From Actinomycetota bacterium (GTDB lineage: Bacteria > Actinomycetota > Actinomycetes > Jiangellales > Jiangellaceae): a stretch of 64,000 nt of DNA. The notes below the pieces were generated by a model. The model ran no database searches. It had not been told where the DNA came from and saw nothing but the letters and a program-made list of their open reading frames with translations. How positions within the stretch are numbered: the first letter of the stretch is position 1; the number at the start of each line of letters is the position of its first letter. The translations under genes and the position numbers were made by a program. Below are positions 1 to 64,000 of this stretch, one piece after another. The DNA is taken from NCBI GenBank assembly GCA_046726315.1, contig JBKPAG010000017.1:30890-94889 (forward strand), given 5' to 3'.

Positions 1-374
1 GGCCCAGCGCGCATGTTGAGTGCCGTCGTCACGTAGAGATGACCGGTGACCGTCGGCTCCGGCGTCGGTGCAGGAGTCCGGGTGGGTTCACGCTTGGCTG
101 TGGGGGTGGATATCGGCGTTGCAGATGCGGCCTCCGCCGATGTCGCGTGGCTGCGCAACGGCGGCCGCTCGTCCAGAGCGCGGCTGATGGTCACGATCCA
201 GCGTGATTGGGCCAGGACGCTGATCGGCTGCACGGCTGGAAGGTCATCAGTGGGCTCGGGCCACGCGGCCACGCCGACGGGCACGGCGATCAGGATTCCC
301 GCAGCCAGTGCAAGCGGGACAAACCGCCGTATGTAGGTCGAGCGGTTGGCGCGTTTGTGCCGAGCTGTCGGCAC
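1..374 (-). CDS. 5' part of an exported or membrane-anchored protein; the gene runs off the left edge of the window
   Basis: Absent from the ORF track because there is no stop inside the window. The reverse frame from GTG at 374 reads VPTARHKRANRSTYIRRFVPLALAAGILIAVPVGVAAW (basic N-terminus plus hydrophobic helix), then a Pro/Thr-rich linker (TPISTPTAKREPTRTPAPTPEPT), then GHLYVTTALNMRAG at the edge. GC3 is high. The start codon is uncertain. Confidence 0.35.
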   Translation of the reverse strand, partial: MPTARHKRANRSTYIRRFVPLALAAGILIAVPVGVAAWPEPTDDLPAVQPISVLAQSRWIVTISRALDERPPLRSHATSAEAASATPISTPTAKREPTRTPAPTPEPTVTGHLYVTTALNMRAG

Positions 375-492
375 CTGCTCATCACCATTAACGCTGCAGG
401 GGACAACGTTCGCAGTGGAACAGGCAACCACACCGAGGCCGAGATGTCACACCAGCAATGCCGACGCAGCGATGGGCGGCGGGCTTCCGGCT

Positions 493-2868
493 TCACGTGC
501 TGATCGGCTTCGCCGCTCGGCCAGACTCGGCCAGCTCCGTCAGCGCGCGCGCATACCCGGCGTCGGTCCAGTAGTCGGAATGGCCCTGGATCTCCTCAGC
601 CAGGGTCCGTGGGTCGACCAGCCGCCGGTCGACCGGCGGAGTCGCCACGGTTGGCGGATCGAGAGCCCAGGCGCCGATCGGATCGGTGTCGCGGTAGAGG
701 TTGCGCCAGCGGCCGCCGACTCGGTTGCGGATGGCGCGCAACGCGTCCGGTCCGAAGTAGGCCGGGAAGAAGCGCAGGTAGAGCCGGCGAACTGGTGAAC
801 CGTGGGTGAGCAGGTCGACCCGCTCAGCGGTCTCAGGTGCGAGCTGCAGCACTGTCGCCACCACCATGACGGAGCCTTGCGAATGGCCGGACAGCACCAC
901 CCGTGACCCCGGTGCTGCGGTGAGCCTTTCCACCCGCCGGGCCAGGTCTGGAATGGCTCGTTCGCCGTAGGACGGGGGGGCCAGGGGGTGAGCCGCCCGC
1001 GGGAAGAAGCTGCCGACGTCCCACAAGATCCCGATGGTCCGGCGCAATGTGGGGTTGCGGTAGGAGTTCCAGGCCAGGACGACGATGCCCAGCGCGAACA
1101 ATCCCATGATCCAAGTACCGAATGCGGTGACCGTCGACAACGGCGGTTCCTCGACGAAGCGCCAGTTCTGCTCGCCCGCGATGTAGACGCCGAGTGCCAC
1201 GAGAAGTAGGAGACCGGCAACGAGGACGATGCGGCCGACCACTCGGCCGACGTTCTCGATGGCCGACGCGATGGCGACCGCCACCGCAACCCGCCTCACC
1301 TGGCGATCGCTTGGCGACAGGCGGGCCGCCTCGTCTGGGCGTGCGGCCAGGATCTCGTCTGCGAGTGATCCCAACCGCCTTCGGATGCCGAGGGCAACGA
1401 CGGCAGTGATCACCACCAGCGCAATGGTGATGATTGCCGCAGCGGCGCCGGCCCATGCGAACGACGGCGGGACAACAATCGGCACCTCTGCCGTAGCGGC
1501 GGCCAGCCGCTCCTGGAAGGACCTGGCCGGATCGCTCGCGACAAGCTGTTGGACGACCAGGGTCCGGGCAGCCGTCTGTTGGCTGAGCACGGGGTATCCG
1601 AGCAACTCGGCGACCCGGTAGGTGATGCCAGCCGAGAAGCCGCCGGCGACTAGGAAGGCGATAGTGGCAACGGCCGGACCGCCGAGCCCACGCATGGCGA
1701 CTCGGGCTTCTGGTGTGGTGGGCACACCCCCCGCCTGCGCCCATGGACGTTGAACGGCGACCGAGACGGCGAGCAGCAGCAGAATCACGATGCCGGCGGT
1801 GAATGAGGTGAGGATCGCCCCGCGCAGGCCGGGTAGGCGTCCCGCTTGCTGCCATGGCCCGGTCCAGTCCCAGGCAGAGTACGCCGTAGCGATGGCGAGC
1901 AGGACGAGGGACGTCCTTCGCGCCAGCGTCGCTCCCTTCGGCGAGATCATCCTGGGCATCCGCCGAGCCGGCTCGGACTCGCCGGCACTGCGCCCACTCA
2001 CGGCTTCCGCACTGATCAGCACCGCGGCGTAGACCAAGATCGCCAGCGATGCGGTGCAGACCACAGCGCCCACGACCTGCGCAGCCCCGGTGGCGACCAG
2101 TGTGGTCGCCGGCCACACCACGAGCGCCGCCAGCAACGCCGTCGCGGCCGCGACGTGGGTCGTCCGCAGCATCGGCATCCCGGGATTACCTCGCCAGAAC
2201 TGAGAACGGCCGAGAGGCAGGTCCTCTGCCCTTTGCACCGTTGCGTCCGGCTCAGGATCGGTGGTCCGCAGCGTGCGTCGGCCCACAAGGCCGATCAGCA
2301 ACACGATCAGCAGTGGGATCACCGCGGTGATTGCGACTCGACGGCCTGGGCTGCCGAGGAGCTCGTCGAGGATTCCGCCGATCACCGGCGCCGACGATGC
2401 GCAGCGCTGGATCCGGCCGCATTGCCAGCCGGCCAGGTCGACCGCCACCAGCACAGCGGTCAAGAGCATCGTCAGGGTGAGGACCAGTCCCAGCAACCGG
2501 AGCAGCACCGCCGACGTGTGGCCGGCGAGCAGCTGCCGTCGGGATGGGCTCATCGGTATCGCGGGCAGCATCCAATGGGCGAGATTGACCAGCATCAGCG
2601 GGAGCAGCAGCAACCAAGCGGCGCGAGCTGCCGGCCCGGACGTCAAACCACCCCAGCTATAGGCCTCGAGCCGTCCGTTCTCGCCGAGATCGGCGGAGCG
2701 CCCGCCCGGATACCACCGCCGGTAGAACCCGGCCCGATCGTCGCCCGCAACCCGCCTCAGATTGGGAAAGCCGAGAATCGTCTGCGGCGTCGTGCCGCTG
2801 ACGCCGTGCACACGCAGCTCGGTCTTCCCATCGAGGCCCCGGTCCAGGCTCTCGTCCTGCTCGGCCAT
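493..2868 (-). CDS. Polytopic membrane protein with alpha/beta-hydrolase (lipase-like) motifs split by a large transmembrane region
   Basis: ORF 493..2883. The ATG at 2868 is preferred because GGGAGG lies 6 nt upstream. The N-terminus has ELRVHGVSGT (HG oxyanion-like strand). About 10 or more hydrophobic segments follow. The C-terminus has VVLSGHSQGS (GxSxG), RDTDPIG and QGHSDYW, which are candidate Ser/Asp/His residues. Confidence 0.75.
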   Translation of the reverse strand: MAEQDESLDRGLDGKTELRVHGVSGTTPQTILGFPNLRRVAGDDRAGFYRRWYPGGRSADLGENGRLEAYSWGGLTSGPAARAAWLLLLPLMLVNLAHWMLPAIPMSPSRRQLLAGHTSAVLLRLLGLVLTLTMLLTAVLVAVDLAGWQCGRIQRCASSAPVIGGILDELLGSPGRRVAITAVIPLLIVLLIGLVGRRTLRTTDPEPDATVQRAEDLPLGRSQFWRGNPGMPMLRTTHVAAATALLAALVVWPATTLVATGAAQVVGAVVCTASLAILVYAAVLISAEAVSGRSAGESEPARRMPRMISPKGATLARRTSLVLLAIATAYSAWDWTGPWQQAGRLPGLRGAILTSFTAGIVILLLLAVSVAVQRPWAQAGGVPTTPEARVAMRGLGGPAVATIAFLVAGGFSAGITYRVAELLGYPVLSQQTAARTLVVQQLVASDPARSFQERLAAATAEVPIVVPPSFAWAGAAAAIITIALVVITAVVALGIRRRLGSLADEILAARPDEAARLSPSDRQVRRVAVAVAIASAIENVGRVVGRIVLVAGLLLLVALGVYIAGEQNWRFVEEPPLSTVTAFGTWIMGLFALGIVVLAWNSYRNPTLRRTIGILWDVGSFFPRAAHPLAPPSYGERAIPDLARRVERLTAAPGSRVVLSGHSQGSVMVVATVLQLAPETAERVDLLTHGSPVRRLYLRFFPAYFGPDALRAIRNRVGGRWRNLYRDTDPIGAWALDPPTVATPPVDRRLVDPRTLAEEIQGHSDYWTDAGYARALTELAESGRAAKPIST

Positions 2869-2948
2869 TTCGCCTCCCGGCACACGATCTCACCGAGCGG
2901 AGGCGGCGGCAGCGATATGCGAATGTGTCGGGGCAGCTGACCGGACGA

Positions 2949-3455
2949 TCAACTGGATCGGCGTCGACTCAGTGCATGCGCCACGTTCACGGCGGCAATT
3001 CCGCCCCATGAAACGATCAGTCCAGCGATGCCGGCGTTTTCCGACGAGATCGCGGTGATGGGTATTCCGGCGCCAAGAGATACCAGACTCACGATCAAAC
3101 TGCTGTTGTCCCTGGTCTCTCCGGCTGGTTCACGGGCGGGCGCCTTCGGCTTCGAGCCGAAACGCTCTGCAACCTGCTCATCGACCCGCTCGGCTATCCG
3201 CTGGTCCAAGCGCGCCACGAAACTGTCGACGACAGCATCCTCGTAGTCCGCTCCGAGCTCGCGCCGGGCGCCGATCGCCGCCGAGAGGTCGTCGCGAGCC
3301 GGCAGGTCATCCGTCACGTGGCCAGGATAATGAGGGGCGACGCTCTCGTGGTCCCTGATTGTGAGAGGCGGGGTCAAACCTCGGCCGGCAGAGTCCTCGA
3401 CGGCTAGGGCCAATTCGCCGAGCCGTCCGATTCCCGTCCCGCATGTCTGAGCCAT
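2949..3455 (-). CDS. Hypothetical small membrane protein with a soluble acidic N-domain and a C-terminal hydrophobic hairpin
   Basis: 168-aa ORF. The C-terminus SLIVSLVSLGAGIPITAISSENAGIAGLIVSWGGIAAVNVAHAL looks like two TM helices. The start is uncertain: ATG 3455 has AGGAG only 2 nt upstream, and GTG 3317 is an alternative. No family recognised. Confidence 0.5.
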   Translation of the reverse strand: MAQTCGTGIGRLGELALAVEDSAGRGLTPPLTIRDHESVAPHYPGHVTDDLPARDDLSAAIGARRELGADYEDAVVDSFVARLDQRIAERVDEQVAERFGSKPKAPAREPAGETRDNSSLIVSLVSLGAGIPITAISSENAGIAGLIVSWGGIAAVNVAHALSRRRSS

Positions 3456-3640
3456 TCTCCTGCCGCCAGAAAATCGGCGACGATGTTCGCGATCTGCTCG
3501 GAATCGTCGAGTAGAAACAGCAGTGGTCGTCGTCGCCGGCTAGCAGTCATCGCCGGCCCGGCCGGCGACTACGCAGCCGAGGTCGGGGCCGCGCTCGATG
3601 CCATGGATCCGATGCGCTTGTCTCCAGCATGCTCGTCTCG
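3452..3640 (-). pseudogene. Remnant of the C-terminus of an alpha/beta-hydrolase gene
   Basis: The reverse frame reads PLLFLLDDSEQIANIVADFLAAGEW (plus 3452..3526). This resembles the tail of the intact hydrolase at 4669..5514 (GHLFLLERPTEIAALVADFLKRE). Upstream pieces (GIERGPDLGCVVAGRAGDD) lie in another frame and an in-frame stop intervenes. Boundaries are approximate. Confidence 0.3.
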
Positions 3641-3666
3641 CGCCGGACTGCCGCCTCGGCTTCTGA

Positions 3667-4359
3667 TCATTCGGTCTGTGCTTTCTCCGCCGCCAATCTC
3701 CCTGCGGCTTCGATCATCGGCTTGACGCTCTCGACCGCGCCCCGCCGTCGCACGGAATCAGCGCGCCGGAAATGTAGCTGGCGTAGGGGGAGGCCAGGAA
3801 CATCGCCAGGTATGCAATGTCGTCGAGGGTACCGAGGCGTCGCAGCGGCACGGCCGCGGTATTCTTTTCCTCCTCGCCGGGCGATGCCAGCCTGTGCATG
3901 CCCTCGGTGCCGGCGATCGGGGCCGGGCGAAATCGAATTCACACGTATACCGTCGTCTCCCCATTCCAGCGCCAGGACCCTGGTCAGCTGGTCGACGCCG
4001 GCCTTCGCTGCGCAAGCACTGGCCTGGTATCGCATCGGGATAAAGGACTGCGGCGCGGAGATGTTGATGACCGCCGCGCCCGCCGACTAAGAACGTCGAT
4101 GGTGCCAAACTGGCCTGCCGCGCTGTCGAACGCACGCACGACCGCGTCGAAGTCGCGGACGTCCGCGGCGACGCCGACAATGTTGCCGCCAATTGCCCCC
4201 AGCGCGGCCACGGCGGCGTTCGACGTTCTCCTGCTTACGACTGGCGACGGAAACGTTCGCGCCGTGCTTCGAGAAGTTCTCGGCGACCCCGAAGCCGATG
4301 TCGGTCGTGCCACCGAGGACGAACGCGTGCTTTCCGGTGAAGTCCAACGTCAGCGCCAT
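3667..4359 (-). pseudogene. Short-chain dehydrogenase/reductase (SDR) gene disrupted by about 4 frameshifts and probably an internal deletion
   Basis: SDR sequence is spread over two alternating reverse frames. MALTLDFTGKHAFVLGGTTDIGFGVAENFSKHGANVSVASRKQENV shifts near 4220 to NAAVAALGAIGGNIVGVAADVRDFDAVVRAFDSAAGQFGTIDVL. That shifts near 4085 to [55 protein letters not shown]. That shifts near 3920 to [60 protein letters not shown], and near 3738 to the tail [22 protein letters not shown]. The spacing from IDVL to INIS is only a few codons, against about 45 in typical SDRs. Confidence 0.7.
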
Positions 4360-4668
4360 GGTGACTGCTCCATTCTTCGAGACATGGTCACGGGTTCATC
4401 AGGTAGGCCGGACAGCGCCTTGACCTGCTCCCACAACCGCTCGAACCGCCCGGTGTCGATGACCGGTTTGCGCACGTTGGCCAGTGCCCACTGCTGTTGC
4501 GCCTCGGTGGAGGACGCCTTCCCATCTCACTGAACACCGAGAGATCCTGCGGGTGAGGCTGACTCGATCTTGCTGCCCGGGGATTACCGTCGCCAAGGCG
4601 AGATCCTACGGGGCTGGGATGCGAACCGTGACCCCGCGCGCCTGACCGGTACTGCTGTACAACGGTCG

Positions 4669-5514
4669 TCATGACCCCGCGATCATCGGCTCGTCGCTCT
4701 GCTCGCGTTTGAGAAAATCGGCGACAAGGGCCGCGATCTCGGTGGGCCGCTCCAAAAGGAAGAGGTGGCCTCCACCGCGGATGATCTCGAGCCGGGCGTG
4801 CGGGATGACCCTGGTGAGGATCTTGCCGTTGACCACAGGAACGATGGGGTCGTCGTCACCGACGAGTACCAGGGTGTGTTGCCGCAGACGCCACAGCCAT
4901 GGCAGTCCGGTCCAGAAGCTGATCGCGTAGAGCTGCCCGAGGTAACCGCCCAGGGATGGAGCCTCGGAGAACCGCGCGATCGAGCCGTGTAGCAGCGCGT
5001 CGGGGTCGCGGCGGGCCTCCCCGCCGTACAGCGTTCCGGCGATTCGGCGGTAGTAGTCCGGCGACTGGTAGCGGCGCGGGGTGGCGAGGGCGAGCAGGGC
5101 ACGCGGCGACCCGGGCACGCCGCCGAGGAGCGGTACGCCGGCCGCGGTGGCGGCCAGAACGAGCCGGCGCACGCGCTTGGGGGCCTGGTGGGCGAGCTGC
5201 TGGGCGAGGATACCGCCGAATGACACCCCGAGCACGTCCACCCGGTCGTAGCCGAGCGCCTCCAGCGCCCGCTCAACTGTGCGGGCGAGCCCGGGCATGC
5301 GGCGCGGCCGCCGGTACCGCGTGGACTCGCCGGTACCAGGCGCGTCCAGCGCTAGGGTCTGCACACCGTACGGGTTGAGGGCGCGCTCGAATGGAGCGGA
5401 CAGCTCCAGGCTCGCACCGATGCCGGTGAGCACCAACAGCGGTGACCCGGCCCCCCGGACGGAGGTACGGAGCTGCACCCCGTCGACGTCGATTCTGCGG
5501 ATGTCCGAGTCCAT
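4669..5514 (-). CDS. phaZ: Alpha/beta hydrolase, intracellular poly(3-hydroxyalkanoate) depolymerase (PhaZ)-like
   Basis: Collinear by eye with Pseudomonas PhaZ: GIGASLEL..PF, DAPGTGES, GVSFGG (GxSxG), LVLAATAAG, TPRRY, LYGGEARRDP, TLVLVGDDDPIVP, GGHLFLLE. The ATG at 5514 avoids overlap with the upstream gene; the track start at 5541 is also possible. Confidence 0.75.
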   Translation of the reverse strand: MDSDIRRIDVDGVQLRTSVRGAGSPLLVLTGIGASLELSAPFERALNPYGVQTLALDAPGTGESTRYRRPRRMPGLARTVERALEALGYDRVDVLGVSFGGILAQQLAHQAPKRVRRLVLAATAAGVPLLGGVPGSPRALLALATPRRYQSPDYYRRIAGTLYGGEARRDPDALLHGSIARFSEAPSLGGYLGQLYAISFWTGLPWLWRLRQHTLVLVGDDDPIVPVVNGKILTRVIPHARLEIIRGGGHLFLLERPTEIAALVADFLKREQSDEPMIAGS

Positions 5515-5521
5515 GCCTGCG

Positions 5522-6709
5522 TCAGGCGAAGGCGCCGACACCGGTGATGTCGCGTCCGACGATCAGTGTCTGGATCTCCGCTGTCCCCTCATAGCTGTAC
5601 AGCGCCTCCATGTCCGCCATGTGGCGCACGACGTGGTAGTCGAGCAGGATGCCGTTCCCGCCCAGGATCTCGCGGGCCATCCGGCACACGTCGCGGGCCT
5701 TGACGGTGTTGTTGAGTTTGGCCAAGGCCGCGATGGTGTCGGTGAACCTGCCCTCCTCGATCAGTCGACCCAGTCGCAGGCAGTACAGCTGCATCGCGGT
5801 GACCTCGCAGAGCATTGCGACCAGCTTGTCCTGGATCATCTGGAAGCTGACGAGCGGCTTGCCGAACTGCTGCCGCTCCTTCGCATACGCCACCGCGATC
5901 TCGTACGCCGCGACCGCGTGTCCAAGGGAGGCCCAGGCCACCGTGTTGCGGGTGCCGGTGAGCACCCGGCCGGCGTCCTTGAACGACCGGGCCTCCGGGA
6001 GGCGATTGGCCTCGGGCACCGGGCAGCCGGTCAGTCTGATGTCCGCGTTCCACACCGAGCGCAAGGCCACCTTGCCCTCGATCACGGAGGCGTGGAATCC
6101 CGGCGTCCCCTTCTCGACCAGGAATCCCTTGACCTGCCCATCAGCTACATCGCGGGCCCAGACGACCACCACGTCGGCGAAGGAACCGTTGCCGATCCAG
6201 CGCTTGCGGCCGTCGAGCATCCACTCGTCGCCGTCCCGCCGGGCCGACGTCTCCAAAGCGATCGAATCCGATCCGTGCGCCGGCTCGGTGAGCGCAAACG
6301 CGCCGATCTTCTCCAAGCGGGCCATCGGCGGCAACCAGGTGTCCTTCTGCTCCGCCGAGCCGAGCATGGCGATCGACTTCATGGCGAGACCGCAATGCAC
6401 GCCATGGAAGGTACCCACGCTCCCATCGCCGCGGCTGAGTTCCATGTTGACCAACCCCGCCGCGATCGGGCTCATGGGCGGGCAACCATAGCCCTCGATC
6501 CCGTCGCCCACCAGGTCCAGCTTGGCCAGCTTTTCCACGAGCGGGAACGGGAACTCCGCGCGCTCCCAATAATCGTTGATGACGGGAAGGACGTCATTGT
6601 CGACGAACTGCCGCGCCCGCATCAGGTAGTCCAGCTCGGACTCGGTGAGCTGCTCGGCAATCAGGAAGTAGTCGGTGCCTCGTGCCCGACCGATGTTGTC
6701 GGTGGCCAT
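5522..6709 (-). CDS. Acyl-CoA dehydrogenase, glutaryl-CoA dehydrogenase-like
   Basis: ACAD motifs: FALTEPAHGSDS, RWIGNG, and the C-terminal YEGTAEIQTLIVGRDITGVGAFA typical of the GCDH-like subfamily. ATG 6709 is preceded by GGGAG. It starts 9 nt after the phaC stop. Confidence 0.85.
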   Translation of the reverse strand: MATDNIGRARGTDYFLIAEQLTESELDYLMRARQFVDNDVLPVINDYWERAEFPFPLVEKLAKLDLVGDGIEGYGCPPMSPIAAGLVNMELSRGDGSVGTFHGVHCGLAMKSIAMLGSAEQKDTWLPPMARLEKIGAFALTEPAHGSDSIALETSARRDGDEWMLDGRKRWIGNGSFADVVVVWARDVADGQVKGFLVEKGTPGFHASVIEGKVALRSVWNADIRLTGCPVPEANRLPEARSFKDAGRVLTGTRNTVAWASLGHAVAAYEIAVAYAKERQQFGKPLVSFQMIQDKLVAMLCEVTAMQLYCLRLGRLIEEGRFTDTIAALAKLNNTVKARDVCRMAREILGGNGILLDYHVVRHMADMEALYSYEGTAEIQTLIVGRDITGVGAFA

Positions 6710-6718
6710 CGCCACTCC

Positions 6719-8470
6719 CTATTTCTCGAGGACATAGGTGCCGGGAGCGTCAGCCAGCGGTTCCAACCCGGCGCCGCCGAGCTCGGTAGGTGCGGGCCTC
6801 TCCGGGCCGCAGCGGTCCCGCAACCATTCGACGTAGTCGGTCCACCAGGTGCCGTCGGCACGCGGCGCCGTCTTGACGAACTCGGCCGGGTCCTTCGGGT
6901 TCTGCTCGGACACCTGGTACTTCGCCTTGGGATTGCCCGGCGGATTGACGATCGCGGCGATGTGGCCGCTCGTCGACAGCACGAACCGGGTGTCGCCACC
7001 CAGCAGGTGAACAGTGCGATAGCAGGACTCCCAGTCGCACAAGTGATCGGCGATGCCAGCGAGCACGTAAGCATCGGTCTTGACCGAGCTGAGATCAACC
7101 GGACTGCCGAGCAGTTGCGCCTGCCCGGGCTTGGTCAGCGAGTTCTCCACTGCTAGCTCCAGGAAGTCCCGGTGCAGACGCGCGGGCATCCTGGTCACGT
7201 CCGCATTCCAGAACAGGATGTCGAACGCCGGAGGCGACTTGCCGAGCAGGTAGTTGTTCACCCAGTAGTTCCAGACCAAGTCACCCGGACGCAGCCAGGC
7301 GAATACCTCGGCCAGGGTGCGGCCGTCCAGGTAGCCCTTCCGGGCCGAAACGGCGGCCGCCGCCTCCGCAGTACGCCGATCCACGATCGCACCCGCCAGC
7401 CCGGCACGCGACTGGTCGAGCACCGTGACGACGAGTGTCAACCCGGCCAGCCGGGTGGAGTCTCCGATGGCGGCCAGGTGGGCGGCGGTCATGGACGACA
7501 CGACGCCCCCGGAGCACGCACCATAGAGCACAACGCCTTCCGCGCCGGTCACCTGCTGGACGCCGTCCAGTGCGTCCAAGATCGCCCGGGCGTAGCTGTC
7601 GAACCCCCAGTCGCGGTGTCGAGCGTCCGGGTTGCGCCAGGAGACCACGAAGACCTGGATGCCCTGCTGCACGAGGTACTCGGCCATGCTGCGCCCGGCG
7701 GCCAGGTCCATGACGTAGAACTTGTTGATCATCGGTGGGATCACAAGCAATGGCCTGCTCAGCACGGTCGGGGTCTGCGGTCGGTACTGGATGAGCTCAA
7801 ACATCTCGGTGCGCAGCACCACGGCGCCCGGCGTGGCCGCGATGTTCTCACCCAGGCGGTACGGGGTGCGGTCGACCATGCTGGGTATCCGCGGTGGCGC
7901 CGACATGTCGCTGATGAAGTTCGCAGCACCGCGCAGGAAGTTCAGGCCCGCTGTGTCCACCCCGGCCTTGAGTGCCTGCGGATTGGTCAGTGGGGAGTTG
8001 GACGGCGACAGGGCATCGATGAGGTTCTCCGTGATGAATTCGATCCGCTGGGCCGACGCCCAGTCGAGATCCGCATCGTCGATGATCGCCTCGGCCGCCG
8101 TGCTCGCCGCGACATATCCCTGGGCAAGGCGGCGCAACAGCGGGTTTTCGGTCCAGGCGGGATCGGCGAACCGTCGATCCCGGGGCGACGGCTGGACCTG
8201 TGACGTCCCCACCGCGATGCGGCCCAATTCCGCCGCCAGCCCCCAGCCACGGCGCGGCAGTACGCGTGGCTTGCGTACCAACCCAAGGCCGAGCTTGACA
8301 CCGGCCATGCCCGGGACGAACCGCCGGTAGCTGCCGAGCGCCGCGTCCGCCAAGAGCACGTCGAGCGGCTCGGCGCGGGCGCCGGACCGGTCGTTGACGT
8401 TGCTACTGTCGCTGAGTTGCCGCCGAAGAGCGTTGCGCCTCACGGGTTCCGCCGGTCCGGTCGCGGCCAT
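6719..8470 (-). CDS. phaC: Poly(R)-hydroxyalkanoate synthase, single-subunit class I/II type
   Basis: 583 aa. Has PLLVIPPMINKFYVMDLA (PhaC N-domain signature) and the lipase box with catalytic Cys, LYGACSGGV. ATG 8470 lies 2 nt after the fadD stop (TGACGATG). Confidence 0.85.
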   Translation of the reverse strand: MAATGPAEPVRRNALRRQLSDSSNVNDRSGARAEPLDVLLADAALGSYRRFVPGMAGVKLGLGLVRKPRVLPRRGWGLAAELGRIAVGTSQVQPSPRDRRFADPAWTENPLLRRLAQGYVAASTAAEAIIDDADLDWASAQRIEFITENLIDALSPSNSPLTNPQALKAGVDTAGLNFLRGAANFISDMSAPPRIPSMVDRTPYRLGENIAATPGAVVLRTEMFELIQYRPQTPTVLSRPLLVIPPMINKFYVMDLAAGRSMAEYLVQQGIQVFVVSWRNPDARHRDWGFDSYARAILDALDGVQQVTGAEGVVLYGACSGGVVSSMTAAHLAAIGDSTRLAGLTLVVTVLDQSRAGLAGAIVDRRTAEAAAAVSARKGYLDGRTLAEVFAWLRPGDLVWNYWVNNYLLGKSPPAFDILFWNADVTRMPARLHRDFLELAVENSLTKPGQAQLLGSPVDLSSVKTDAYVLAGIADHLCDWESCYRTVHLLGGDTRFVLSTSGHIAAIVNPPGNPKAKYQVSEQNPKDPAEFVKTAPRADGTWWTDYVEWLRDRCGPERPAPTELGGAGLEPLADAPGTYVLEK

Positions 8471-8472
8471 CG

Positions 8473-9975
8473 TCAATTTCCACCCAGCTCGGGTGGCGGC
8501 ACGATCTCCCGTTTGAGGATCTTGCCGGTTGGCCCCAACGGCATCGCGTCGACGAGCCAGATATGCCGGGGATACTTGTAGGCAGCCACCCGCTGTTTGG
8601 TGTACTCGCGCAGCTCGTCAGGCGTCACGCTGGCGTCCGGAAGGAGCTGGACCGCGGCTGCGACCTCCTCCCCGTGGGTGGGATGCGGGACGCCGATGAC
8701 GGCGGCGGCGGCAACCGCAGGGTGCTCGTAGAGCACCTCTTCGACCTCGCGGGGGTAGACGTTGAACCCGCCCCGGATGATCAGGTCCTTCTTCCGGTCG
8801 ACGATGAAGTAGTAGCCGTCCTCATCCCGGCGCGCCATGTCGCCGGTGCGGAACCAGCCGTCGCGCATCGCGTCAGCAGAGGCTTCCGGGCGGTTCCAGT
8901 AGCCCTTCATCACGTTGTGACCCTTGATCGCGATCTCCCCCACCTGACCCTCGGGCACGTCGGCGAAGTCGTCGTCGACCAGCCGGAACGTAACGCCCTC
9001 GATCGGCGTGCCGATCGAGCCGGGCTTGCGTTCGCGGTCGGGGTGGTTGAACGAGGCGACCGGCGAGGTCTCCGACAGGCCGTAGCCCTCGAGGATGATG
9101 CAGCCGAACGCCGCCTCGAAGCCGCGCAGGATCTCCACCGGCATGGCCGCACCTCCCGACACGCACAGCCGCAGCGCGGAGGTGTCGTAGTCAGCGTGCT
9201 GGGGGTGTTGCAGCAATGCGGCGTACATGGTGGGCACACCCTCGAAAATCGTCACCCGATCGCGTTGCAGCGTCTCCAGAGCGGAGGCGGGGTCGAACCT
9301 CGGCAGCAGGGTGACGCATGCCCCCATCTGCACAGATGTGTTCAGAGCACAGGTCTGCCCGAACGAGTGGAACATCGGCAATCCGCCGAAGATCACGTCG
9401 TCCGAGGTGATTGCGAAAAGGCGGGTACAGACCTCGGCGTTCTTCGACATGTTGGCATGCGTCAGCTCGGCTCCCTTCGGCTTCCCGGTGGTGCCGGACG
9501 TGTAGAGGATCACGGCCGTGTCCTGCGGCTCGCGCTCGCTCACCACTGTGTCCGGCATCACGGCAGTGAGGGACTGCTCGAACTCACCCGGGGTGACCAC
9601 GACGCATTCCGCGCTGGCGTCGGCGGCGCCCTTCGCGGCCTCGTCGGCAAACCCTGCGAAGGCGAAGATCCACGGCGCGCCGGAGTCTCCCAGGTAGAAG
9701 GCGACCTCTCGCGACTTCAGCAGCGGGTTCATCGGCACAACCACTCCGCCGGCTCGCAACACCCCGTAATAGATCAGCGGAAACGACGGCACATTCGGCA
9801 GCATGATCCCGACCCGATCGCCCGGCCGCAGTCCCCTGAGTCGTAACATCGCAGCCACCCGGGCACTCGCGTCGTTGAGCTCTGCGAACGACATCTTCGT
9901 GTCGCCCAGTCGCAACGCCGGTCTCCCGTCGTGTGATCGCGCTGCTTCGACCAGCCCGTTCGCCAGATTCGTCAT
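8473..9975 (-). CDS. fadD: AMP-dependent acyl-CoA synthetase (long/medium-chain fatty acid-CoA ligase)
   Basis: AMP-binding motif YTSGTTGKPKGA, GYGLSET, TGDMARRDEDGYYFIVDRKKD, and the C-terminal GKILKR. GGAAGGAG Shine-Dalgarno upstream of ATG 9975. Confidence 0.85.
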   Translation of the reverse strand: MTNLANGLVEAARSHDGRPALRLGDTKMSFAELNDASARVAAMLRLRGLRPGDRVGIMLPNVPSFPLIYYGVLRAGGVVVPMNPLLKSREVAFYLGDSGAPWIFAFAGFADEAAKGAADASAECVVVTPGEFEQSLTAVMPDTVVSEREPQDTAVILYTSGTTGKPKGAELTHANMSKNAEVCTRLFAITSDDVIFGGLPMFHSFGQTCALNTSVQMGACVTLLPRFDPASALETLQRDRVTIFEGVPTMYAALLQHPQHADYDTSALRLCVSGGAAMPVEILRGFEAAFGCIILEGYGLSETSPVASFNHPDRERKPGSIGTPIEGVTFRLVDDDFADVPEGQVGEIAIKGHNVMKGYWNRPEASADAMRDGWFRTGDMARRDEDGYYFIVDRKKDLIIRGGFNVYPREVEEVLYEHPAVAAAAVIGVPHPTHGEEVAAAVQLLPDASVTPDELREYTKQRVAAYKYPRHIWLVDAMPLGPTGKILKREIVPPPELGGN

Positions 9976-10008
9976 CGCGATTGCTCCTTCCCGGGAGGCC
10001 GAATCGGA

Positions 10009-10602
10009 TCAGGCATCTAACAGCCGTTGTATCCTTTGTAGCTGCTCCAGCAGCGACCACGTCACCTGGTCGATGTGCCGGGACCCGTCGACCACGACGA
10101 GTCGCTCCCGCTGTGCGTAATAGTCCAGCATCGGCAAGGTCTTCTCGTCGTACACGTCGAGCCGGTGCGCAATCACGTCAGGAGTGTCTTCCGCACCCCG
10201 ACCTCGTGCCAGCAACCGCCGCACCAGGTCGTCGCGGGGTACGTCGAGATGAGCGGCCACCTGCACCGCCACGCCGAGCTCCCGGGCCACCCGGTACGCC
10301 GCCTCCGCCTGGTCTACGGTGCGCGGGAACCCATCGAGCAAGTAGCCGCCCTGCTCGGAAGCCGCAACAACGGGTTCACGCAGCATGTCGATCACGAGAT
10401 CGTCGGGCACCAGGTCGCCCCGGGCCACGTACGACTGGGCAGCACGCCCGATCGCCGACTCCTCGGAAATGTGCTTGCGGAGGAGGTCGCCGCTGGAGAT
10501 GTGCGTGATCCCGAAGTGCTCTGCCAGCCGAACCGCCTGGGTGCCCTTCCCGGCACCAGGAGCGCCGATGAGCAACAGCCGCACGCTTCCTCCTGTGCCC
10601 AT
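10009..10602 (-). CDS. adk: Adenylate kinase (short-LID type) paralog
   Basis: P-loop LLLIGAPGAGKGTQA, ISSGDLLR, GYLLDGFPRT, RGRGAEDTPDVIAHRLDVY. Closely collinear with mycobacterial Adk. ATG 10602 (MGTGGSVRLLLIG) is chosen over track start 10740, whose extra 46 aa look non-coding. Confidence 0.75.
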   Translation of the reverse strand: MGTGGSVRLLLIGAPGAGKGTQAVRLAEHFGITHISSGDLLRKHISEESAIGRAAQSYVARGDLVPDDLVIDMLREPVVAASEQGGYLLDGFPRTVDQAEAAYRVARELGVAVQVAAHLDVPRDDLVRRLLARGRGAEDTPDVIAHRLDVYDEKTLPMLDYYAQRERLVVVDGSRHIDQVTWSLLEQLQRIQRLLDA

Positions 10603-10646
10603 CCCACCACGAAATCCGGCCGAAAACGGCAGTGTCACTGTACGAC

Positions 10647-10739
10647 TGATCACGGATGTATTTGCGGAAACAGGTGGTTCAGTACGCTGACACCACTCAT
10701 CAGGGACACATTCTGTTCGGCCCATAGTCCCCGTGATCA
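10647..10739. repeat. 9-bp inverted repeat pair TGATCACGG / CCGTGATCA in the divergent adk-like/maoC promoter region
   Basis: Arms at 10647..10655 and 10731..10739. The palindrome CAGTGTCACTG lies at 10630..10640. The region is visibly less GC-rich than its flanks. Confidence 0.3.
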
Positions 10740-10782
10740 TGGATAACTCGGCACGGTCGCTCGGAATCGCGAAGGGGCAGTA

Positions 10783-11241
10783 ATGGCCATCACTGCGCGT
10801 GGACTCGACGGGTTGAAGGCACTGGCCAGGACAGATCTGGGCAGCAGCGGCTGGCTAGAGGTCACCCAGGACCGGGTGAACACGTTCGCCGACGCCACCG
10901 GTGACGACCAGTGGATCCACGTTGACGTCGAGAAGGCCAAGTCCGGTCCGTTCGGCGGGACGATCGCCCATGGCTACCTCACGATGTCGCTGATCGTTCC
11001 ACTGCTCGACGAATTGCTCGACGTTCAGGACGTGAAGATGGGCGTCAACTACGGATTGGAAAAGGTTCGCTTCCCCACCCCCGTTCCAGTGGGCAGCCGG
11101 ATCCGCCTCAGCGCCACGGTCAACTCCGTGGAAGAGGTCGCCGGCAACGGCGTTCAGATGCAGGTCGACTGCACCGTCGAGGTCGATGGCTCCGACAAGC
11201 CGGCCTGTGTTGCGCAGGTCCTCTACCGCCACTACGGATGA
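10783..11241 (+). CDS. MaoC-like hot-dog fold (R)-specific enoyl-CoA hydratase
   Basis: 152 aa. FADATGDDQWIHVDVEKAKSGPFGGTIAHGYLTMSL is the MaoC dehydratase signature. Confidence 0.8.
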   Translation: MAITARGLDGLKALARTDLGSSGWLEVTQDRVNTFADATGDDQWIHVDVEKAKSGPFGGTIAHGYLTMSLIVPLLDELLDVQDVKMGVNYGLEKVRFPTPVPVGSRIRLSATVNSVEEVAGNGVQMQVDCTVEVDGSDKPACVAQVLYRHYG

Positions 11242-11309
11242 AGCCGTAGCGTCGGCAGCGCGGGAGCGTGGCGTGGCCGCTGCCGCAGTCCGTCAGCGGC
11301 ACTGGGACA

Positions 11310-12638
11310 ATGGCGCGCGTGACGTACCCGGCCGATGCGCCCCAGAGCGCGGCGCTCTTCGGACGGGCGCAGGCGGTGACACCGGGCGGGGTGAACTCGC
11401 CGGTCCGGGCGTTCCAGGCGGTGGGTGGGACACCACGCTTCGTCGTTCGAGGGAACGGCCCGTTCGTCCACGACGCGGATGGGCGTGAGTACGTCGACCT
11501 GGTCTGCTCATGGGGGCCGCTGCTCCTCGGGCACGCGCATCCGGCGGTGATCGAGGCAGTCGCCCGTCAGATCGCGCTGGGAACGTCGTACGGGACGCCG
11601 ACCGAACCGGAGGTCGAGCTGGCCGAGGAGATCGTCGAGCGGATGCCGGTCGACAAAGTCCGGTTCGTCTCCAGTGGCACCGAGGCGACGATGAGCGCTA
11701 TCCGGTTGGCCCGCGCTGCCACGAGTCGGACGAAGATCGTGAAGTTCGCGGGTCATTACCATGGCCATGTCGACGCATTGTTGGCCAGCGCCGGCAGCGG
11801 CGTCGCGACATTCGCGCATCCGGCATCTCCCGGCGTGACCGCGGCGAGTGCGTCCGACACCATCGTGCTTCGGTACAACGACGCCACGGTGCTGAAAGCA
11901 GCCTTCGCCGAGCATGGTCACGAAATCGCATGCGTCATCGCCGAGCCGGCGGCCGGGAACATGGGTGTTGTCCCGCCCGTCGACGGCTTCAACGCGTTTC
12001 TTCGCGACACTGTTCATGCGGCCGGCGGCTTGCTCATTCTCGACGAGGTGATGACCGGGTTCCGGGTCAGCCGCTCCGGCTGGTACGGGTTGGATCGCAT
12101 TGCGGCCGACCTGATCACATTCGGCAAGGTGATGGGTGGCGGCTTCCCAGCAGCGGCATTCGGCGGCCGCTCGGAGCTCATGGAGCTGCTCGCTCCGGCC
12201 GGCCCGGTTTATCAAGCGGGCACGCTGTCCGGAAACCCGGTCGCGACGACGGCCGGGCTCGCCACTCTCCGGCAGGCCGACGACGCCGTCTACGCCCGAG
12301 TAGACCTGGCGGCTCGGACCGTCGGCGAGCTGGTCACCAAGGCGCTGACTGCGGAGGGCGTCGAGCACCGTGTCCAATTCGCCGGCAACCTGTTCAGCGT
12401 GTTTTTCGTCGAACCAGACCAGCCGGTCGAGGACTTCGACGGGGCGCGGCGCACCGACACCGGACGCTTCGCGGCGTTCTTCCATGCGATGCTCGAGCGC
12501 GGCGTCTACCTCCCGCCGTCGGCGTTCGAGGCCTGGTTCGTGTCGGCGGCGCATGACGACGCCGCGCTCGACCGCGTGGCGGAGGCGGCGCCGTGGGCTG
12601 CCCGGGCGGCGGCACGGGCCCGGACGGTGCCGGCTTGA
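11310..12638 (+). CDS. hemL: Glutamate-1-semialdehyde 2,1-aminomutase
   Basis: [44 protein letters not shown] (PLP lysine). The start is taken at ATG 11310 (MARVTYPAD). Confidence 0.9.
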
Positions 12639-13282
12639 CGACGACCACGCGGGTACATCTGCTCCGGCACGCCGAGGTGCACAATCCAGACGGCGTCCTC
12701 TATGGGCGGCAACCCGGCTACCACCTGTCGGAGCGGGGCCTAGCCATGGCGAACAGGATCGCTGAGACCGTCGCGGATCGCGACATCGTGTGGCTGGTCT
12801 CCTCGCCGTTGGAACGCGCACAGGAGACGGCGGCGCCGATAGCGGCGAAGCTCGGGCTCGATGTCATGATCGACGACCGGCTGACCGAGGCGGCGAACGT
12901 GTTCCAGGGTTTGCGGTTGGGCGCCGGTGGGTGGTCATTGCTGCGTCCCAGGTACCTAAGACATCTTCTCAACCCGTTCCGACCGTCGTGGGGCGAGCCT
13001 TACGTCGAGCTGGTGGCTCGCATGCGTCGAGCCATGGCCGATGCCAGGACGGCTGCAGAAGGCCATGAGGCTCTGCTGGTCTCGCACCAGCTCCCGATCT
13101 GGATCTTCCGCTCCGCTGTCGAAGGCCGTCGGCTGTGGCACGACCCACGCAAACGGGTGTGTTCGCTGGCCAGCCTGACGACATTCGCGTACGAGGACGA
13201 TCCGATCGTCTCGGTGGCGTACAGCGAGCCGGCCGCGGACCTACTGCCCACGTCGGGCAGGCACATGGACGCCGGAGCCTGA
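12635..13282 (+). CDS. Histidine phosphatase (phosphoglycerate mutase) family protein
   Basis: [10 protein letters not shown] (RHG-type motif) and [15 protein letters not shown] at 12635 overlaps the hemL stop (TTGA). It occupies the position after hemL seen in mycobacteria. Confidence 0.7.
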
Positions 13283-13286
13283 GTTG

Positions 13287-13886
13287 ATGCGGGTCGTGCG
13301 CGTGCTCGCCGTTATCGCTGCCGGCATCTGTGTGGCAGCGGGTTGCTCGGACGGTCAGGTCGAGCGCAGCGACTCGGCCGGTCAGACCCGTTATGTCGAG
13401 GGCAGCGGGGTCGTCACGATCGTGCCGCCCGACGATCGTCAGCCCGCGCCGGAGTTCTCCGGACCGCTCCTCGACGGCACCGGTGAGTTCGCCCTCGCTC
13501 AGGCGCACGGCGACGTCGTCGTCCTCAACGTTTGGGCGTCATGGTGTCCACCGTGTCGGAAGGAAGCCCCGGCCCTGCAGGCGGTGTCCACCGAGCTTGC
13601 AGCGCAGGGCGTGCAGTTCGTCGGCGTCAACGTCCGCGACAATGCCACTGATGCGCGGGCCTTCGAGCAGGAGTTCGGTCTGACCTATCCGAGTGTCGTG
13701 GACACGAACAGCGCGCTGTTGTTGGCGTTCCGGGACACGCTGCCGCCGAGCGCGATCCCGAGCACCCTGGTCATCGATCGGAAGGGCCGGCTGGCCGCCC
13801 GGGTGCTCGACGAAGTCACCGAGACCTCGCTACGCGATCTCGTTGCCGACATCGCCGCCGAGGATGTAGCCCAGACCGATGGGTGA
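13287..13886 (+). CDS. resA: TlpA/ResA-like thiol-disulfide oxidoreductase lipoprotein
   Basis: Signal peptide plus lipobox VAAGC. Thioredoxin motif WASWCPPCRKE. Confidence 0.8.
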   Translation: MRVVRVLAVIAAGICVAAGCSDGQVERSDSAGQTRYVEGSGVVTIVPPDDRQPAPEFSGPLLDGTGEFALAQAHGDVVVLNVWASWCPPCRKEAPALQAVSTELAAQGVQFVGVNVRDNATDARAFEQEFGLTYPSVVDTNSALLLAFRDTLPPSAIPSTLVIDRKGRLAARVLDEVTETSLRDLVADIAAEDVAQTDG

Positions 13887-14625
13887 GACGTTCGCCGATA
13901 CGGTCCTTTCCGGATCGTTGCTTGTCGCGGTTCCGGTGGCCGCACTTGCCGGACTGGTCTCCTTCTTGTCCCCGTGCATTCTGCCGTTGGTGCCCGGCTA
14001 TCTGTCGTACGTGACCGGCCTGTCCGGAATCGAGCTGACCGAGGGCCGGCGCAGCCGAGTTGTACTCGGCGCCCTGTTGTTCGTCCTCGGCTTCTCCGTC
14101 GTGTTCGTCTCTTATGGTGCCCTGTTCGGTGGGCTCGGCTCGGTGCTGCGAGAGTACGCAGATCCGATCACGCAGGTGATGGGAGTCGTCCTGATCGTCC
14201 TCGGACTCGTGTTCGCGGGGTGGTTGCCGGGCGCCGCTCGAGAGTGGCGCTGGCATGTCTCGCCGGCCGTGGGCGTGGCCGGCGCTCCAATCGTCGGCGC
14301 GCTGTTCGGCATCGGTTGGACGGCCTGCACAGGCCCCACGCTGGCAGCGGTCCAGGCATTGGCGTTCGACGACGGCAGCGCTGCTCGGGGCGCATTGCTA
14401 TCGCTGTCGTACTGCCTTGGCCTTGGGCTGCCCTTCGTCGCCGCCGCCCTGGCTTACCGCAAGGCGCTCGGCGCGTTCGGCTGGGTCCGAAAGCATCAGG
14501 TGTGGGTGCTCCGCCTCGGCGGCGCCATGCTGATCGGGCTCGGCCTGCTACTGGCCAGCGGTGTTTGGACCCAGATCGTGTCTTCGCTGCAAGGGTGGAT
14601 CGGCGGGTTCGAGGTGGCCGTGTGA
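13879..14625 (+). CDS. ccdA: Cytochrome c biogenesis thiol-reductant transporter CcdA
   Basis: FLSPCILPLVPGYLSYV and WTACTGPTL motifs with multiple TM helices. Overlaps the resA end by 8 nt. Confidence 0.85.
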   Translation: MGETFADTVLSGSLLVAVPVAALAGLVSFLSPCILPLVPGYLSYVTGLSGIELTEGRRSRVVLGALLFVLGFSVVFVSYGALFGGLGSVLREYADPITQVMGVVLIVLGLVFAGWLPGAAREWRWHVSPAVGVAGAPIVGALFGIGWTACTGPTLAAVQALAFDDGSAARGALLSLSYCLGLGLPFVAAALAYRKALGAFGWVRKHQVWVLRLGGAMLIGLGLLLASGVWTQIVSSLQGWIGGFEVAV

Positions 14626-16376
14626 CGGTTCGCGAGGCATCGACTACCGAGGCGACGGAGCCGGGCCGGCCGCCAGCGCTCTCACCCAGCGAGCTCGCCG
14701 CGTGGGCCTGGCGGCAGCTCACCTCCATGCGCGTGGCGCTGATCCTGTTGTTCCTGCTCGCCGTCGCAGCCATCCCGGGTTCTGTGGTACCGCAGCGTGA
14801 GATCAACCCGCTTGCCGTCGCGGATTTCCGCGATCGCAACCCGGCGCTGGCGCAGTGGTACGACCGGCTGGGCCTGTTCGACGTGTTCTCAGCGCCGTGG
14901 TTCGCAGCCATCTATCTGGCGCTGATCGTGTCGCTGGTCGGCTGCATCGTGCCCCGGTCTTTCCAGCACTGGCGGGACACCCGCGCCGACCCGCCACCCG
15001 CGCCCCGTCGGCTGTCCCGGATGCCCGCCTACCGCCGCTTCGAGACCGGCGCCCCCCCGGCCGACGTGCTTGCCGCCGCCCGAGACGTACTCAAATCCCG
15101 CCGGTTTCGGCTGGGGGTCGGGGTCCGGCCGGATGCTCCGCGGTCGCAGAGCGGTCGGGGGGCGGTCGGAGGCGGCAGCGGGCGTCTAAAGAGCGATTCG
15201 TGGCATGCTCTTCGGCCACGAATCGCGGAGCCCGCAGAGCCCTCGAGCGTCCCCCGACCCCCATCCGTCGAAGCGGCGACGACCGACTCCGTCGCCGCAG
15301 AAGCCGGCCAGCTGCGCGAGGCCGGCAACCTCGTCTTCCACCTCGCGGTGGTCGTCGTGCTGATGGCGGTCGCCGTCGGCAGCCTCTTCGGCTACCGGGC
15401 AACCGTGATCGTGCCGGAGGGATCGAGCTTCGCGAACTCCGTCATCCAATACGACGGCCTGTCCAGCGGTGCGCTGTTCGACGCCAGCGACCTGCCGCCG
15501 TTTTCGCTGGAACTGGACGGGTTCGACATGCAGTTCGTCGAGGCCGGATCGCAGCTCGGCGCACCCGACGATTTCGAGGCGACGGTGCGATTCACGCCCG
15601 AGCCCGGTGCTGAGGAGGAAACCCGAACCATCCGCGTCAACGAGCCGCTCGAGGTAGGCGGCACGCTGATCCACATTCTCAACCCTGGCTATGCCCCCCT
15701 GATCACCGTTCGGGACGCGAAGGGCACAGTTCTCGCCGAAGGGCCGGTGCCGTTCCTGCCACAGGACGACTCCTTTACTTCTACCGGCGTACGGAAGGTG
15801 CCGGTGGGACCAGGCGTTGCGCTCGGCGAGGACATCGGTATCCAGGGCCTCTTCCTCCCGACGGCCTTGTTGGACGACAAGGGCCCGCGCTCGATCTTTC
15901 CCGAGCCACGCAACCCGGCGCTGTTCTTCACCGCGTTTCATGGTGACCTGGGTCTCGATGACGGCCGGCCCCAATCGGTCTATCGGCTCGACCCGGATGG
16001 CATGGAGCAGTTCCGGGCCGAGGATGGCGACGTGTTCCGTGCCGCCCTCACTGTCGGAGAGACCGCCACCCTGCCGGACGGATACGGCAGCGTCACCTTC
16101 GACGGATACGTCAGCTGGGTCAACTTCCAGGTGTCTCGCAATGCCGGCAAGGAGTTCGTCCTGGCAGGCGCCATGCTGGCACTCGCCGGCTTGCTGTTGT
16201 CGCTGTATGTGCGACGGCGGCGGGTGTGGGTGCGGGTAACCGAAGTGGACGGCGGCGGTACCGTGGTCGAGGTCGCGGGGCTGCAGCGGTCCGACAGCGG
16301 CGATCTCGACGCCGAGGTCGGTGCCGTCACCGACGAGCTCGAGCTGCGGGTTCGCTCGGCCAGACCGGAGGGGTGA
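14622..16376 (+). CDS. resB: Cytochrome c biogenesis protein ResB (Ccs1)
   Basis: GTG 14622 overlaps the ccdA stop (GTGA). WRQLTSMRVALILLFLLAVAAIPGSVVPQR is the typical ResB N-terminus. The track ORF from 13974 is an upstream read-through artefact. Confidence 0.8.
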   Translation: MTVREASTTEATEPGRPPALSPSELAAWAWRQLTSMRVALILLFLLAVAAIPGSVVPQREINPLAVADFRDRNPALAQWYDRLGLFDVFSAPWFAAIYLALIVSLVGCIVPRSFQHWRDTRADPPPAPRRLSRMPAYRRFETGAPPADVLAAARDVLKSRRFRLGVGVRPDAPRSQSGRGAVGGGSGRLKSDSWHALRPRIAEPAEPSSVPRPPSVEAATTDSVAAEAGQLREAGNLVFHLAVVVVLMAVAVGSLFGYRATVIVPEGSSFANSVIQYDGLSSGALFDASDLPPFSLELDGFDMQFVEAGSQLGAPDDFEATVRFTPEPGAEEETRTIRVNEPLEVGGTLIHILNPGYAPLITVRDAKGTVLAEGPVPFLPQDDSFTSTGVRKVPVGPGVALGEDIGIQGLFLPTALLDDKGPRSIFPEPRNPALFFTAFHGDLGLDDGRPQSVYRLDPDGMEQFRAEDGDVFRAALTVGETATLPDGYGSVTFDGYVSWVNFQVSRNAGKEFVLAGAMLALAGLLLSLYVRRRRVWVRVTEVDGGGTVVEVAGLQRSDSGDLDAEVGAVTDELELRVRSARPEG

Positions 16377-16377
16377 C

Positions 16378-17346
16378 ATGGACGCGGCAGTGCTCGCCGA
16401 GTGGAGCCGGTTTCTCGTCGGCGGCGCCATCGCGGCGTTGATCGTCGCCTGGCTGGCCTACTGCGCCGACGCTGCGCAACGGGTTCGCGCACGGCGCGCG
16501 GCCACGCAGCGGATCCGAGAACATGTCGCTATCGGGCCGGCCGACACCGGCATCGACACTGTGCTCGAGGGTCCGGACCGAACTGACCCTGACCGCTCCG
16601 GCACCCAGATGGCTGCGATCGGACACTCGGTCAGCGTGCTCGCGACGCTGTTGTTGGGTGCGGGTGTGGTCCTGCGCGCGCTCAGCGTCTCCCGGCCTCC
16701 GTGGGGCAACATGTACGAGTTCTCCATCACGGCGTCGCTGGTCGCGTCGATCGCCTTTCTGACGATGGCGAAGACCCGGGTGGGTCGCTCGGTCGCGATA
16801 TGGGTCCTGCTCGTGGTTTTCGTGACGTTGGGCCTGGCCATCACGGTCCTATACCTCCCGCCTGGACCGCTCGTACCGGCGCTGCGTTCGTACTGGCTTG
16901 CGATTCACGTCGGTGCGGCAGTGCTTGCCTTTGGCCTGTTCACTGTGTCGGCGGTCGTCAGTGGTCTGCAGATCGTCGCCGAACGCGGTGAGAAGCGGCC
17001 TTCTGCCGGTGCGTTCGCGGCGTCTCTGCCGTCGTCGGTAACACTCGACCGGCTGGCCTACCGGTTGATCGCCATCGCGTTTCCGATCTGGACAGTCGGA
17101 CCGCTGATCCTGGGCGCGATCTGGGCCGAGGCATCGTGGGGCCGCTATTGGGGATGGGATCCCAAAGAGGTGTGGGCGCTGGTCACCTGGCTGGCATACG
17201 CCGCATTCCTGCACGCGCGAGCCACCGCCGGCTGGAAGGGGGCGAAGGCATCAGCCCTGTCGTTGGTCGCGTACGGAACCGTTCTGTTCAGTTACTTCGG
17301 TGTGAACATCGTGTTCACCGGGCTGCACAGCTACGGCGGCCTCTGA
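16378..17346 (+). CDS. ccsB: Cytochrome c-type biogenesis protein CcsB/ResC (haem handling)
   Basis: ATG sits 1 nt after the resB stop. W-rich motif WGRYWGWDPKEVWALVTWL. Confidence 0.85.
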   Translation: MDAAVLAEWSRFLVGGAIAALIVAWLAYCADAAQRVRARRAATQRIREHVAIGPADTGIDTVLEGPDRTDPDRSGTQMAAIGHSVSVLATLLLGAGVVLRALSVSRPPWGNMYEFSITASLVASIAFLTMAKTRVGRSVAIWVLLVVFVTLGLAITVLYLPPGPLVPALRSYWLAIHVGAAVLAFGLFTVSAVVSGLQIVAERGEKRPSAGAFAASLPSSVTLDRLAYRLIAIAFPIWTVGPLILGAIWAEASWGRYWGWDPKEVWALVTWLAYAAFLHARATAGWKGAKASALSLVAYGTVLFSYFGVNIVFTGLHSYGGL

Positions 17347-17369
17347 CCGATCATCCGGCGGGCTCGGAA

Positions 17370-17837
17370 TCATCGCGAGTCATCGTCCCCTTCGCCGTTC
17401 TGTCGCATGTCCTCCTCGCGCCGGCGAAGGTCCTCTTCCCACTGTTCGAGCATCTTCTGGTGGCGCTCATCGACGTCGCGAATCTCGCGCAAGAAGTCGG
17501 GGTTGTCGTCGGGTGCGACCACCCGGGGAACCTGCCGTGGGCGCTGCGGGCGTCGGTTCAGCCGGCTAGCGACGATCCAGACGACGGGACCGATGACTGG
17601 CAGCAGGATGATCAGTGCCAGCCAGATCGGCCGGCGGGGTCCCGGTAGCTCCGCCGGGTCGGTCTGCAGGCAGTCGATCAACGCATAGACGGCGAGGGCG
17701 ACGGCGACCAGGATGGGCAGGGCTCTCGTCAACGCGACCCGCCTCGGATCGTTGGCGCGAACATGCAAGAAGGGTATGCGACGCAACGGCTGACGTGTGC
17801 GCGTGTCAGCGTCCAACCACGACACGAACGGATCCAC
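17370..17837 (-). CDS. PLD nuclease N-terminal domain (PLDc_N) small membrane protein with a charged C-terminal tail
   Basis: YALIDCLQTDPAELPGPRRPIWLALIILLPVIGPVVWIVASR is the PLDc_N signature. The start is uncertain: ATG 17837, or an in-frame TTG at 17732. Confidence 0.6.
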   Translation of the reverse strand: MDPFVSWLDADTRTRQPLRRIPFLHVRANDPRRVALTRALPILVAVALAVYALIDCLQTDPAELPGPRRPIWLALIILLPVIGPVVWIVASRLNRRPQRPRQVPRVVAPDDNPDFLREIRDVDERHQKMLEQWEEDLRRREEDMRQNGEGDDDSR

Positions 17838-17872
17838 CCGCGTGCGCGGCCGGAACAGGCATAGTGCGTGGC

Positions 17873-18838
17873 ATGACCCTGGTCACCCTCGACGACGTCC
17901 GGAATGCGGCGACGCGGGTCCATGGCCGGGTGGTTCGGACGTTTCTACTGCCCTGTCCATGGGCCGACGATGCTCGTCCGCTCTGGCTCAAGCCGGAGAA
18001 CCTGCAGCCCACAGGCGCGTTCAAGGTGCGCGGTGCGTTCAACGCCCTGGGCGCCCTTCCGCTGGCGACGCGCAGCCGTGGCGTGATCACCCACTCGAGT
18101 GGGAACCACGGCCGGGCTCTCGCCTGGGCCGCGCAAACGTACGGCGTACCGGTGATCGTCGTGATGCCGGACACGTCGCCACCGGTCAAGGTCGCCGGCA
18201 TCCGAGCGCTCGGTGCCGAGATCGTCGTGGTTCCGGCACCCGAACGCGAGGCGCGGGCTGCCGCAATCGCCGCTGAACGCGGACTTGCGGTGATACCGCC
18301 CTTCGATCACGCCGACGTGATCGCCGGGCAGGGCACGGTCGGTCTCGAGATCGTCGAGGACCTGCCGGACGTCGGCACGGTGCTCGTGCCGGTGGGCGGC
18401 GGCGGGCTCATCTCTGGTGTATCCGTGGCAGTGAAAGCGATCAGTCCGCATACCCGGGTAGTCGGGGTGGAGCCCGAGCTTGCTGGCGACCTCGCGGACG
18501 GGTTTCGACGCGGTGAGCGGGTCGTCTGGGATCCGGCGTTGACCGCGCGCACCATTGCCGATGGCGTTCGGCTGCCGGTGGTCGGCGAGCTGCCCTGGCA
18601 GCACATCAGCCGGCTGGTCGACGATGTCGTCACCGTGCCGGAGCAGAGCATCGTCGACGCGATGGCCATGCTCGCAACGTCGAGCCGGCTGGTCGCCGAA
18701 CCGAGTGGTGCGTTGACGACAGCCGCGTACCTCGAGCGCCCTGAGGCCGCGACTGGGCGAACGGTCGCCGTGGTGTCCGGCGGTAACGTCGACCCTGCAC
18801 TCTTGGCGCGTGCGTTGACGCCGGACGAGGTCAGGTGA
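17873..18838 (+). CDS. PLP-dependent threonine/serine dehydratase family enzyme
   Basis: LKPENLQPTGAFKVRGAFNAL (PLP lysine), HSSGNHG, and VPVGGGGLISG. Start at ATG 17873 (MTLVTLDDVRNA). Confidence 0.8.
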   Translation: MTLVTLDDVRNAATRVHGRVVRTFLLPCPWADDARPLWLKPENLQPTGAFKVRGAFNALGALPLATRSRGVITHSSGNHGRALAWAAQTYGVPVIVVMPDTSPPVKVAGIRALGAEIVVVPAPEREARAAAIAAERGLAVIPPFDHADVIAGQGTVGLEIVEDLPDVGTVLVPVGGGGLISGVSVAVKAISPHTRVVGVEPELAGDLADGFRRGERVVWDPALTARTIADGVRLPVVGELPWQHISRLVDDVVTVPEQSIVDAMAMLATSSRLVAEPSGALTTAAYLERPEAATGRTVAVVSGGNVDPALLARALTPDEVR

Positions 18839-18911
18839 GCCAATCGGTTCCACAGCGCCCCTAATGCGCCTGATAACTCAGCGCAGCACCGCGGCGTAGG
18901 CTGGCCGGGTC

Positions 18912-19214
18912 ATGGCGTTCGCTCGTTACACGCTGTTGCGCGTGCTCCTCTTTCTCGCGGTGGCAGCGCTGCTGTGGATCGTCGGATTGCGCGGTCTCTG
19001 GCTGGTCCTGTTCGCGATTCTTGGTTCCGGCATCATCAGCATCTTTGCGCTGTCCCGAAGCCGGGATGCGGCCTCGGTTTCGTTGGCAAATAGGGTATCC
19101 AAGATCAAACGGCGTGTGGACGAACGCACAGCCGCTGAGGATGCCTGGGACGATCAGCAACGCGCGGGCGGCGCCCGGGCAGAAGGGGAACCCGCCGAAA
19201 CCGACGAGGCGTGA
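18912..19214 (+). CDS. DUF4229-like small membrane protein
   Basis: 100 aa. Two TM helices (YTLLRVLLFLAVAALLWIVGLRGLWLVLFAILGSGIISIFAL) followed by a charged tail. This type is commonly found beside menA in actinobacteria. Confidence 0.6.
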   Translation: MAFARYTLLRVLLFLAVAALLWIVGLRGLWLVLFAILGSGIISIFALSRSRDAASVSLANRVSKIKRRVDERTAAEDAWDDQQRAGGARAEGEPAETDEA

Positions 19215-19227
19215 TCCGTTACTAGGG

Positions 19228-20037
19228 TCAGGGCTTGCGGCCGATCCCGACGTAGTACCAGGCGCTCTCTGGATCCTCGCCCGCCATGGATTCGTCCGGA
19301 TGCCAGGCCAGGAGCGGGACGACACCGGGCTCCACGAGGTCGAGGCCGGTGAAGAACGCCTCCACCTCCTGGCGGCTGCGCGGGACCAAGGTGATGCCTG
19401 CGGCTGTGGCGGCATCGACGGCACCCTGGATGGCCTCCGGGTTGAAATCGCCGGTTGGATGACTGATGACCACGTAGCTGCCGGACGGCAGGGCGTCGAG
19501 CAACGTCTTGACCATGCCCTGCGGGTCGTCGGAGTCGTGGAAGAACATCAGGATCGCGACGAGTATCAAGCCGACCGGCTGGCTGAGGTCGAGCGTGCGG
19601 GGCAGCGCTGGGTCGGCGAGGATCTTTTCGGGTTCCCGCAGGTCAGCCATGATGAACTCGGTCTGGCCACTGGGTGAGCTGGTCATCAAGGCCCGTGCGT
19701 GGGCGAGCACCAGCGGGTCGTGGTCGACGTAGAGCACACGGGAGTCGGGCGCCACCTCCTGCGCAACCTCATGGGTGCTCCCAGCAGCAGGGATGCCCGG
19801 GCCGATGTCGAGGAACTGCCGGACTCCCGCCTCGGCAGCGAGATAGCGAACGGCACGGCCGAGAAATGCCCGGTTTGCCCGCGCCATGGTCTTTAGCGTC
19901 GGAATCGCCGCGACCATCGCGTCTCCGAGGGCCCGGTCCGCCGCAAAGTTGTCTTTGCCGCCGAGCCAGTAGTCATAGACCCGGGCGGAGTGCGGGACAG
20001 ACGTATCGATTTGCGTCAGCTGGGAATCGGAGGCCAT
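19228..20037 (-). CDS. SAM-dependent methyltransferase, DUF574 family
   Basis: PHSARVYDYWLGGKDNFAADR and FLDIGPGIP (SAM-binding glycine loop). Confidence 0.8.
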   Translation of the reverse strand: MASDSQLTQIDTSVPHSARVYDYWLGGKDNFAADRALGDAMVAAIPTLKTMARANRAFLGRAVRYLAAEAGVRQFLDIGPGIPAAGSTHEVAQEVAPDSRVLYVDHDPLVLAHARALMTSSPSGQTEFIMADLREPEKILADPALPRTLDLSQPVGLILVAILMFFHDSDDPQGMVKTLLDALPSGSYVVISHPTGDFNPEAIQGAVDAATAAGITLVPRSRQEVEAFFTGLDLVEPGVVPLLAWHPDESMAGEDPESAWYYVGIGRKP

Positions 20038-20159
20038 CAGAGCTTCCTTCGATGCAGGGGCGGGATCTCCACCTTAGTCGCGCCCCCGGCGCGGCGTTGC
20101 TGCGGATTCCGCCAAGGACGGGACGGGGTGGGAACGTTCGTGCGAGGGCGGCCCATTGG

Positions 20160-21053
20160 TCACACAGTCCGGGCGTCGAGTTCGCGAAGTATCAGGCCGA
20201 GCGTCTCGGCCGTCTCACCCGGGGGGTTGGCTTCGACCGCGAGTTGCTCCATGGCAACGACGTAGTGCTCGACGTCCTCCCGTTTGTCGAGATAGAGAGC
20301 GCTGGCGAGCTGCTCGACGTAGACGATGTCGGGCAGTTCCTGGTCCGGAAAGCGCAAGATGCTGAACGACCCGCCGGCCGCGGCGTGACCGCCGAAGTCG
20401 AACGGCATGACCTGAAGTTGCACATTGGGCATCTTCGTGGCGTCGATCAGCGCCGCGATCTGTGCGCGCATGACCTCGGCACCACCGACCAGCCGGCGCA
20501 ACGCGCCTTCGTCGATCACGGCCCACAGCTGGGGCGGGTCGGGGCGGGTGAGTTGTTTTTGCCGGGCCAAGCGCAGGCTAACCCGGCGCTCGAGTTCCGA
20601 CGGCTGTGCTTCGCCATGCCCGAGCAAGATCACTGCGCGCGCGTAGTCGGCGGTCTGCAGCAAGCCGGGGACGAACTGCAGCTCATAGGTGCGGATGATC
20701 GTCGCAGCCGACTCCAGGCCGACGTACGACTGGAACCAGCTGGGCAGGATGTCACTCTCCCGGTGCCACCACCCCGGCGTGTTGGCGTCGCGGGCCAGGG
20801 TCAGCAAGGCGGTGCGTTCTTCCTCGTCGGTGAGGCCGTAGAGGGTGAGCAGGTCCGCAACGTCGCGTTCCTTGAAGCTGACCCGGCCGAGCTCCATCCG
20901 GCTGATCTTGGACTCGGACGAGCGAATCTCATAGCCGGCAGCTTCGCGGGTGACGCCTTTGTCCTCACGCAGCTTTCGTAGGTGAGCGCCCAGCAAAATG
21001 CGCAGAACGGTCGGCCCTCCGGTCGACGCGCCCTCCGGCTGAGCCGTCGTCAC
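20160..21053 (-). CDS. XRE-family helix-turn-helix regulator with DUF5753-type C-domain (WhiJ-like)
   Basis: LGAHLRKLREDKGVTREAAGYEIRSSESKISRMELGRVSFKERDVADLLTLYG, followed by a ~200-aa C-domain. Confidence 0.85.
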   Translation of the reverse strand: MTTAQPEGASTGGPTVLRILLGAHLRKLREDKGVTREAAGYEIRSSESKISRMELGRVSFKERDVADLLTLYGLTDEEERTALLTLARDANTPGWWHRESDILPSWFQSYVGLESAATIIRTYELQFVPGLLQTADYARAVILLGHGEAQPSELERRVSLRLARQKQLTRPDPPQLWAVIDEGALRRLVGGAEVMRAQIAALIDATKMPNVQLQVMPFDFGGHAAAGGSFSILRFPDQELPDIVYVEQLASALYLDKREDVEHYVVAMEQLAVEANPPGETAETLGLILRELDARTV

Positions 21054-21152
21054 CCATCGCCCCCAGGTGTTCGCCTACCCGACCGGCGCCGCCCTCGCCT
21101 CCGACACTTCAGAACATCGTACGGCTGTGGGCAGCCAGAACGGAACCGAATC

Positions 21153-21177
21153 CCCCCGAATCAACCCGGGTCGGGGG
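21153..21177 (-). terminator. Weak stem-loop between the DUF397 and XRE genes
   Basis: CCCCCGA (21153..21159) pairs with TCGGGGG (21171..21177) around an 11-nt loop. There is no clear U-tract. Confidence 0.2.
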
Positions 21178-21205
21178 TGCGGCGCCGGCCGTGGCGATCT
21201 GCGGG

Positions 21206-21442
21206 CTAAGCGATCAGGTTGTCGAAATCGCCCTGCTGGGCGCCCAGGATGAACGCGACCATCTCGTCTCGGGTGTAGACGAGCGCGGGGCCGTGAGGGT
21301 CCCGAGAGTTCCGGACGGCGAAGCCGCCATGGGGCAGCGCCGCCATCTCGACGCAGTTACCGCTGGGGTTGCTCAGCAGGCTCTTCTGCCAGGTGACTGC
21401 CGTCAGCTGGCTTGCGGGCATGCCGTTGTACGGGTGGCTCAT
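21206..21442 (-). CDS. DUF397 domain protein
   Basis: ATG 21442: MSHPYNGMPASQLTAVTWQKSLLSNPSGNCVEMAALPHGGFAVRNSRDPHGPALVYTRDEMVAFILGAQQGDFD. This carries the W.KS..S...GNCVE...VRDS.DP signature. The track ORF to 21709 is an upstream extension. Confidence 0.8.
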   Translation of the reverse strand: MSHPYNGMPASQLTAVTWQKSLLSNPSGNCVEMAALPHGGFAVRNSRDPHGPALVYTRDEMVAFILGAQQGDFDNLIA

Positions 21443-21516
21443 CTCTTTCTCTTTCGTCTGGTAGGGGACGGAATGCTGGACCGACGATCGAGCCCTGCTC
21501 ACCGTGCGCACGTCAG

Positions 21517-21528
21517 GTGCACGTGCAC
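21517..21528. promoter_or_regulatory. Perfect 12-bp palindrome GTGCACGTGCAC, candidate operator upstream of the DUF397/XRE genes
   Basis: Read directly from the sequence, 75 bp upstream of the DUF397 start. Confidence 0.35.
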
Positions 21529-21571
21529 TAGCACTTGCGTTCGCACGGCAACAAGAGCACGATATCGCATA

Positions 21572-21581
21572 TGCACGTGCA
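21572..21581. promoter_or_regulatory. Perfect 10-bp palindrome TGCACGTGCA, second copy of the same core
   Basis: Its centre lies 54 bp from the centre of the first palindrome, about five helical turns. Confidence 0.35.
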
Positions 21582-21738
21582 AGTGGATAATGCGGGGGCA
21601 ACAAAATAGTGAGACTCCTCGACGGCACGACGAGTACTTCTCCGCGCCGTCGGGTGACCGGGTGGGCGTACCGCGCTGCAACGGTGTCGCACTGGTCCCC
21701 TGCCCGCACCGCGGTGCGTCCACCTGGATTTGTCTTCT

Positions 21739-21758
21739 CGCCGGCCCAGTGGCCGGCG
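21739..21758 (+). terminator. GC stem-loop followed by a T-rich run on the plus strand, with no plus-strand gene upstream
   Basis: CGCCGGCC-cagt-GGCCGGCG followed by TTTGTTGGTTGT. It lies just downstream of the menA stop, which is on the minus strand. Confidence 0.3.
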
Positions 21759-21774
21759 TTTGTTGGTTGTGGCC

Positions 21775-22656
21775 TCAGCCGTTACTGACGGAGAGACCGA
21801 GGGCGAGCAGAGCCGCGTAGCAGAGTTCTGTGGTTGCAGTGTCCCGAAGGACCGGTCCGAGCTCTGCCCCACCGGAACCCGTGATGACCGCGTCGGCAGC
21901 ACGGGCGGCGAGCGGAGCGGACAACATCGCCAGTGCGACCCACGGCCGCCCGGCGATGGCCAGGGCGATAGCCAGCGCATACGCGGTTGTGAGCAGTCCG
22001 GCGTAGAGAAGCCGGGTGCGTCCCGAGCCAAGGACGACGGCAAGCGTGCGTTTGCCGCTGCGGGCATCCCCGGCCACATCCCGCAGGTTGTTGACGACCA
22101 GGATCGCGCACGCCAGGCAGCCGATCGCGACTCCACAGACCACTGAGGCCGGAGTCACGCGACCGACTTGCACATAGGTGCTACCGATCACGGCCACCAG
22201 CCCGAAGAACACGAACACCGACACCTCGCCCAGCCCGCGGTACCCGTAGGGCCGGCTTCCGCCGGTATAGAACCAGGCGGCTGCGACCGCCAGGCCGCCC
22301 AGAACCAGCAGCCACCAGGCGCCGGTGAGGACCACCAGCGCGAGACCGGCCGCGCAGGCGATGGCGAAGCAGATGAACGCCGCGGTCCGAACGTTCGTCG
22401 GCGACGCCGTGCCCGATCCCACTAGGCGGAAAGGACCGATTCGCGCGTTGTCAGTACCACGGATCCCGTCTGAGTAGTCGTTCGCGTAGTTGACGCCCAC
22501 CTGCAGAGCCACGGCCACGACGAGCGCCAGTACTGCACGCGTGAGCACAACGGAACCGACGGCGGCTGCGGCACCGGTGCCGACGACGACTGGCGAGACC
22601 GCAGCCGGCAACGTGCGAGGACGCGCTCCCGCCACCCAATCGCGAAGAGCCGGCAT
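21775..22656 (-). CDS. menA: 1,4-dihydroxy-2-naphthoate polyprenyltransferase
   Basis: UbiA-family motif NYANDYSDGIRGTD and a polytopic profile. The start overlaps the menE stop (TGATG). Confidence 0.9.
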   Translation of the reverse strand: MPALRDWVAGARPRTLPAAVSPVVVGTGAAAAVGSVVLTRAVLALVVAVALQVGVNYANDYSDGIRGTDNARIGPFRLVGSGTASPTNVRTAAFICFAIACAAGLALVVLTGAWWLLVLGGLAVAAAWFYTGGSRPYGYRGLGEVSVFVFFGLVAVIGSTYVQVGRVTPASVVCGVAIGCLACAILVVNNLRDVAGDARSGKRTLAVVLGSGRTRLLYAGLLTTAYALAIALAIAGRPWVALAMLSAPLAARAADAVITGSGGAELGPVLRDTATTELCYAALLALGLSVSNG

Positions 22657-23873
22657 CAGACGGTGGTCGTTTCGAGCAGCCTGGCCACCAGTGTGCGGCG
22701 GTCGACCTTGCCGGTAGAAAGCGTGGGCAGCGACGGGACCAGCACCAGTGCCTTCGGCAAGTGTGCCTGCGGTGCGTGCCGAGCCATATGGGCTCGAACG
22801 CTTTCGAGGGTCGGCGGATCCCTCGGGTCTCGCGGGACGAGAACCGCGACCACGCGCTGACCCCAGAACGGATCCGGCAACGCGACGGCGGCGACAGCCG
22901 TCACACCGGGATGTGTGGCTATCAGCGAATCCACCGCCACCAGCGGAACGTTCACCCCGCCCGAGATGGCGACGTCGTCAACGCGGCCAGATACGGTGAG
23001 CCGCCCGTCCGGGTCGATCCGCCCGAGGTCGGAACTGGTGAACCACCCGTCGGCGAAGACCTGCGCGGTCAGGTGGGGCTGTAGCCGGTAGCCGTGGGCC
23101 AACATCGGACCCGCGATGCTGATCCGGCCGTCGCCGGACGTCACAACGTGCACTCCATCCAGCGGCATGCCGTCGTAGACGCAGCCGCCGCAGGTCTCGG
23201 TCATGCCGTACGTCGTGACGACTCGCACTCCGGCGCCCCGAGCCCGGTCGAGGAGTTCAGGCGTCGAGCTGGATCCGCCGAGCAGGACGGCATCGAACGC
23301 CGTCAGCGTTTCGAGTGCGGCTCCACCCGCGTCGAGAAGGACCGCCAGTTGGTACGGCACCAGTGCGGTGTAGCACCGGCGTGCCGCACTGCGGATGACG
23401 CGGCGGGCGGCGACCGCAAAGGGCGCCGGCCCGAATCCGCCGGCGAGGTCTACTGCATCGGGTTCGGTTTCGGCGACGACACTGCGAGCAAGCACCATGA
23501 GCCCACCGACATGTGTGGCAGGAAGTGTGAGCAGCCAGCGGCCGGGGCCGCCGAGGCGGGAATGTGTAGCGTCCGCTGACGCCGCGACTGCTGCCGCCCC
23601 GAGCAGCACGCCTTTGGGTTCCCCAGTCGTGCCCGACGTTGGTACCACGAACGCCACCCGGTCGTCGTCGACGGCTTCGACAGGCATGCCCGGTCGCAAT
23701 GCCGCGAGCAGCGCGTCGCGAACGGTCGCAGGCCGTTCGGGAACCGGCAGGATCGCGCGTCCACTACGGAGGGCGGCCTCAACTACCGGGAGGACCTGGC
23801 CGAGCACCAACGGCCCGAGCGGCACGTCGACGACGTCGAGCGATTGCGCCGCCGCGGACGTCGATGTGTCCAT
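22656..23873 (-). CDS. menE: o-Succinylbenzoate-CoA ligase
   Basis: Short AMP-binding enzyme (405 aa): VVPTSGTTGEPKGV, YGMTET, GKVDRR. The men-cluster context supports the call. Confidence 0.85.
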   Translation of the reverse strand: MDTSTSAAAQSLDVVDVPLGPLVLGQVLPVVEAALRSGRAILPVPERPATVRDALLAALRPGMPVEAVDDDRVAFVVPTSGTTGEPKGVLLGAAAVAASADATHSRLGGPGRWLLTLPATHVGGLMVLARSVVAETEPDAVDLAGGFGPAPFAVAARRVIRSAARRCYTALVPYQLAVLLDAGGAALETLTAFDAVLLGGSSSTPELLDRARGAGVRVVTTYGMTETCGGCVYDGMPLDGVHVVTSGDGRISIAGPMLAHGYRLQPHLTAQVFADGWFTSSDLGRIDPDGRLTVSGRVDDVAISGGVNVPLVAVDSLIATHPGVTAVAAVALPDPFWGQRVVAVLVPRDPRDPPTLESVRAHMARHAPQAHLPKALVLVPSLPTLSTGKVDRRTLVARLLETTTV

Positions 23874-23912
23874 GCCGCGGCTCAGGCTATGTCAGCGGAA
23901 CCACGAGAGGAA

Positions 23913-23939
23913 CGCAACGGGGCGCAGGTCGCAACGGGG
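23913..23939. repeat. Direct repeat CGCAACGGGG x2, 17 bp apart start to start, upstream of menE
   Basis: Copies at 23913..23922 and 23930..23939 in the ligase-menE intergenic region. Confidence 0.3.
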
Positions 23940-23997
23940 AGCCGCGTTCGAACGATCGAGATGTGCCAAGCACGCCGATGCACCAAGGCGCACGGAC

Positions 23998-25758
23998 TCA
24001 ACCGCCGGTTGGCGCCCGCCGTGCCGCGCTGTACAGGTCGACCAGTTCCTGGGTGGTGGTGGCGTCCTCGGCAGCTTTGTCGTCGCGCCAGCGCCCGGTG
24101 AAGCGCGGGAATCGCATCGCCAGCCCACTGTGCTCCTTGATTTGTCCCCACCCGGCGGTGTGGTTCGGCGACAGGGTCAGTTCGGCGCTGAGGACTTCCA
24201 GCACGAGCCCGGGCTCGAACCACACGTCAGCCGGTTGGCGCGCGTCGACCCGAGCGGGCCGCTGCGAGCGGGCTAGCGGCGCCAGCCGGTCGGGCAGCGC
24301 GGCCAGTTCGGCGTCGGAGAACCCGCTGCCGCACTTGCCCACGGTGCGGAACATGTCCGCGGCCGGGTCGTAGGCAGCCAGCAGTACCGCGCCGTAGACG
24401 CCGCGGCGGCGGCCACGCCCGGCCAGCGCGCCGACCACGACCAGGTCGACGGTGTCGGCCAGTTCGGTGCGGTAGTCCCGCTTGAGCTTGATCCACAACC
24501 ACCCGCGGGCGCCGGCCTGGTAACCGGCGGCTGGGCTCACGGACTTACACAGCAGCCCCTCGCAGCCGTCGGTAACAGCCTGCTCAAACGTAGCGTCCAA
24601 AGCGGTGGCGGTGCTGACGGTGGTGGCGGTGGTGAGCCGAAGCTGGGCCGATGGGGTGATCGCCTCGGCCAGCCTGCCCCGCCGCTGCGGATAAGACAAT
24701 CGGGTGAGGTCCTGGCCGTCCGCGTACAGCAGCTCGAAGCAGAACAGGCCCACCGGCACGTCCCGGACGGCCTCGGCGATGCCGTGCTTGCGTCGCCGGA
24801 ACATGACCTCCTGGAACGGGCGCAGCTCCCCGGCTGCCGAATCGAAGGCGACCACCTCCCCCTCGAGGATCGCCTCCTGCGGGCCGAGCCCCGCCTGGAG
24901 GAGCTCGACCACGTCCGGGAACTGGTTGCTGATGCGCTCCAGCCGGCGGGTGAACAGCTCGATTCGGCCGTCCGCGGTGCGGTGGGCCTGGACCCGGACG
25001 CCGTCGTATTTGTACTCGGCTGCGCACTGCCCGCCGAGTTTGGCCAGGATCTCCGCGGCGTCGGACATCCGCTGGGCGAGCATGGCGCGTACCGGGTGGC
25101 CGGGGCGAACCTGGATCTGCTCGACCGCTGCCAAGCCGCCGCTGGCAAGCGTTGAGGCGACCAGGCCGAGGTCGCAGCAGATGTTGTAGGCGCGTTCCAG
25201 CGCCGGCCGTGCGGCCCGGCCATCGGCGTGTACCAGCGCGAGCGCGTCCAGGATGCTGGGGGTTCCGACTCCCAGCCGCAGCCCGCCCGTGACCTGGCGT
25301 AGCAGGTATCGGACCTCCAGCGGGGTGGCCTGGGTGAGCAGGCCGGCCAGCAGGTCCAGCTTGCGGCCCTGCGAGCCCGGCCCTTCGGCCTGGGCGATCT
25401 GGTGGAGGGTGTCGACCACGACCGCGACCGGCAGACTGGCCGGCCGGCCGCTGGCCGTGGCGGCCAGCAGCTGCTCGGCGGTCTGGCCAAGGTCGCCGGT
25501 CTCCCGCAGGCTGGCGGTGACCTGCTCGGGCCCGACGCCGGTCGCGGTGGCGACCGCGCGGACCGCGAGCTTCTCGGCCAGGCCGAGATCCACGCCGGCG
25601 AACTCCGGCGCGATCAGACCTTGACACAAGTAACACACCGTGCCCAGCAGCTCGGCGGGGGTCTGGTCGAGCAGGGCGGCGAGCCGGTCGATCAGCACCA
25701 GCCGGCCGCTTGCCTGCTCCAAGTCGCGGAACGCCTCGGCGACGATCTCGTACTGCAC
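23998..25758 (-). CDS. lig: ATP-dependent DNA ligase (Lig1/archaeal-like, three-domain)
   Basis: Adenylation motif AEYKYDGVRVQAH, EGLLCKS, WLWIKLKRDY, and a C-terminal OB domain. GTG 25758 (VQYEIVAEAFRDLE) is preceded by GAGAGGAG. The track N-terminal extension is Arg/Pro-rich and looks non-coding. Confidence 0.85.
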   Translation of the reverse strand: MQYEIVAEAFRDLEQASGRLVLIDRLAALLDQTPAELLGTVCYLCQGLIAPEFAGVDLGLAEKLAVRAVATATGVGPEQVTASLRETGDLGQTAEQLLAATASGRPASLPVAVVVDTLHQIAQAEGPGSQGRKLDLLAGLLTQATPLEVRYLLRQVTGGLRLGVGTPSILDALALVHADGRAARPALERAYNICCDLGLVASTLASGGLAAVEQIQVRPGHPVRAMLAQRMSDAAEILAKLGGQCAAEYKYDGVRVQAHRTADGRIELFTRRLERISNQFPDVVELLQAGLGPQEAILEGEVVAFDSAAGELRPFQEVMFRRRKHGIAEAVRDVPVGLFCFELLYADGQDLTRLSYPQRRGRLAEAITPSAQLRLTTATTVSTATALDATFEQAVTDGCEGLLCKSVSPAAGYQAGARGWLWIKLKRDYRTELADTVDLVVVGALAGRGRRRGVYGAVLLAAYDPAADMFRTVGKCGSGFSDAELAALPDRLAPLARSQRPARVDARQPADVWFEPGLVLEVLSAELTLSPNHTAGWGQIKEHSGLAMRFPRFTGRWRDDKAAEDATTTQELVDLYSAARRAPTGG

Positions 25759-25995
25759 GACGCTCCTCTCGCCTCTCACCGCACCCGTGACCCGACGGAC
25801 GGTGCCGGCGGGTAGAGCAACGCTACGGCGGCGAACCCGCGGGGCACGTGGCGCCACGAGGCTGACACGCGCGGTTACGGTCGTTCTATCCGGCCGTGGC
25901 GTGTCCGGAGGCGGCGGTCTCATCGGGCCGGTCGGTCTCAGACCGTGGCACGCGGGCCACGACCAGCGCGATGAAGAAGCCAGTCAGGCTGCGGG

Positions 25996-26904
25996 CTAGA
26001 AGTACCAGGGGAACCGGGACCAATCAGGGGACCGCTTCTCCAGGAAGGCGTCGCGGCCCTCGACGGCCTCGTCGGTCATGTAGGCGAGCCGGGTCGCCTC
26101 ACCGGCGAAGAGTTGCTGCCCGACCAGCCCGTCGTCGATGGCGTTGAAGGCGTATTTCAGCATCCGCTGGGCCGTGGGGCTCTTGCCGTTGACTTTGGCC
26201 GCCCATTCGAGTGCGACGGTCTCGATCGCGTCGTGGGGGACGACGGCGTTGACCATGCCCATTCGGTAGGCGTCGGCGGCCGAGTGCTCCTCCCCGAGAA
26301 AGAAGACCTGGCGGGCGAACTTCTGGCCCACTTGGCGGGCAAGGTACGCAGACCCGTATCCGCCGTCGAACGATCCGACGTCGGCGTCGGTCTGCTTGAA
26401 GCGGGCATGCTCCGCGCTGGCGATGGTGAGGTCGCACACGACGTGGAGGCTGTGTCCGCCGCCTGCCGCCCAGCCGGGTACCACGCAGATGACGATCTTG
26501 GGCATGAAGCGGATCAGCCGCTGGACTTCGAGAATGTGCAGCCGTCCAGGGCGGGTTGGGTCAACCGCCTGGTCTGCGCCGGTGCCGTAGCCGTAGCCGT
26601 CACGGCCGCGAATTCGCTGGTCGCCGCCCGCGCAGAAGGCCCAACCCCCGTCGCGAGGCGACGGCCCGTTCCCGGTGAGTAGTACGCAGCCCACGTCGGG
26701 GCTCATCCGCGCGTGGTCGAGCGCGCGGTAGAGCTCGTCCACCGTGTGTGGCCGGAACGCGTTACGGACCTCCGGCCGGTCGAAGGCAATCCGCACCGTG
26801 GGCTGGTCCCGATCGTCTCGAACGTGCCGGTGGTAGGTGATGTCGGTGCACTCGAAGCCGTCGACGGCGCGCCATAGCGAGGGTTCGAACGGCATCGCTG
26901 TCAT
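25996..26904 (-). CDS. menB: 1,4-dihydroxy-2-naphthoyl-CoA synthase
   Basis: Crotonase fold: FCAGGDQR, VPGWAAGGGHSLHVVCDLTIAS, DADVGSFDGGYGS. ATG 26904 has an AAGGAG Shine-Dalgarno. Confidence 0.9.
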   Translation of the reverse strand: MTAMPFEPSLWRAVDGFECTDITYHRHVRDDRDQPTVRIAFDRPEVRNAFRPHTVDELYRALDHARMSPDVGCVLLTGNGPSPRDGGWAFCAGGDQRIRGRDGYGYGTGADQAVDPTRPGRLHILEVQRLIRFMPKIVICVVPGWAAGGGHSLHVVCDLTIASAEHARFKQTDADVGSFDGGYGSAYLARQVGQKFARQVFFLGEEHSAADAYRMGMVNAVVPHDAIETVALEWAAKVNGKSPTAQRMLKYAFNAIDDGLVGQQLFAGEATRLAYMTDEAVEGRDAFLEKRSPDWSRFPWYF

Positions 26905-27033
26905 CGTGGTACTCCTTCGCCTAATCCCAGAATTTCGGGTCCATTGTCGAGCCGAAATGGCCCACAAGATGACCTTGCCAACCAAGCTTGATCGTGACGT
27001 CGACGGCCGACATGCGCTCGGGGGAGCTACGCC

Positions 27034-27576
27034 ATGACCCGTCGTCACCTGTCGAAGGTTGCCCTATGCGCGATCCTGCTCTCCATGTCCTCTGGGTGCA
27101 GTCATGATGACCCGGTGGCTAAGCCTGCGCGCGGCTGGGTGACGGTCACTGACGGGCCGAGCGGCGCTCGCATTGCCCTTCCTGCGGTGTCGGAACCGGC
27201 TTCCGACACCGCGGCCGACGCCAACGGCTCGCAGGTGACGTTCCGTCAGTATGCGGCGACCGCAGCCGGGGGTGCGGTCGAGGTCGGCTTCAACGTCCTG
27301 GACACCCGCGGAGGCATTTACGACCTCGACACCGGCGTCCGCGAGGTGGCCACCAGTCTGCACGGTCACGTCGTGTCGGCCCGGCCCACCGACATTGATG
27401 GACACGACGCCGTCAATGTCGAGGTCTCTTATGGCGAGGACAACGTCGTGCTCTTCCAGCTGGTCAGCGCGGACGAACACGTGCTGCAACCGCTGGTGGC
27501 CGGGCCCGCGTCTCGCCGTTCGGTCGTGGACGAGACCTTCGAGCAGCTCACCGATTCTCTCGACGTCGGCCCATGA
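27034..27576 (+). CDS. Hypothetical lipoprotein
   Basis: Signal peptide with lipobox LLSMSSGC. GGGGAG Shine-Dalgarno upstream. Its stop overlaps the menC start (ATGA). No family recognised. Confidence 0.6.
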   Translation: MTRRHLSKVALCAILLSMSSGCSHDDPVAKPARGWVTVTDGPSGARIALPAVSEPASDTAADANGSQVTFRQYAATAAGGAVEVGFNVLDTRGGIYDLDTGVREVATSLHGHVVSARPTDIDGHDAVNVEVSYGEDNVVLFQLVSADEHVLQPLVAGPASRRSVVDETFEQLTDSLDVGP

Positions 27577-28520
27577 CCGACGTGTACGTCTTCTCGATCC
27601 CGCTGCGCACCCGGTTTCGTGGTGTCGACGTCCGGCAAGGGGTGTTGGTTCGAGGGACCGCAGGCTGGGGCGAGTTCTCGCCATTTCCCGAGTATGAGGA
27701 TGACGAGGCCGCCAGCTGGTGGGCGGCAGCGACAGAGGCTGCCGAGTCGGAATGGCCGCCGTTCGTGCGGCACCGGGTTCCTGTCAACGCGACCGTTCCC
27801 GCGGTCCCACCGCATGATGTCGCGAATGTCCTGGCCGCCTTTCCCGGCTGCCAAACGGTCAAGGTCAAGGTGGCGCAGACGGGGCAGTCGCCCTCCGATG
27901 ACCAAGCCCGGTTGGGCGCTGTCCGCGACATCGTCGGTCCGACCGGCCGCATCCGCATCGACGTCAACGGCGCGTGGGACCTGGAGACCGCCCGGCGGCT
28001 ATTGCCGCTTTACGACCGTGCGGCTGGCGGCCTCGAGTACGCCGAACAGCCCTGCGCATCGATCCAGGATCTGGCGGCCCTACGAAGACGGGCCGATGTG
28101 CCGATTGCCGCCGACGAGTCGATCCGGCGCAGCGACGATCCGCTGCGCGTGGCCAAGCTCGGCGCTGCGGATGTCGCGGTGTTGAAGGTACAGCCGCTGG
28201 GCGGGGTGCGGGCGTGTCTTCGCATTGCCGAGGACATCGGCCTACCGATCGTGGTCTCCAGCGCGCTCGAGACGTCGGTTGGCATCGCCGCAGGCGTGGC
28301 ACTGGCGGCCGCGCTGCCCGAGTTGCCCTACGCCTGCGGACTGGCGACGGCGGCTCTGCTCGGGTGTGACGTCGTCGACCGGCCGTTGGTCCCTGTCGAC
28401 GGAACCGTCGGGGTGTCGAGGCCGGAGCCGGATCCAGGGGCGATGGCTGCTGCACGTGCCGACGACGTCACAGCGGGATGGTGGCGCGAACGGGTGGCCC
28501 GGGTAGCGCGGCTAGCCTGA
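27573..28520 (+). CDS. menC: o-Succinylbenzoate synthase (enolase superfamily)
   Basis: VYVFSIPLRTRFRGVDVRQGVLVRGTAGWGEFSPFPEY, KVKV, IRIDVNGAW, ADES. Confidence 0.85.
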   Translation: MTDVYVFSIPLRTRFRGVDVRQGVLVRGTAGWGEFSPFPEYEDDEAASWWAAATEAAESEWPPFVRHRVPVNATVPAVPPHDVANVLAAFPGCQTVKVKVAQTGQSPSDDQARLGAVRDIVGPTGRIRIDVNGAWDLETARRLLPLYDRAAGGLEYAEQPCASIQDLAALRRRADVPIAADESIRRSDDPLRVAKLGAADVAVLKVQPLGGVRACLRIAEDIGLPIVVSSALETSVGIAAGVALAAALPELPYACGLATAALLGCDVVDRPLVPVDGTVGVSRPEPDPGAMAAARADDVTAGWWRERVARVARLA

Positions 28521-28525
28521 CCAGA

Positions 28526-30295
28526 GTGAACCCGTCGACGGCGCTGGCACGGGTCGTCGTCGACGAACTCGTACGCAACGGCCTGACCCACGTCGTGGTG
28601 GCCCCCGGTTCGCGCTCCGCGCCGCTGGCGATGGCTCTGGCCGATGCCGATGCCGGCGGCCGGCTCAGGCTGCATGTTCGCGTCGACGAACGGTCGGCGG
28701 CGTTTACTGCGCTGGGCCTGGCCAAGTCCGGCGGGGTACCGGCAGCGGTCGTGACAACGTCCGGGACCGCAGTAGCCAACCTGCATCCCGCGGTCTTGGA
28801 GGCGCATCACGGAAACGTTCCGCTGCTGCTGCTCACCGCTGACCGGCCGGAGGAGCTGCGCGGGGTGGGCGCCAATCAGACGACCGAGCAGGTGGGCATC
28901 TTTGGCGGGTCGGTCCGGTTGTTCCGTGAGCTCAGTGCGCCAGACGTCCGTACCGGCCAGGTGCCGTACTGGCGCTCGACCATCTCCCGGGCCTGGCTGG
29001 CCACCGCGGGTGCGCTCTCCGGCGATCCCGGTCCGGTCCACGTCGATGTCGCATTCCGTGACCCGCTGGTCCCGACGGACGACGACGTCTGGGTCGAGTC
29101 GCTCGACGGACGCCCGGATGGGCGTCCGTGGACGGCAGCCGGAGCCCAGGCTGCCGCTTCGCTCGACTGGTCTGATTTCGGTGATGAGGCGGAGACCCTT
29201 CTTGTACTCGGTGACACCACCCGGCGACTGGCCGCTGCAGCGTCGCGGCTTGCCGACCGGCTGAGCTGGCCGGTGATCGCCGAACCGCAGTGCCGCGGCG
29301 GCGGTGCGGCGATCGCCTGTTCCCCTCTGGTGGCAGGAAGCGAGGGGTGGGTCCGCCGGAACGCTCCGCGCCGCATCCTCGTCGTCGGTCGGCCCACTCT
29401 GTCCAGGCAGATTGCCCGACTGATCGGGGGCGGCATTGCGCCGGTCGACATCGTTACATCGGGGCCACGGTGGCCCGACGCCGCCCATGCGGCCCGGCGG
29501 GTCTACACCGCCCCCGCTCTACATCCATCCTCGCTGAACAAATCCGCGTCAAGCGACCCGATAACGCCGCTAAACGCGGAGATATTCAGCGAGGACGGCG
29601 GTCTGGCTGCTGGTAAGCGGCTGCGGTCGGCCTGGACCGCGGCTGGTGAACAAGCGCGCATCGTCGTCGATCGGATCCTCGACGAGAATCTGACCGGCAC
29701 ACCTCCGCCGAGCGGCATCGCGGCGACCCGCGAGGTGCTTCGGTGCCTGCCGCAGGATGCCGTGCTCTTCCTTGGATCGTCCTCCGTGATCCGTGATGTC
29801 GACCTGCTGGGAGAACAGCTTCCAGGTCTCGTGTTGACCAACCGGGGGGTCGGAGGTATCGACGGCACCGTCTCGTCGGCTGTCGGCGTCGCGCTGGCGG
29901 ATGCCGCGACGGTGCGGCCGGCCTACGCGATGATGGGGGATCTGGCCTTGCTGCACGATGCGAACGGGCTGGTGATCGGTCCACGGGAGCCGCGTCCGGA
30001 CCTGTGCATTGTGGTGCTGAACGACGACGGTGGCGGCATCTTCGCCCTGCTGGAGCAGGGCGCACCGGAGTATTCAGGTGTTTTCGAACGTGTCTTCGGC
30101 ACATCGCATGCCGTGGACATCGAGGCTCTGTGCGCCGCCACCCGGACGCCCTTCCAGCGTGTGGAGGTCGAGAAGCTGGAGGCTGCGCTGGCGCCCCAGC
30201 CCGGCCTGCGCGTGGTCGAGGTTCGTGTCGATCGACACCGCCACCGCGAGCTACACGCCCGGCTTCGATCGGAGGTCGCGGCCGCGCTGACGTAA
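28526..30295 (+). CDS. menD: 2-succinyl-5-enolpyruvyl-6-hydroxy-3-cyclohexene-1-carboxylate (SEPHCHC) synthase
   Basis: ThDP enzyme: VVAPGSRSAPLA, TSGTAVANLHPAVLEAHHGNVPLLLLTADRPEELRGVGANQT, GIDG, NDDGGGIF. GTG 28526 lies 5 nt after the menC stop. Confidence 0.9.
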   Translation: MNPSTALARVVVDELVRNGLTHVVVAPGSRSAPLAMALADADAGGRLRLHVRVDERSAAFTALGLAKSGGVPAAVVTTSGTAVANLHPAVLEAHHGNVPLLLLTADRPEELRGVGANQTTEQVGIFGGSVRLFRELSAPDVRTGQVPYWRSTISRAWLATAGALSGDPGPVHVDVAFRDPLVPTDDDVWVESLDGRPDGRPWTAAGAQAAASLDWSDFGDEAETLLVLGDTTRRLAAAASRLADRLSWPVIAEPQCRGGGAAIACSPLVAGSEGWVRRNAPRRILVVGRPTLSRQIARLIGGGIAPVDIVTSGPRWPDAAHAARRVYTAPALHPSSLNKSASSDPITPLNAEIFSEDGGLAAGKRLRSAWTAAGEQARIVVDRILDENLTGTPPPSGIAATREVLRCLPQDAVLFLGSSSVIRDVDLLGEQLPGLVLTNRGVGGIDGTVSSAVGVALADAATVRPAYAMMGDLALLHDANGLVIGPREPRPDLCIVVLNDDGGGIFALLEQGAPEYSGVFERVFGTSHAVDIEALCAATRTPFQRVEVEKLEAALAPQPGLRVVEVRVDRHRHRELHARLRSEVAAALT

Positions 30296-30368
30296 CTCAG
30301 CCGCGCCAACCTTCCGCGGGGCTTGCTTCCCTGTGGGGGAGAGGGATTGGTGGCTAGCGGCGGGAATG

Positions 30369-31688
30369 TCAGCCGGACAGGGCGTCTCGCATCGGGAGCA
30401 ACTTGGCAGCGCTCTCGGCTAGTTCGGCCTCGGGATCCGAGCCGGCGACAATGCCACAGCCGGCGAACAACCGGAGCCGGGCCGGGTTTCCGGGGTCGAT
30501 CTGGGCGCAGCGCAACGCGATGCCCCACTCGCCGTCGCCCGATCCGTCGATCCAGCCGACCGGGCCGGCGTAGCGGCCGCGATCCATGCCCTCTATCTCG
30601 TCGATCAATTCGGCAGCGGCCGCGGTGGGAGTGCCGCAAACGGCAGCGGTGGGATGCAAGGCAGCGGCGAGCGCCAGAGAACTCGACGTGCCGGCAGCGA
30701 CGCCGGTGACGTCGGTGGCAAGGTGCATCACGTTCGGCAAGTGCAGGACGAACGGTGTCTCCGGGACGTTCATGCTCGAGCAGAACGCACGCAGGCCACC
30801 GGCCACGGACCGGACCGCATATTCGTGCTCCTCCAGGTCCTTGCTGGATCGGGCCAGCGATGCGGCGAGCGCAAGGTCGTGCCCGTCGTCGCCGGTCCGC
30901 CTGATCGTCCCTGCCAGCACCCGAGAGGTCACCAACCCGCGTTCGAGCCGGACCAGCAACTCGGGAGTGGCGCCCATCAGCCCGTCGACGCAGAAGGTCC
31001 AGCACCGCGGGTAGTTATCGGCCAGCCGCGAGAGCGGCCAACGCGCATCGACCGGAACGGGCGCTTCAGCGACCAGGTCGCGAGCCAGCACCACCTTTTC
31101 GAGCTGGCCCGAACCGATTCGGCGGACGGCTTCGGCGACGACGAGCTCCCATTCGGCGCCACTGCGGGCACCGTCGGCAAACGCCACTGGCGCGGGCCGG
31201 CGAATCGTCACGTTGCCGTTCAGCGCGACGGCTGGGGGGAGCGTTCCCTGCAAACCGACGGTCGTGACCCACCACCGGCCAGAGCGGTGTCCCACGACCA
31301 CGTCTGGCAGCACCATGACCGATGACCCACGGCCGGCAGTGAAAGTGAACGACCCGAAAGCCACCGGACCGCACCCGGGCAGCCCCACCTCGTCGCGGAC
31401 GACAGCAGTTCTCAGCAGGTTGCGCCACCAGCGGTCGGCGTCGGCGAACCGGTCCGGACCATGTATCTCGACGGATGTGGCGCAGCCCCAGCCGACCAGG
31501 CCTTCGCCGCGGCGAACCCAGACAAGCGGTGCCTTTTCCGGCAGTAACGCCAGCAACGATCCGGGGTCCGGGATTGCGGTTGTTCGCACGACCAGGGAGA
31601 TCGGATCGCGCGTCGGGGCCGCTGTGGTCACGGCAGGTGAGCGTATGTCGACGGTTCGAGGGCTCGGTGGCCCGGGTTGCCCCGGCAT
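30369..31688 (-). CDS. menF: Isochorismate synthase
   Basis: Chorismate-binding domain: GATPELLVR, LHPTAAVCGTP, RGRYAGPVGWIDGSGDGEWGIALRCA. The men-cluster context supports the call. The start is not verified. Confidence 0.75.
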   Translation of the reverse strand: MPGQPGPPSPRTVDIRSPAVTTAAPTRDPISLVVRTTAIPDPGSLLALLPEKAPLVWVRRGEGLVGWGCATSVEIHGPDRFADADRWWRNLLRTAVVRDEVGLPGCGPVAFGSFTFTAGRGSSVMVLPDVVVGHRSGRWWVTTVGLQGTLPPAVALNGNVTIRRPAPVAFADGARSGAEWELVVAEAVRRIGSGQLEKVVLARDLVAEAPVPVDARWPLSRLADNYPRCWTFCVDGLMGATPELLVRLERGLVTSRVLAGTIRRTGDDGHDLALAASLARSSKDLEEHEYAVRSVAGGLRAFCSSMNVPETPFVLHLPNVMHLATDVTGVAAGTSSSLALAAALHPTAAVCGTPTAAAAELIDEIEGMDRGRYAGPVGWIDGSGDGEWGIALRCAQIDPGNPARLRLFAGCGIVAGSDPEAELAESAAKLLPMRDALSG

Positions 31689-31750
31689 CTTGACAGGTGA
31701 GACGCGTCACAGCAGGCTCCCATGGATACCGCCCAAGCCGGGAGGACTCG

Positions 31751-34700
31751 ATGAAGCGTCCGTTCAAGACCATCGCGGTTCTTAGCACCTTCGTCGTCTT
31801 GGTGGCCACGGCCGGGTTGGCCGTGGGCGCTCCGGGAGACGGAGGCGCCAAGCTGCAGATGTATGAGGCCACCGTCGATCAGACCATGGCCAGGCAGCTG
31901 AGGCAGGCTGGGTTCGACTTCGTCTCCGCCGAGCCGGTCGAGGGCGGCCTCCGCGTCGGTTTGGTGCTCTCGCCCTCGCAGCGGAATGCCCTCGAGGGAC
32001 GGGGAGTGAAGATCGGCCTGTGGCGTAACGCCGACGGCAAGACGGCCACCGAGCTGGCTGCGGAACAGGCCGCCGCGGGCTACACCGTCTGGAAGGACTT
32101 CGACGGGCCCGACGGGATCCACGACCTCCTCTACGACATCGCCCAGCGGAACCAGCACCTGGTCAAGCTCGAGGTCATCGGGACAACCCTGGGAACCGAT
32201 CCCGAGGGCGACGGGCCCGACCAGCCTCGGGAGATCGTGGCTCTCAAGGTGACCAGGGACGCCAACAGGGTCGCCGACGGCACGCGTCCGGCCGTGCTCT
32301 ACAGCTCGCTGCAGCACGCCCGGGAGTGGATCAGCGGCGAGGTCACGCTCCGGCTGCTGGACTACTTCCTCGACAACTACAACAAGGACCCGGAGATCAC
32401 CAATCTGGTCAACACTCGGGAACTCTGGTTCGTCCCGGTGGCCAACCCGGACGGCTACCAGTACACGTTCGACTACGAGCGGCTGTGGCGAAAGAACCTC
32501 CGGGACAACAACGACGACGACCAGATTTCGCTCGGCGACGGCGTCGACCCCAACCGAAACTGGCCGGAGCACTTCAACTACGACAACGAGGGGTCCTCGT
32601 CGAGCACTGCCAGCGACACCTACCGGGGCACGGGCCCGAACTCGGAGCCGGAGACGCAAGCCCTCAAGGGATTGATCGACCGGGTCGGGTTCGAGTTCCA
32701 TATCAACTACCACTCGTTCGCCTACGAGATCCTGGCCCCTGAGGGCTGGCAGGAGGGCACGCCGGACCTGGACTTGCCGATCTACGCCGCGTGGATGGGC
32801 ACCGACGCCAACCCGGCCGTGGGCGGGTTCGACCCCGGGTCAGGCGCGGACGAGCTGTACATCACCAACGGTGAGACGACCGACTACGCGTCCACGGCCA
32901 AGGGGACGCTGTCGGTGACCCCCGAGTTGGGCGAGGGGACCCCGGGCAGCGGGTTCGTGTATCCCGATGACGAGAGCCTGATCCAGGCCGAGTTCGAGAA
33001 CGGCCTACAGTTCGCCCTCGACGCGGCCCGGTCCGCCCCCGACCCCGACGACCCCGTCTCCCACCTGGGCTTCACCACGCAGCCCTTCTACCTGGAGATG
33101 GACCAGGCCGACCCGCAGTTCTCCAACGTCCCCCTGGTCGACTTCAAGTTCGACGTCTCCTACGGCGACCCGCAGACGGTCCGGGTCCTGGCGAAGAAGG
33201 CCCTCGGCGCGGTCACGCTCCAGTACCGCATCAACGGAGGACCGGTGCAGAGCGCGCCAACCAGCGAATGGCAGGGCGGCGACGTGTTCGGCGATCCGAG
33301 CAGGTACTACCACGCCATGCAGGGCGAGGTGACCGGTACCAGCCCCGGTAACTCGGTGGAGGTGTGGTTCACCGGCGGCGGCGAGGACAGCGACCACTTC
33401 ACGTACAGCATCCGATCCGACACCAACCGGGACGTGCTCGTGGTGGCCGCAGAGGACTACTCCGGCATCTCGCCGGTATACAAGAAGGCCAGCGCGCCGA
33501 ACTACCTGTCGTACTACCTCGATGCGCTGGCGGCCAACGGCATCCAGGCCGATGTCTACGACATCGACGCGAACAGCCGTCAGGCCCCGGATGATCTCGG
33601 CGTGCTGAGCCACTACGACGCGGTGATCTGGTACACGGGCGACGACGTCATCACCAGGGACCAAGGCATGGTCCCGGGCACCACTACCCGCCTGGCCTAC
33701 GAGACCATGCTGAACGTCCGGTCGTTCCTGAACGAAGGCGGCGGGCTGATGCTCACCGGCAAGAACGCCGGCCTGCCGTTCACCGGCTACGAGTTCGACC
33801 CGTCGTTCAACCGGGCATGCAACCCCGACGGGGCCGAGAACTTCCCCGACGGGACCGACGACTGCCGGCCGCTGTACGACGACTTCCTCCAGTACTACCT
33901 CGGCGCCTACGTCTACGTGGATGGCGGCGGACTCGACAGCCACGGCCACCCGTTCGACATCGTCGGCGTCGACGATCCGTTCGACGGACTGAGCTGGTCG
34001 CTGAACGGCGGAGGCTCGGCCAACAACCAGGACAACGCCAACACGTTCGTGGCCACCAGCGGCATCCTGCCGGAGAGCGATTACCCGCAGTTCACCAGCT
34101 GGGACGCGGCCAAGTACGTGCGAGCGGGTGGCCCGTTCGACCCGCACACCGGGACGAACTACGTCTACTCGCAGATCGCGGACGTGTCCTACAAGCGACT
34201 GGGCAAGACCTTCACGGTGCCGGCGAGCGGCAGCCTGGACTTCTGGGTGTCACACGACACCGAGCCGGAGTGGGACTTCTTCTTCGTGGAGGCCCACACT
34301 GTGGGGCAGGAAAATTGGACCACACTGCCGGATCAGAACGGGCACACCAGTCAGGACACCGGTGAGAGCTGCCCGGAGGGGTGGCACTCGTCGCCCGACG
34401 AGATCCACCCGTTCCTCGCGCACTACCAGACGCTGAACGCGGATGGAACGTGCTCCCCGACCGGGACCACCGGCTCGTGGAACGCCTCGACCGGGAACTC
34501 GGCGGGCTGGCAGCAATGGCACGTCGACCTGTCCGCCTACGCCGGCCAGACCGTCGAGGTGTTCCTGACCTACGTGAGCGACTGGGCGGTCCAGGGCCTC
34601 GGGGTCTTCCTCGACGACGTCACGGACCCGACCGGGACCACGTCGTTCGAGTCGGATCTCGGCGGATGGACCGTGGCCGGCCCGCCGCCGGGTAGCGCCC

Positions 34701-34882
34701 CGAACTTCAACGACTACATCGTGACCACAGCCGCCGGGTTCCCGGAGGGACCGGTCATGGCGGAGAAGCCGCCGTCCGTCGATTTCCAGACCCTTTACCT
34801 CGGGTTCGGGTTCGAGGGCATCGCGGGTGCGGACACCAGGGCAGCGATCATGGATCGGGCCGTGGACTACCTGCTCCAGTAG
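31751..34882 (+). CDS. Secreted M14-family zinc carboxypeptidase with a large C-terminal extension
   Basis: ATG 31751 after GGAGGA. Signal peptide MKRPFKTIAVLSTFVVLVATAGLAVGAP. M14 motifs LQHAREWISGE (HxxE) and VANPDGYQYTF. About 700 further residues are rich in D/G/T and resemble peptidase accessory domains. Confidence 0.85.
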   Translation: MKRPFKTIAVLSTFVVLVATAGLAVGAPGDGGAKLQMYEATVDQTMARQLRQAGFDFVSAEPVEGGLRVGLVLSPSQRNALEGRGVKIGLWRNADGKTATELAAEQAAAGYTVWKDFDGPDGIHDLLYDIAQRNQHLVKLEVIGTTLGTDPEGDGPDQPREIVALKVTRDANRVADGTRPAVLYSSLQHAREWISGEVTLRLLDYFLDNYNKDPEITNLVNTRELWFVPVANPDGYQYTFDYERLWRKNLRDNNDDDQISLGDGVDPNRNWPEHFNYDNEGSSSSTASDTYRGTGPNSEPETQALKGLIDRVGFEFHINYHSFAYEILAPEGWQEGTPDLDLPIYAAWMGTDANPAVGGFDPGSGADELYITNGETTDYASTAKGTLSVTPELGEGTPGSGFVYPDDESLIQAEFENGLQFALDAARSAPDPDDPVSHLGFTTQPFYLEMDQADPQFSNVPLVDFKFDVSYGDPQTVRVLAKKALGAVTLQYRINGGPVQSAPTSEWQGGDVFGDPSRYYHAMQGEVTGTSPGNSVEVWFTGGGEDSDHFTYSIRSDTNRDVLVVAAEDYSGISPVYKKASAPNYLSYYLDALAANGIQADVYDIDANSRQAPDDLGVLSHYDAVIWYTGDDVITRDQGMVPGTTTRLAYETMLNVRSFLNEGGGLMLTGKNAGLPFTGYEFDPSFNRACNPDGAENFPDGTDDCRPLYDDFLQYYLGAYVYVDGGGLDSHGHPFDIVGVDDPFDGLSWSLNGGGSANNQDNANTFVATSGILPESDYPQFTSWDAAKYVRAGGPFDPHTGTNYVYSQIADVSYKRLGKTFTVPASGSLDFWVSHDTEPEWDFFFVEAHTVGQENWTTLPDQNGHTSQDTGESCPEGWHSSPDEIHPFLAHYQTLNADGTCSPTGTTGSWNASTGNSAGWQQWHVDLSAYAGQTVEVFLTYVSDWAVQGLGVFLDDVTDPTGTTSFESDLGGWTVAGPPPGSAPNFNDYIVTTAAGFPEGPVMAEKPPSVDFQTLYLGFGFEGIAGADTRAAIMDRAVDYLLQ

Positions 34883-34897
34883 CGGGGAGCGAGCCGA

Positions 34898-34921
34898 GGG
34901 GCCGGCCGGGAGGCCGGCCCC
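34898..34921 (+). terminator. Perfect 10-bp GC stem-loop downstream of the peptidase gene
   Basis: GGGGCCGGCC-ggga-GGCCGGCCCC, 16 nt after the stop. The U-tract is poor (TCACCCATTTCAC). Confidence 0.5.
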
Positions 34922-35009
34922 TCACCCATTTCACTCCTAGCGCTGCTAGAGGTTCGCCCACGATGCCGTGGGCCCTGGGCACCGCGGTGAACTCCCACCC
35001 GTCCTCCTC

Positions 35010-35260
35010 GCAGTTGTTGAAGATCTCCCGACGGGCACGGGCGAAAGTTGCGCGCGGGCGCTGGGACGAGCTGCAGCCGTTCATCGCTCACTACCAGCGG
35101 CCGGCCTGCGAGTCGACGGGCACGACAGGCAACTGGAATGCGGCCATCGGCTCGTCGCAGGGCTGGTCGGAGTGGTCGGTCGACTTGTCTGCCTATGCGG
35201 GCCAGCAGGTCGAGGTATCCATCGCCTACGTGAGCGACTGGGCCATCTTGCCTGGCTCGC
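35010..35260 (+). pseudogene. Truncated, frameshifted paralogous fragment of the C-terminal region of the upstream M14 peptidase
   Basis: The fragment reads DLPTGTGESC, then a frameshift, then DELQPFIAHYQRPACESTGTTGNWNAAIGSSQGWSEWSVDLSAYAGQQVEVSIAYVSDWAI. The parent (about 34350..34590) reads TLPDQNGHTSQDTGESCPEGWHSSPDEIHPFLAHYQTLNADGTCSPTGTTGSWNASTGNSAGWQQWHVDLSAYAGQTVEVFLTYVSDWAV. Confidence 0.6.
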
Positions 35261-35379
35261 CGAACCGTTGTGCGTGGCACGCCGAGCCGCCGCTGCGCCG
35301 CCCGTTATAGGCGGCTTTGTGGAGCGGTCCGGCGTGCCACGTTGGACGCGAACCGTGTGTCGGCTGCGAAGATGACGCC

Positions 35380-36078
35380 GTGCCGCGCGCCTCGTTGGAC
35401 AAGCAGCCGCACGAGATCGCCGCCATGTTCGACGGGGTCGCCGCGCGCTACGACATCACCAACGACGTGCTGTCGCTGGGGCAGGACCGGCGCTGGCGAC
35501 GCGCGGTAGAGCACGCTGTCGGGACGCGCGCGGGGGAGCGGGTCCTCGATCTGGCTGCTGGCACCGGAACGTCGAGTGAGCCATTCGACGGCGCGGGCGC
35601 CTTCGTCGTGCCTTGTGACTTCTCCCTTGGCATGCTGCGGGCGGGTAAGCGCCGCCGGCCGGCGCTCCCGTTCGTCGCCGGCGACGCGCTCCGGCTCCCG
35701 TTCGCCGACGCATCGTTCGACGCCGTGACGATCTCGTTCGGGCTCCGCAACCTCAACGACATCGAGGCGGGCCTGCGGGAGATGCTGAGGGTCACTCAGC
35801 CCGGCGGCCGGCTCGTCGTCTGCGAGTTCAGCCATCCGACGTGGGCGCCGTTCAGGACGGTGTACATCGAGTACCTCATGCGGGCTCTGCCGCCGTTGGC
35901 CCGACGCGTGTCGAGTAGCCCCGACGCCTACGTCTATCTGGCGGAGTCGATCCGGGCCTGGCCCGATCAGCGGGCCCTGGCTGGACGGATCGCCGACATC
36001 GGCTGGTCCGACGTCCGGTGGCGGGACCTGTCCGGGGGCATCGTCGCTCTGCACCATGCGACCCGTCCACGCGATTAG
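35380..36078 (+). CDS. menG: Demethylmenaquinone methyltransferase
   Basis: UbiE/MenG signature [41 protein letters not shown] 35380 is chosen as the start. Confidence 0.9.
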
Positions 36079-36110
36079 CCGCACGTCTCCGGCCATCACC
36101 AGTCGAACTC

Positions 36111-36144
36111 GTACATCACCAGGCGTGTACGCCTGGTGATGTAC
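36111..36144 (+). terminator. Perfect 15-bp inverted repeat with a 4-nt loop, 33 nt downstream of menG
   Basis: GTACATCACCAGGCG-tgta-CGCCTGGTGATGTAC. There is no U-tract, so it may be a terminator, an RNA stability element or a protein-binding site. Confidence 0.45.
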
Positions 36145-36195
36145 CAGTAGGGGTGGTGAACGTGGTCATTCCCGGCTCTAGACTTGCCCCGACGA

Positions 36196-36221
36196 ACGCT
36201 CGTGAATGCATTCACGAGCGT
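36196..36221. promoter_or_regulatory. Perfect 26-bp palindrome, 27 nt upstream of the menJ-like start; candidate operator
   Basis: ACGCTCGTGAATG|CATTCACGAGCGT read directly from the sequence. GC3 in the surrounding frame is low, so the stretch is probably non-coding. Confidence 0.4.
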
Positions 36222-36248
36222 CCAGGGCGACGACGAGGTGCGAGCGGG

Positions 36249-37541
36249 ATGGGCCGACCGGCGAGCGATGCCGACGTCATCGTCGTCGGAGCCGGACCCG
36301 CTGGCTCCACCACGGCGTACTACCTGGCGAGCGCCGGCCTCGACGTTCTCCTGCTAGAAAAGGCCGCGTTCCCACGGGACAAGGTCTGTGGCGACGGCCT
36401 GACTCCACGTGCGGTCCGCCAACTCGTCCGGATGGGCGTGGACATCGCCGGTCAGGGCTGGATCCGCAACAACGGCCTGCGGGTCGTGGGCGGCGGCATG
36501 CGGTTGCACATGCCCTGGCCCGATCTGGCCAGCTACCCCAACTACGGACTGGTGCGGACCCGGACCGACTTCGACGAGATTCTCGCCCAGCATGCCCAGA
36601 AGTCAGGGGCGCGCCTACACGAGAGCACGGTCGTGATCGGCCCAGTCCTCGACGAGAGAACAGGCCGAATCGTTGGCGTCAGCGCCCGTCCACTGGGTGA
36701 CGACGGGCGGGCTGGCGGTCGCGCCGTGACCTACCGCGCGCCCGTCGTGGTCGCCGCGGACGGGGTGTCGTCCCGGCTGTCGACGGCATTGGGCATTCAC
36801 AAGCGGGATGACCGGCCGATGGGCGTCGCCGTCCGCACCTATTACCGAACTCCTCGGCACGACGACGACTGGATGGAGTCCTGGCTGGAACTGTGGGAGA
36901 AGGACAAGCACGACGAGCCCAGGCTGTTGCCCGGCTATGGCTGGATCTTCGGCACCGGGAACGGCACGAGCAACGTGGGCGTCGGTGTCCTCAACACATC
37001 GACGGCCTTCGGCCGGGTCGATTACCGGCAACTACTGCGGCGCTGGGTCGCTCAGACACCGCCAGAGTGGGAGTTCACCGAGGAGAACCGGGTCGGCGAC
37101 ATCCGCAGCGCGGCGTTACCCATGGCCTTCAACCGGCAGCCGCACTACGACCGCGGGCTGCTGCTCGTCGGCGACTCCGGCGGCATGGTCAACCCCTTCA
37201 ACGGCGAGGGCATCGACTACGCGATGGAAGCGGCCAGCCTCGCCGCCACCGTCGTGGCCGACGCGTCCGCGCGCCGAACCGATGCAGACCGGGAGCGAGT
37301 GCTCCGCCGCTATCCCGCCGTCCTGAAGCAGGAGCATGGCGGCTACTTCACGCTGGGACGCGTCTTCGTGAACCTGATCGGAGACCCACGGATCATGAAA
37401 CTGTGTACTCACCACGGCCTGCACCATCCGGCGCTGATGCGGTTCGCGCTGAAGTTGATGGCGAACCTGACCGACCGCCGGGATGGCGATGTGATGGACC
37501 GCCTCGTCAATGCCATGACCCGAGTAGCACCATCCGCGTGA
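36249..37541 (+). CDS. menJ: Geranylgeranyl reductase family flavoprotein (menaquinone isoprenoid-chain reductase, MenJ-like)
   Basis: FAD fold DVIVVGAGPAGSTTAYYLASAGLDVLLLEK, KVCGDGLTP, VGDSGGMVNPFNGEGI. Its position between menG and the polyprenyl synthase region matches mycobacteria. Confidence 0.8.
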   Translation: MGRPASDADVIVVGAGPAGSTTAYYLASAGLDVLLLEKAAFPRDKVCGDGLTPRAVRQLVRMGVDIAGQGWIRNNGLRVVGGGMRLHMPWPDLASYPNYGLVRTRTDFDEILAQHAQKSGARLHESTVVIGPVLDERTGRIVGVSARPLGDDGRAGGRAVTYRAPVVVAADGVSSRLSTALGIHKRDDRPMGVAVRTYYRTPRHDDDWMESWLELWEKDKHDEPRLLPGYGWIFGTGNGTSNVGVGVLNTSTAFGRVDYRQLLRRWVAQTPPEWEFTEENRVGDIRSAALPMAFNRQPHYDRGLLLVGDSGGMVNPFNGEGIDYAMEAASLAATVVADASARRTDADRERVLRRYPAVLKQEHGGYFTLGRVFVNLIGDPRIMKLCTHHGLHHPALMRFALKLMANLTDRRDGDVMDRLVNAMTRVAPSA

Positions 37542-37646
37542 TGAGGATGAAACCGTGATCGACTTCACTAGCATGGGCACCCGTGCGCGCACGCCGGTGC
37601 GGTGCGCCACGTGGACCCACTGCTCGAGTGCCGGGGAGGGGAGTGC

Positions 37647-38006
37647 GTGAACGCGTACGTGCCGATCATCGTGCTGGGCGCCGTGGGCGCGGGCTTCGTC
37701 GTGGTGTCGATCGCAATGGGTGCTCTGACCGGTCCGAAACGCTGGAACCGGGTCAAGGTCGACTCCTACGAGTGCGGCATCGAACCCACGCCGCAGCCGG
37801 CTGGCGGGGGCCGTTTCCCGATCAAGTACTACCTGACCGCGATGCTCTTCATCGTGTTCGACATCGAGATCATCTTCCTGTATCCCTGGGCGGTCAGGTT
37901 CGACGCGCTGGGTCTGTTCGGCCTGGTCGAGATGGTCTTGTTCATCCTCACCGTCCTCGTCGCCTACGCCTACGTGTGGCGGCGGGGCGGCCTGGACTGG
38001 GACTAG
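37647..38006 (+). CDS. nuoA: NADH-quinone oxidoreductase subunit A
   Basis: [10 protein letters not shown] and [18 protein letters not shown] 37647 follows GGGGAGGGG. Confidence 0.9.
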
Positions 38007-38020
38007 GGGCGGATACGGGT

Positions 38021-38575
38021 ATGGGTGTCGAGGAGAAGCTCCCCGCTGGAGTCCTGCTCACCGGCGTCGAACGGCTCGTCGGCTTTATGCGCAAGAGCTC
38101 GGTGTGGCCCGCGACGTTCGGGCTGGCTTGCTGCGCAATCGAGATGATGTCGTTCGGCAGTCCCCGGCACGACTCCGCCCGGTTCGGGATGGAGGTGTTC
38201 CGGGCCTCGCCGCGGCAGGCCGACCTGATGATCGTCGCAGGCCGGGTGAGCCAGAAGATGGCGCCGGTGCTGCGGCAGATCTACGACCAGATGCCCGAAC
38301 CCAAGTGGGTGATCGCCATGGGCGTCTGCGCCAGCTCCGGCGGCATGTTCAACAACTACGCGATCGTCCAGGGCGTCGACCACATCGTGCCGGTTGACAT
38401 CTACCTGCCGGGGTGTCCTCCGCGTCCAGAGATGTTGATGGACGCGATTCTCAAGCTGCACGACAAGATCTTGCACATGCCGCTCGGCCCGCATCGGCAG
38501 CGGGCCGAGGCCGAGGCCGAGCAGGTGGCGCTCGAGGCCCCCGCCACGCACGAGATGAGAGGCCTGCTGCGATGA
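38021..38575 (+). CDS. nuoB: NADH-quinone oxidoreductase subunit B
   Basis: [29 protein letters not shown] (N2 cluster ligands). Confidence 0.92.
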
Positions 38576-39408
38576 GCGAAGATCGCCCGCCCGCTCACGA
38601 CCAGGCCACCGCCGCGGCGGCCGGTCAAGAGGAGACCACGGCTCCCGCGGACGCTCCGGCGGCCGTCGAACGGCCGAGTGCCGAGGCAACGACCGCAGCT
38701 GTGCCGGATGAGGTCGCGGAGGAGGGACCCCCAGGGCCGCCTCCCGCGCACCCAACCCGGCGCGGCATGTTCGGCGCGGCAGGAACCGGCGACACCTCCG
38801 GCTTCGGCCGGCTCGTTGCACGCGACACCAACCCGGTCCGCCTCGCCTCCACGCCCCGGCCGTGGGGGTCCGACTTCGACCAGGTCGGTGATTCGTTGAG
38901 CAGCGCCCTGGAGCACGCTGGTATCCCGTTCGACGACGCTGTCGAGAAGGTGGTCGTCGACCGTGGCGAGATCACGCTTTTTGTCCGGCGGGAGCACCTG
39001 GTCGAGGTCGCCACAACGCTCCGGGACGATCCGGCGCTTCGGTACGAGATGTGCATGGGTGTCAACGGCGTGCACTACCCCGGCGAGCCAGGGCGCGAGC
39101 TACACGCGGTCTACCCGTTCCTTTCCATCACGCACAACCGACGCGTGCGGGTAGAGGTCACCTGCCCCGACGACGACCCGCATGTGCCGTCCATCGTGGA
39201 GCTGTACCCGTCGAACAACTGGCACGAGCGGGAGACCTACGACTTCTTCGGCATCATCTTCGACGGACACCCGGCGTTGACCAGGATCGAGATGCCCGAC
39301 GATTGGCCGGGGCATCCGCAACGCAAGGATTACCCGCTGGGCGGCATCCCGGTCGAGTACAAGGGTGCGACGATTCCCCCGCCCGACGAGCGGAGGGCCT
39401 ACACATGA
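38572..39408 (+). CDS. nuoC: NADH-quinone oxidoreductase subunit C, with an Ala/Pro/Glu-rich N-terminal extension of about 100 aa
   Basis: ATGA overlap with nuo[19 protein letters not shown] and PQRKDYPL. Confidence 0.9.
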
Positions 39409-39430
39409 GCGAAAAGGCGAGTGCGACCAG

Positions 39431-40801
39431 ATGAGCGGCATGGACGACGTCACCCTCGCCGCTCCGGCCGACGAGGCAACCCCGGAGGACGCCTACGCCG
39501 GCGTCCGCGAGACGACCGAGGGCGCGGTCTACACGGTGACGGGCCAGGACTGGGACGACGTTGTCGGTGCCGCCGTCGCCGGTCAGGAACGGGTCGTGGT
39601 CAACATGGGGCCGCAGCACCCGTCCACCCATGGCGTCCTCCGTCTGATCCTCGAACTCGACGGCGAGACCGTCACCGAGGCCCGCGCCGGCGTCGGCTAT
39701 CTGCACACCGGCATCGAAAAGAACATGGAGTACCGGACGTGGACGCAGGGCGTGACGTTCTGCACCCGGATGGACTACCTGTCGCCGTTCTACAACGAGG
39801 CGGCATACGTCCTCGGAATAGAGCGGCTGCTGGGAATCACCGACCAGATCCCCGAACGGGCCACGGTCATCCGCGTGATGATGATGGAGCTCAACCGGAT
39901 CTCCTCACACCTGGTGGCCATCGCCACCGGCGGCATGGAGATCGGTGCGCTCACCGTCATGACGATCGGGTTCCGGGAGCGCGAGCGGACCCTGGACATC
40001 TTCGAGCTGGTCACCGGGTTGCGGATGAACAGCGCCTACATTCGTCCCGGTGGCGTCGCCCAGGACCTGCCGCCCGGTGCCGTGGAGAGCATTCGCGAGT
40101 ACGTGCGTTGGGTCGATGATCACCTGCCCGAGTACGAGGACCTCTGCAACGAGAACCCGATCTTCAAGGGTCGCCTGGGCAGCATCGGCTATCTCGATCT
40201 CACCGGGTGCATGGCCCTCGGCCTCACTGGGCCCATCCTGCGGTCCACCGGCCTGCCCTACGACTTGCGCAAGGCACAGCCGTACTGCGGCTACGAGACC
40301 TACGACTTCGACGTGCCCGTCCGGGACACTGCTGATTCCTATGGGCGGTTCCGTATTCGCATCGACGAGATGCGCCAGTCGCTGCGCATCATCGAGCAGT
40401 GCCTCGACCGGCTGGAGCCCGGTCCGGTAATGATCGCCGACAAGAAGATCGCCTGGCCGGCGCAGCTCGCCCTCGGCGGCGACGGCCTCGGCAACAGCCT
40501 CGATCACATCCGGCACATCATGGGCGAGTCGATGGAGGCGCTGATCCACCACTTCAAGCTGGTTACCGAGGGGTTCCGGGTGCCAGCCGGCCAGGTCTAC
40601 CAGGCGGTCGAGTCGCCGCGGGGGGAGTTGGGTGTCCACCTCGTCTCCGACGGCGGCACCCGGCCGTGGCGGGCACACTTTCGTGACCCGTCGTTCAACA
40701 ACCTGCAGGCTGTGGCGGCGATGTGCGAAGGCGGGATGGTGTCCGACGTGATCGTGGCCGTGGCGAGCCTGGACCCAGTCATGGGGGGGTGCGACCGGTG
40801 A
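39431..40801 (+). CDS. nuoD: NADH-quinone oxidoreductase subunit D
   Basis: [44 protein letters not shown]. Confidence 0.92.
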
Positions 40802-41501
40802 CGACGGAAACGCGACTGAACGACGTGGCCAGGGACGAGATGCGGCAGATCATCGCCCGCTACCCGCAGCCGCGCTCGGCCCTGCTGCCGATGCTGCATC
40901 TGGTCCAGGCCTACGACGGATACGTGACACCTGCCGGCATCGAGATGTGTGCCGAGGAACTCGGTCTCACCGAGGCGGAGGTGTCGGCCGTGGCGACGTT
41001 CTACACCATGTACAAACGGCACCCGATGGGCAACTACCACATCGGTGTCTGCACGAACACACTGTGCGCGATCATGGGCGGCGATGCGGTGTGGGCCGAG
41101 CTCTCCGAAGCGTTGGGGATCGGCCACGACGAGACCATGGCCGACGGCACGGTCTCGCTCGAGCGGGTCGAGTGCAATGCCGCCTGCGATTACGCGCCCG
41201 TCGTGATGGTCAACTGGGAGTTCATGGACAACCAGACCCCGCAGTCCGCGCTGGAGCTGGTCGAGCAGCTGCGGGCCGGTGCGGAAGTGCATTCCACGCG
41301 TGGTCCACGGATCTGCACCTGGAAGGAGGCCGCCCGGATCATTGCCGGGTTCCCGGACGATCGGGCCCACGAGGGCGTACCGGCCGGCGCTGCCAGCCTG
41401 GCCGGGCTCACCCTCGCCCGCGAACAGGATTGGACTGCTCCAGAGGGCGGAACCCCGGCGATCGAAGCGACCGGCTCAGCCGCAGCGCCGGAGGGTGCCC
41501 G

Positions 41502-41505
<4 letters not shown>
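40798..41505 (+). CDS. nuoE: NADH-quinone oxidoreductase subunit E
   Basis: GTGA overlap with nuo[30 protein letters not shown] (2Fe-2S ligands). Confidence 0.9.
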
Positions 41506-42808
<1,303 letters not shown>

Positions 42809-42812
<4 letters not shown>

Positions 42813-45304
42813 CGGTGACGTCGAACCAACGGCCCGCCACCGACTCGGTCGAGCCCGCTCCCAAGCTCGTCACGCTGACCGTCGACGGTTTCGAGGTGAG
42901 CGTGCCCGAGCACACGTTGCTCATCCGGGCCGCTGAGCTGCTTGGTATTCAGATCCCGCGGTTTTGCGACCACCCGCTGCTCGATCCGGTGGGGGCGTGC
43001 CGGCAGTGCTTGGTGGAGGTCGTCGACGCCGGCAACGGCCGCGGCATGCCCAAGCCGCAGGCGTCGTGCACCATGGCCGTCGCCCCCGGGATGGTGGTCC
43101 GCACCCAGCTCACCTCACCGGTCGCGGACAAGGCCCAGCAGGGGATCATGGAGTTCCTGCTGATCAACCACCCGCTGGACTGCCCGGTCTGCGACAAGGG
43201 CGGAGAGTGCCCGCTGCAGAACCAGGCCATGAGCAGTGGTCGGCCCGAGACGCGGTACGAGGGAGTGCGGCGCACCTTCCCCAAGCCGATCGCGATCTCC
43301 AGCCAGGTGCTGCTCGACCGAGAGCGGTGCGTGCTGTGCGCGCGATGCACCCGGTTCTCCAAGGAGATCGCCGGTGACCCCTTCATCGAGCTGCTCGAGC
43401 GCGGGGCACTACAGCAGGTCGGCATCTACGAGGCTGAGCCGTTCGAAAGCTACTTCTCTGGCAACACCATCCAGATCTGCCCGGTCGGTGCGCTCACGTC
43501 GGCCGCCTACCGGTTCCGGGCCCGGCCGTTCGACCTCGTCTCGGTGCCGTCGGTCGCCGAGCACGACGCGTGCGGCGCGGCGATCCGGGTCGACCACCGC
43601 CGAGGCACAATGATGCGCCGGCTCGCCGGCGACGATCCGGAGGTCAACGAGGAATGGATCTCTGACAAGGACCGCTTCGCATTCCGGTACGCGACGCTCG
43701 AGGACCGGTTGCGTTATCCGTTGGTCCGCGACGAGGAGACCGGCGAGCTCGTCACAGCGTCGTGGCCGGAGGCGCTGGCAATAGCAGCACGTGGACTCGC
43801 CACGGCCCGTGACAGCGGAGGCGTCGGCGTGCTCACCGGCGGCCGGCTCACCGTCGAAGACGCCTACGCCTACGCGAAGTTCGCGCGCGTGGTTCTGGGC
43901 ACGAACGACATCGACTTCCGGGCCCGCGCGCACTCCGCGGAGGAGGCCGACTTCCTCGCGGGTTTCGCCGGAACAGGGCTGGGCGTGACGTACGCGGACC
44001 TGGATAAGGCGCCAGCCGTGCTCCTGGTCGGCCTCGACCCCGAGGAGGAGGCGGCAACTGTCTTTCTCCGGCTGCGCAAGGCCAGGCGGAAGAGGGGAAC
44101 TACGATCTTCGCGGTTGCGCCGTTCGCCAGCCGTGGCCTGGTAAAGCTTGACGCCGAGCTGGTGCTGGCTGGTCCAGGCACCGAGGCAGAGGTGCTGAGC
44201 GCGCTCAGCGCAGGTGACCAGCGGGTGCGTGATGTCAGCGACGCATTGTCGACTGCCGGCGCACTGGTCCTCATCGGCGAACGGCTCGCCGCCGTTCCCG
44301 GCGCACTGTCAGCGGCGGCCCAGCTCGCCCAGGCGAGCGGAGCCCGCCTGGCCTGGATCCCGCGCCGAGCCGGTGAACGCGGCGCGCTCGATGCCGGGAC
44401 TTTGCCACATCTGCTCCCCGGCGGCCGACCCGTTACCGACACCGAGGCCAGGGTCGACGTGGCGGCGGCCTGGGACGTGCCGCATGTGCCGGTCAGGACG
44501 GGTCGTGACACTGAGGGCATCTTTGCCGCCTTGGCCGAGAACAAGCTGGGCGCAGCCCTGGTCGCCGGTGTCGAGTTGGCCGACCTGCCGGACCCCGCCG
44601 CCGCGCAGGCTGCGCTCGCCGGCGCCGGGTTCGTGGTGAGCCTGGAGGTCCGTCGCAGCGAGATCACCGACCTCGCCGACGTGGTGCTACCGGTAGCGCC
44701 GGTGGCCGAGAAGTCGGGCACGTTCGTGAACTGGGAGGGCCGCGACCGACCGTTCCCGGCGGTGTTTGCCGACACCGGTGCGATGTCGGACGGACGCGTC
44801 CTCGACACGCTCGCCGACGCATGGGGCGTACGCCTCGGCCTGCCGACGGTCGAGGCCGCTCGGGCCGAGCTGGCCGAGCTCGGTCGGTGGGACGGAGCTC
44901 GGGTCGAGGCACCGGCTGTGCGCGCGGCCGACACACCGAACCCAGGGTCCGGGGAGGCGGTGCTGGCGACCTGGCGGATGTTGCTCGATGCTGGCCTCCT
45001 ACAGGATGGCGAGCCGCATCTCGCGGGCACTGCTCGCCGGCCCGTGGCCCGCCTGTCGGCGGCGACGGCAGCCGAGATCGGTGTCGCCGACGGATCGGCA
45101 CTGACGATCGGCGCGGAGCGCGGCTCGCTGACCTTGCCCGTCGAGGTGACCGAGATGCCCGACCGGGTGGTCTGGGTGCCACAGAACTCGCCGGGCTCCC
45201 GGGTCCATATCGACCTCGGCGCCCAGTCGGGCGCCATCGTCGCCATCGCCGCGGCGCCCGCCGAGTTGAGCGTCGTCGACCAGGGCACCGGAGGTGCCGT
45301 GTGA
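42809..45304 (+). CDS. nuoG: NADH-quinone oxidoreductase subunit G
   Basis: ATGA overlap with nuo[51 protein letters not shown]. Confidence 0.92.
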
Positions 45305-46593
45305 GCCCGCTGTCCACGATCACCGCCCAGGTGCAGGAGGCGCCGGAACAGATTCCTGGCTTCGGGAACGACCCCTGGTGGTTGGTCCTGCTGAAGGCGG
45401 TCGGAATCTTCGTGCTCTTGCTGCTCTTCACGCTGTTCAACATCGTGTACGAGCGCAAGGTCGTCGCCCACATGCAGCACCGAATCGGCCCGAACCGGAC
45501 CGGCCCGTGGGGCACGCTGCAGAGCCTGGCCGACGGCGTCAAGTTGATCCTCAAGGAGACCATCAGGCCCAAAGGGATCGACCGGGTCGTCTACGTCCTC
45601 GCTCCGATCATCGCCGCCATCCCGGCCTTCTTGGTCTTCGCCGTCATTCCGATGGGGCCGGTGGTCTCGATATTCGGCGTGGAGACACCGCTGCAGTTGA
45701 CCGACATGCCCGTGGCGGTCCTCCTGGTGCTGGCAATCGCCTCGGTAGGCGTTTACGGAATCGTTCTGGGCGGCTGGTCCAGCGGCTCGACCTATCCGTT
45801 GCTCGGTGGCATCCGATCGTCGGCGCAGGTGATCTCCTACGAGATCGCGATGGGGTTGTCCTTTGTCGCCGTGTTCCTGTTCGCCGGCTCGATGTCCACC
45901 TCGCAGATCGTGCAGGCGCAGGAGCCGATGTGGTACGCGGTGATCCTGCTGCCGTCGTTCGCCGTCTACGTGATCTCGATGGTGGGCGAGACCAACCGGG
46001 CGCCGTTCGACCTGCCGGAAGCCGAGGGGGAGCTCGTAGCGGGCTTCATGACCGAGTACTCGTCGGTGAAGTACATGATGTTCTTCTTGGCGGAGTACAT
46101 CAACATGGTCAACGTCTCCGCGCTCGCGACGACTCTCTTCCTCGGCGGTTGGCGCGCGCCGTGGCCTATCTCGGCCATCAACGACGACTACTTCAACACC
46201 GGCTGGTGGCCGCTGCTGTGGTTCGTCACCAAGGTGGTCCTGCTGATCTTCGTGTTCATCTGGTTGCGTGGGACGCTGCCCAGGCTGCGTTACGACCAGT
46301 TCATGCGGCTCGGCTGGAAGATCCTCATCCCTGCCTCGCTGGCGTGGATCCTGCTGGTCGCCGCGATGCGGCTGGCCTTCAACGAAGGGCTCGAACGGCG
46401 GGACGTACTGGTCTGGGGCGGCGGCTTCGTCGTGCTGATGCTGATCGTGAGCATGCTCATCCCAGAACGGAAGCGAGCGCCGGACGAGGCGGTAGACCGC
46501 GAGCCGGTCGACGCGCACGCCGGCGGCCACCCGGTGCCGCCCATGCCGGAAACCACGGATCACACCACGAGGGGGGGTGTGCGGGGGGCGTAG
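45301..46593 (+). CDS. nuoH: NADH-quinone oxidoreductase subunit H
   Basis: GTGA overlap with nuo[33 protein letters not shown] and [20 protein letters not shown]. Confidence 0.92.
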
Positions 46594-46605
46594 CCCCTCG
46601 CAGGT

Positions 46606-47160
46606 ATGCCTAGGTTCTTCGACCCGATTGCGGGCTTCGGGGTGACGTTCCGGACGATGTTCCGCAGGGTCGTCACCGAGCAATATCCCGAGCACCCCCA
46701 CCCGGTCGCCCCGCGGTTCCACGGCCGGCACCAGCTCAACCGGCATCCGGACGGGCTGGAGAAGTGCATCGGCTGCGAATTGTGCGCGTGGGCGTGCCCG
46801 GCCGACGCCATCTACGTGGAGGGCGACTCCAACACTGACGAGCTGCGGTTCTCGCCCGGCGAGCGGTATGGCCGCGTCTACCAGATCAACTATCTGCGCT
46901 GCATCTTTTGTGGCCTGTGCATCGAGGCCTGTCCCACCCGGGCGTTGACAATGACCAACGAGTACGAACTCGCAGACGACACCCGCGAGAAGCTGATCTA
47001 CGAGAAGCAGGATCTGCTCGCCCCCTTGCTGCCGGGGATGGAGGAACCGCCACACCCGATGCGCCTGGGCGACGACGAGCGCGACTACTACCTGCGCTCC
47101 GGTGCGATGTTGCGCGACGACGGCCGTGACCAGCGAGCGGCGGAGGAGGCGGGGCGATGA
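46606..47160 (+). CDS. nuoI: NADH-quinone oxidoreductase subunit I
   Basis: Two 4Fe-4S motifs: [12 protein letters not shown] and [12 protein letters not shown]. Confidence 0.92.
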
Positions 47161-47993
47161 GCGCCGACGTGCTCGCCCAGGCAGTCGAGACCGCGAGTCA
47201 CACCGGTGAGACCGTGCTGTTCTGGGTCATCGCGCCAATCGCTGTGGTGTCCGCGCTCGGGCTGGTCATCGCCCGCAAGGCGGTCCACGGCGCGATGTTC
47301 GTCGCCGTAACCATGATCTGCCTGGCGGTGCTCTACATCGCGCTGGAGGCGTCGTTCCTCGGAGTGGTGCAGGTCGTCGTCTATACCGGCGCGATCATGA
47401 TGCTGTTCCTTTTCGTGATCATGCTGGTCGGCGTCGACACCAGCGACTCCCGGGTCGAGACGATCCGTGGCCAGCGCGTGGCCGCGGTCCTCGCCGGTCT
47501 CGGCTTTGGCGTCCTATTGGTCGCCGTCGCGGCGAGCGCGTTCCTGCCGGCGCCGGCCGGAATGGACTCCGCGGCACCGGAAGGCAATGTCGTCGCGATT
47601 GCCGACCGCATCTTCTTTCGCTATGTGTTTGCCTTCGAAGTCACCAGCGCGCTGCTCATCACTGCTGCAGTGGGCGCGATGGTGCTGACCTATCGCGAAC
47701 GGCTGTTCCGGCGACCAAGCCAGCGTGAACTGTCCGAACGACGGTTCCGGACCGGTGGCGCAGCGGCGTCGCAACTGCCGAGCCCAGGCGTCTACGCCCG
47801 ACACAACGCGGTAGACACGCCGGCACTGCTTCCGGACGGAACCCCCAGCGACCTGTCCGTCTCGAAAGTCCTCGTGGCCCGCGGGACGGTCCGGGTCACT
47901 GACGAACCCGCGGGCGACGTTTCCCGGCTCGAAGCCCAGGTGGAGGAGCTGACCGGCGAACCACTCGAGGACGCAGAAGGTGAGCGGCCATGA
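47157..47993 (+). CDS. nuoJ: NADH-quinone oxidoreductase subunit J, with a C-terminal extension
   Basis: ATGA overlap with nuo[23 protein letters not shown]. Confidence 0.88.
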
Positions 47994-48289
47994 GTCCCAC
48001 GCCCTACCTGGTGCTCTCCGCAATCCTGTTCACGATCGGCGGCGTCGGCGTGCTCCTCCGCCGCAACGCGCTGATCGCGTTCATGAGCGTCGAGCTCATG
48101 CTCAACGCCTGCAACCTGGCCTTCGTCACGTTCGCCCGCATGCATGGCGACATCGACGGCCAGATCGTGGCCTTCTTCGTGATGGTTGTCGCCGCCGCCG
48201 AAGTGGTCGTAGGCCTCGCGATCATCGTCACCATCTTCCGAACCCGCAGGTCCGCGTCGGTCGACGACGCGAGCCTGCTCAAGCTCTGA
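47990..48289 (+). CDS. nuoK: NADH-quinone oxidoreductase subunit K
   Basis: ATGA overlap with nuoJ. 99 aa with [13 protein letters not shown] and [13 protein letters not shown]. Confidence 0.9.
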
Positions 48290-48324
48290 CGTGGTGAGGA
48301 CTACCAGATGACTGGAGCGACCAG

Positions 48325-50259
48325 ATGATCGTCGCGTCCGCGCTCGTCGGCCAGACGACTGAGGAGACCGCCACCCTTGCCGAAGGCGTGTTTTCCTCGA
48401 CATGGCTGCTCATCGTGCTCCCACTGCTGGGCGCTGCGGTCCTGCTGCTCGGGGGGCGCCGGCTCAACCGGATCGCGCCGGTGCTTGGCTGTGTCGCGCC
48501 GGTCGCCGCATTCGTCGTGGCGGCCGTGCTGTTCATTGCGATGGTGGGCCGCGCGCCTGAGGAGCGGGCCATCTCCGTGCCGCTGTACGACTTCTTCACG
48601 GTCGGCGATTACAACGTGGCGGTCGGGCTGCTCCTCGACCAGCTGTCGATGGCGTTCACCCTTCTGATCACCGGCGTCGGCTCGATCATCCACATCTACT
48701 CGATCGGCTACATGGGGCACGACGAGAACCGGCAGCGGTTCTTCGGCTACATGAACCTGTTCGTCGCCGCGATGCTGCTGTTGGTCCTCGCCGACGACTA
48801 CCTGATCCTCTATGTGGGATGGGAAGGCGTCGGCCTGGCGTCCTACCTGCTGATCGGGTTCTGGCAGCACAAGGACTCAGCGGCCGTCGCCGCCAAGAAG
48901 GCCTTCGTGGTCAACCGAGTCGGCGACCTGGGGATGTCGCTCGCGGTCATGTCGATGGTCGTGGTCTTCGGCACGACTGCGTTCGCGGCCGTCTTCCCGG
49001 CGGCGGCCGACGCGCCGAAAGACTGGCTGATCGCGATCGGGCTCCTGCTTCTCCTCGGAGCTTGTGGGAAGTCCGCGCAGTTCCCGCTCCAGTCGTGGTT
49101 GTTGGACGCGATGGAGGGCCCGACCCCCGTTTCGGCCCTCATCCACGCGGCGACCATGGTCACTGCGGGCGTCTACCTGGTCGTCCGGTCCGCGGCGATC
49201 TATAACGGCAACGAGATTGCCCAGACCGCTGTCGTGATCGTCGGCACGATCACGCTGCTGATGGGTGCGATCATCGGGTGCGCCAAGGACGACATCAAGA
49301 AGGCGCTGGCCGGGTCGACGATGAGCCAGATCGGCTACATGATGCTTGCCGCCGGTCTCGGGCCTGCTGGCTACGCGTTAGCGATCTTCCATCTGCTGAC
49401 CCATGGCTTCTTCAAGGCCGACCTGTTCTTGGGCGCCGGCTCGGTCATGCATGGCATGAACGACGAGGTCGACATGCGCCGCTATGGTGCGTTGCGCGCC
49501 GCGATGCCCGTGACCTTCCTGACGTTCGCTGCCGGCTATCTGGCGATCATCGGAATCCCGCCGTTTGCCGGGTACTTCTCCAAGGACCCGATCATCGAGA
49601 CCGCCTTCGCGAACAACTTCGTCGCCGGGTTCTGCGCCCTGGCCGGCGCCGGCATCACCGCGTTCTACATGACCAGGGTGATGCTGATGACGTTCGTCGG
49701 GGCGAAACGATGGGCCGCGGACGCTCACCCGCACGAGTCGCCCCGGGTCATGACCGTGCCGCTCATAATCCTTGGTGCGCTGTCGACAATCGGCGGTGTG
49801 GTGCTGCTCTACGCCGGGGGCGGCATCGTCGAGTGGCTGGAGCCGGTGACCGGTGAAGAGCATGTCGAGCTGGGCATTCCGGTCTGGGCCATGACCTTGA
49901 TCATTCTTGCGGTGGTCGGCGTCGGCGTCGCGGTCGCCTGGCAGATCTTCGGCCGGCAGGCGGTGCCGGTCACCCAGCCGGCCGGTTCGACCGTCACGGT
50001 CGCCGCCCGCCGGGACCTTTACGGCGACGCGGTCAATGAAGCCGTGTTCATGCGACCCGGGCAGTACCTGACCCGGTCGCTGGTCTACGTGGACAACCGC
50101 GGAATCGATGGCGCGGTGGTCGGTACCGCATCCGGGGTTGGCCAGTTCTCGACCCGACTGCGGCGATGGCAAACCGGGTTCGTCCGCTCGTACGCCCTGT
50201 CGATGCTGGCGGGAGCGGCCATCGTCGTCGTGGTCATGCTGGTGGTGAGGCTGCCGTGA
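48325..50259 (+). CDS. nuoL: NADH-quinone oxidoreductase subunit L
   Basis: [18 protein letters not shown] and [38 protein letters not shown]. Confidence 0.92.
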
Positions 50260-51782
50260 CGTTCCCCTGGCTCACCACCCTGATTGCCGTTCCGCTGCTC
50301 GGCGCCGCGCTCACGGCGCTGGTGCCACGCGGGCTCGAGCTGGCGGCGAAGAGGCTCGCCCTGTTCGTCGGTGTGGTTACAGCAATCCTCACCCTGATCG
50401 CAGCGGTGGCGTTCGTCGCCGACGGAGCGACCGAGCAATTCGTCGAACGGTATGAATGGGTCGGCTCGCTCGGTGTCTTCTACGCCGTCGGTGCCGATGG
50501 CATCTCGCTCTCGCTCATCGGGTTGACAGCCGTCGTCACACCAATCGTGCTGCTGGCGATGTGGCGCGAGGCCGAGGCCGAACACCGCAATCCCAAGCCG
50601 TTCTTCGCCCTCATGCTGTTGCTCGAGGCGATGATCATCGGTACCTTCGCTGCCGAGGACGTGCTGCTCTTCTACGTCCTGTTCGAAGCCATGTTGGTGC
50701 CTATGTACTTCCTCATCGGCCTGTACGGCGGCCCGCAACGTCGGTACGCGGCAGTGAAGTTCCTGCTTTACAACCTGCTCGGCGGGCTCATCATGCTGGC
50801 GGCGGTGATCGGGCTCTACGTGCAGTCGGTCGACGCGGGACAGCCCTCGTTCCTGCTCTCCGACCTGGTCGCGCTGGACGTTCCCGTCGAAGTCCAGCGG
50901 TGGCTCTTCCTCGGGTTCATGTTCGCATTCGCGATCAAGGCGCCGCTGTGGCCGTTCCATACCTGGCTGCCGGACGCCGCTGCCGAGGCGACGCCGGCAA
51001 ACGCCGCATACCTGTCCGGCGTCATGGACAAGGTCGGGACGTTCGGCATGATCGCGCTGGTCCTTCCGCTGTTCCCCGATGCCTCGCGCGAGTTCGCGCC
51101 GGCCATCGTGGTACTTGCAGTGATCAGCATCCTCTACGGTGCTCTGCTGGCCGTCGCGCAGACGGACATGAAACGTCTGATCGCCTACACCTCGATCTCG
51201 CATTTCGGTTTCATCGTGATGGGGATCTTCGCGCTGACCAGCCAGGGCGCCGCCGGTTCGACGCTCTACATGGTCAATCACGGGCTGTCGACGGTGGCCC
51301 TGTTCGTCATCGTCGGCTTCATGATCGTCCGACGTGGCTCGAGGCTGGTGGCCGACTACGGCGGCGCGGCGCAACCAGCGCCAATTCTGGCCGGCTCGCT
51401 GTTGTTCGCAGGCCTGTCCGCCCTCGCGCTTCCGGGCCTCGCCACCTTCGTCAGTGAGTTCCTGGTGCTGGTGGGCACGTACAGCCGGTACCGGATCGCA
51501 GCAGTCGTCGCCACGGTGGGGATCATCCTCGCCGCGCTCTACATCCTGCTGTTCTACCAGCGCACGATGACCGGCCCGGCCCGCGAGGCGACTCGGAACT
51601 TCGTCGACCTGAGGCGGCGCGAGTTGCTGGTCGTCGCGCCGCTCGTGGCGCTGCTCCTCGCGGTCGGGTTCTTCCCCAAGCCGGTACTCGACGTCATCGA
51701 CGACGGCGTCCAACCGACACTCGCCGAGGTCGGCGTCAGCGATCCCGAGCCGATCACTCCCGCGGCGGAAGGGAGCGAGTGA
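50256..51782 (+). CDS. nuoM: NADH-quinone oxidoreductase subunit M
   Basis: GTGA overlap with nuo[40 protein letters not shown]. Confidence 0.92.
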
Positions 51783-51783
51783 G

Positions 51784-53310
51784 GTGAACGCGCCCACTAT
51801 CGAGTACGCCGAACTCCTGCCGATGCTCATTGTCTTCGGCGCGGCGGTCGTCGGCGTCTTGATCGAGGCGTTCGCGCCTCGCCGACCACGGCATCTGCTG
51901 CAGGTGGGACTTGCGCTCGCTGCGCTGGTCGCGGCGTTCGTCGCGGTGATCCGGCTGGCCGGAACGTCGATCATCGGTGCGGCGGGCTCGGTGGCGATCG
52001 ACGGGCCGGCGTTGTTCCTGCAAGGCGCGATACTGGTGTTTTCTGTGATCAGCGTGCTGTTCTTCGCCGAACGCAGGCTGGAAGGCGGGGGCGACGCGTT
52101 TGCACCGTCGGCATCGGCGCTGCCTGGCGGCGCGGCGGAACGGACCCTGGTTGCCGAAGGTGTCCTGCAGACCGAGGTCTACCCGCTGATGATGTTCGCC
52201 ATCGGCGGGATGCTGTTGTTCCCGGCCGCCAACGATCTGCTGACATTGTTCGTCGCGCTGGAGGTGCTCTCGCTCCCGCTGTACCTGCTGGCAGGAATGG
52301 CCCGCCGCCGACGGCTACTGTCGCAGGAGGCTGCGCTGAAGTACTTCCTACTCGGTGCCTTCTCGTCAGCGTTCTTCCTCTTTGGCGCCGCGCTGATCTA
52401 CGGGTTTGCGGGCTCCGTCCGGCTGTCCGACATCGACGAGGCGCTGGGCGCCAGGGTGGGCCAGGAAGGCCTGCTGCTCGCCGGAGTCGGCCTGATAGCG
52501 GTCGGTCTGCTGTTCAAGGTGAGCGCAGCTCCGTTCCACTCGTGGACCCCTGATGTGTACCAAGGCGCGCCGACACCGGTCACCGGCTTCATGGCCGCCT
52601 GCACGAAGATTGCCGCGTTCGGAGCGATGCTGCGGATCTTCTACGTGTCGTTCGGCGCGGTGAGCAGCGACTGGCAGCCGATGTTCTGGGCAGTGGCGAT
52701 CCTCACCATGATGGTCGGCGTCGTTGTTGCACTGACCCAAACCGACGTCAAGCGTATGTTGGCGTACTCCTCGATCGCCCACGCCGGGTTCATTTTCACG
52801 GGGATGGTGGCTGCCGACGCGATCGGCACGGCCAGCGTGCTGTTCTATCTGGTGGTCTACGGCTTCACCACGGTCGGAGCATTCGCCGTCGTGACCCTCG
52901 TGCGCGACTCCGCGGGGGAGGCCACGCACCTGGCGAAGTGGGCCGGTCTCGGCAAGCGTTCGCCGGTGGTCGCTGCGACGTTCGCGCTGTTCCTGCTCGC
53001 CTTCGCCGGCATCCCACTCACCAGCGGCTTCGTCGGCAAGCTCGCCGTCTTCTCGGCGGCGATCGACGCCGGAGCGGTGGCGCTGGTCATCGTCGGTCTG
53101 GTCGCGAGTGCGATTGCCGCGTTCTTCTACATCCGGGTCATCGTCCTGATGTTCTTCACCGAACCGGCCGCCGACGGCCCAACGGTTGCCGTGCCGAGCA
53201 CGTGGACTACCGTCGGTATCGGCGTGGGCGTCGCAGCGACGGTCATCCTTGGCATCCTGCCCGGGCCGCTGCTCGAGCTTGCTCAGCAGGCAGCGGTGTT
53301 TGTTCGCTGA
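51784..53310 (+). CDS. nuoN: NADH-quinone oxidoreductase subunit N
   Basis: GTG sits 1 nt after the nuoM stop. LEVLSLPLYLLAG, FKVSAAPFHSWTPDVYQGAPTPVT, AYSSIAHAGF. Confidence 0.92.
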   Translation: MNAPTIEYAELLPMLIVFGAAVVGVLIEAFAPRRPRHLLQVGLALAALVAAFVAVIRLAGTSIIGAAGSVAIDGPALFLQGAILVFSVISVLFFAERRLEGGGDAFAPSASALPGGAAERTLVAEGVLQTEVYPLMMFAIGGMLLFPAANDLLTLFVALEVLSLPLYLLAGMARRRRLLSQEAALKYFLLGAFSSAFFLFGAALIYGFAGSVRLSDIDEALGARVGQEGLLLAGVGLIAVGLLFKVSAAPFHSWTPDVYQGAPTPVTGFMAACTKIAAFGAMLRIFYVSFGAVSSDWQPMFWAVAILTMMVGVVVALTQTDVKRMLAYSSIAHAGFIFTGMVAADAIGTASVLFYLVVYGFTTVGAFAVVTLVRDSAGEATHLAKWAGLGKRSPVVAATFALFLLAFAGIPLTSGFVGKLAVFSAAIDAGAVALVIVGLVASAIAAFFYIRVIVLMFFTEPAADGPTVAVPSTWTTVGIGVGVAATVILGILPGPLLELAQQAAVFVR

Positions 53311-53342
53311 GTCCGTTTCGCTGACGACCGAGGAGGAGGCCC

Positions 53343-54341
53343 GTGGCGACCTCTCCGGTCCCCGCGATTCCCTCGGTTGGCCCGGCATTCGAGGCGTCGG
53401 TCGCGGCTGGACTCGAGGAGGTGGAGGAACGGCTGGCCGAGGCCGTCAAGTCCGACGACGCGATGCTCGCCGCCGCGTCGCGGCATCTGGTCGCGGCCGG
53501 AGGCAAACGGTTCCGGCCGTTGCTCGCTTTGACGGCCGGTCACTTCGGCGACCCGGATGCACCTGGCGTTGTGCGCGCGGCCGTCGTTGTCGAGCTCACC
53601 CACGTCGCTACGCTCTACCACGACGACGTGATGGACGAGGCCGCCCTGCGGCGAGGGGCGCCCAGCGCGAACGCCCTGTGGGGCAACACCGTCGCGATCC
53701 TCACGGGGGACTTTTTGTTCGCGCGGGCGTCGGACATCGCAGCAGACCTGGGTACCGAGTCGGTCCGGATTCAGTCGAGGACGTTCGAGCGGCTGGTGCA
53801 CGGTCAGCTGAGGGAGACGTTGGGTCCGAAGGAAGACGAGGATCCGGTCGCCCACTACCTGGGTGTGCTGTCGGACAAGACGGCGTCCCTCATCGCGACC
53901 TCGGCGCGGCTCGGGGCATTGCATGCGGGAGCGCCGAATGGAACCGTCGATGTGCTCGCCCGATTCGGCGAACGCATCGGCATGGCCTTCCAGCTCGCCG
54001 ATGACGTCCTCGACATCGCCAGCGAGTCCACGGTGTTGGGTAAGGCTTCGGGCACCGACCTGCGCGAAGGGATCGCGACGCTTCCCGTCCTGTACGCCAG
54101 ACAGTCGACCGACCCGGCGGATGCCAGGCTCCGGGCCCTGATCGGCGGCCCGCTGAACGACGAAGCCGTCCGCGCGGAGGCCGTGCAGCTGCTGCGTGCA
54201 CACCCCGCGATGGCCCGCAGCCGAGCCGTCGTCCGCCGCTATGCCGAAGATGCCCGCGAGGTCCTCACGCCGCTGCCCGATATCCCCGCCCGCCGCGCCC
54301 TCGAAGCCCTGTGCACCTCAGTCGTCACCCGCACCGCCTGA
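53343..54341 (+). CDS. Polyprenyl diphosphate synthase (menaquinone side-chain synthase, GrcC1/HepT-like)
   Basis: GGKRFRP, first DDxxD in LYHDDVMDEA, second in QLADDVLD. Confidence 0.85.
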   Translation: MATSPVPAIPSVGPAFEASVAAGLEEVEERLAEAVKSDDAMLAAASRHLVAAGGKRFRPLLALTAGHFGDPDAPGVVRAAVVVELTHVATLYHDDVMDEAALRRGAPSANALWGNTVAILTGDFLFARASDIAADLGTESVRIQSRTFERLVHGQLRETLGPKEDEDPVAHYLGVLSDKTASLIATSARLGALHAGAPNGTVDVLARFGERIGMAFQLADDVLDIASESTVLGKASGTDLREGIATLPVLYARQSTDPADARLRALIGGPLNDEAVRAEAVQLLRAHPAMARSRAVVRRYAEDAREVLTPLPDIPARRALEALCTSVVTRTA

Positions 54342-54355
54342 CAGCGTAGTCGCCG

Positions 54356-55420
54356 TCAGTTGACGGTCCAGGGATCGCTGCCGGCGAGGAGGCCGGCCAG
54401 GTCGCCGGGACCTTGGGTGTCGACTGCGCGATCCAGCTGGGCCGTCATGAGGTCGCCGTATGTCGCTCGGTCGACCTGCCGGAAGATGCCGATCGCCGAC
54501 CGGGCGAGGGAGCCGGGGTCGGCCAACCGGGACAACGCGAACGCCTGTGACGGGTCGGCGGCGTGCGCGTCATGGACGATCACCGCGGGGTCGTCGCCGC
54601 CACAGACCTCCAGGCCACCTGTCGCGGGGTCTCGGCGCACACCCTGGTCGAGATCGGCGCCGAAACGCACCGGCTGGCCGTGTTCGAGCCGGATCAGCAC
54701 GTCGTCACGAGTGTCTGCGCTCTTGAGCAGGTCAAATGCGCCGTCGTTAAAGATGTTGCAGTTCTGGTAGATCTCCACCAGCGATGTGCCGCGGTGTGCG
54801 GCGGCCGCACGCAGCACCGACGTCAGGTGCGCCCGGTCGGAATCGATGCTCCGGGCGACGAAGGTGGCTTCTGCACCCAATGCCAGGGATACCGGGTTGA
54901 ACGGAGCGTCCAGCGAGCCCATCGGGGTCGACTTGGTGATCTTGCCGAGCTCCGACGTCGGCGAATATTGACCCTTGGTGAGCCCGTAGATGCGGTTGTT
55001 GAACAGCAGGATCGTCAGGTTGACATTGCGCCGCAGCGCGTGGATGAGATGGTTGCCGCCGATCGACAGCGCGTCGCCGTCACCGGTGACCACCCACACC
55101 GACAGGTCCGGTCGCGACGCAGCGAGCCCGGTGGCTATCGCCGGCGCACGTCCGTGGATGGAGTGCATCCCGTACGTGTCCAAGTAGTACGGGAACCGCG
55201 ACGAGCACCCGATGCCCGAGATGAACACGATGTTCTCGCGCCGCAGCCCGAGCTCTGGCAGGAACCCCTGAACCGTGGCGAGGATCGCGTAGTCGCCGCA
55301 GCCCGGGCACCAGCGGACCTCCTGGTCGCTGGTGAAGGTCTTCTTGGTTTCGGGGACGTCGGTGATAGGCACGCCCTGCAGGCCGGCTGGCAATCCCAGC
55401 TCGACCGTGGTGTCAGACAT
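54356..55420 (-). CDS. korB: 2-oxoglutarate:ferredoxin oxidoreductase, beta subunit (ThDP-binding)
   Basis: WCPGCGDYAIL, GIGCSSRFPYY, TGDGDALSIGGNH. ATG 55420 (MSDTTVELG) overlaps the korA end by 8 nt. Confidence 0.85.
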   Translation of the reverse strand: MSDTTVELGLPAGLQGVPITDVPETKKTFTSDQEVRWCPGCGDYAILATVQGFLPELGLRRENIVFISGIGCSSRFPYYLDTYGMHSIHGRAPAIATGLAASRPDLSVWVVTGDGDALSIGGNHLIHALRRNVNLTILLFNNRIYGLTKGQYSPTSELGKITKSTPMGSLDAPFNPVSLALGAEATFVARSIDSDRAHLTSVLRAAAAHRGTSLVEIYQNCNIFNDGAFDLLKSADTRDDVLIRLEHGQPVRFGADLDQGVRRDPATGGLEVCGGDDPAVIVHDAHAADPSQAFALSRLADPGSLARSAIGIFRQVDRATYGDLMTAQLDRAVDTQGPGDLAGLLAGSDPWTVN

Positions 55421-57278
55421 CCGCAATCGCCTTCTCGATGACGTCGGCGAGCTCCTCAGCCTTGAACGGTAGCCCGCGGACGCGGTTGTAACTCATGACG
55501 TCGACCAGGAACCGGCCGCGAAGCAACAGCGCGAGCTGACCGAGGTTCATCTCTGGCACCAATACCTGGTCATACGACCGCAGAACCTCACCGGTGTTGG
55601 CTGGGAACGGGTTGAGGTGGCGCAGATGGGCCTGGGCAACTGGCTGGCCGGCCTTGCGGATCCGTCTCACCGCCGCGCCGATGGGGCCGTAGGTGGAGCC
55701 CCAGCCCAGCACCAATAGCCGCGCGTCGCCGGTGGGGTCGTCGACGGCGAGAGGTCTGATGCTTGCGGCGATACCGTCGATCTTGGCTTGCCGCAGCCGC
55801 ACCATCCGGTCGTGGTTGTCCGGGTCGTAGGAGATGTCGCCTGACCCATCGGCCTTCTCGATGCCGCCGATACGGTGCTCGAGACCTGCGGTACCCGGAA
55901 TTGCCCACGGGCGGGCGAGCGTCGATGGATCGCGCAGGTAGGGCCAGAACTCCGTGGGTCCGGTGCCGTTCCCGTGGTTCAGGGCGGTTGCGAAGCCGGG
56001 GTCGATGACCGGCAGATCGGACACGGCCGGGATCCGCCACGGCTCGGCGCCGTTGGCCAGGTTGCCGTCGGAGAGCAGCAGCACAGGCGTCCGGTAAGTC
56101 ACCGCGATTCGGGCGGCCTCCAAGGCGGCGTCGAAGCAGTCGCCGGGCGAGCAGGGTGCGACGATCGGCACCGGCGCTTCGCTGTTACGGCCGAACATCG
56201 CCTGCAACAGGTCGGCCTGCTCGGTCTTCGTGGGCAGGCCGGTGGACGGGCCGCCGCGCTGGATGTCGCAGACGATCAACGGCAGCTCGAGCGAGACTGC
56301 CAGGCCGATGGTTTCCGACTTGAGCGCGACACCGGGGCCCGACGTCGACGTGACGCCAAGTGCGCCGCCGAATGCCGCGCCGAGCGCTGCACCGATCCCG
56401 GCGATCTCGTCCTCGGCCTGGAACGTCCGCACCCCGAACCGCTTGTGCTTGGACAGCTCGTGCAGGATGTCCGACGCCGGCGTGATCGGGTACGAGCCCA
56501 GGAACAGCGGGAGCCCACTGCGCTGGGACGCGGCGATCAGACCGTAGGACAGGGCCAGGTTGCCGGTGATGTTCCGGTACCTGCCAGGCGGCAGCGGCGC
56601 CGGTTTGACCTCGTACGAGACCGCGAAGTCCTCGGTGGTCTCGCCATAGTTCCAGCCTGCCCTGAACGCGGTGATGTTGGCGTCGCGGATCGCGGGGTGC
56701 TTGGCGAACTTCCGCTCCAGAAACCGCTCGGTGCCCTCGGTGGGCCGGCCGTACATCCACGACAGCAGGCCCAGCGCGAACATGTTCTTGGAACGCCCGG
56801 CCTCCTTGCGGGTGAGACCGAAGTCCTTCAGCGCGGTCATGGTCATGCCGGTGAGGTCGAGCGCGTGGACCTTGTATGCGTCGAGACTGCCGTCCTCGAG
56901 TGGGTTGGCTTGGTAGCCGACCTTCCTCAGTGCGCGGTCGGTGAAGTCGGAGTTGTCGACGATCACCATTGCGCCGCGGGGGAGATCGTCGATGTTGGCC
57001 TTGAGCGCGGCTGGGTTCATCGCAACGAGCACGTTCGGTGCGTCGCCTGGGGTCAGGATGTCGTGGTCGGCGAAGTGCAGCTGGAAGCTCGACACCCCGG
57101 GCAGAGTCCCCGCTGGAGCGCGGATCTCAGCCGGGAAGTTCGGCAGCGTGGACAGGTCGTTGCCGAAAGAGGCCGTCTCGGCGGTGAACCTGTCTCCGGT
57201 CAGCTGCATCCCGTCACCGGAGTCGCCTGCGAATCGGATGATCACACGGTCGAGCTCCCGGACCTGCTTTCCGGTCAC
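55413..57278 (-). CDS. korA: 2-oxoglutarate:ferredoxin oxidoreductase, alpha subunit
   Basis: [59 protein letters not shown] start at 57278. Confidence 0.85.
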
Positions 57279-57546
57279 CGGATGTTGACGCCTCCCCTAG
57301 GTGGCACGTCTTGGCGCGTGGCCGTCGTTAGCCATGCGATGCGTCGTGCGCCTCCTGAATCAATGCTACGTCCGTCTGACCTTGTTCCCGTGCGGCGACT
57401 CGGGAATGTGCACGTGCGTTACCCGAACGTCACCCCTCGTAGATGGTTTCGCACTCGCCGCCCCGGTGGGTTGGCCCGGCGGTCCCCGACCACGGGTAGC
57501 GTGGTGGGAGCCGACTCGCACAGTGTGGCGCCGGGAGGAGGCGGCC

Positions 57547-57918
57547 GTGGAAGCGTACCTCAGTCCGTACGTCGTCCTTGCGGTCGTCGCGCTCGCCGGT
57601 GCCGGGTTCGTCGCTCTCGCATACGGCGCCAACCGCTTACTCGCTCCCCGCAAGCCGACTCGCGAGAAGTTGCTCACCTACGAGTCCGGGGTCGACCCAG
57701 TGGGCGAGGGCTGGGCGCACACGCATATCCGCTACTACGTCTACGCCTTCCTCTATGTGGTCTTCGCTGTCGACGCCGTCTACCTGTTCCCGTGGGCGAC
57801 GGTGTTCGCCGAACCGAATTTCGGGGCCACGACGCTGATCGAGATGTTCGTCTTTCTCGGCCTGTTGGCAACCGGGATCCTGTACGCCGTCCGGCGCGGA
57901 GTCCTGACGTGGCAGTAA
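57547..57918 (+). CDS. nuoA2: Complex I subunit A paralog (second nuo locus)
   Basis: GTG 57547 follows [20 protein letters not shown] and [15 protein letters not shown]. Confidence 0.85.
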
Positions 57919-57929
57919 CCGAGCTAGGG

Positions 57930-58532
57930 ATGCCTGGCCATGGGGCCCCCGACGACCTGGGCGCCGGTCATGTCGGGCTGGCGCAACGGCTGGTACCCGA
58001 ACCGGTCCGGATCGTGCTCAACTGGGGCCGCCGCTATTCGCTGTGGGTATTCAACTTTGGTCTCGCGTGCTGCGCCATCGAGTTCATCGCGGCGTCTATG
58101 GCCCGGCACGATTTCATCCGGTTGGGTGTGATCCCGTTCGCTCCCGGTCCCCGGCAGGCCGATCTGATGGTCGTGTCCGGGACGGTCACCGACAAGATGG
58201 CGCCGGCGGTCCGACGGCTCTACGAGCAGATACCCGAACCGAAATACGTCATCTCTTTCGGCGCGTGTTCGAACTCCGGTGGCCCGTACTGGGACTCGTA
58301 CTCGGTGACCAAGGGCGTCGACCAGGTGGTGCCCGTCGACGTGTACGTCCCCGGCTGCCCGCCGCGTCCGGAGGCCCTGCTGCAGGGGATTCTCAAGCTG
58401 CAGGAGAAAATCGCCGCGGAGAACCTTGCCGAGCGATATCCGGATCCGGCTGCCGTTCGCCGCGAGGCGGCCCCGGGAACGCTGACCCGCCCGTTGGTGT
58501 CGCCTGCTGCACCGGAGCGAGAACGACCGTGA
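57930..58532 (+). CDS. nuoB2: Complex I subunit B paralog
   Basis: [21 protein letters not shown] and PGCPPRPE, so the N2 cluster cysteines are retained. Confidence 0.88.
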
Positions 58533-59125
58533 CCGAGCAGAGCGAAGACTGGGCGGTCCAGCTCGCGCACGCCGCCGGTGAAGGTGCCGAGGTTGGTGAC
58601 GCCTTCGGGGTGCCCGTATTCGACGTCGCCGCGGAACGATGGCTGGCGACGCTGGAGGCCGCTCGCGACTCGGGGCTGACCTTCTTCGACTGGCTGTCCG
58701 CCGTCGATGAGTTGGACGAGGGCTTCTCGGTGGTCGTCCACGTCGCGGATCTGACCCGGCATCCGGTCCTGCACCTGCTGGTGCGGACGCGTATACCGCG
58801 GGACACACCCGTACTTCCGTCGGCGACAGGCGTGTACCGCGGCGCGGCGTGGCACGAGCGTGAGACGCACGAGATGTTCGGCGTCGAGTTCGACGGTCAT
58901 CCTGGCCTCGACCCGCTGCTGTTGCCCGACGGGTTCGATGGCCATCCGCTGCGGAAGGAGTTCGTGCTGGCCGCGCGCGCCGCCAAGCCGTGGCCCGGCG
59001 CCAAGGAGCCAGGCGAAGGCGGTGCGGCTGCGGCCGCCCCGTCCCGTCGGCGGATGCTGCCGCCGGGGGTGCCAGATGCGTCCTGGGGGCCTCATCCGCC
59101 CGGCGACGAAGGTGCGCAAGCGTGA
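58529..59125 (+). CDS. nuoC2: Complex I subunit C paralog (C domain only, not fused to D)
   Basis: GTGA overlap with nuoB2. [18 protein letters not shown] and HPLRKEF, with a Pro/Ala-rich tail. Its stop overlaps the nuoH2 start. Confidence 0.85.
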
Positions 59126-60075
59126 TCGACGTTCTCGAGGCACTCTTTCGAGTTGTCGCCGTCGTCGCAGCCTTCTTGTTGCTGCCTCTGCTCGTGGGGC
59201 AGACCGAGCACAAGGTGATGGCGCACATGCAGGGCCGGGTTGGGCCGATGTACGCCGGCGGGTTTCACGGCTGGGCCCAGTTGATCGCCGACGGGGTCAA
59301 GTTCGCCCAGAAGGAAGACGTGCTTCCGACCCGCGCCGACCCGGCAATATTCCGGCTCGCCCCCGCCGTCGCGATGGTTCCGTACCTGGTCGCGTTGGCG
59401 TTCATACCGCTGGCGCCGGGCTGGGTGGGCGTCGACGTCGATGTGGGCCTGCTCGTGGTCCTCGCTGTCATGGGCGTCGGCGTATTGGGCTCGTTGATGG
59501 GGGGCTGGGCCAGCGGCAACAAGTACTCGTTGCTTGGCGGCCTACGCACGGCCGCACAGCTCATGGCGTACGAGCTGCCGTTCGTGCTGACCGCCGCCTC
59601 GGTGGCCATGGCCGCCGGAACACTGTCCCTGCCCGGCATCGTGGAGGCGTGGCAGCCGTGGTGGCTGGTGTGGCAAGGGATCGGTGCCGTTGTGTTCTTC
59701 GTGGCCGGCCTGGCGGAGTTGCAACGGCCGCCCTTCGACATGCCGGTCGCGGACTCCGAGATCATCTTCGGCGCATTCACCGAGTACACGGGCTTGCGGT
59801 TCGCATTCTTCCTGCTGGCCGAGTACGCCGGGATTGTTCTTCTCAGCGGGTTGACCGCGGTGCTGTTTCTGGGCGGCTGGCACGGACCGTTCGACGACGC
59901 GCTCGGCTGGCTGTGGACCCTCATCAAGACCTTCGCCCTCGCCGTCGTAGTCATCTGGCTGCGGGTTGCGTACCCCCGCCTGCGCGAGGACCAGCTGCAG
60001 CGCCTCGCCTGGCAGTGGCTGGTACCTCTAGCACTCATGCAACTGGCATTGACCGGAGTCGTCGCGCTGAGCTGA
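59122..60075 (+). CDS. nuoH2: Complex I subunit H paralog
   Basis: GTGA overlap with nuoC2. EHKVMAHMQGRVGPMYAGGFHGWAQLIADGVKF and ELQRPPFDMPVADSEIIFG. Confidence 0.88.
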   Translation: MIDVLEALFRVVAVVAAFLLLPLLVGQTEHKVMAHMQGRVGPMYAGGFHGWAQLIADGVKFAQKEDVLPTRADPAIFRLAPAVAMVPYLVALAFIPLAPGWVGVDVDVGLLVVLAVMGVGVLGSLMGGWASGNKYSLLGGLRTAAQLMAYELPFVLTAASVAMAAGTLSLPGIVEAWQPWWLVWQGIGAVVFFVAGLAELQRPPFDMPVADSEIIFGAFTEYTGLRFAFFLLAEYAGIVLLSGLTAVLFLGGWHGPFDDALGWLWTLIKTFALAVVVIWLRVAYPRLREDQLQRLAWQWLVPLALMQLALTGVVALS

Positions 60076-60077
60076 GG

Positions 60078-60175
60078 GGTCGACGGTCGAATCAGCACTC
60101 CATCGTCAGCGAACCCCCAGCCAGGCCGCCAACTTTGCGCCGGCAGCTGATCAGGCTAACCTCGGTCGACGGTCG
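60078..60175. repeat. 12-nt direct repeat GGTCGACGGTCG x2, 86 bp apart, in the nuoH2-nuoI2 spacer
   Basis: Copies at 60078..60089 and 60164..60175, read directly from the sequence. Confidence 0.4.
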
Positions 60176-60209
60176 CCTGCAGCGGCCACGGATCGATTGG
60201 CAGAAGACG

Positions 60210-60461
60210 ATGCGAACAGAAGGCAGACCCCGGTACGCCGTCCGCGAGCCGTCTCCAGACGACACCAGCGTGTTCGGGCTCGCAGCCGTGTGGACCGAGC
60301 TCGACGCTCCGATGCCACCGAAACGGCGGCCGTCTCACCGTGATGGGCGTCGGGGCCGCTTGCCGACGGCGGCGATGCCGGTTGGCGTCGTCGCTGGACT
60401 GGCAGCCGCGGTGTTGCTCGCCCTGGCAATGTTTGTGTTGTTGCTGAACGTCATCCGCTAG
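60210..60461 (+). CDS. Candidate 83-aa tail-anchored small membrane protein inserted between nuoH2 and nuoI2
   Basis: MRTEGRPRYAVREPSPDDTSVFGLAAVWTELDAPMPPKRRPSHRDGRRGRLPTAAMPVGVVAGLAAAVLLALAMFVLLLNVIR, with a single C-terminal TM helix. GC3 is noticeably lower than in the neighbours and no clear Shine-Dalgarno is present, so coding status is uncertain. Confidence 0.3.
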   Translation: MRTEGRPRYAVREPSPDDTSVFGLAAVWTELDAPMPPKRRPSHRDGRRGRLPTAAMPVGVVAGLAAAVLLALAMFVLLLNVIR

Positions 60462-60538
60462 GCCACGCCTCACGCCGATCGGGTGCAGCGATAGATCGCA
60501 GGCGTGGAGGCTCGAATTGACGGGCAGAAGCGACCAAG

Positions 60539-61069
60539 ATGGGTGGCATGGCTCGTCTCGGGTTGGCGACTGGGCTGGCCACGACGTTCCGGCGTCTGAC
60601 CAGGCGCGCGGTAACCGCGCAATACCCCGACGCCGCGCCGCAGCTGCCGCCCCGCAGCCGGGGCGTCATAGCGCTCACCGAAGAGAACTGCACCGTCTGC
60701 ATGCTCTGCGCCCGGGAATGCCCGGACTGGTGCATCTACATCGACTCGCACAAGGAGGAGCTACCCCCGGCCACCGAAGGCGGCCGGACCCGGACCCGGA
60801 ACGTCCTCGACCGATTCGCGATCGACTTCTCTCTCTGCATGTACTGCAGCATCTGTATCGAGGTGTGCCCATTCGACGCGCTGCACTGGTCCCCAGAGTT
60901 CGAATACGCAGAACTTGACATCCGCGATCTCGTGCACGAGCGAGACCGGCTGCGGGAATGGATGTGGACCGTCCCGCCGCCGCCAGCGCTGGACGGAAAG
61001 GCAGCTGAACCCAAGGAGGTCGAGACCGCCCGCCAGTCCGTGGCCATGGGTCCCGGGGCCGCCGGGTGA
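60539..61069 (+). CDS. nuoI2: Complex I subunit I paralog
   Basis: [12 protein letters not shown] and [12 protein letters not shown] (two 4Fe-4S motifs). The start is ATG 60539 or 60548. Confidence 0.88.
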
Positions 61070-61581
61070 ACGGTGTCGAGCTGGCGTTCGTGCTGCTGGG
61101 CGCGGTCGCCGTCGGGTCGGGCGCTCTCGTTGTCACGACCACCAGGATCGTGCATGCCGCACTCTGGCTAGCGGTGAGTCTCGGCGCGGTGGCCGGGCTG
61201 TTCCTCTTGATGACGGCCGAGCTGATGGCCTGGGTTCAGGTCCTGATCTACGTCGGAGCCGTCGTCGTGCTGGTGCTGTTCGCGCTCATGCTGACCCGCG
61301 CTCCGATCGGGCCGGCTCCGGCGGCCCCACCAGCCCGGGTCGCCCTCGCCGCCACGGTGGCAGCGGCCACCGCGGTGGTGCTGACAGGCGCGTTGCTCGC
61401 GGGGATGGGCGGAGCCGTGATCGAGTTCGAACACGTAAGCGTGGGTGACGGTCGGGCTGTCGGAACCGCGCTGTTCACAGCATGGGTGCTGCCGTTCGAG
61501 GTTCTGTCGGTACTGCTGCTTGCCGCTCTGGTCGGCGCCATCGTTCTGTCCCGAGGTCGAGGCCGCGAGGACGGGCGATGA
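61066..61581 (+). CDS. nuoJ2: Complex I subunit J paralog
   Basis: GTGA overlap with nuoI2. [20 protein letters not shown]. Confidence 0.85.
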
Positions 61582-61928
61582 GGCTGGCGTTCCCACTTGC
61601 GGTGTCTGCGCTGCTGTTCTCGCTCGGTGTTTTCGGTGTCCTGGCCCGGCGTAACGCCGTACTGGTGCTCATGTCGGTCGAGTTGATGCTCAACGGCGTC
61701 AACGTCAACCTCGTTGCATTCGACGCGTGGTGGGCGGATGCCCTGCACGCGGGCCAAGTGCTGACGCTGTTCGTCATCACCATCGCTGCGGCAGAGGTCG
61801 GTGTCGGGCTGGCCATCGTGCTGCTCATCTTCCGCAACCGCGGTACATCCGACCTGGATGATCTGGGGCTGCTCGACGAGCGGACCGAGTCGGTAGACGA
61901 GGACACCGGGGTGGAGGCGGCTCGGTGA
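61578..61928 (+). CDS. nuoK2: Complex I subunit K paralog, with an acidic C-terminal extension
   Basis: ATGA overlap with nuoJ2. [16 protein letters not shown] and [13 protein letters not shown]. Confidence 0.85.
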
Positions 61929-63790
61929 TCGTCGTGCCGGTGATCGTGTTGGTCCCGTTCGTCGCGGCCATCGTCGGCCTGGCGCTCGGAGGGAACCGAA
62001 CCGCAGCGCGGCGGGTGGCGGTGATCGGCACCGGCCTTGCGCTCGTCCTGTCCGTGTACGCTGCCGTCGCTGTTTGGGTCGGAGGACCGTCGGCCGACGT
62101 GTGGGGAACGGTCCCGACGGGCTGGATCCCGATCATCGTCGGCACCCGCGCCGACGGGCTGGGCGTCACTGTGGGCATCATGGTGACCGCCGTCGCGTTC
62201 GCCGTCCAGCTGTACTCGACGGCCTACATGCGACCGCAGCCGCGATACGGCTCGTACGCCGCACTGGTCTCGCTGTTCACCGCCGCGATGCTGCTGGTCG
62301 TCTTCGCTAACGACCTGGTCGTGCTGCTCGTCGGCTGGGAGGTCATGGGCATCTGCTCGGCGCTGCTGATCGGGCAGCACTGGGAGCTGCCGGAGGCCAG
62401 GAATGCGGCGGTCAAGGCGTTCGTGGTCACCCGACTCGGCGACGTCGGGATGCTCGCCGGGATCCTGGTCCTGGCGGATCTGGCAGGCTCGTTCCAGATC
62501 TCTACGCTGCAGCGGTCGGCGCAGGCGTCTCCGACCCTGACCATCGGGCTGGTGCTGCTGCTCTGCGGCGTTGTCGGCAAGTCGGCCCAGGTTCCGCTGC
62601 ATGTCTGGCTGCCCGACGCCATGGCTGGTCCGACGCCGGTGTCGGCGCTGATCCACGCGGCCACCATGGTGGCTGCCGGGGTGTTCCTGGTGGCCCGGCT
62701 CGAGTCGGTGTTCCTGCTGTCCCCAGTTGCGCTCGCCGTCCTGGCAGTGGTCGCGGCGGTGACCATGGCGCTCGCCGCGCTGGCGGCGCTCGCGCAGGAC
62801 GATTACAAGCGGGTTCTCGCGTGGTCCACGTCGAGCCAACTTGCGTACATGCTCGGGGCGCTGGCGGTGGGCGGATACTCCGCCGGATTGTTCCACCTGC
62901 TCAGCCATGCCGCATTCAAGGCCCTGCTGTTCCTCGGCGCCGGTGCGATCGCGCACGCGGTCGGCACCACCATGTTGTCCGGAATGGGTGGCCTGCGGCG
63001 GTCGATGCCGTTCACCTACCTGGTGAGCACGCTCGGGTTGGCTGCGCTGATGGGCCTGCCGCCGCTGGGCGGTTTCTTCTCCAAGGAGTCGGTACTGGGC
63101 GCCGCCGAGGATGCCGCGCTCGGTGGTGGGCTGGTGCCGGCGTGGGCGGCGTGGCTGGTGCTGCTGAGCGGGCTGTTCACGGTCCTGGTCACCGCTGCAT
63201 ACGTGACCAGAACCTGGCTGCTTGCATTCCGCGGCCCTGCTCGATCCGCTTCGGCCACCGCACACGATCCGCCGGAACCCATGCGTATTTCGCTGGTCAT
63301 GCTGGCGGTGCCAACGGTCTTGCTCGCCGTGCTCGCCTTCATGCCGTCCGTCGTCGCAACGATGCTCAACCCGGGCGTCGGAGTGGTGGCCGAGCCGGAA
63401 GGCACCTCGGTAAACCCGGAGACCGCCGTGCTGTCGCTCATGCTGGTGGGGATCGGAGCCCTGGCGGCGTTCGCGCAGTGGCAACGGTTGCGCGGCCGGG
63501 ATCCAGCTTTGGCCCTGGGCGCTGCACGCCCGCTCCTGCTCGACGGCTTCGGCGTCGACCGGTTCTACGACGCCGCGATTGTTCGACCCGCCACCGCGCT
63601 GTCTCGGCTGGTCGTCGCGGGAGACCGGGACGTCGTGCACGCATACGTGCGGGGAACGGGTGGAGCGGTTCGGGCCCTCGGTCGGGTCCCGCAAGCAGCC
63701 CAGGCGGGGAGGGTGCAGTTCTATGTTGCCGCCGGGCTGGCGTTCGTCGTCGTCCTCGCGCTCGCGGGAGCTGGGGCGGCGTTGTGGTGA
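61925..63790 (+). CDS. nuoL2: Complex I subunit L paralog
   Basis: GTGA overlap with nuoK2. [19 protein letters not shown] and [38 protein letters not shown]. Confidence 0.88.
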
Positions 63791-64000
63791 CCGGTCAGCT
63801 ACTCCTTCACGTGGCGCTCGGGGTGCCACTCGTGGCGTGTCTGGGCCTTGCGTTGTTGCCGCGGCGGGCCGGCGACCGGTTGGCCCCAGGCGTCGGGCTG
63901 TTCGCGTCGGGCACGGCCCTTGTTGCGCTGCTGACAGCGGCCGTTCTGGTCGGTCGCGACGAGGGCGGGCAGTTCCATCTGGTCACCGACACGTCGTGGG
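63787..64000 (+). CDS. nuoM2: Complex I subunit M paralog, 5' part (runs off the right edge)
   Basis: GTGA overlap with nuoL2. The open frame [27 protein letters not shown]...GQFHLVTDTSW runs to the window end and looks like a NuoM N-terminus. It is absent from the ORF track because no stop falls in the window. Confidence 0.7.
   Translation, partial: MTGQLLLHVALGVPLVACLGLALLPRRAGDRLAPGVGLFASGTALVALLTAAVLVGRDEGGQFHLVTDTSW

Follow-up and report, generated by a model that had tools for sequence, protein, structure and literature searches.

Related enzymes without an NADH-oxidising module

Actinobacteria are reported to contain eleven-subunit enzymes of the complex I type that lack the NADH-oxidising N-module (PMC3144371). 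The NUO11 enzymes of Desulfitobacterium (nuoABCDHIJKLMN), Chlorobi and Bacillus cereus do without NuoE, NuoF and NuoG, and where an electron donor has been suggested for them it is ferredoxin or flavodoxin (PMC3144371, PMC11238625); their genes form one operon in which nuoD lies between nuoC and nuoH. The NDH-1 complexes of cyanobacteria and plastids, which act as ferredoxin:plastoquinone oxidoreductases, also lack the N-module, and their genes are split over several loci. In Streptomyces, nuoA2, nuoB2 and nuoH2 to nuoN2 lie in one transcribed operon, with nuoD2 apart (PMC3765725, PMC8388888), and the products of this set in S. coelicolor (SCO4599-SCO4608: nuoA2, nuoB2, SCO4601, nuoH2-N2) were detected by proteomics (PMC9739823).

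The locus described here occupies the end of a 64-kb stretch of Jiangellaceae DNA (the window) and has the same gene order as the Streptomyces set, with 58-89% protein identity per subunit. A sequence-only reading of this DNA had described a second, intact-looking complex-I-type set without nuoD, E, F and G beside korAB, and had mentioned similar partial loci annotated in Streptomyces; every element that it described is present in the sequence, and such loci are indeed annotated there. In both cases the stop codon of nuoC2 overlaps the start of nuoH2, korAB is found upstream in the opposite orientation, nuoD2 stands elsewhere in the relatives, and an M48/HtpX-type peptidase gene is found 3' of nuoN2 (SCO4609 in S. 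coelicolor, PMC4852450; here seen in the related locus L001). Unlike in Streptomyces, where 4-5 kb separate korAB from nuo2 and the AbrC two-component genes have been placed in the interval (PMC9739823), korA abuts nuoA2 at 268 bp; C2 lacks the low-complexity tail of 200-350 amino acids; H2 and I2 are separated by 463 bp with an 83-codon reading frame instead of about 30 bp; and nuo2 lies just 4 kb from the first nuo operon. A genome scan found at least 583 relatives, and the gene order is kept in 82 related loci from Jiangellaceae, Streptomyces, Kitasatospora, Actinomadura, Nonomuraea, Actinopolymorpha and others.

Organization of the nuo2 genes

The window carries, in this order, a complete nuoA-N operon of the 14-subunit type (operon 1, 37602-53310), a polyprenyl synthase gene, the divergent korBA genes, and the nuo2 genes on the forward strand as nuoA2-B2-C2-H2, the 463-bp gap and nuoI2-J2-K2-L2-M2, which run up to the window edge. 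All nuo2 frames are intact and translationally coupled, with 4-nt overlaps (GTGA or ATGA) at B2/C2, C2/H2, I2/J2, J2/K2, K2/L2 and L2/M2. Subunits A, B, C and H to M are homologous to those of the canonical NADH:quinone oxidoreductase encoded by operon 1 and share its cofactor motifs, but D, E, F and G are absent, identity to the paralogues is only 31-52%, and pocket and E-channel residues are changed. With the NUO11 enzymes the set shares B, C, I and seven membrane subunits, the ligands of clusters N2 and N6a/b, and the pump residues, whereas identity to cyanobacterial and plastid NDH-1 is just about 30-40%.

NuoA2 (57547-57918, 123 aa; Pfam Oxidored_q4, E=2e-30) is 33% identical to NuoA1, and NuoB2 (57930-58532, 200 aa; Oxidored_q6), the carrier of cluster N2, is 52% identical to NuoB1. 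Translation of nuoB2 begins with the ATG at 57930; position 57915 reads GTA. The motifs ACCAIE and GCPPRP occur in all 79 B2 homologues, and the third cysteine motif is also conserved. NuoC2 (58529-59125, 198 aa) is a short, NdhJ-like NuoC with Complex1_30kDa as its only Pfam domain; its stand-alone character and 4-nt overlap with nuoH2, both noticed earlier, were borne out. Cyanobacterial NdhJ is its best match among solved structures, with similarity that stops near residue 149, and its C-terminal tail (RRRxLPPGVPD..WGP part) is invariant across 21 diverse homologues. NuoH2 (59122-60075, 317 aa; NADHdh, E=1e-100) and E. coli NuoH align over their full lengths.

Within the H2-I2 gap lies a probable gene for a small membrane protein of 83 aa (60210-60461, forward strand) with a conserved N-terminal stretch of 40 aa and a C-terminal transmembrane helix. 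It has no Pfam match. An open reading frame was called at the same position in L001, from which it differs at 22, 7 and 37 sites by codon position, the first 40 codons having 12 synonymous and 4 non-synonymous changes. A 42-nt block just upstream (60165-60206, forward strand) is shared without change by the window, L001 and L003, and part of it (GGTCGACGGTCG) recurs at 60078; it belongs to no Rfam family and is possibly the start region of a second transcription unit.

NuoI2 (60539-61069, 176 aa; Fer4 families, two motifs), the carrier of clusters N6a and N6b, has both CxxCxxCxxxCP motifs, the first conserved in 70 of 70 homologues; these cysteines, like those of B2, are as first read. It is followed by NuoJ2 (61066-61581, 171 aa; Oxidored_q3, with the IYVGA motif), NuoK2 (61578-61928, 116 aa; Oxidored_q2), in which both membrane glutamates are conserved clade-wide, NuoL2 (61925-63790, 621 aa; Proton_antipo_N and Proton_antipo_M, with GWE, GKSAQ, HxxxHAxFK and FFSKE) and, joined to L2 by a GTGA overlap, the first 71 codons of nuoM2 (63787-64000). 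The counterparts in L001 are a nuoM2 of 510 aa (Proton_antipo_M) and then a nuoN2 of 504 aa. A2, C2 and I2 score below every curated NCBIfam cut-off, and H2 just misses its own (304.3 vs 305).

An orphan nuoD2 in related genomes

When the window was searched by tblastn with NuoC1, D1, E1, F1 and G1 and with a D2-type NuoD, no further copy of D, E, F or G turned up, and none of these four genes lies within 10 kb on either side of nuo2 in the 82 related loci. The sequence-only reading had looked to the DNA beyond the window edge for nuoD2 or nuoEFG, and to disabling substitutions. In L001 and L003 (92-96% identical) an HtpX-type M48 peptidase gene follows nuoN2, and no nuoD2, nuoEFG or ferredoxin gene was seen there; about 70-80 homologues retain the ligands of N2 and N6a/b as well as the Lys/Glu residues of the pump.

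Relatives do possess a dedicated nuoD2. Its product of about 384-387 aa is about 33% identical to NuoD1, a distance from operon 1 similar to that of the nuo2 subunits, scores 303 on the NCBIfam NdhH model against a cut-off of 583, and is 74-99% identical across orders. The gene stands without any other nuo gene in 82 of 82 D2 loci, usually near folK-folP-folE-ftsH (more fully, panC...folK-folB-folP-folE-ftsH). In the chromosome of Nonomuraea gerenzanensis, NuoD-like sequence occurs at two sites and no others, with D1 at 1.14 Mb and D2 at 471,028-472,179 beside folK-folP-folE-ftsH, with nuo2 (C2) at 1.21 Mb, and Actinopolymorpha rutila has nuo2 and D2 on one 6.95-Mb contig (loci L009 and P0499). 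Co-occurrence was placed in these two genomes, whereas the Jiangellaceae metagenome-assembled genomes (MAGs) with D2 and those with C2 are different assemblies. D2 proteins that are 87-99% identical to that of L125 come from Jiangellaceae; the gene is monocistronic in three MAGs, one of which (L164) has folK-folB-folP-folE-ftsH 6-10 kb away. In relatives D2 lies hundreds of kb from nuo2, unlike the D gene of NUO11 operons.

To judge from these comparisons, the apparently D-less constitution very probably reflects where the D gene is located rather than a new architecture. We consider it probable, at about 0.7, that Nuo2 is an 11-subunit complex-I-type enzyme without N-module, to which D is supplied in trans by the orphan nuoD2. 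The genome from which the window derives would then also carry nuoD2, and D2 would assemble with Nuo2.

The acceptor pocket and alternative assemblies

Canonical enzymes need Tyr87 in NuoD. In the D2 proteins, clade-wide, Tyr87 is replaced by Trp and Asp139 by Glu, which sets these proteins apart from NUO11 enzymes and, at the Tyr, from NdhH of NDH-1, which retains it. Clade-wide changes are also found in H2 loops (TEHK, GPMYAG, PFDMPVADSEIIFG) and in A2 (FAVD in place of the canonical FDxE), and together these clade-wide substitutions amount to a remodelled acceptor pocket. Since an engineered Tyr87-to-Trp exchange severely lowers decylubiquinone reductase activity (PMC4758237), quinone reduction is not assured.

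The same exchange is known to make the enzyme resistant to inhibitors and has been described for the NuoD of Streptomyces that produce piericidin (PMC4758237), which would suit a hybrid in which Nuo2 and D2 build a different Q- and P-module and the NuoE-F-G of operon 1 dock onto it. Such a hybrid would be a second isoenzyme of NADH:menaquinone oxidoreductase, and on account of the exchange it might escape piericidin- or rotenone-type inhibitors. Within the window, nuoEFG are located 12 kb upstream, nuo2 has neither a linked ferredoxin gene nor a linked donor module of its own, and the C-terminus of canonical NuoC touches NuoG (PMC3144371), and C2 has a conserved C-terminal tail. However, the would-be docking surfaces lie on C2, I2 and D2, which share just 33-45% identity with their paralogues from operon 1 and do not exceed the curated NCBIfam cut-offs, and 11-subunit enzymes without N-module are a widespread class (PMC3144371; PMC11238625). 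We regard the hybrid as unlikely, though as the best of the alternatives.

Borrowing of NuoD1 from the main operon, proposed by the sequence-only reading, has in its favour that the window contains no NuoD-type gene besides NuoD1, but is clearly less probable. The conserved D2 is present in Jiangellaceae and accompanies nuo2 where both were placed, and the joint change of pocket residues in D2, H2 and A2 argues that D2 rather than D1 is the partner. Least credible is a truly D-less machine, for instance one whose pocket is closed by B2, C2 and H2 in place of a NuoD fold, or a decaying remnant without redox function: the absence of D near all 82 loci and the erosion to B2, C2 and H2 in Kribbella would fit (L002-type Jiangellaceae loci, without A2 and B2 upstream, are also eroded or split), but orphan D2 exists, frames and motifs are intact, Streptomyces homologues are transcribed and translated, and C2 is conserved although NuoC has, to our knowledge, no role except holding NuoD. 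With a dedicated nuoD2 in relatives, neither of these two proposals is needed, and none of the three solutions first offered for the missing D, of which the other was assembly with NuoD-E-F-G of operon 1, is the best one.

KorAB and the electron donor

The korB gene (54356-55426, reverse strand; TPP_enzyme_C, E=6e-30) encodes the TPP-binding beta subunit of a two-subunit 2-oxoacid:ferredoxin oxidoreductase and is 89-95% identical in L001, L003 and L005; korA (55413-57278, reverse strand; POR, POR_N, PFOR_II) encodes a fused gamma/alpha subunit. The 268 bp between korA and nuoA2 (57279-57546), a distance given correctly before, contain no sigma-70-type consensus promoter, Rex-type operator or Rfam match, and are conserved only in close relatives. 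Upstream, divergent korA genes occur in 44 of the 63 nuo2 loci with enough flank. Only in Jiangellaceae and a small number of others is korA the immediate neighbour of nuo2; usually the two are separated by 2-5 kb of unrelated genes, and Kitasatospora-type loci are without korA. The proposal that KorAB feeds Nuo2 through ferredoxin therefore keeps its conserved neighbourhood but remains tentative, because of the intervening genes and because the window has no ferredoxin gene. Unlike in NDH-1, for which ferredoxin is likewise the proposed donor, no NdhS/V/O-type docking subunits were identified in the nuo2 locus.

Proposed function of Nuo2

In the enzyme with D2 supplied in trans, the two translationally coupled blocks, of which A2-B2-C2-H2 is the first and (small ORF)-I2-J2-K2-L2-M2, continued by N2 outside the window, the second, would provide ten of the eleven core subunits and no N-module, and the NuoD-type eleventh, neither taken from operon 1 nor dispensable, would face B2 and H2 and so close the acceptor pocket. 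A low-potential carrier, most plausibly ferredoxin, with KorAB as one candidate reducer, would hand electrons to NuoI2, from where they may pass through N6a, N6b and N2 in B2 to an acceptor, presumably menaquinone, in the remodelled D2/H2/A2 pocket, while the antiporter-like L2, M2 and N2 would move protons. The locus itself is the Jiangellaceae copy of a conserved actinomycete nuo2 set, which is already known and not new.

Gene organization of the nuo2 locus

The window is rich in GC (about 67.5%) and carries, according to Pfam, a complete nuoA-N operon (nuo1) at 37602-53310. Immediately before nuo1 come genes for a UbiE/MenG-type methyltransferase and a FAD-dependent reductase (35317-37541), and immediately after it comes one for a polyprenyl synthase (53343-54341), so that quinone biosynthesis genes flank the main complex I operon on both sides. 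The region upstream of the reductase gene and nuo1 includes a perfect palindrome at 36200-36217 (TCGTGAATGCATTCACGA) that deviates from the Rex operator consensus at two positions; the window has no other site of this kind, 0.5 being expected by chance. The genes korB (54356-55426) and korA (55413-57278), both on the minus strand and encoding the domains of a two-subunit 2-oxoacid:ferredoxin oxidoreductase, are separated by an intergenic region of 268 bp from the divergent second gene set. This set consists of nuoA2 (57547-57918), nuoB2 (57930-58532), nuoC2 (58529-59125; 198 aa, Complex1_30kDa domain alone), nuoH2 (59122-60075) and, after a gap of 463 bp, nuoI2 (60539-61069), nuoJ2 (61066-61581), nuoK2 (61578-61928), nuoL2 (61925-63790) and nuoM2 (63787 to the window edge), with 4-nt GTGA or ATGA overlaps at six junctions, C2/H2 among them. 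A tblastn search of the 64 kb with NuoD1 and a D2-type NuoD (the products of the operon-1 gene and of the orphan paralogue found in relatives) gave no second NuoD, and queries with NuoE1, F1 and G1 gave no second NuoE, F or G in the window. The gene order, the C2/H2 overlap, the missing D, E, F and G genes and the motifs described in the sequence-only reading are thus all borne out by Pfam calls, junctions and tblastn; every element of the layout stands and only the start of nuoB2 has to be corrected, to the ATG at 57930.

The H2-I2 junction is a variable seam: Streptomyces has a spacing of about 30 bp and the window one of 463 bp, and in Actinomadura, Actinoallomurus and Nonomuraea unrelated genes fill 1-7 kb. 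For this reason the nuo2 set probably forms two transcription units in many lineages. The insertions in the latter three genera were considered as a hiding place for a NuoD gene and hold unrelated genes instead (for a ComEA-like membrane protein, a kinase and others). In the window, the gap contains a probable gene of 83 aa (60210-60461, plus strand) without a Pfam family, of which the N-terminal 40 aa are conserved and the C-terminus is a hydrophobic (TM) helix. In comparison with L001, a close nuo2 relative, the differences are distributed 22/7/37 by codon position, which is coding-like, and the product could be a lineage-specific accessory subunit. The ORF is preceded by a 42-nt block (60165-60206), identical in the window, L001 and a further close relative, L003. 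The block has no Rfam match and might serve the I2-N2 unit as a promoter or operator; a second copy of its opening 12 nt, together with the G before them (GGTCGACGGTCG), is located 86 nt upstream, at 60078-60089. No Rfam families and no notable consensus promoters or terminators were detected in 57200-60700.

Conservation of nuo2 among actinomycetes

Scanning species-representative genomes with an alignment of C2 homologues yielded at least 583 relatives, of which the best 80 were mapped with the window proteins together with two metagenome loci. Among these 82 loci, including about 35 from Streptomyces, the order A2-B2-C2-H2-I2-J2-K2-L2-M2-N2 recurs in Jiangellaceae, Streptomyces, Kitasatospora, Embleya, Actinomadura, Spirillospora, Actinoallomurus, Nonomuraea, Actinopolymorpha and others, and homologues of NuoD, E, F or G are absent within ±10 kb in every case, which sets the gene set apart from the canonical Nuo14 enzyme with its NuoE/F/G. 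The top matches of NuoC2 (at most 92% identity) are from metagenomes and MAGs, several of them named Jiangellaceae bacterium. For the Streptomyces loci the window nuo2 proteins are the best-scoring queries, with 47-89% identity, whereas their identity to their own nuo1 paralogues is 31-52%. By gene order and subunit orthology, the window locus belongs to the Streptomyces nuo2 gene set of the SCO4599-4608 type, in line with the sequence-only reading, which pointed to similar loci in that genus.

What follows the window edge can be read from L001 and L003, with proteins 92-96% identical to those of the window. In both, M2 (510 aa) is followed by N2 (504 aa), and the extension past 64000 that had been proposed as a check reveals, in these relatives, nuoN2 without nuoD2, EFG or a ferredoxin gene; in L001, genes for an M48/HtpX-type peptidase and a guanylate cyclase come after N2. 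In Streptomyces, nuoA2, nuoB2 and nuoH2-N2 are transcribed as one operon with nuoD2 encoded apart (PMC3765725, PMC8388888), the SCO4599-4608 proteins were found in proteomes (PMC9739823), SCO4609 is HtpX, and NuoH2 ranks with the best-conserved membrane proteins of actinomycetes (PMC4852450). The C2 gene is missing from the gene lists of the Streptomyces nuo2 papers, yet it is present and conserved.

Reduced or rearranged sets also occur. Five Kribbella loci (L013, L035, L036, L038 and L065) have only nuoB2, nuoC2 and nuoH2 by tblastn, with no A2 or I2-N2 within 10 kb; they represent what is left of an eroded set or else a B-C-H module of minimal size. In L013, comparison of ORFs with Pfam places acetyltransferase-like and NmrA-like genes between C2 and H2. 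In three other Jiangellaceae loci (L002, L004 and L006) the set begins at C2, and the 10 kb upstream is without A2, B2 and korAB. L002 has DUF3686/AAA genes upstream of C2 and a 227-aa coiled-coil/TM ORF in the H2-I2 gap.

An orphan nuoD2 gene in relatives

A HMMER search with NuoD1 against 1.84 billion representatives gave no convincing actinomycete NuoD paralogue among the best 150, the last of which scored 254.9 bits; in a separate local tblastn, the Nonomuraea D2 scored 244 bits with D1. The high-GC candidates P0125, P0139 and P0176 proved to be frameshifted D1 copies, others came from unrelated lineages, and P0215 was rejected by tblastn. A tblastn search of PLSDB with NuoD1 indicated two NuoD-like places on the 11.85-Mb chromosome of Nonomuraea gerenzanensis. 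This chromosome (NZ_LT559118.1) and a 5.7-Mb Embleya replicon (NZ_CP108785.1) are filed as plasmids in PLSDB, a curation error. The nuoD2 gene of S. coelicolor is presumably SCO3392, near ftsH, which was confirmed to be SCO3404. The paralogue was found by a guess on synteny: a fragment of E. coli FtsH was used to locate ftsH in the N. gerenzanensis record, and the surrounding 50 kb was examined. A D2 of 384 aa is encoded there at 471,028-472,179, beside folK, folP, folE, ftsH, hpt and tilS, and on the same chromosome D1 is located at 1.14 Mb and C2 of the nuo2 set at 1.21 Mb. Likewise, in Actinopolymorpha rutila nuo2 (L009) and D2 (P0499) share one contig of 6.95 Mb. Since the N. gerenzanensis D2 has 34% identity to the window D1 but 41-42% to rhizobial NuoD, nuo2 and D2 look, from these sequence identities, like an old separate lineage rather than a recent duplicate of operon 1.

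A scan of metagenome contigs with a D2 alignment gave at least 580 D2 relatives, the best 80 loci having 74-88% identity. One of these, L125, has a tetranucleotide profile that is as near to the window as that of known Jiangellaceae loci, and its D2 used as a query retrieved proteins of 87-99% identity from MAGs named Jiangellaceae bacterium by NCBI, as well as proteins of about 80% identity in Jiangellales, Actinopolymorpha, Tenggerimyces and Sphaerisporangium. Several of the D2 proteins from Jiangellaceae MAGs are annotated only as hypothetical protein. L164, a Jiangellaceae contig of 151 kb, has D2 as a monocistronic gene flanked by genes of the opposite strand, with panC upstream and the genes for HPPK (folK) and FolB, folP, folE and ftsH 6-10 kb downstream; two further Jiangellaceae MAGs have the same immediate flanks. 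In total 82 D2 loci were inspected (for example L083:18029-19183 and L164:10001-11164, the others being in L084-L163), encoding proteins of 384-387 aa with 74-99% identity across actinomycete orders. No other nuo gene is adjacent to D2 in any of them, and the fol/ftsH genes recur nearby wherever the contig is long enough, folK-folP-folE-ftsH typically being 1.5-7 kb away and on the other strand. The Jiangellaceae MAGs traced for D2 and for C2 are different assemblies, and we infer the presence of D2 in the window's organism from its family, the 64 kb of the window itself holding none.

Cofactor, pump and acceptor-pocket residues

Motifs were counted over about 70-80 homologues per nuo2 subunit. 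The ligands of cluster N2 are conserved in B2, and the window B2 has the N2 cysteine motif and GCPP. The first [4Fe-4S] ligand motif of I2 is present in 70/70 homologues, and the window I2 has both CxxCxxCxxxCP motifs (N6a/N6b ligands), so that the earlier description of the B2 and I2 cofactor sites as intact holds for the window and, for the N2 ligands and the first I2 motif, across the homologues. The residues of the proton pump are also preserved: both NuoK glutamates are conserved among K2 homologues, as are GWE (Glu), GKSAQ (Lys) and FFSK[DE] (Lys) among L2 homologues, and a check of charged residues in L2, K2 and J2 of the window found GWE, GKSAQ, HxxxHAxFK and FFSKE in L2, the two glutamates in K2 and IYVGA in J2.

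The region around the acceptor pocket, for which the sequence-only reading had proposed a comparison of B2 and H2 with Nuo1, departs from canonical enzymes in H2 and A2 in a manner that is fixed throughout the clade. In H2, TEHK replaces the canonical ERK, GPMYAG replaces GPNR.G, and PFDMPVADSEIIFG occupies a stretch that differs in operon-1 NuoH, all three being fixed across the clade; in A2, FAVD is found in place of operon-1 FDIE (canonical FDxE). The D2 proteins of relatives keep both His of GPQHPxxHG, but depart from the canonical quinone-ligand set His38/Tyr87/Asp139 (T. thermophilus numbering): NRHDW in 238/240 sequences puts Trp at the Tyr87 position, and GSYPLE[LVI]G puts Glu at the Asp139 position. 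The C-terminus is invariably GD[IV]DK. In a loose motif scan, Trp at the Tyr87 position was rare in representative NuoDs, about 3 in 100. Engineered replacement of Tyr87 by Trp in canonical complex I severely reduces decylubiquinone reductase activity, and Streptomyces that produce piericidin were reported to have Y87W in NuoD, which was interpreted as self-resistance (PMC4758237). Since Trp is universal in D2, the sequences suggest that this observation may have described the D2 paralogue.

NuoC2, family models and the electron donor

The nearest solved structure to C2 is that of cyanobacterial NdhJ, without a counterpart for the last ~50 residues of C2. These make up a tail that does not vary within the clade (...RRRxLPPGVPD..WGP). 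In canonical enzymes the C-terminus of NuoC contacts NuoG (PMC3144371), and by analogy the C2 tail may be part of a donor-docking surface. Streptomyces C2 has a low-complexity tail of 200-350 aa, which the window C2 lacks, and its stop still overlaps the H2 start. In Streptomyces and Kitasatospora loci L039, L045, L019 and L017 this tail is rich in Ala, Pro and Glu, with repeated RRxRSxSEGSASQ and a conserved DAPWHHA.PA.

The NCBIfam equivalog models fit the nuo2 set poorly: scores and cut-offs are 103.8 vs 163 for A2, 95.8 vs 122.45 for C2, 98.2 vs 113.05 for I2 and 304.3 vs 305 for H2. A2, C2 and I2 are under every NCBIfam cut-off, and of the window subunits only B2 passes, on subfamily models; D2 scores 365.9 vs 360. 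The Fpo models are far under their cut-offs (FpoD 285 vs 600, FpoH 231 vs 475, FpoC 66 vs 220, FpoI 51 vs 180), and neither FpoF nor any other additional input gene is found in the nuo2 locus. Ferredoxin-dependent NDH-1 of the cyanobacterial type has ferredoxin-docking accessory subunits (NdhS/V/O); in the nuo2 locus, only the 83-aa ORF and the tail of C2 are without an assignment.

Regarding the donor, a link to the divergent korAB genes had been proposed. The neighbourhood is indeed conserved, korA being upstream and divergent in 44 of the 63 nuo2 loci that have 9 kb of flank or more, but adjacency is loose: only in Jiangellaceae and a few MAGs is korA an immediate neighbour, at about 200-600 bp; elsewhere it is separated by 2-8 kb of other genes, such as the AbrC two-component genes in S. 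coelicolor (PMC9739823), and it is absent upstream in Kitasatospora- and Streptacidiphilus-type loci. Because nuo1, korAB and nuo2 all lie in the syntenic core region, this conservation argues only weakly for coupling. Alignment of the kor/nuoA2 intergenic regions brought out no operator that is convincingly shared outside close relatives, a scan of the window found no Rex operator near nuo2 or kor, and apart from NuoI1 and NuoI2 the window has no stand-alone ORF with a ferredoxin motif. By likeness to other enzymes without an N-module (PMC11238625), ferredoxin is a reasonable candidate for the electron donor of Nuo2.

Discussion

The best reading of these results is that Nuo2 is an 11-subunit enzyme without the N-module (NuoE/F/G), with a NuoD that a conserved orphan gene provides in trans. 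The options considered earlier for the missing NuoD were borrowing of NuoD1, sharing of NuoD-E-F-G of operon 1, and a truly D-less enzyme; this list was incomplete, since an orphan nuoD2, as found in relatives, is a fourth option. With it, the apparent lack of NuoD in a complex I very probably ceases to be a puzzle. An 11-subunit type without N-module was noted for actinobacteria generally (PMC3144371) and is in outline known in Streptomyces, and the window locus is one more instance of a set that had been annotated in that genus before.

A more tentative proposal, to which we would give roughly three chances in ten, is that Nuo2 with D2 is not a standard quinone reductase. It could be an inhibitor-insensitive respiratory entry point in soil bacteria that encounter compounds of the piericidin type, a ferredoxin-linked coupling device, or an enzyme with a non-quinone acceptor. 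The proposal is based on a pocket that is fixed across orders (Tyr87 to Trp and Asp139 to Glu in D2, the H2 loops, and FDxE to FAVD in A2), in a state that impairs normal quinone reduction when built into canonical complex I, together with the preservation of all Fe-S ligands and pump residues. The gene for the catalytic subunit is permanently separated from nuo2 and located in a housekeeping neighbourhood. The ferredoxin-linked variant would possibly be reversible, menaquinol and the proton motive force driving ferredoxin reduction for KorAB or other ferredoxin-dependent enzymes.

Despite at least 580 relatives each of C2 and D2, we know of no characterization of the actinomycete Nuo2 enzyme. 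With D2 as the probable missing partner, deletion, complexome and activity studies are straightforward to design in Streptomyces, and the specialist interest is in the acceptor pocket, which is non-canonical and fixed throughout the Nuo2/D2 clade.
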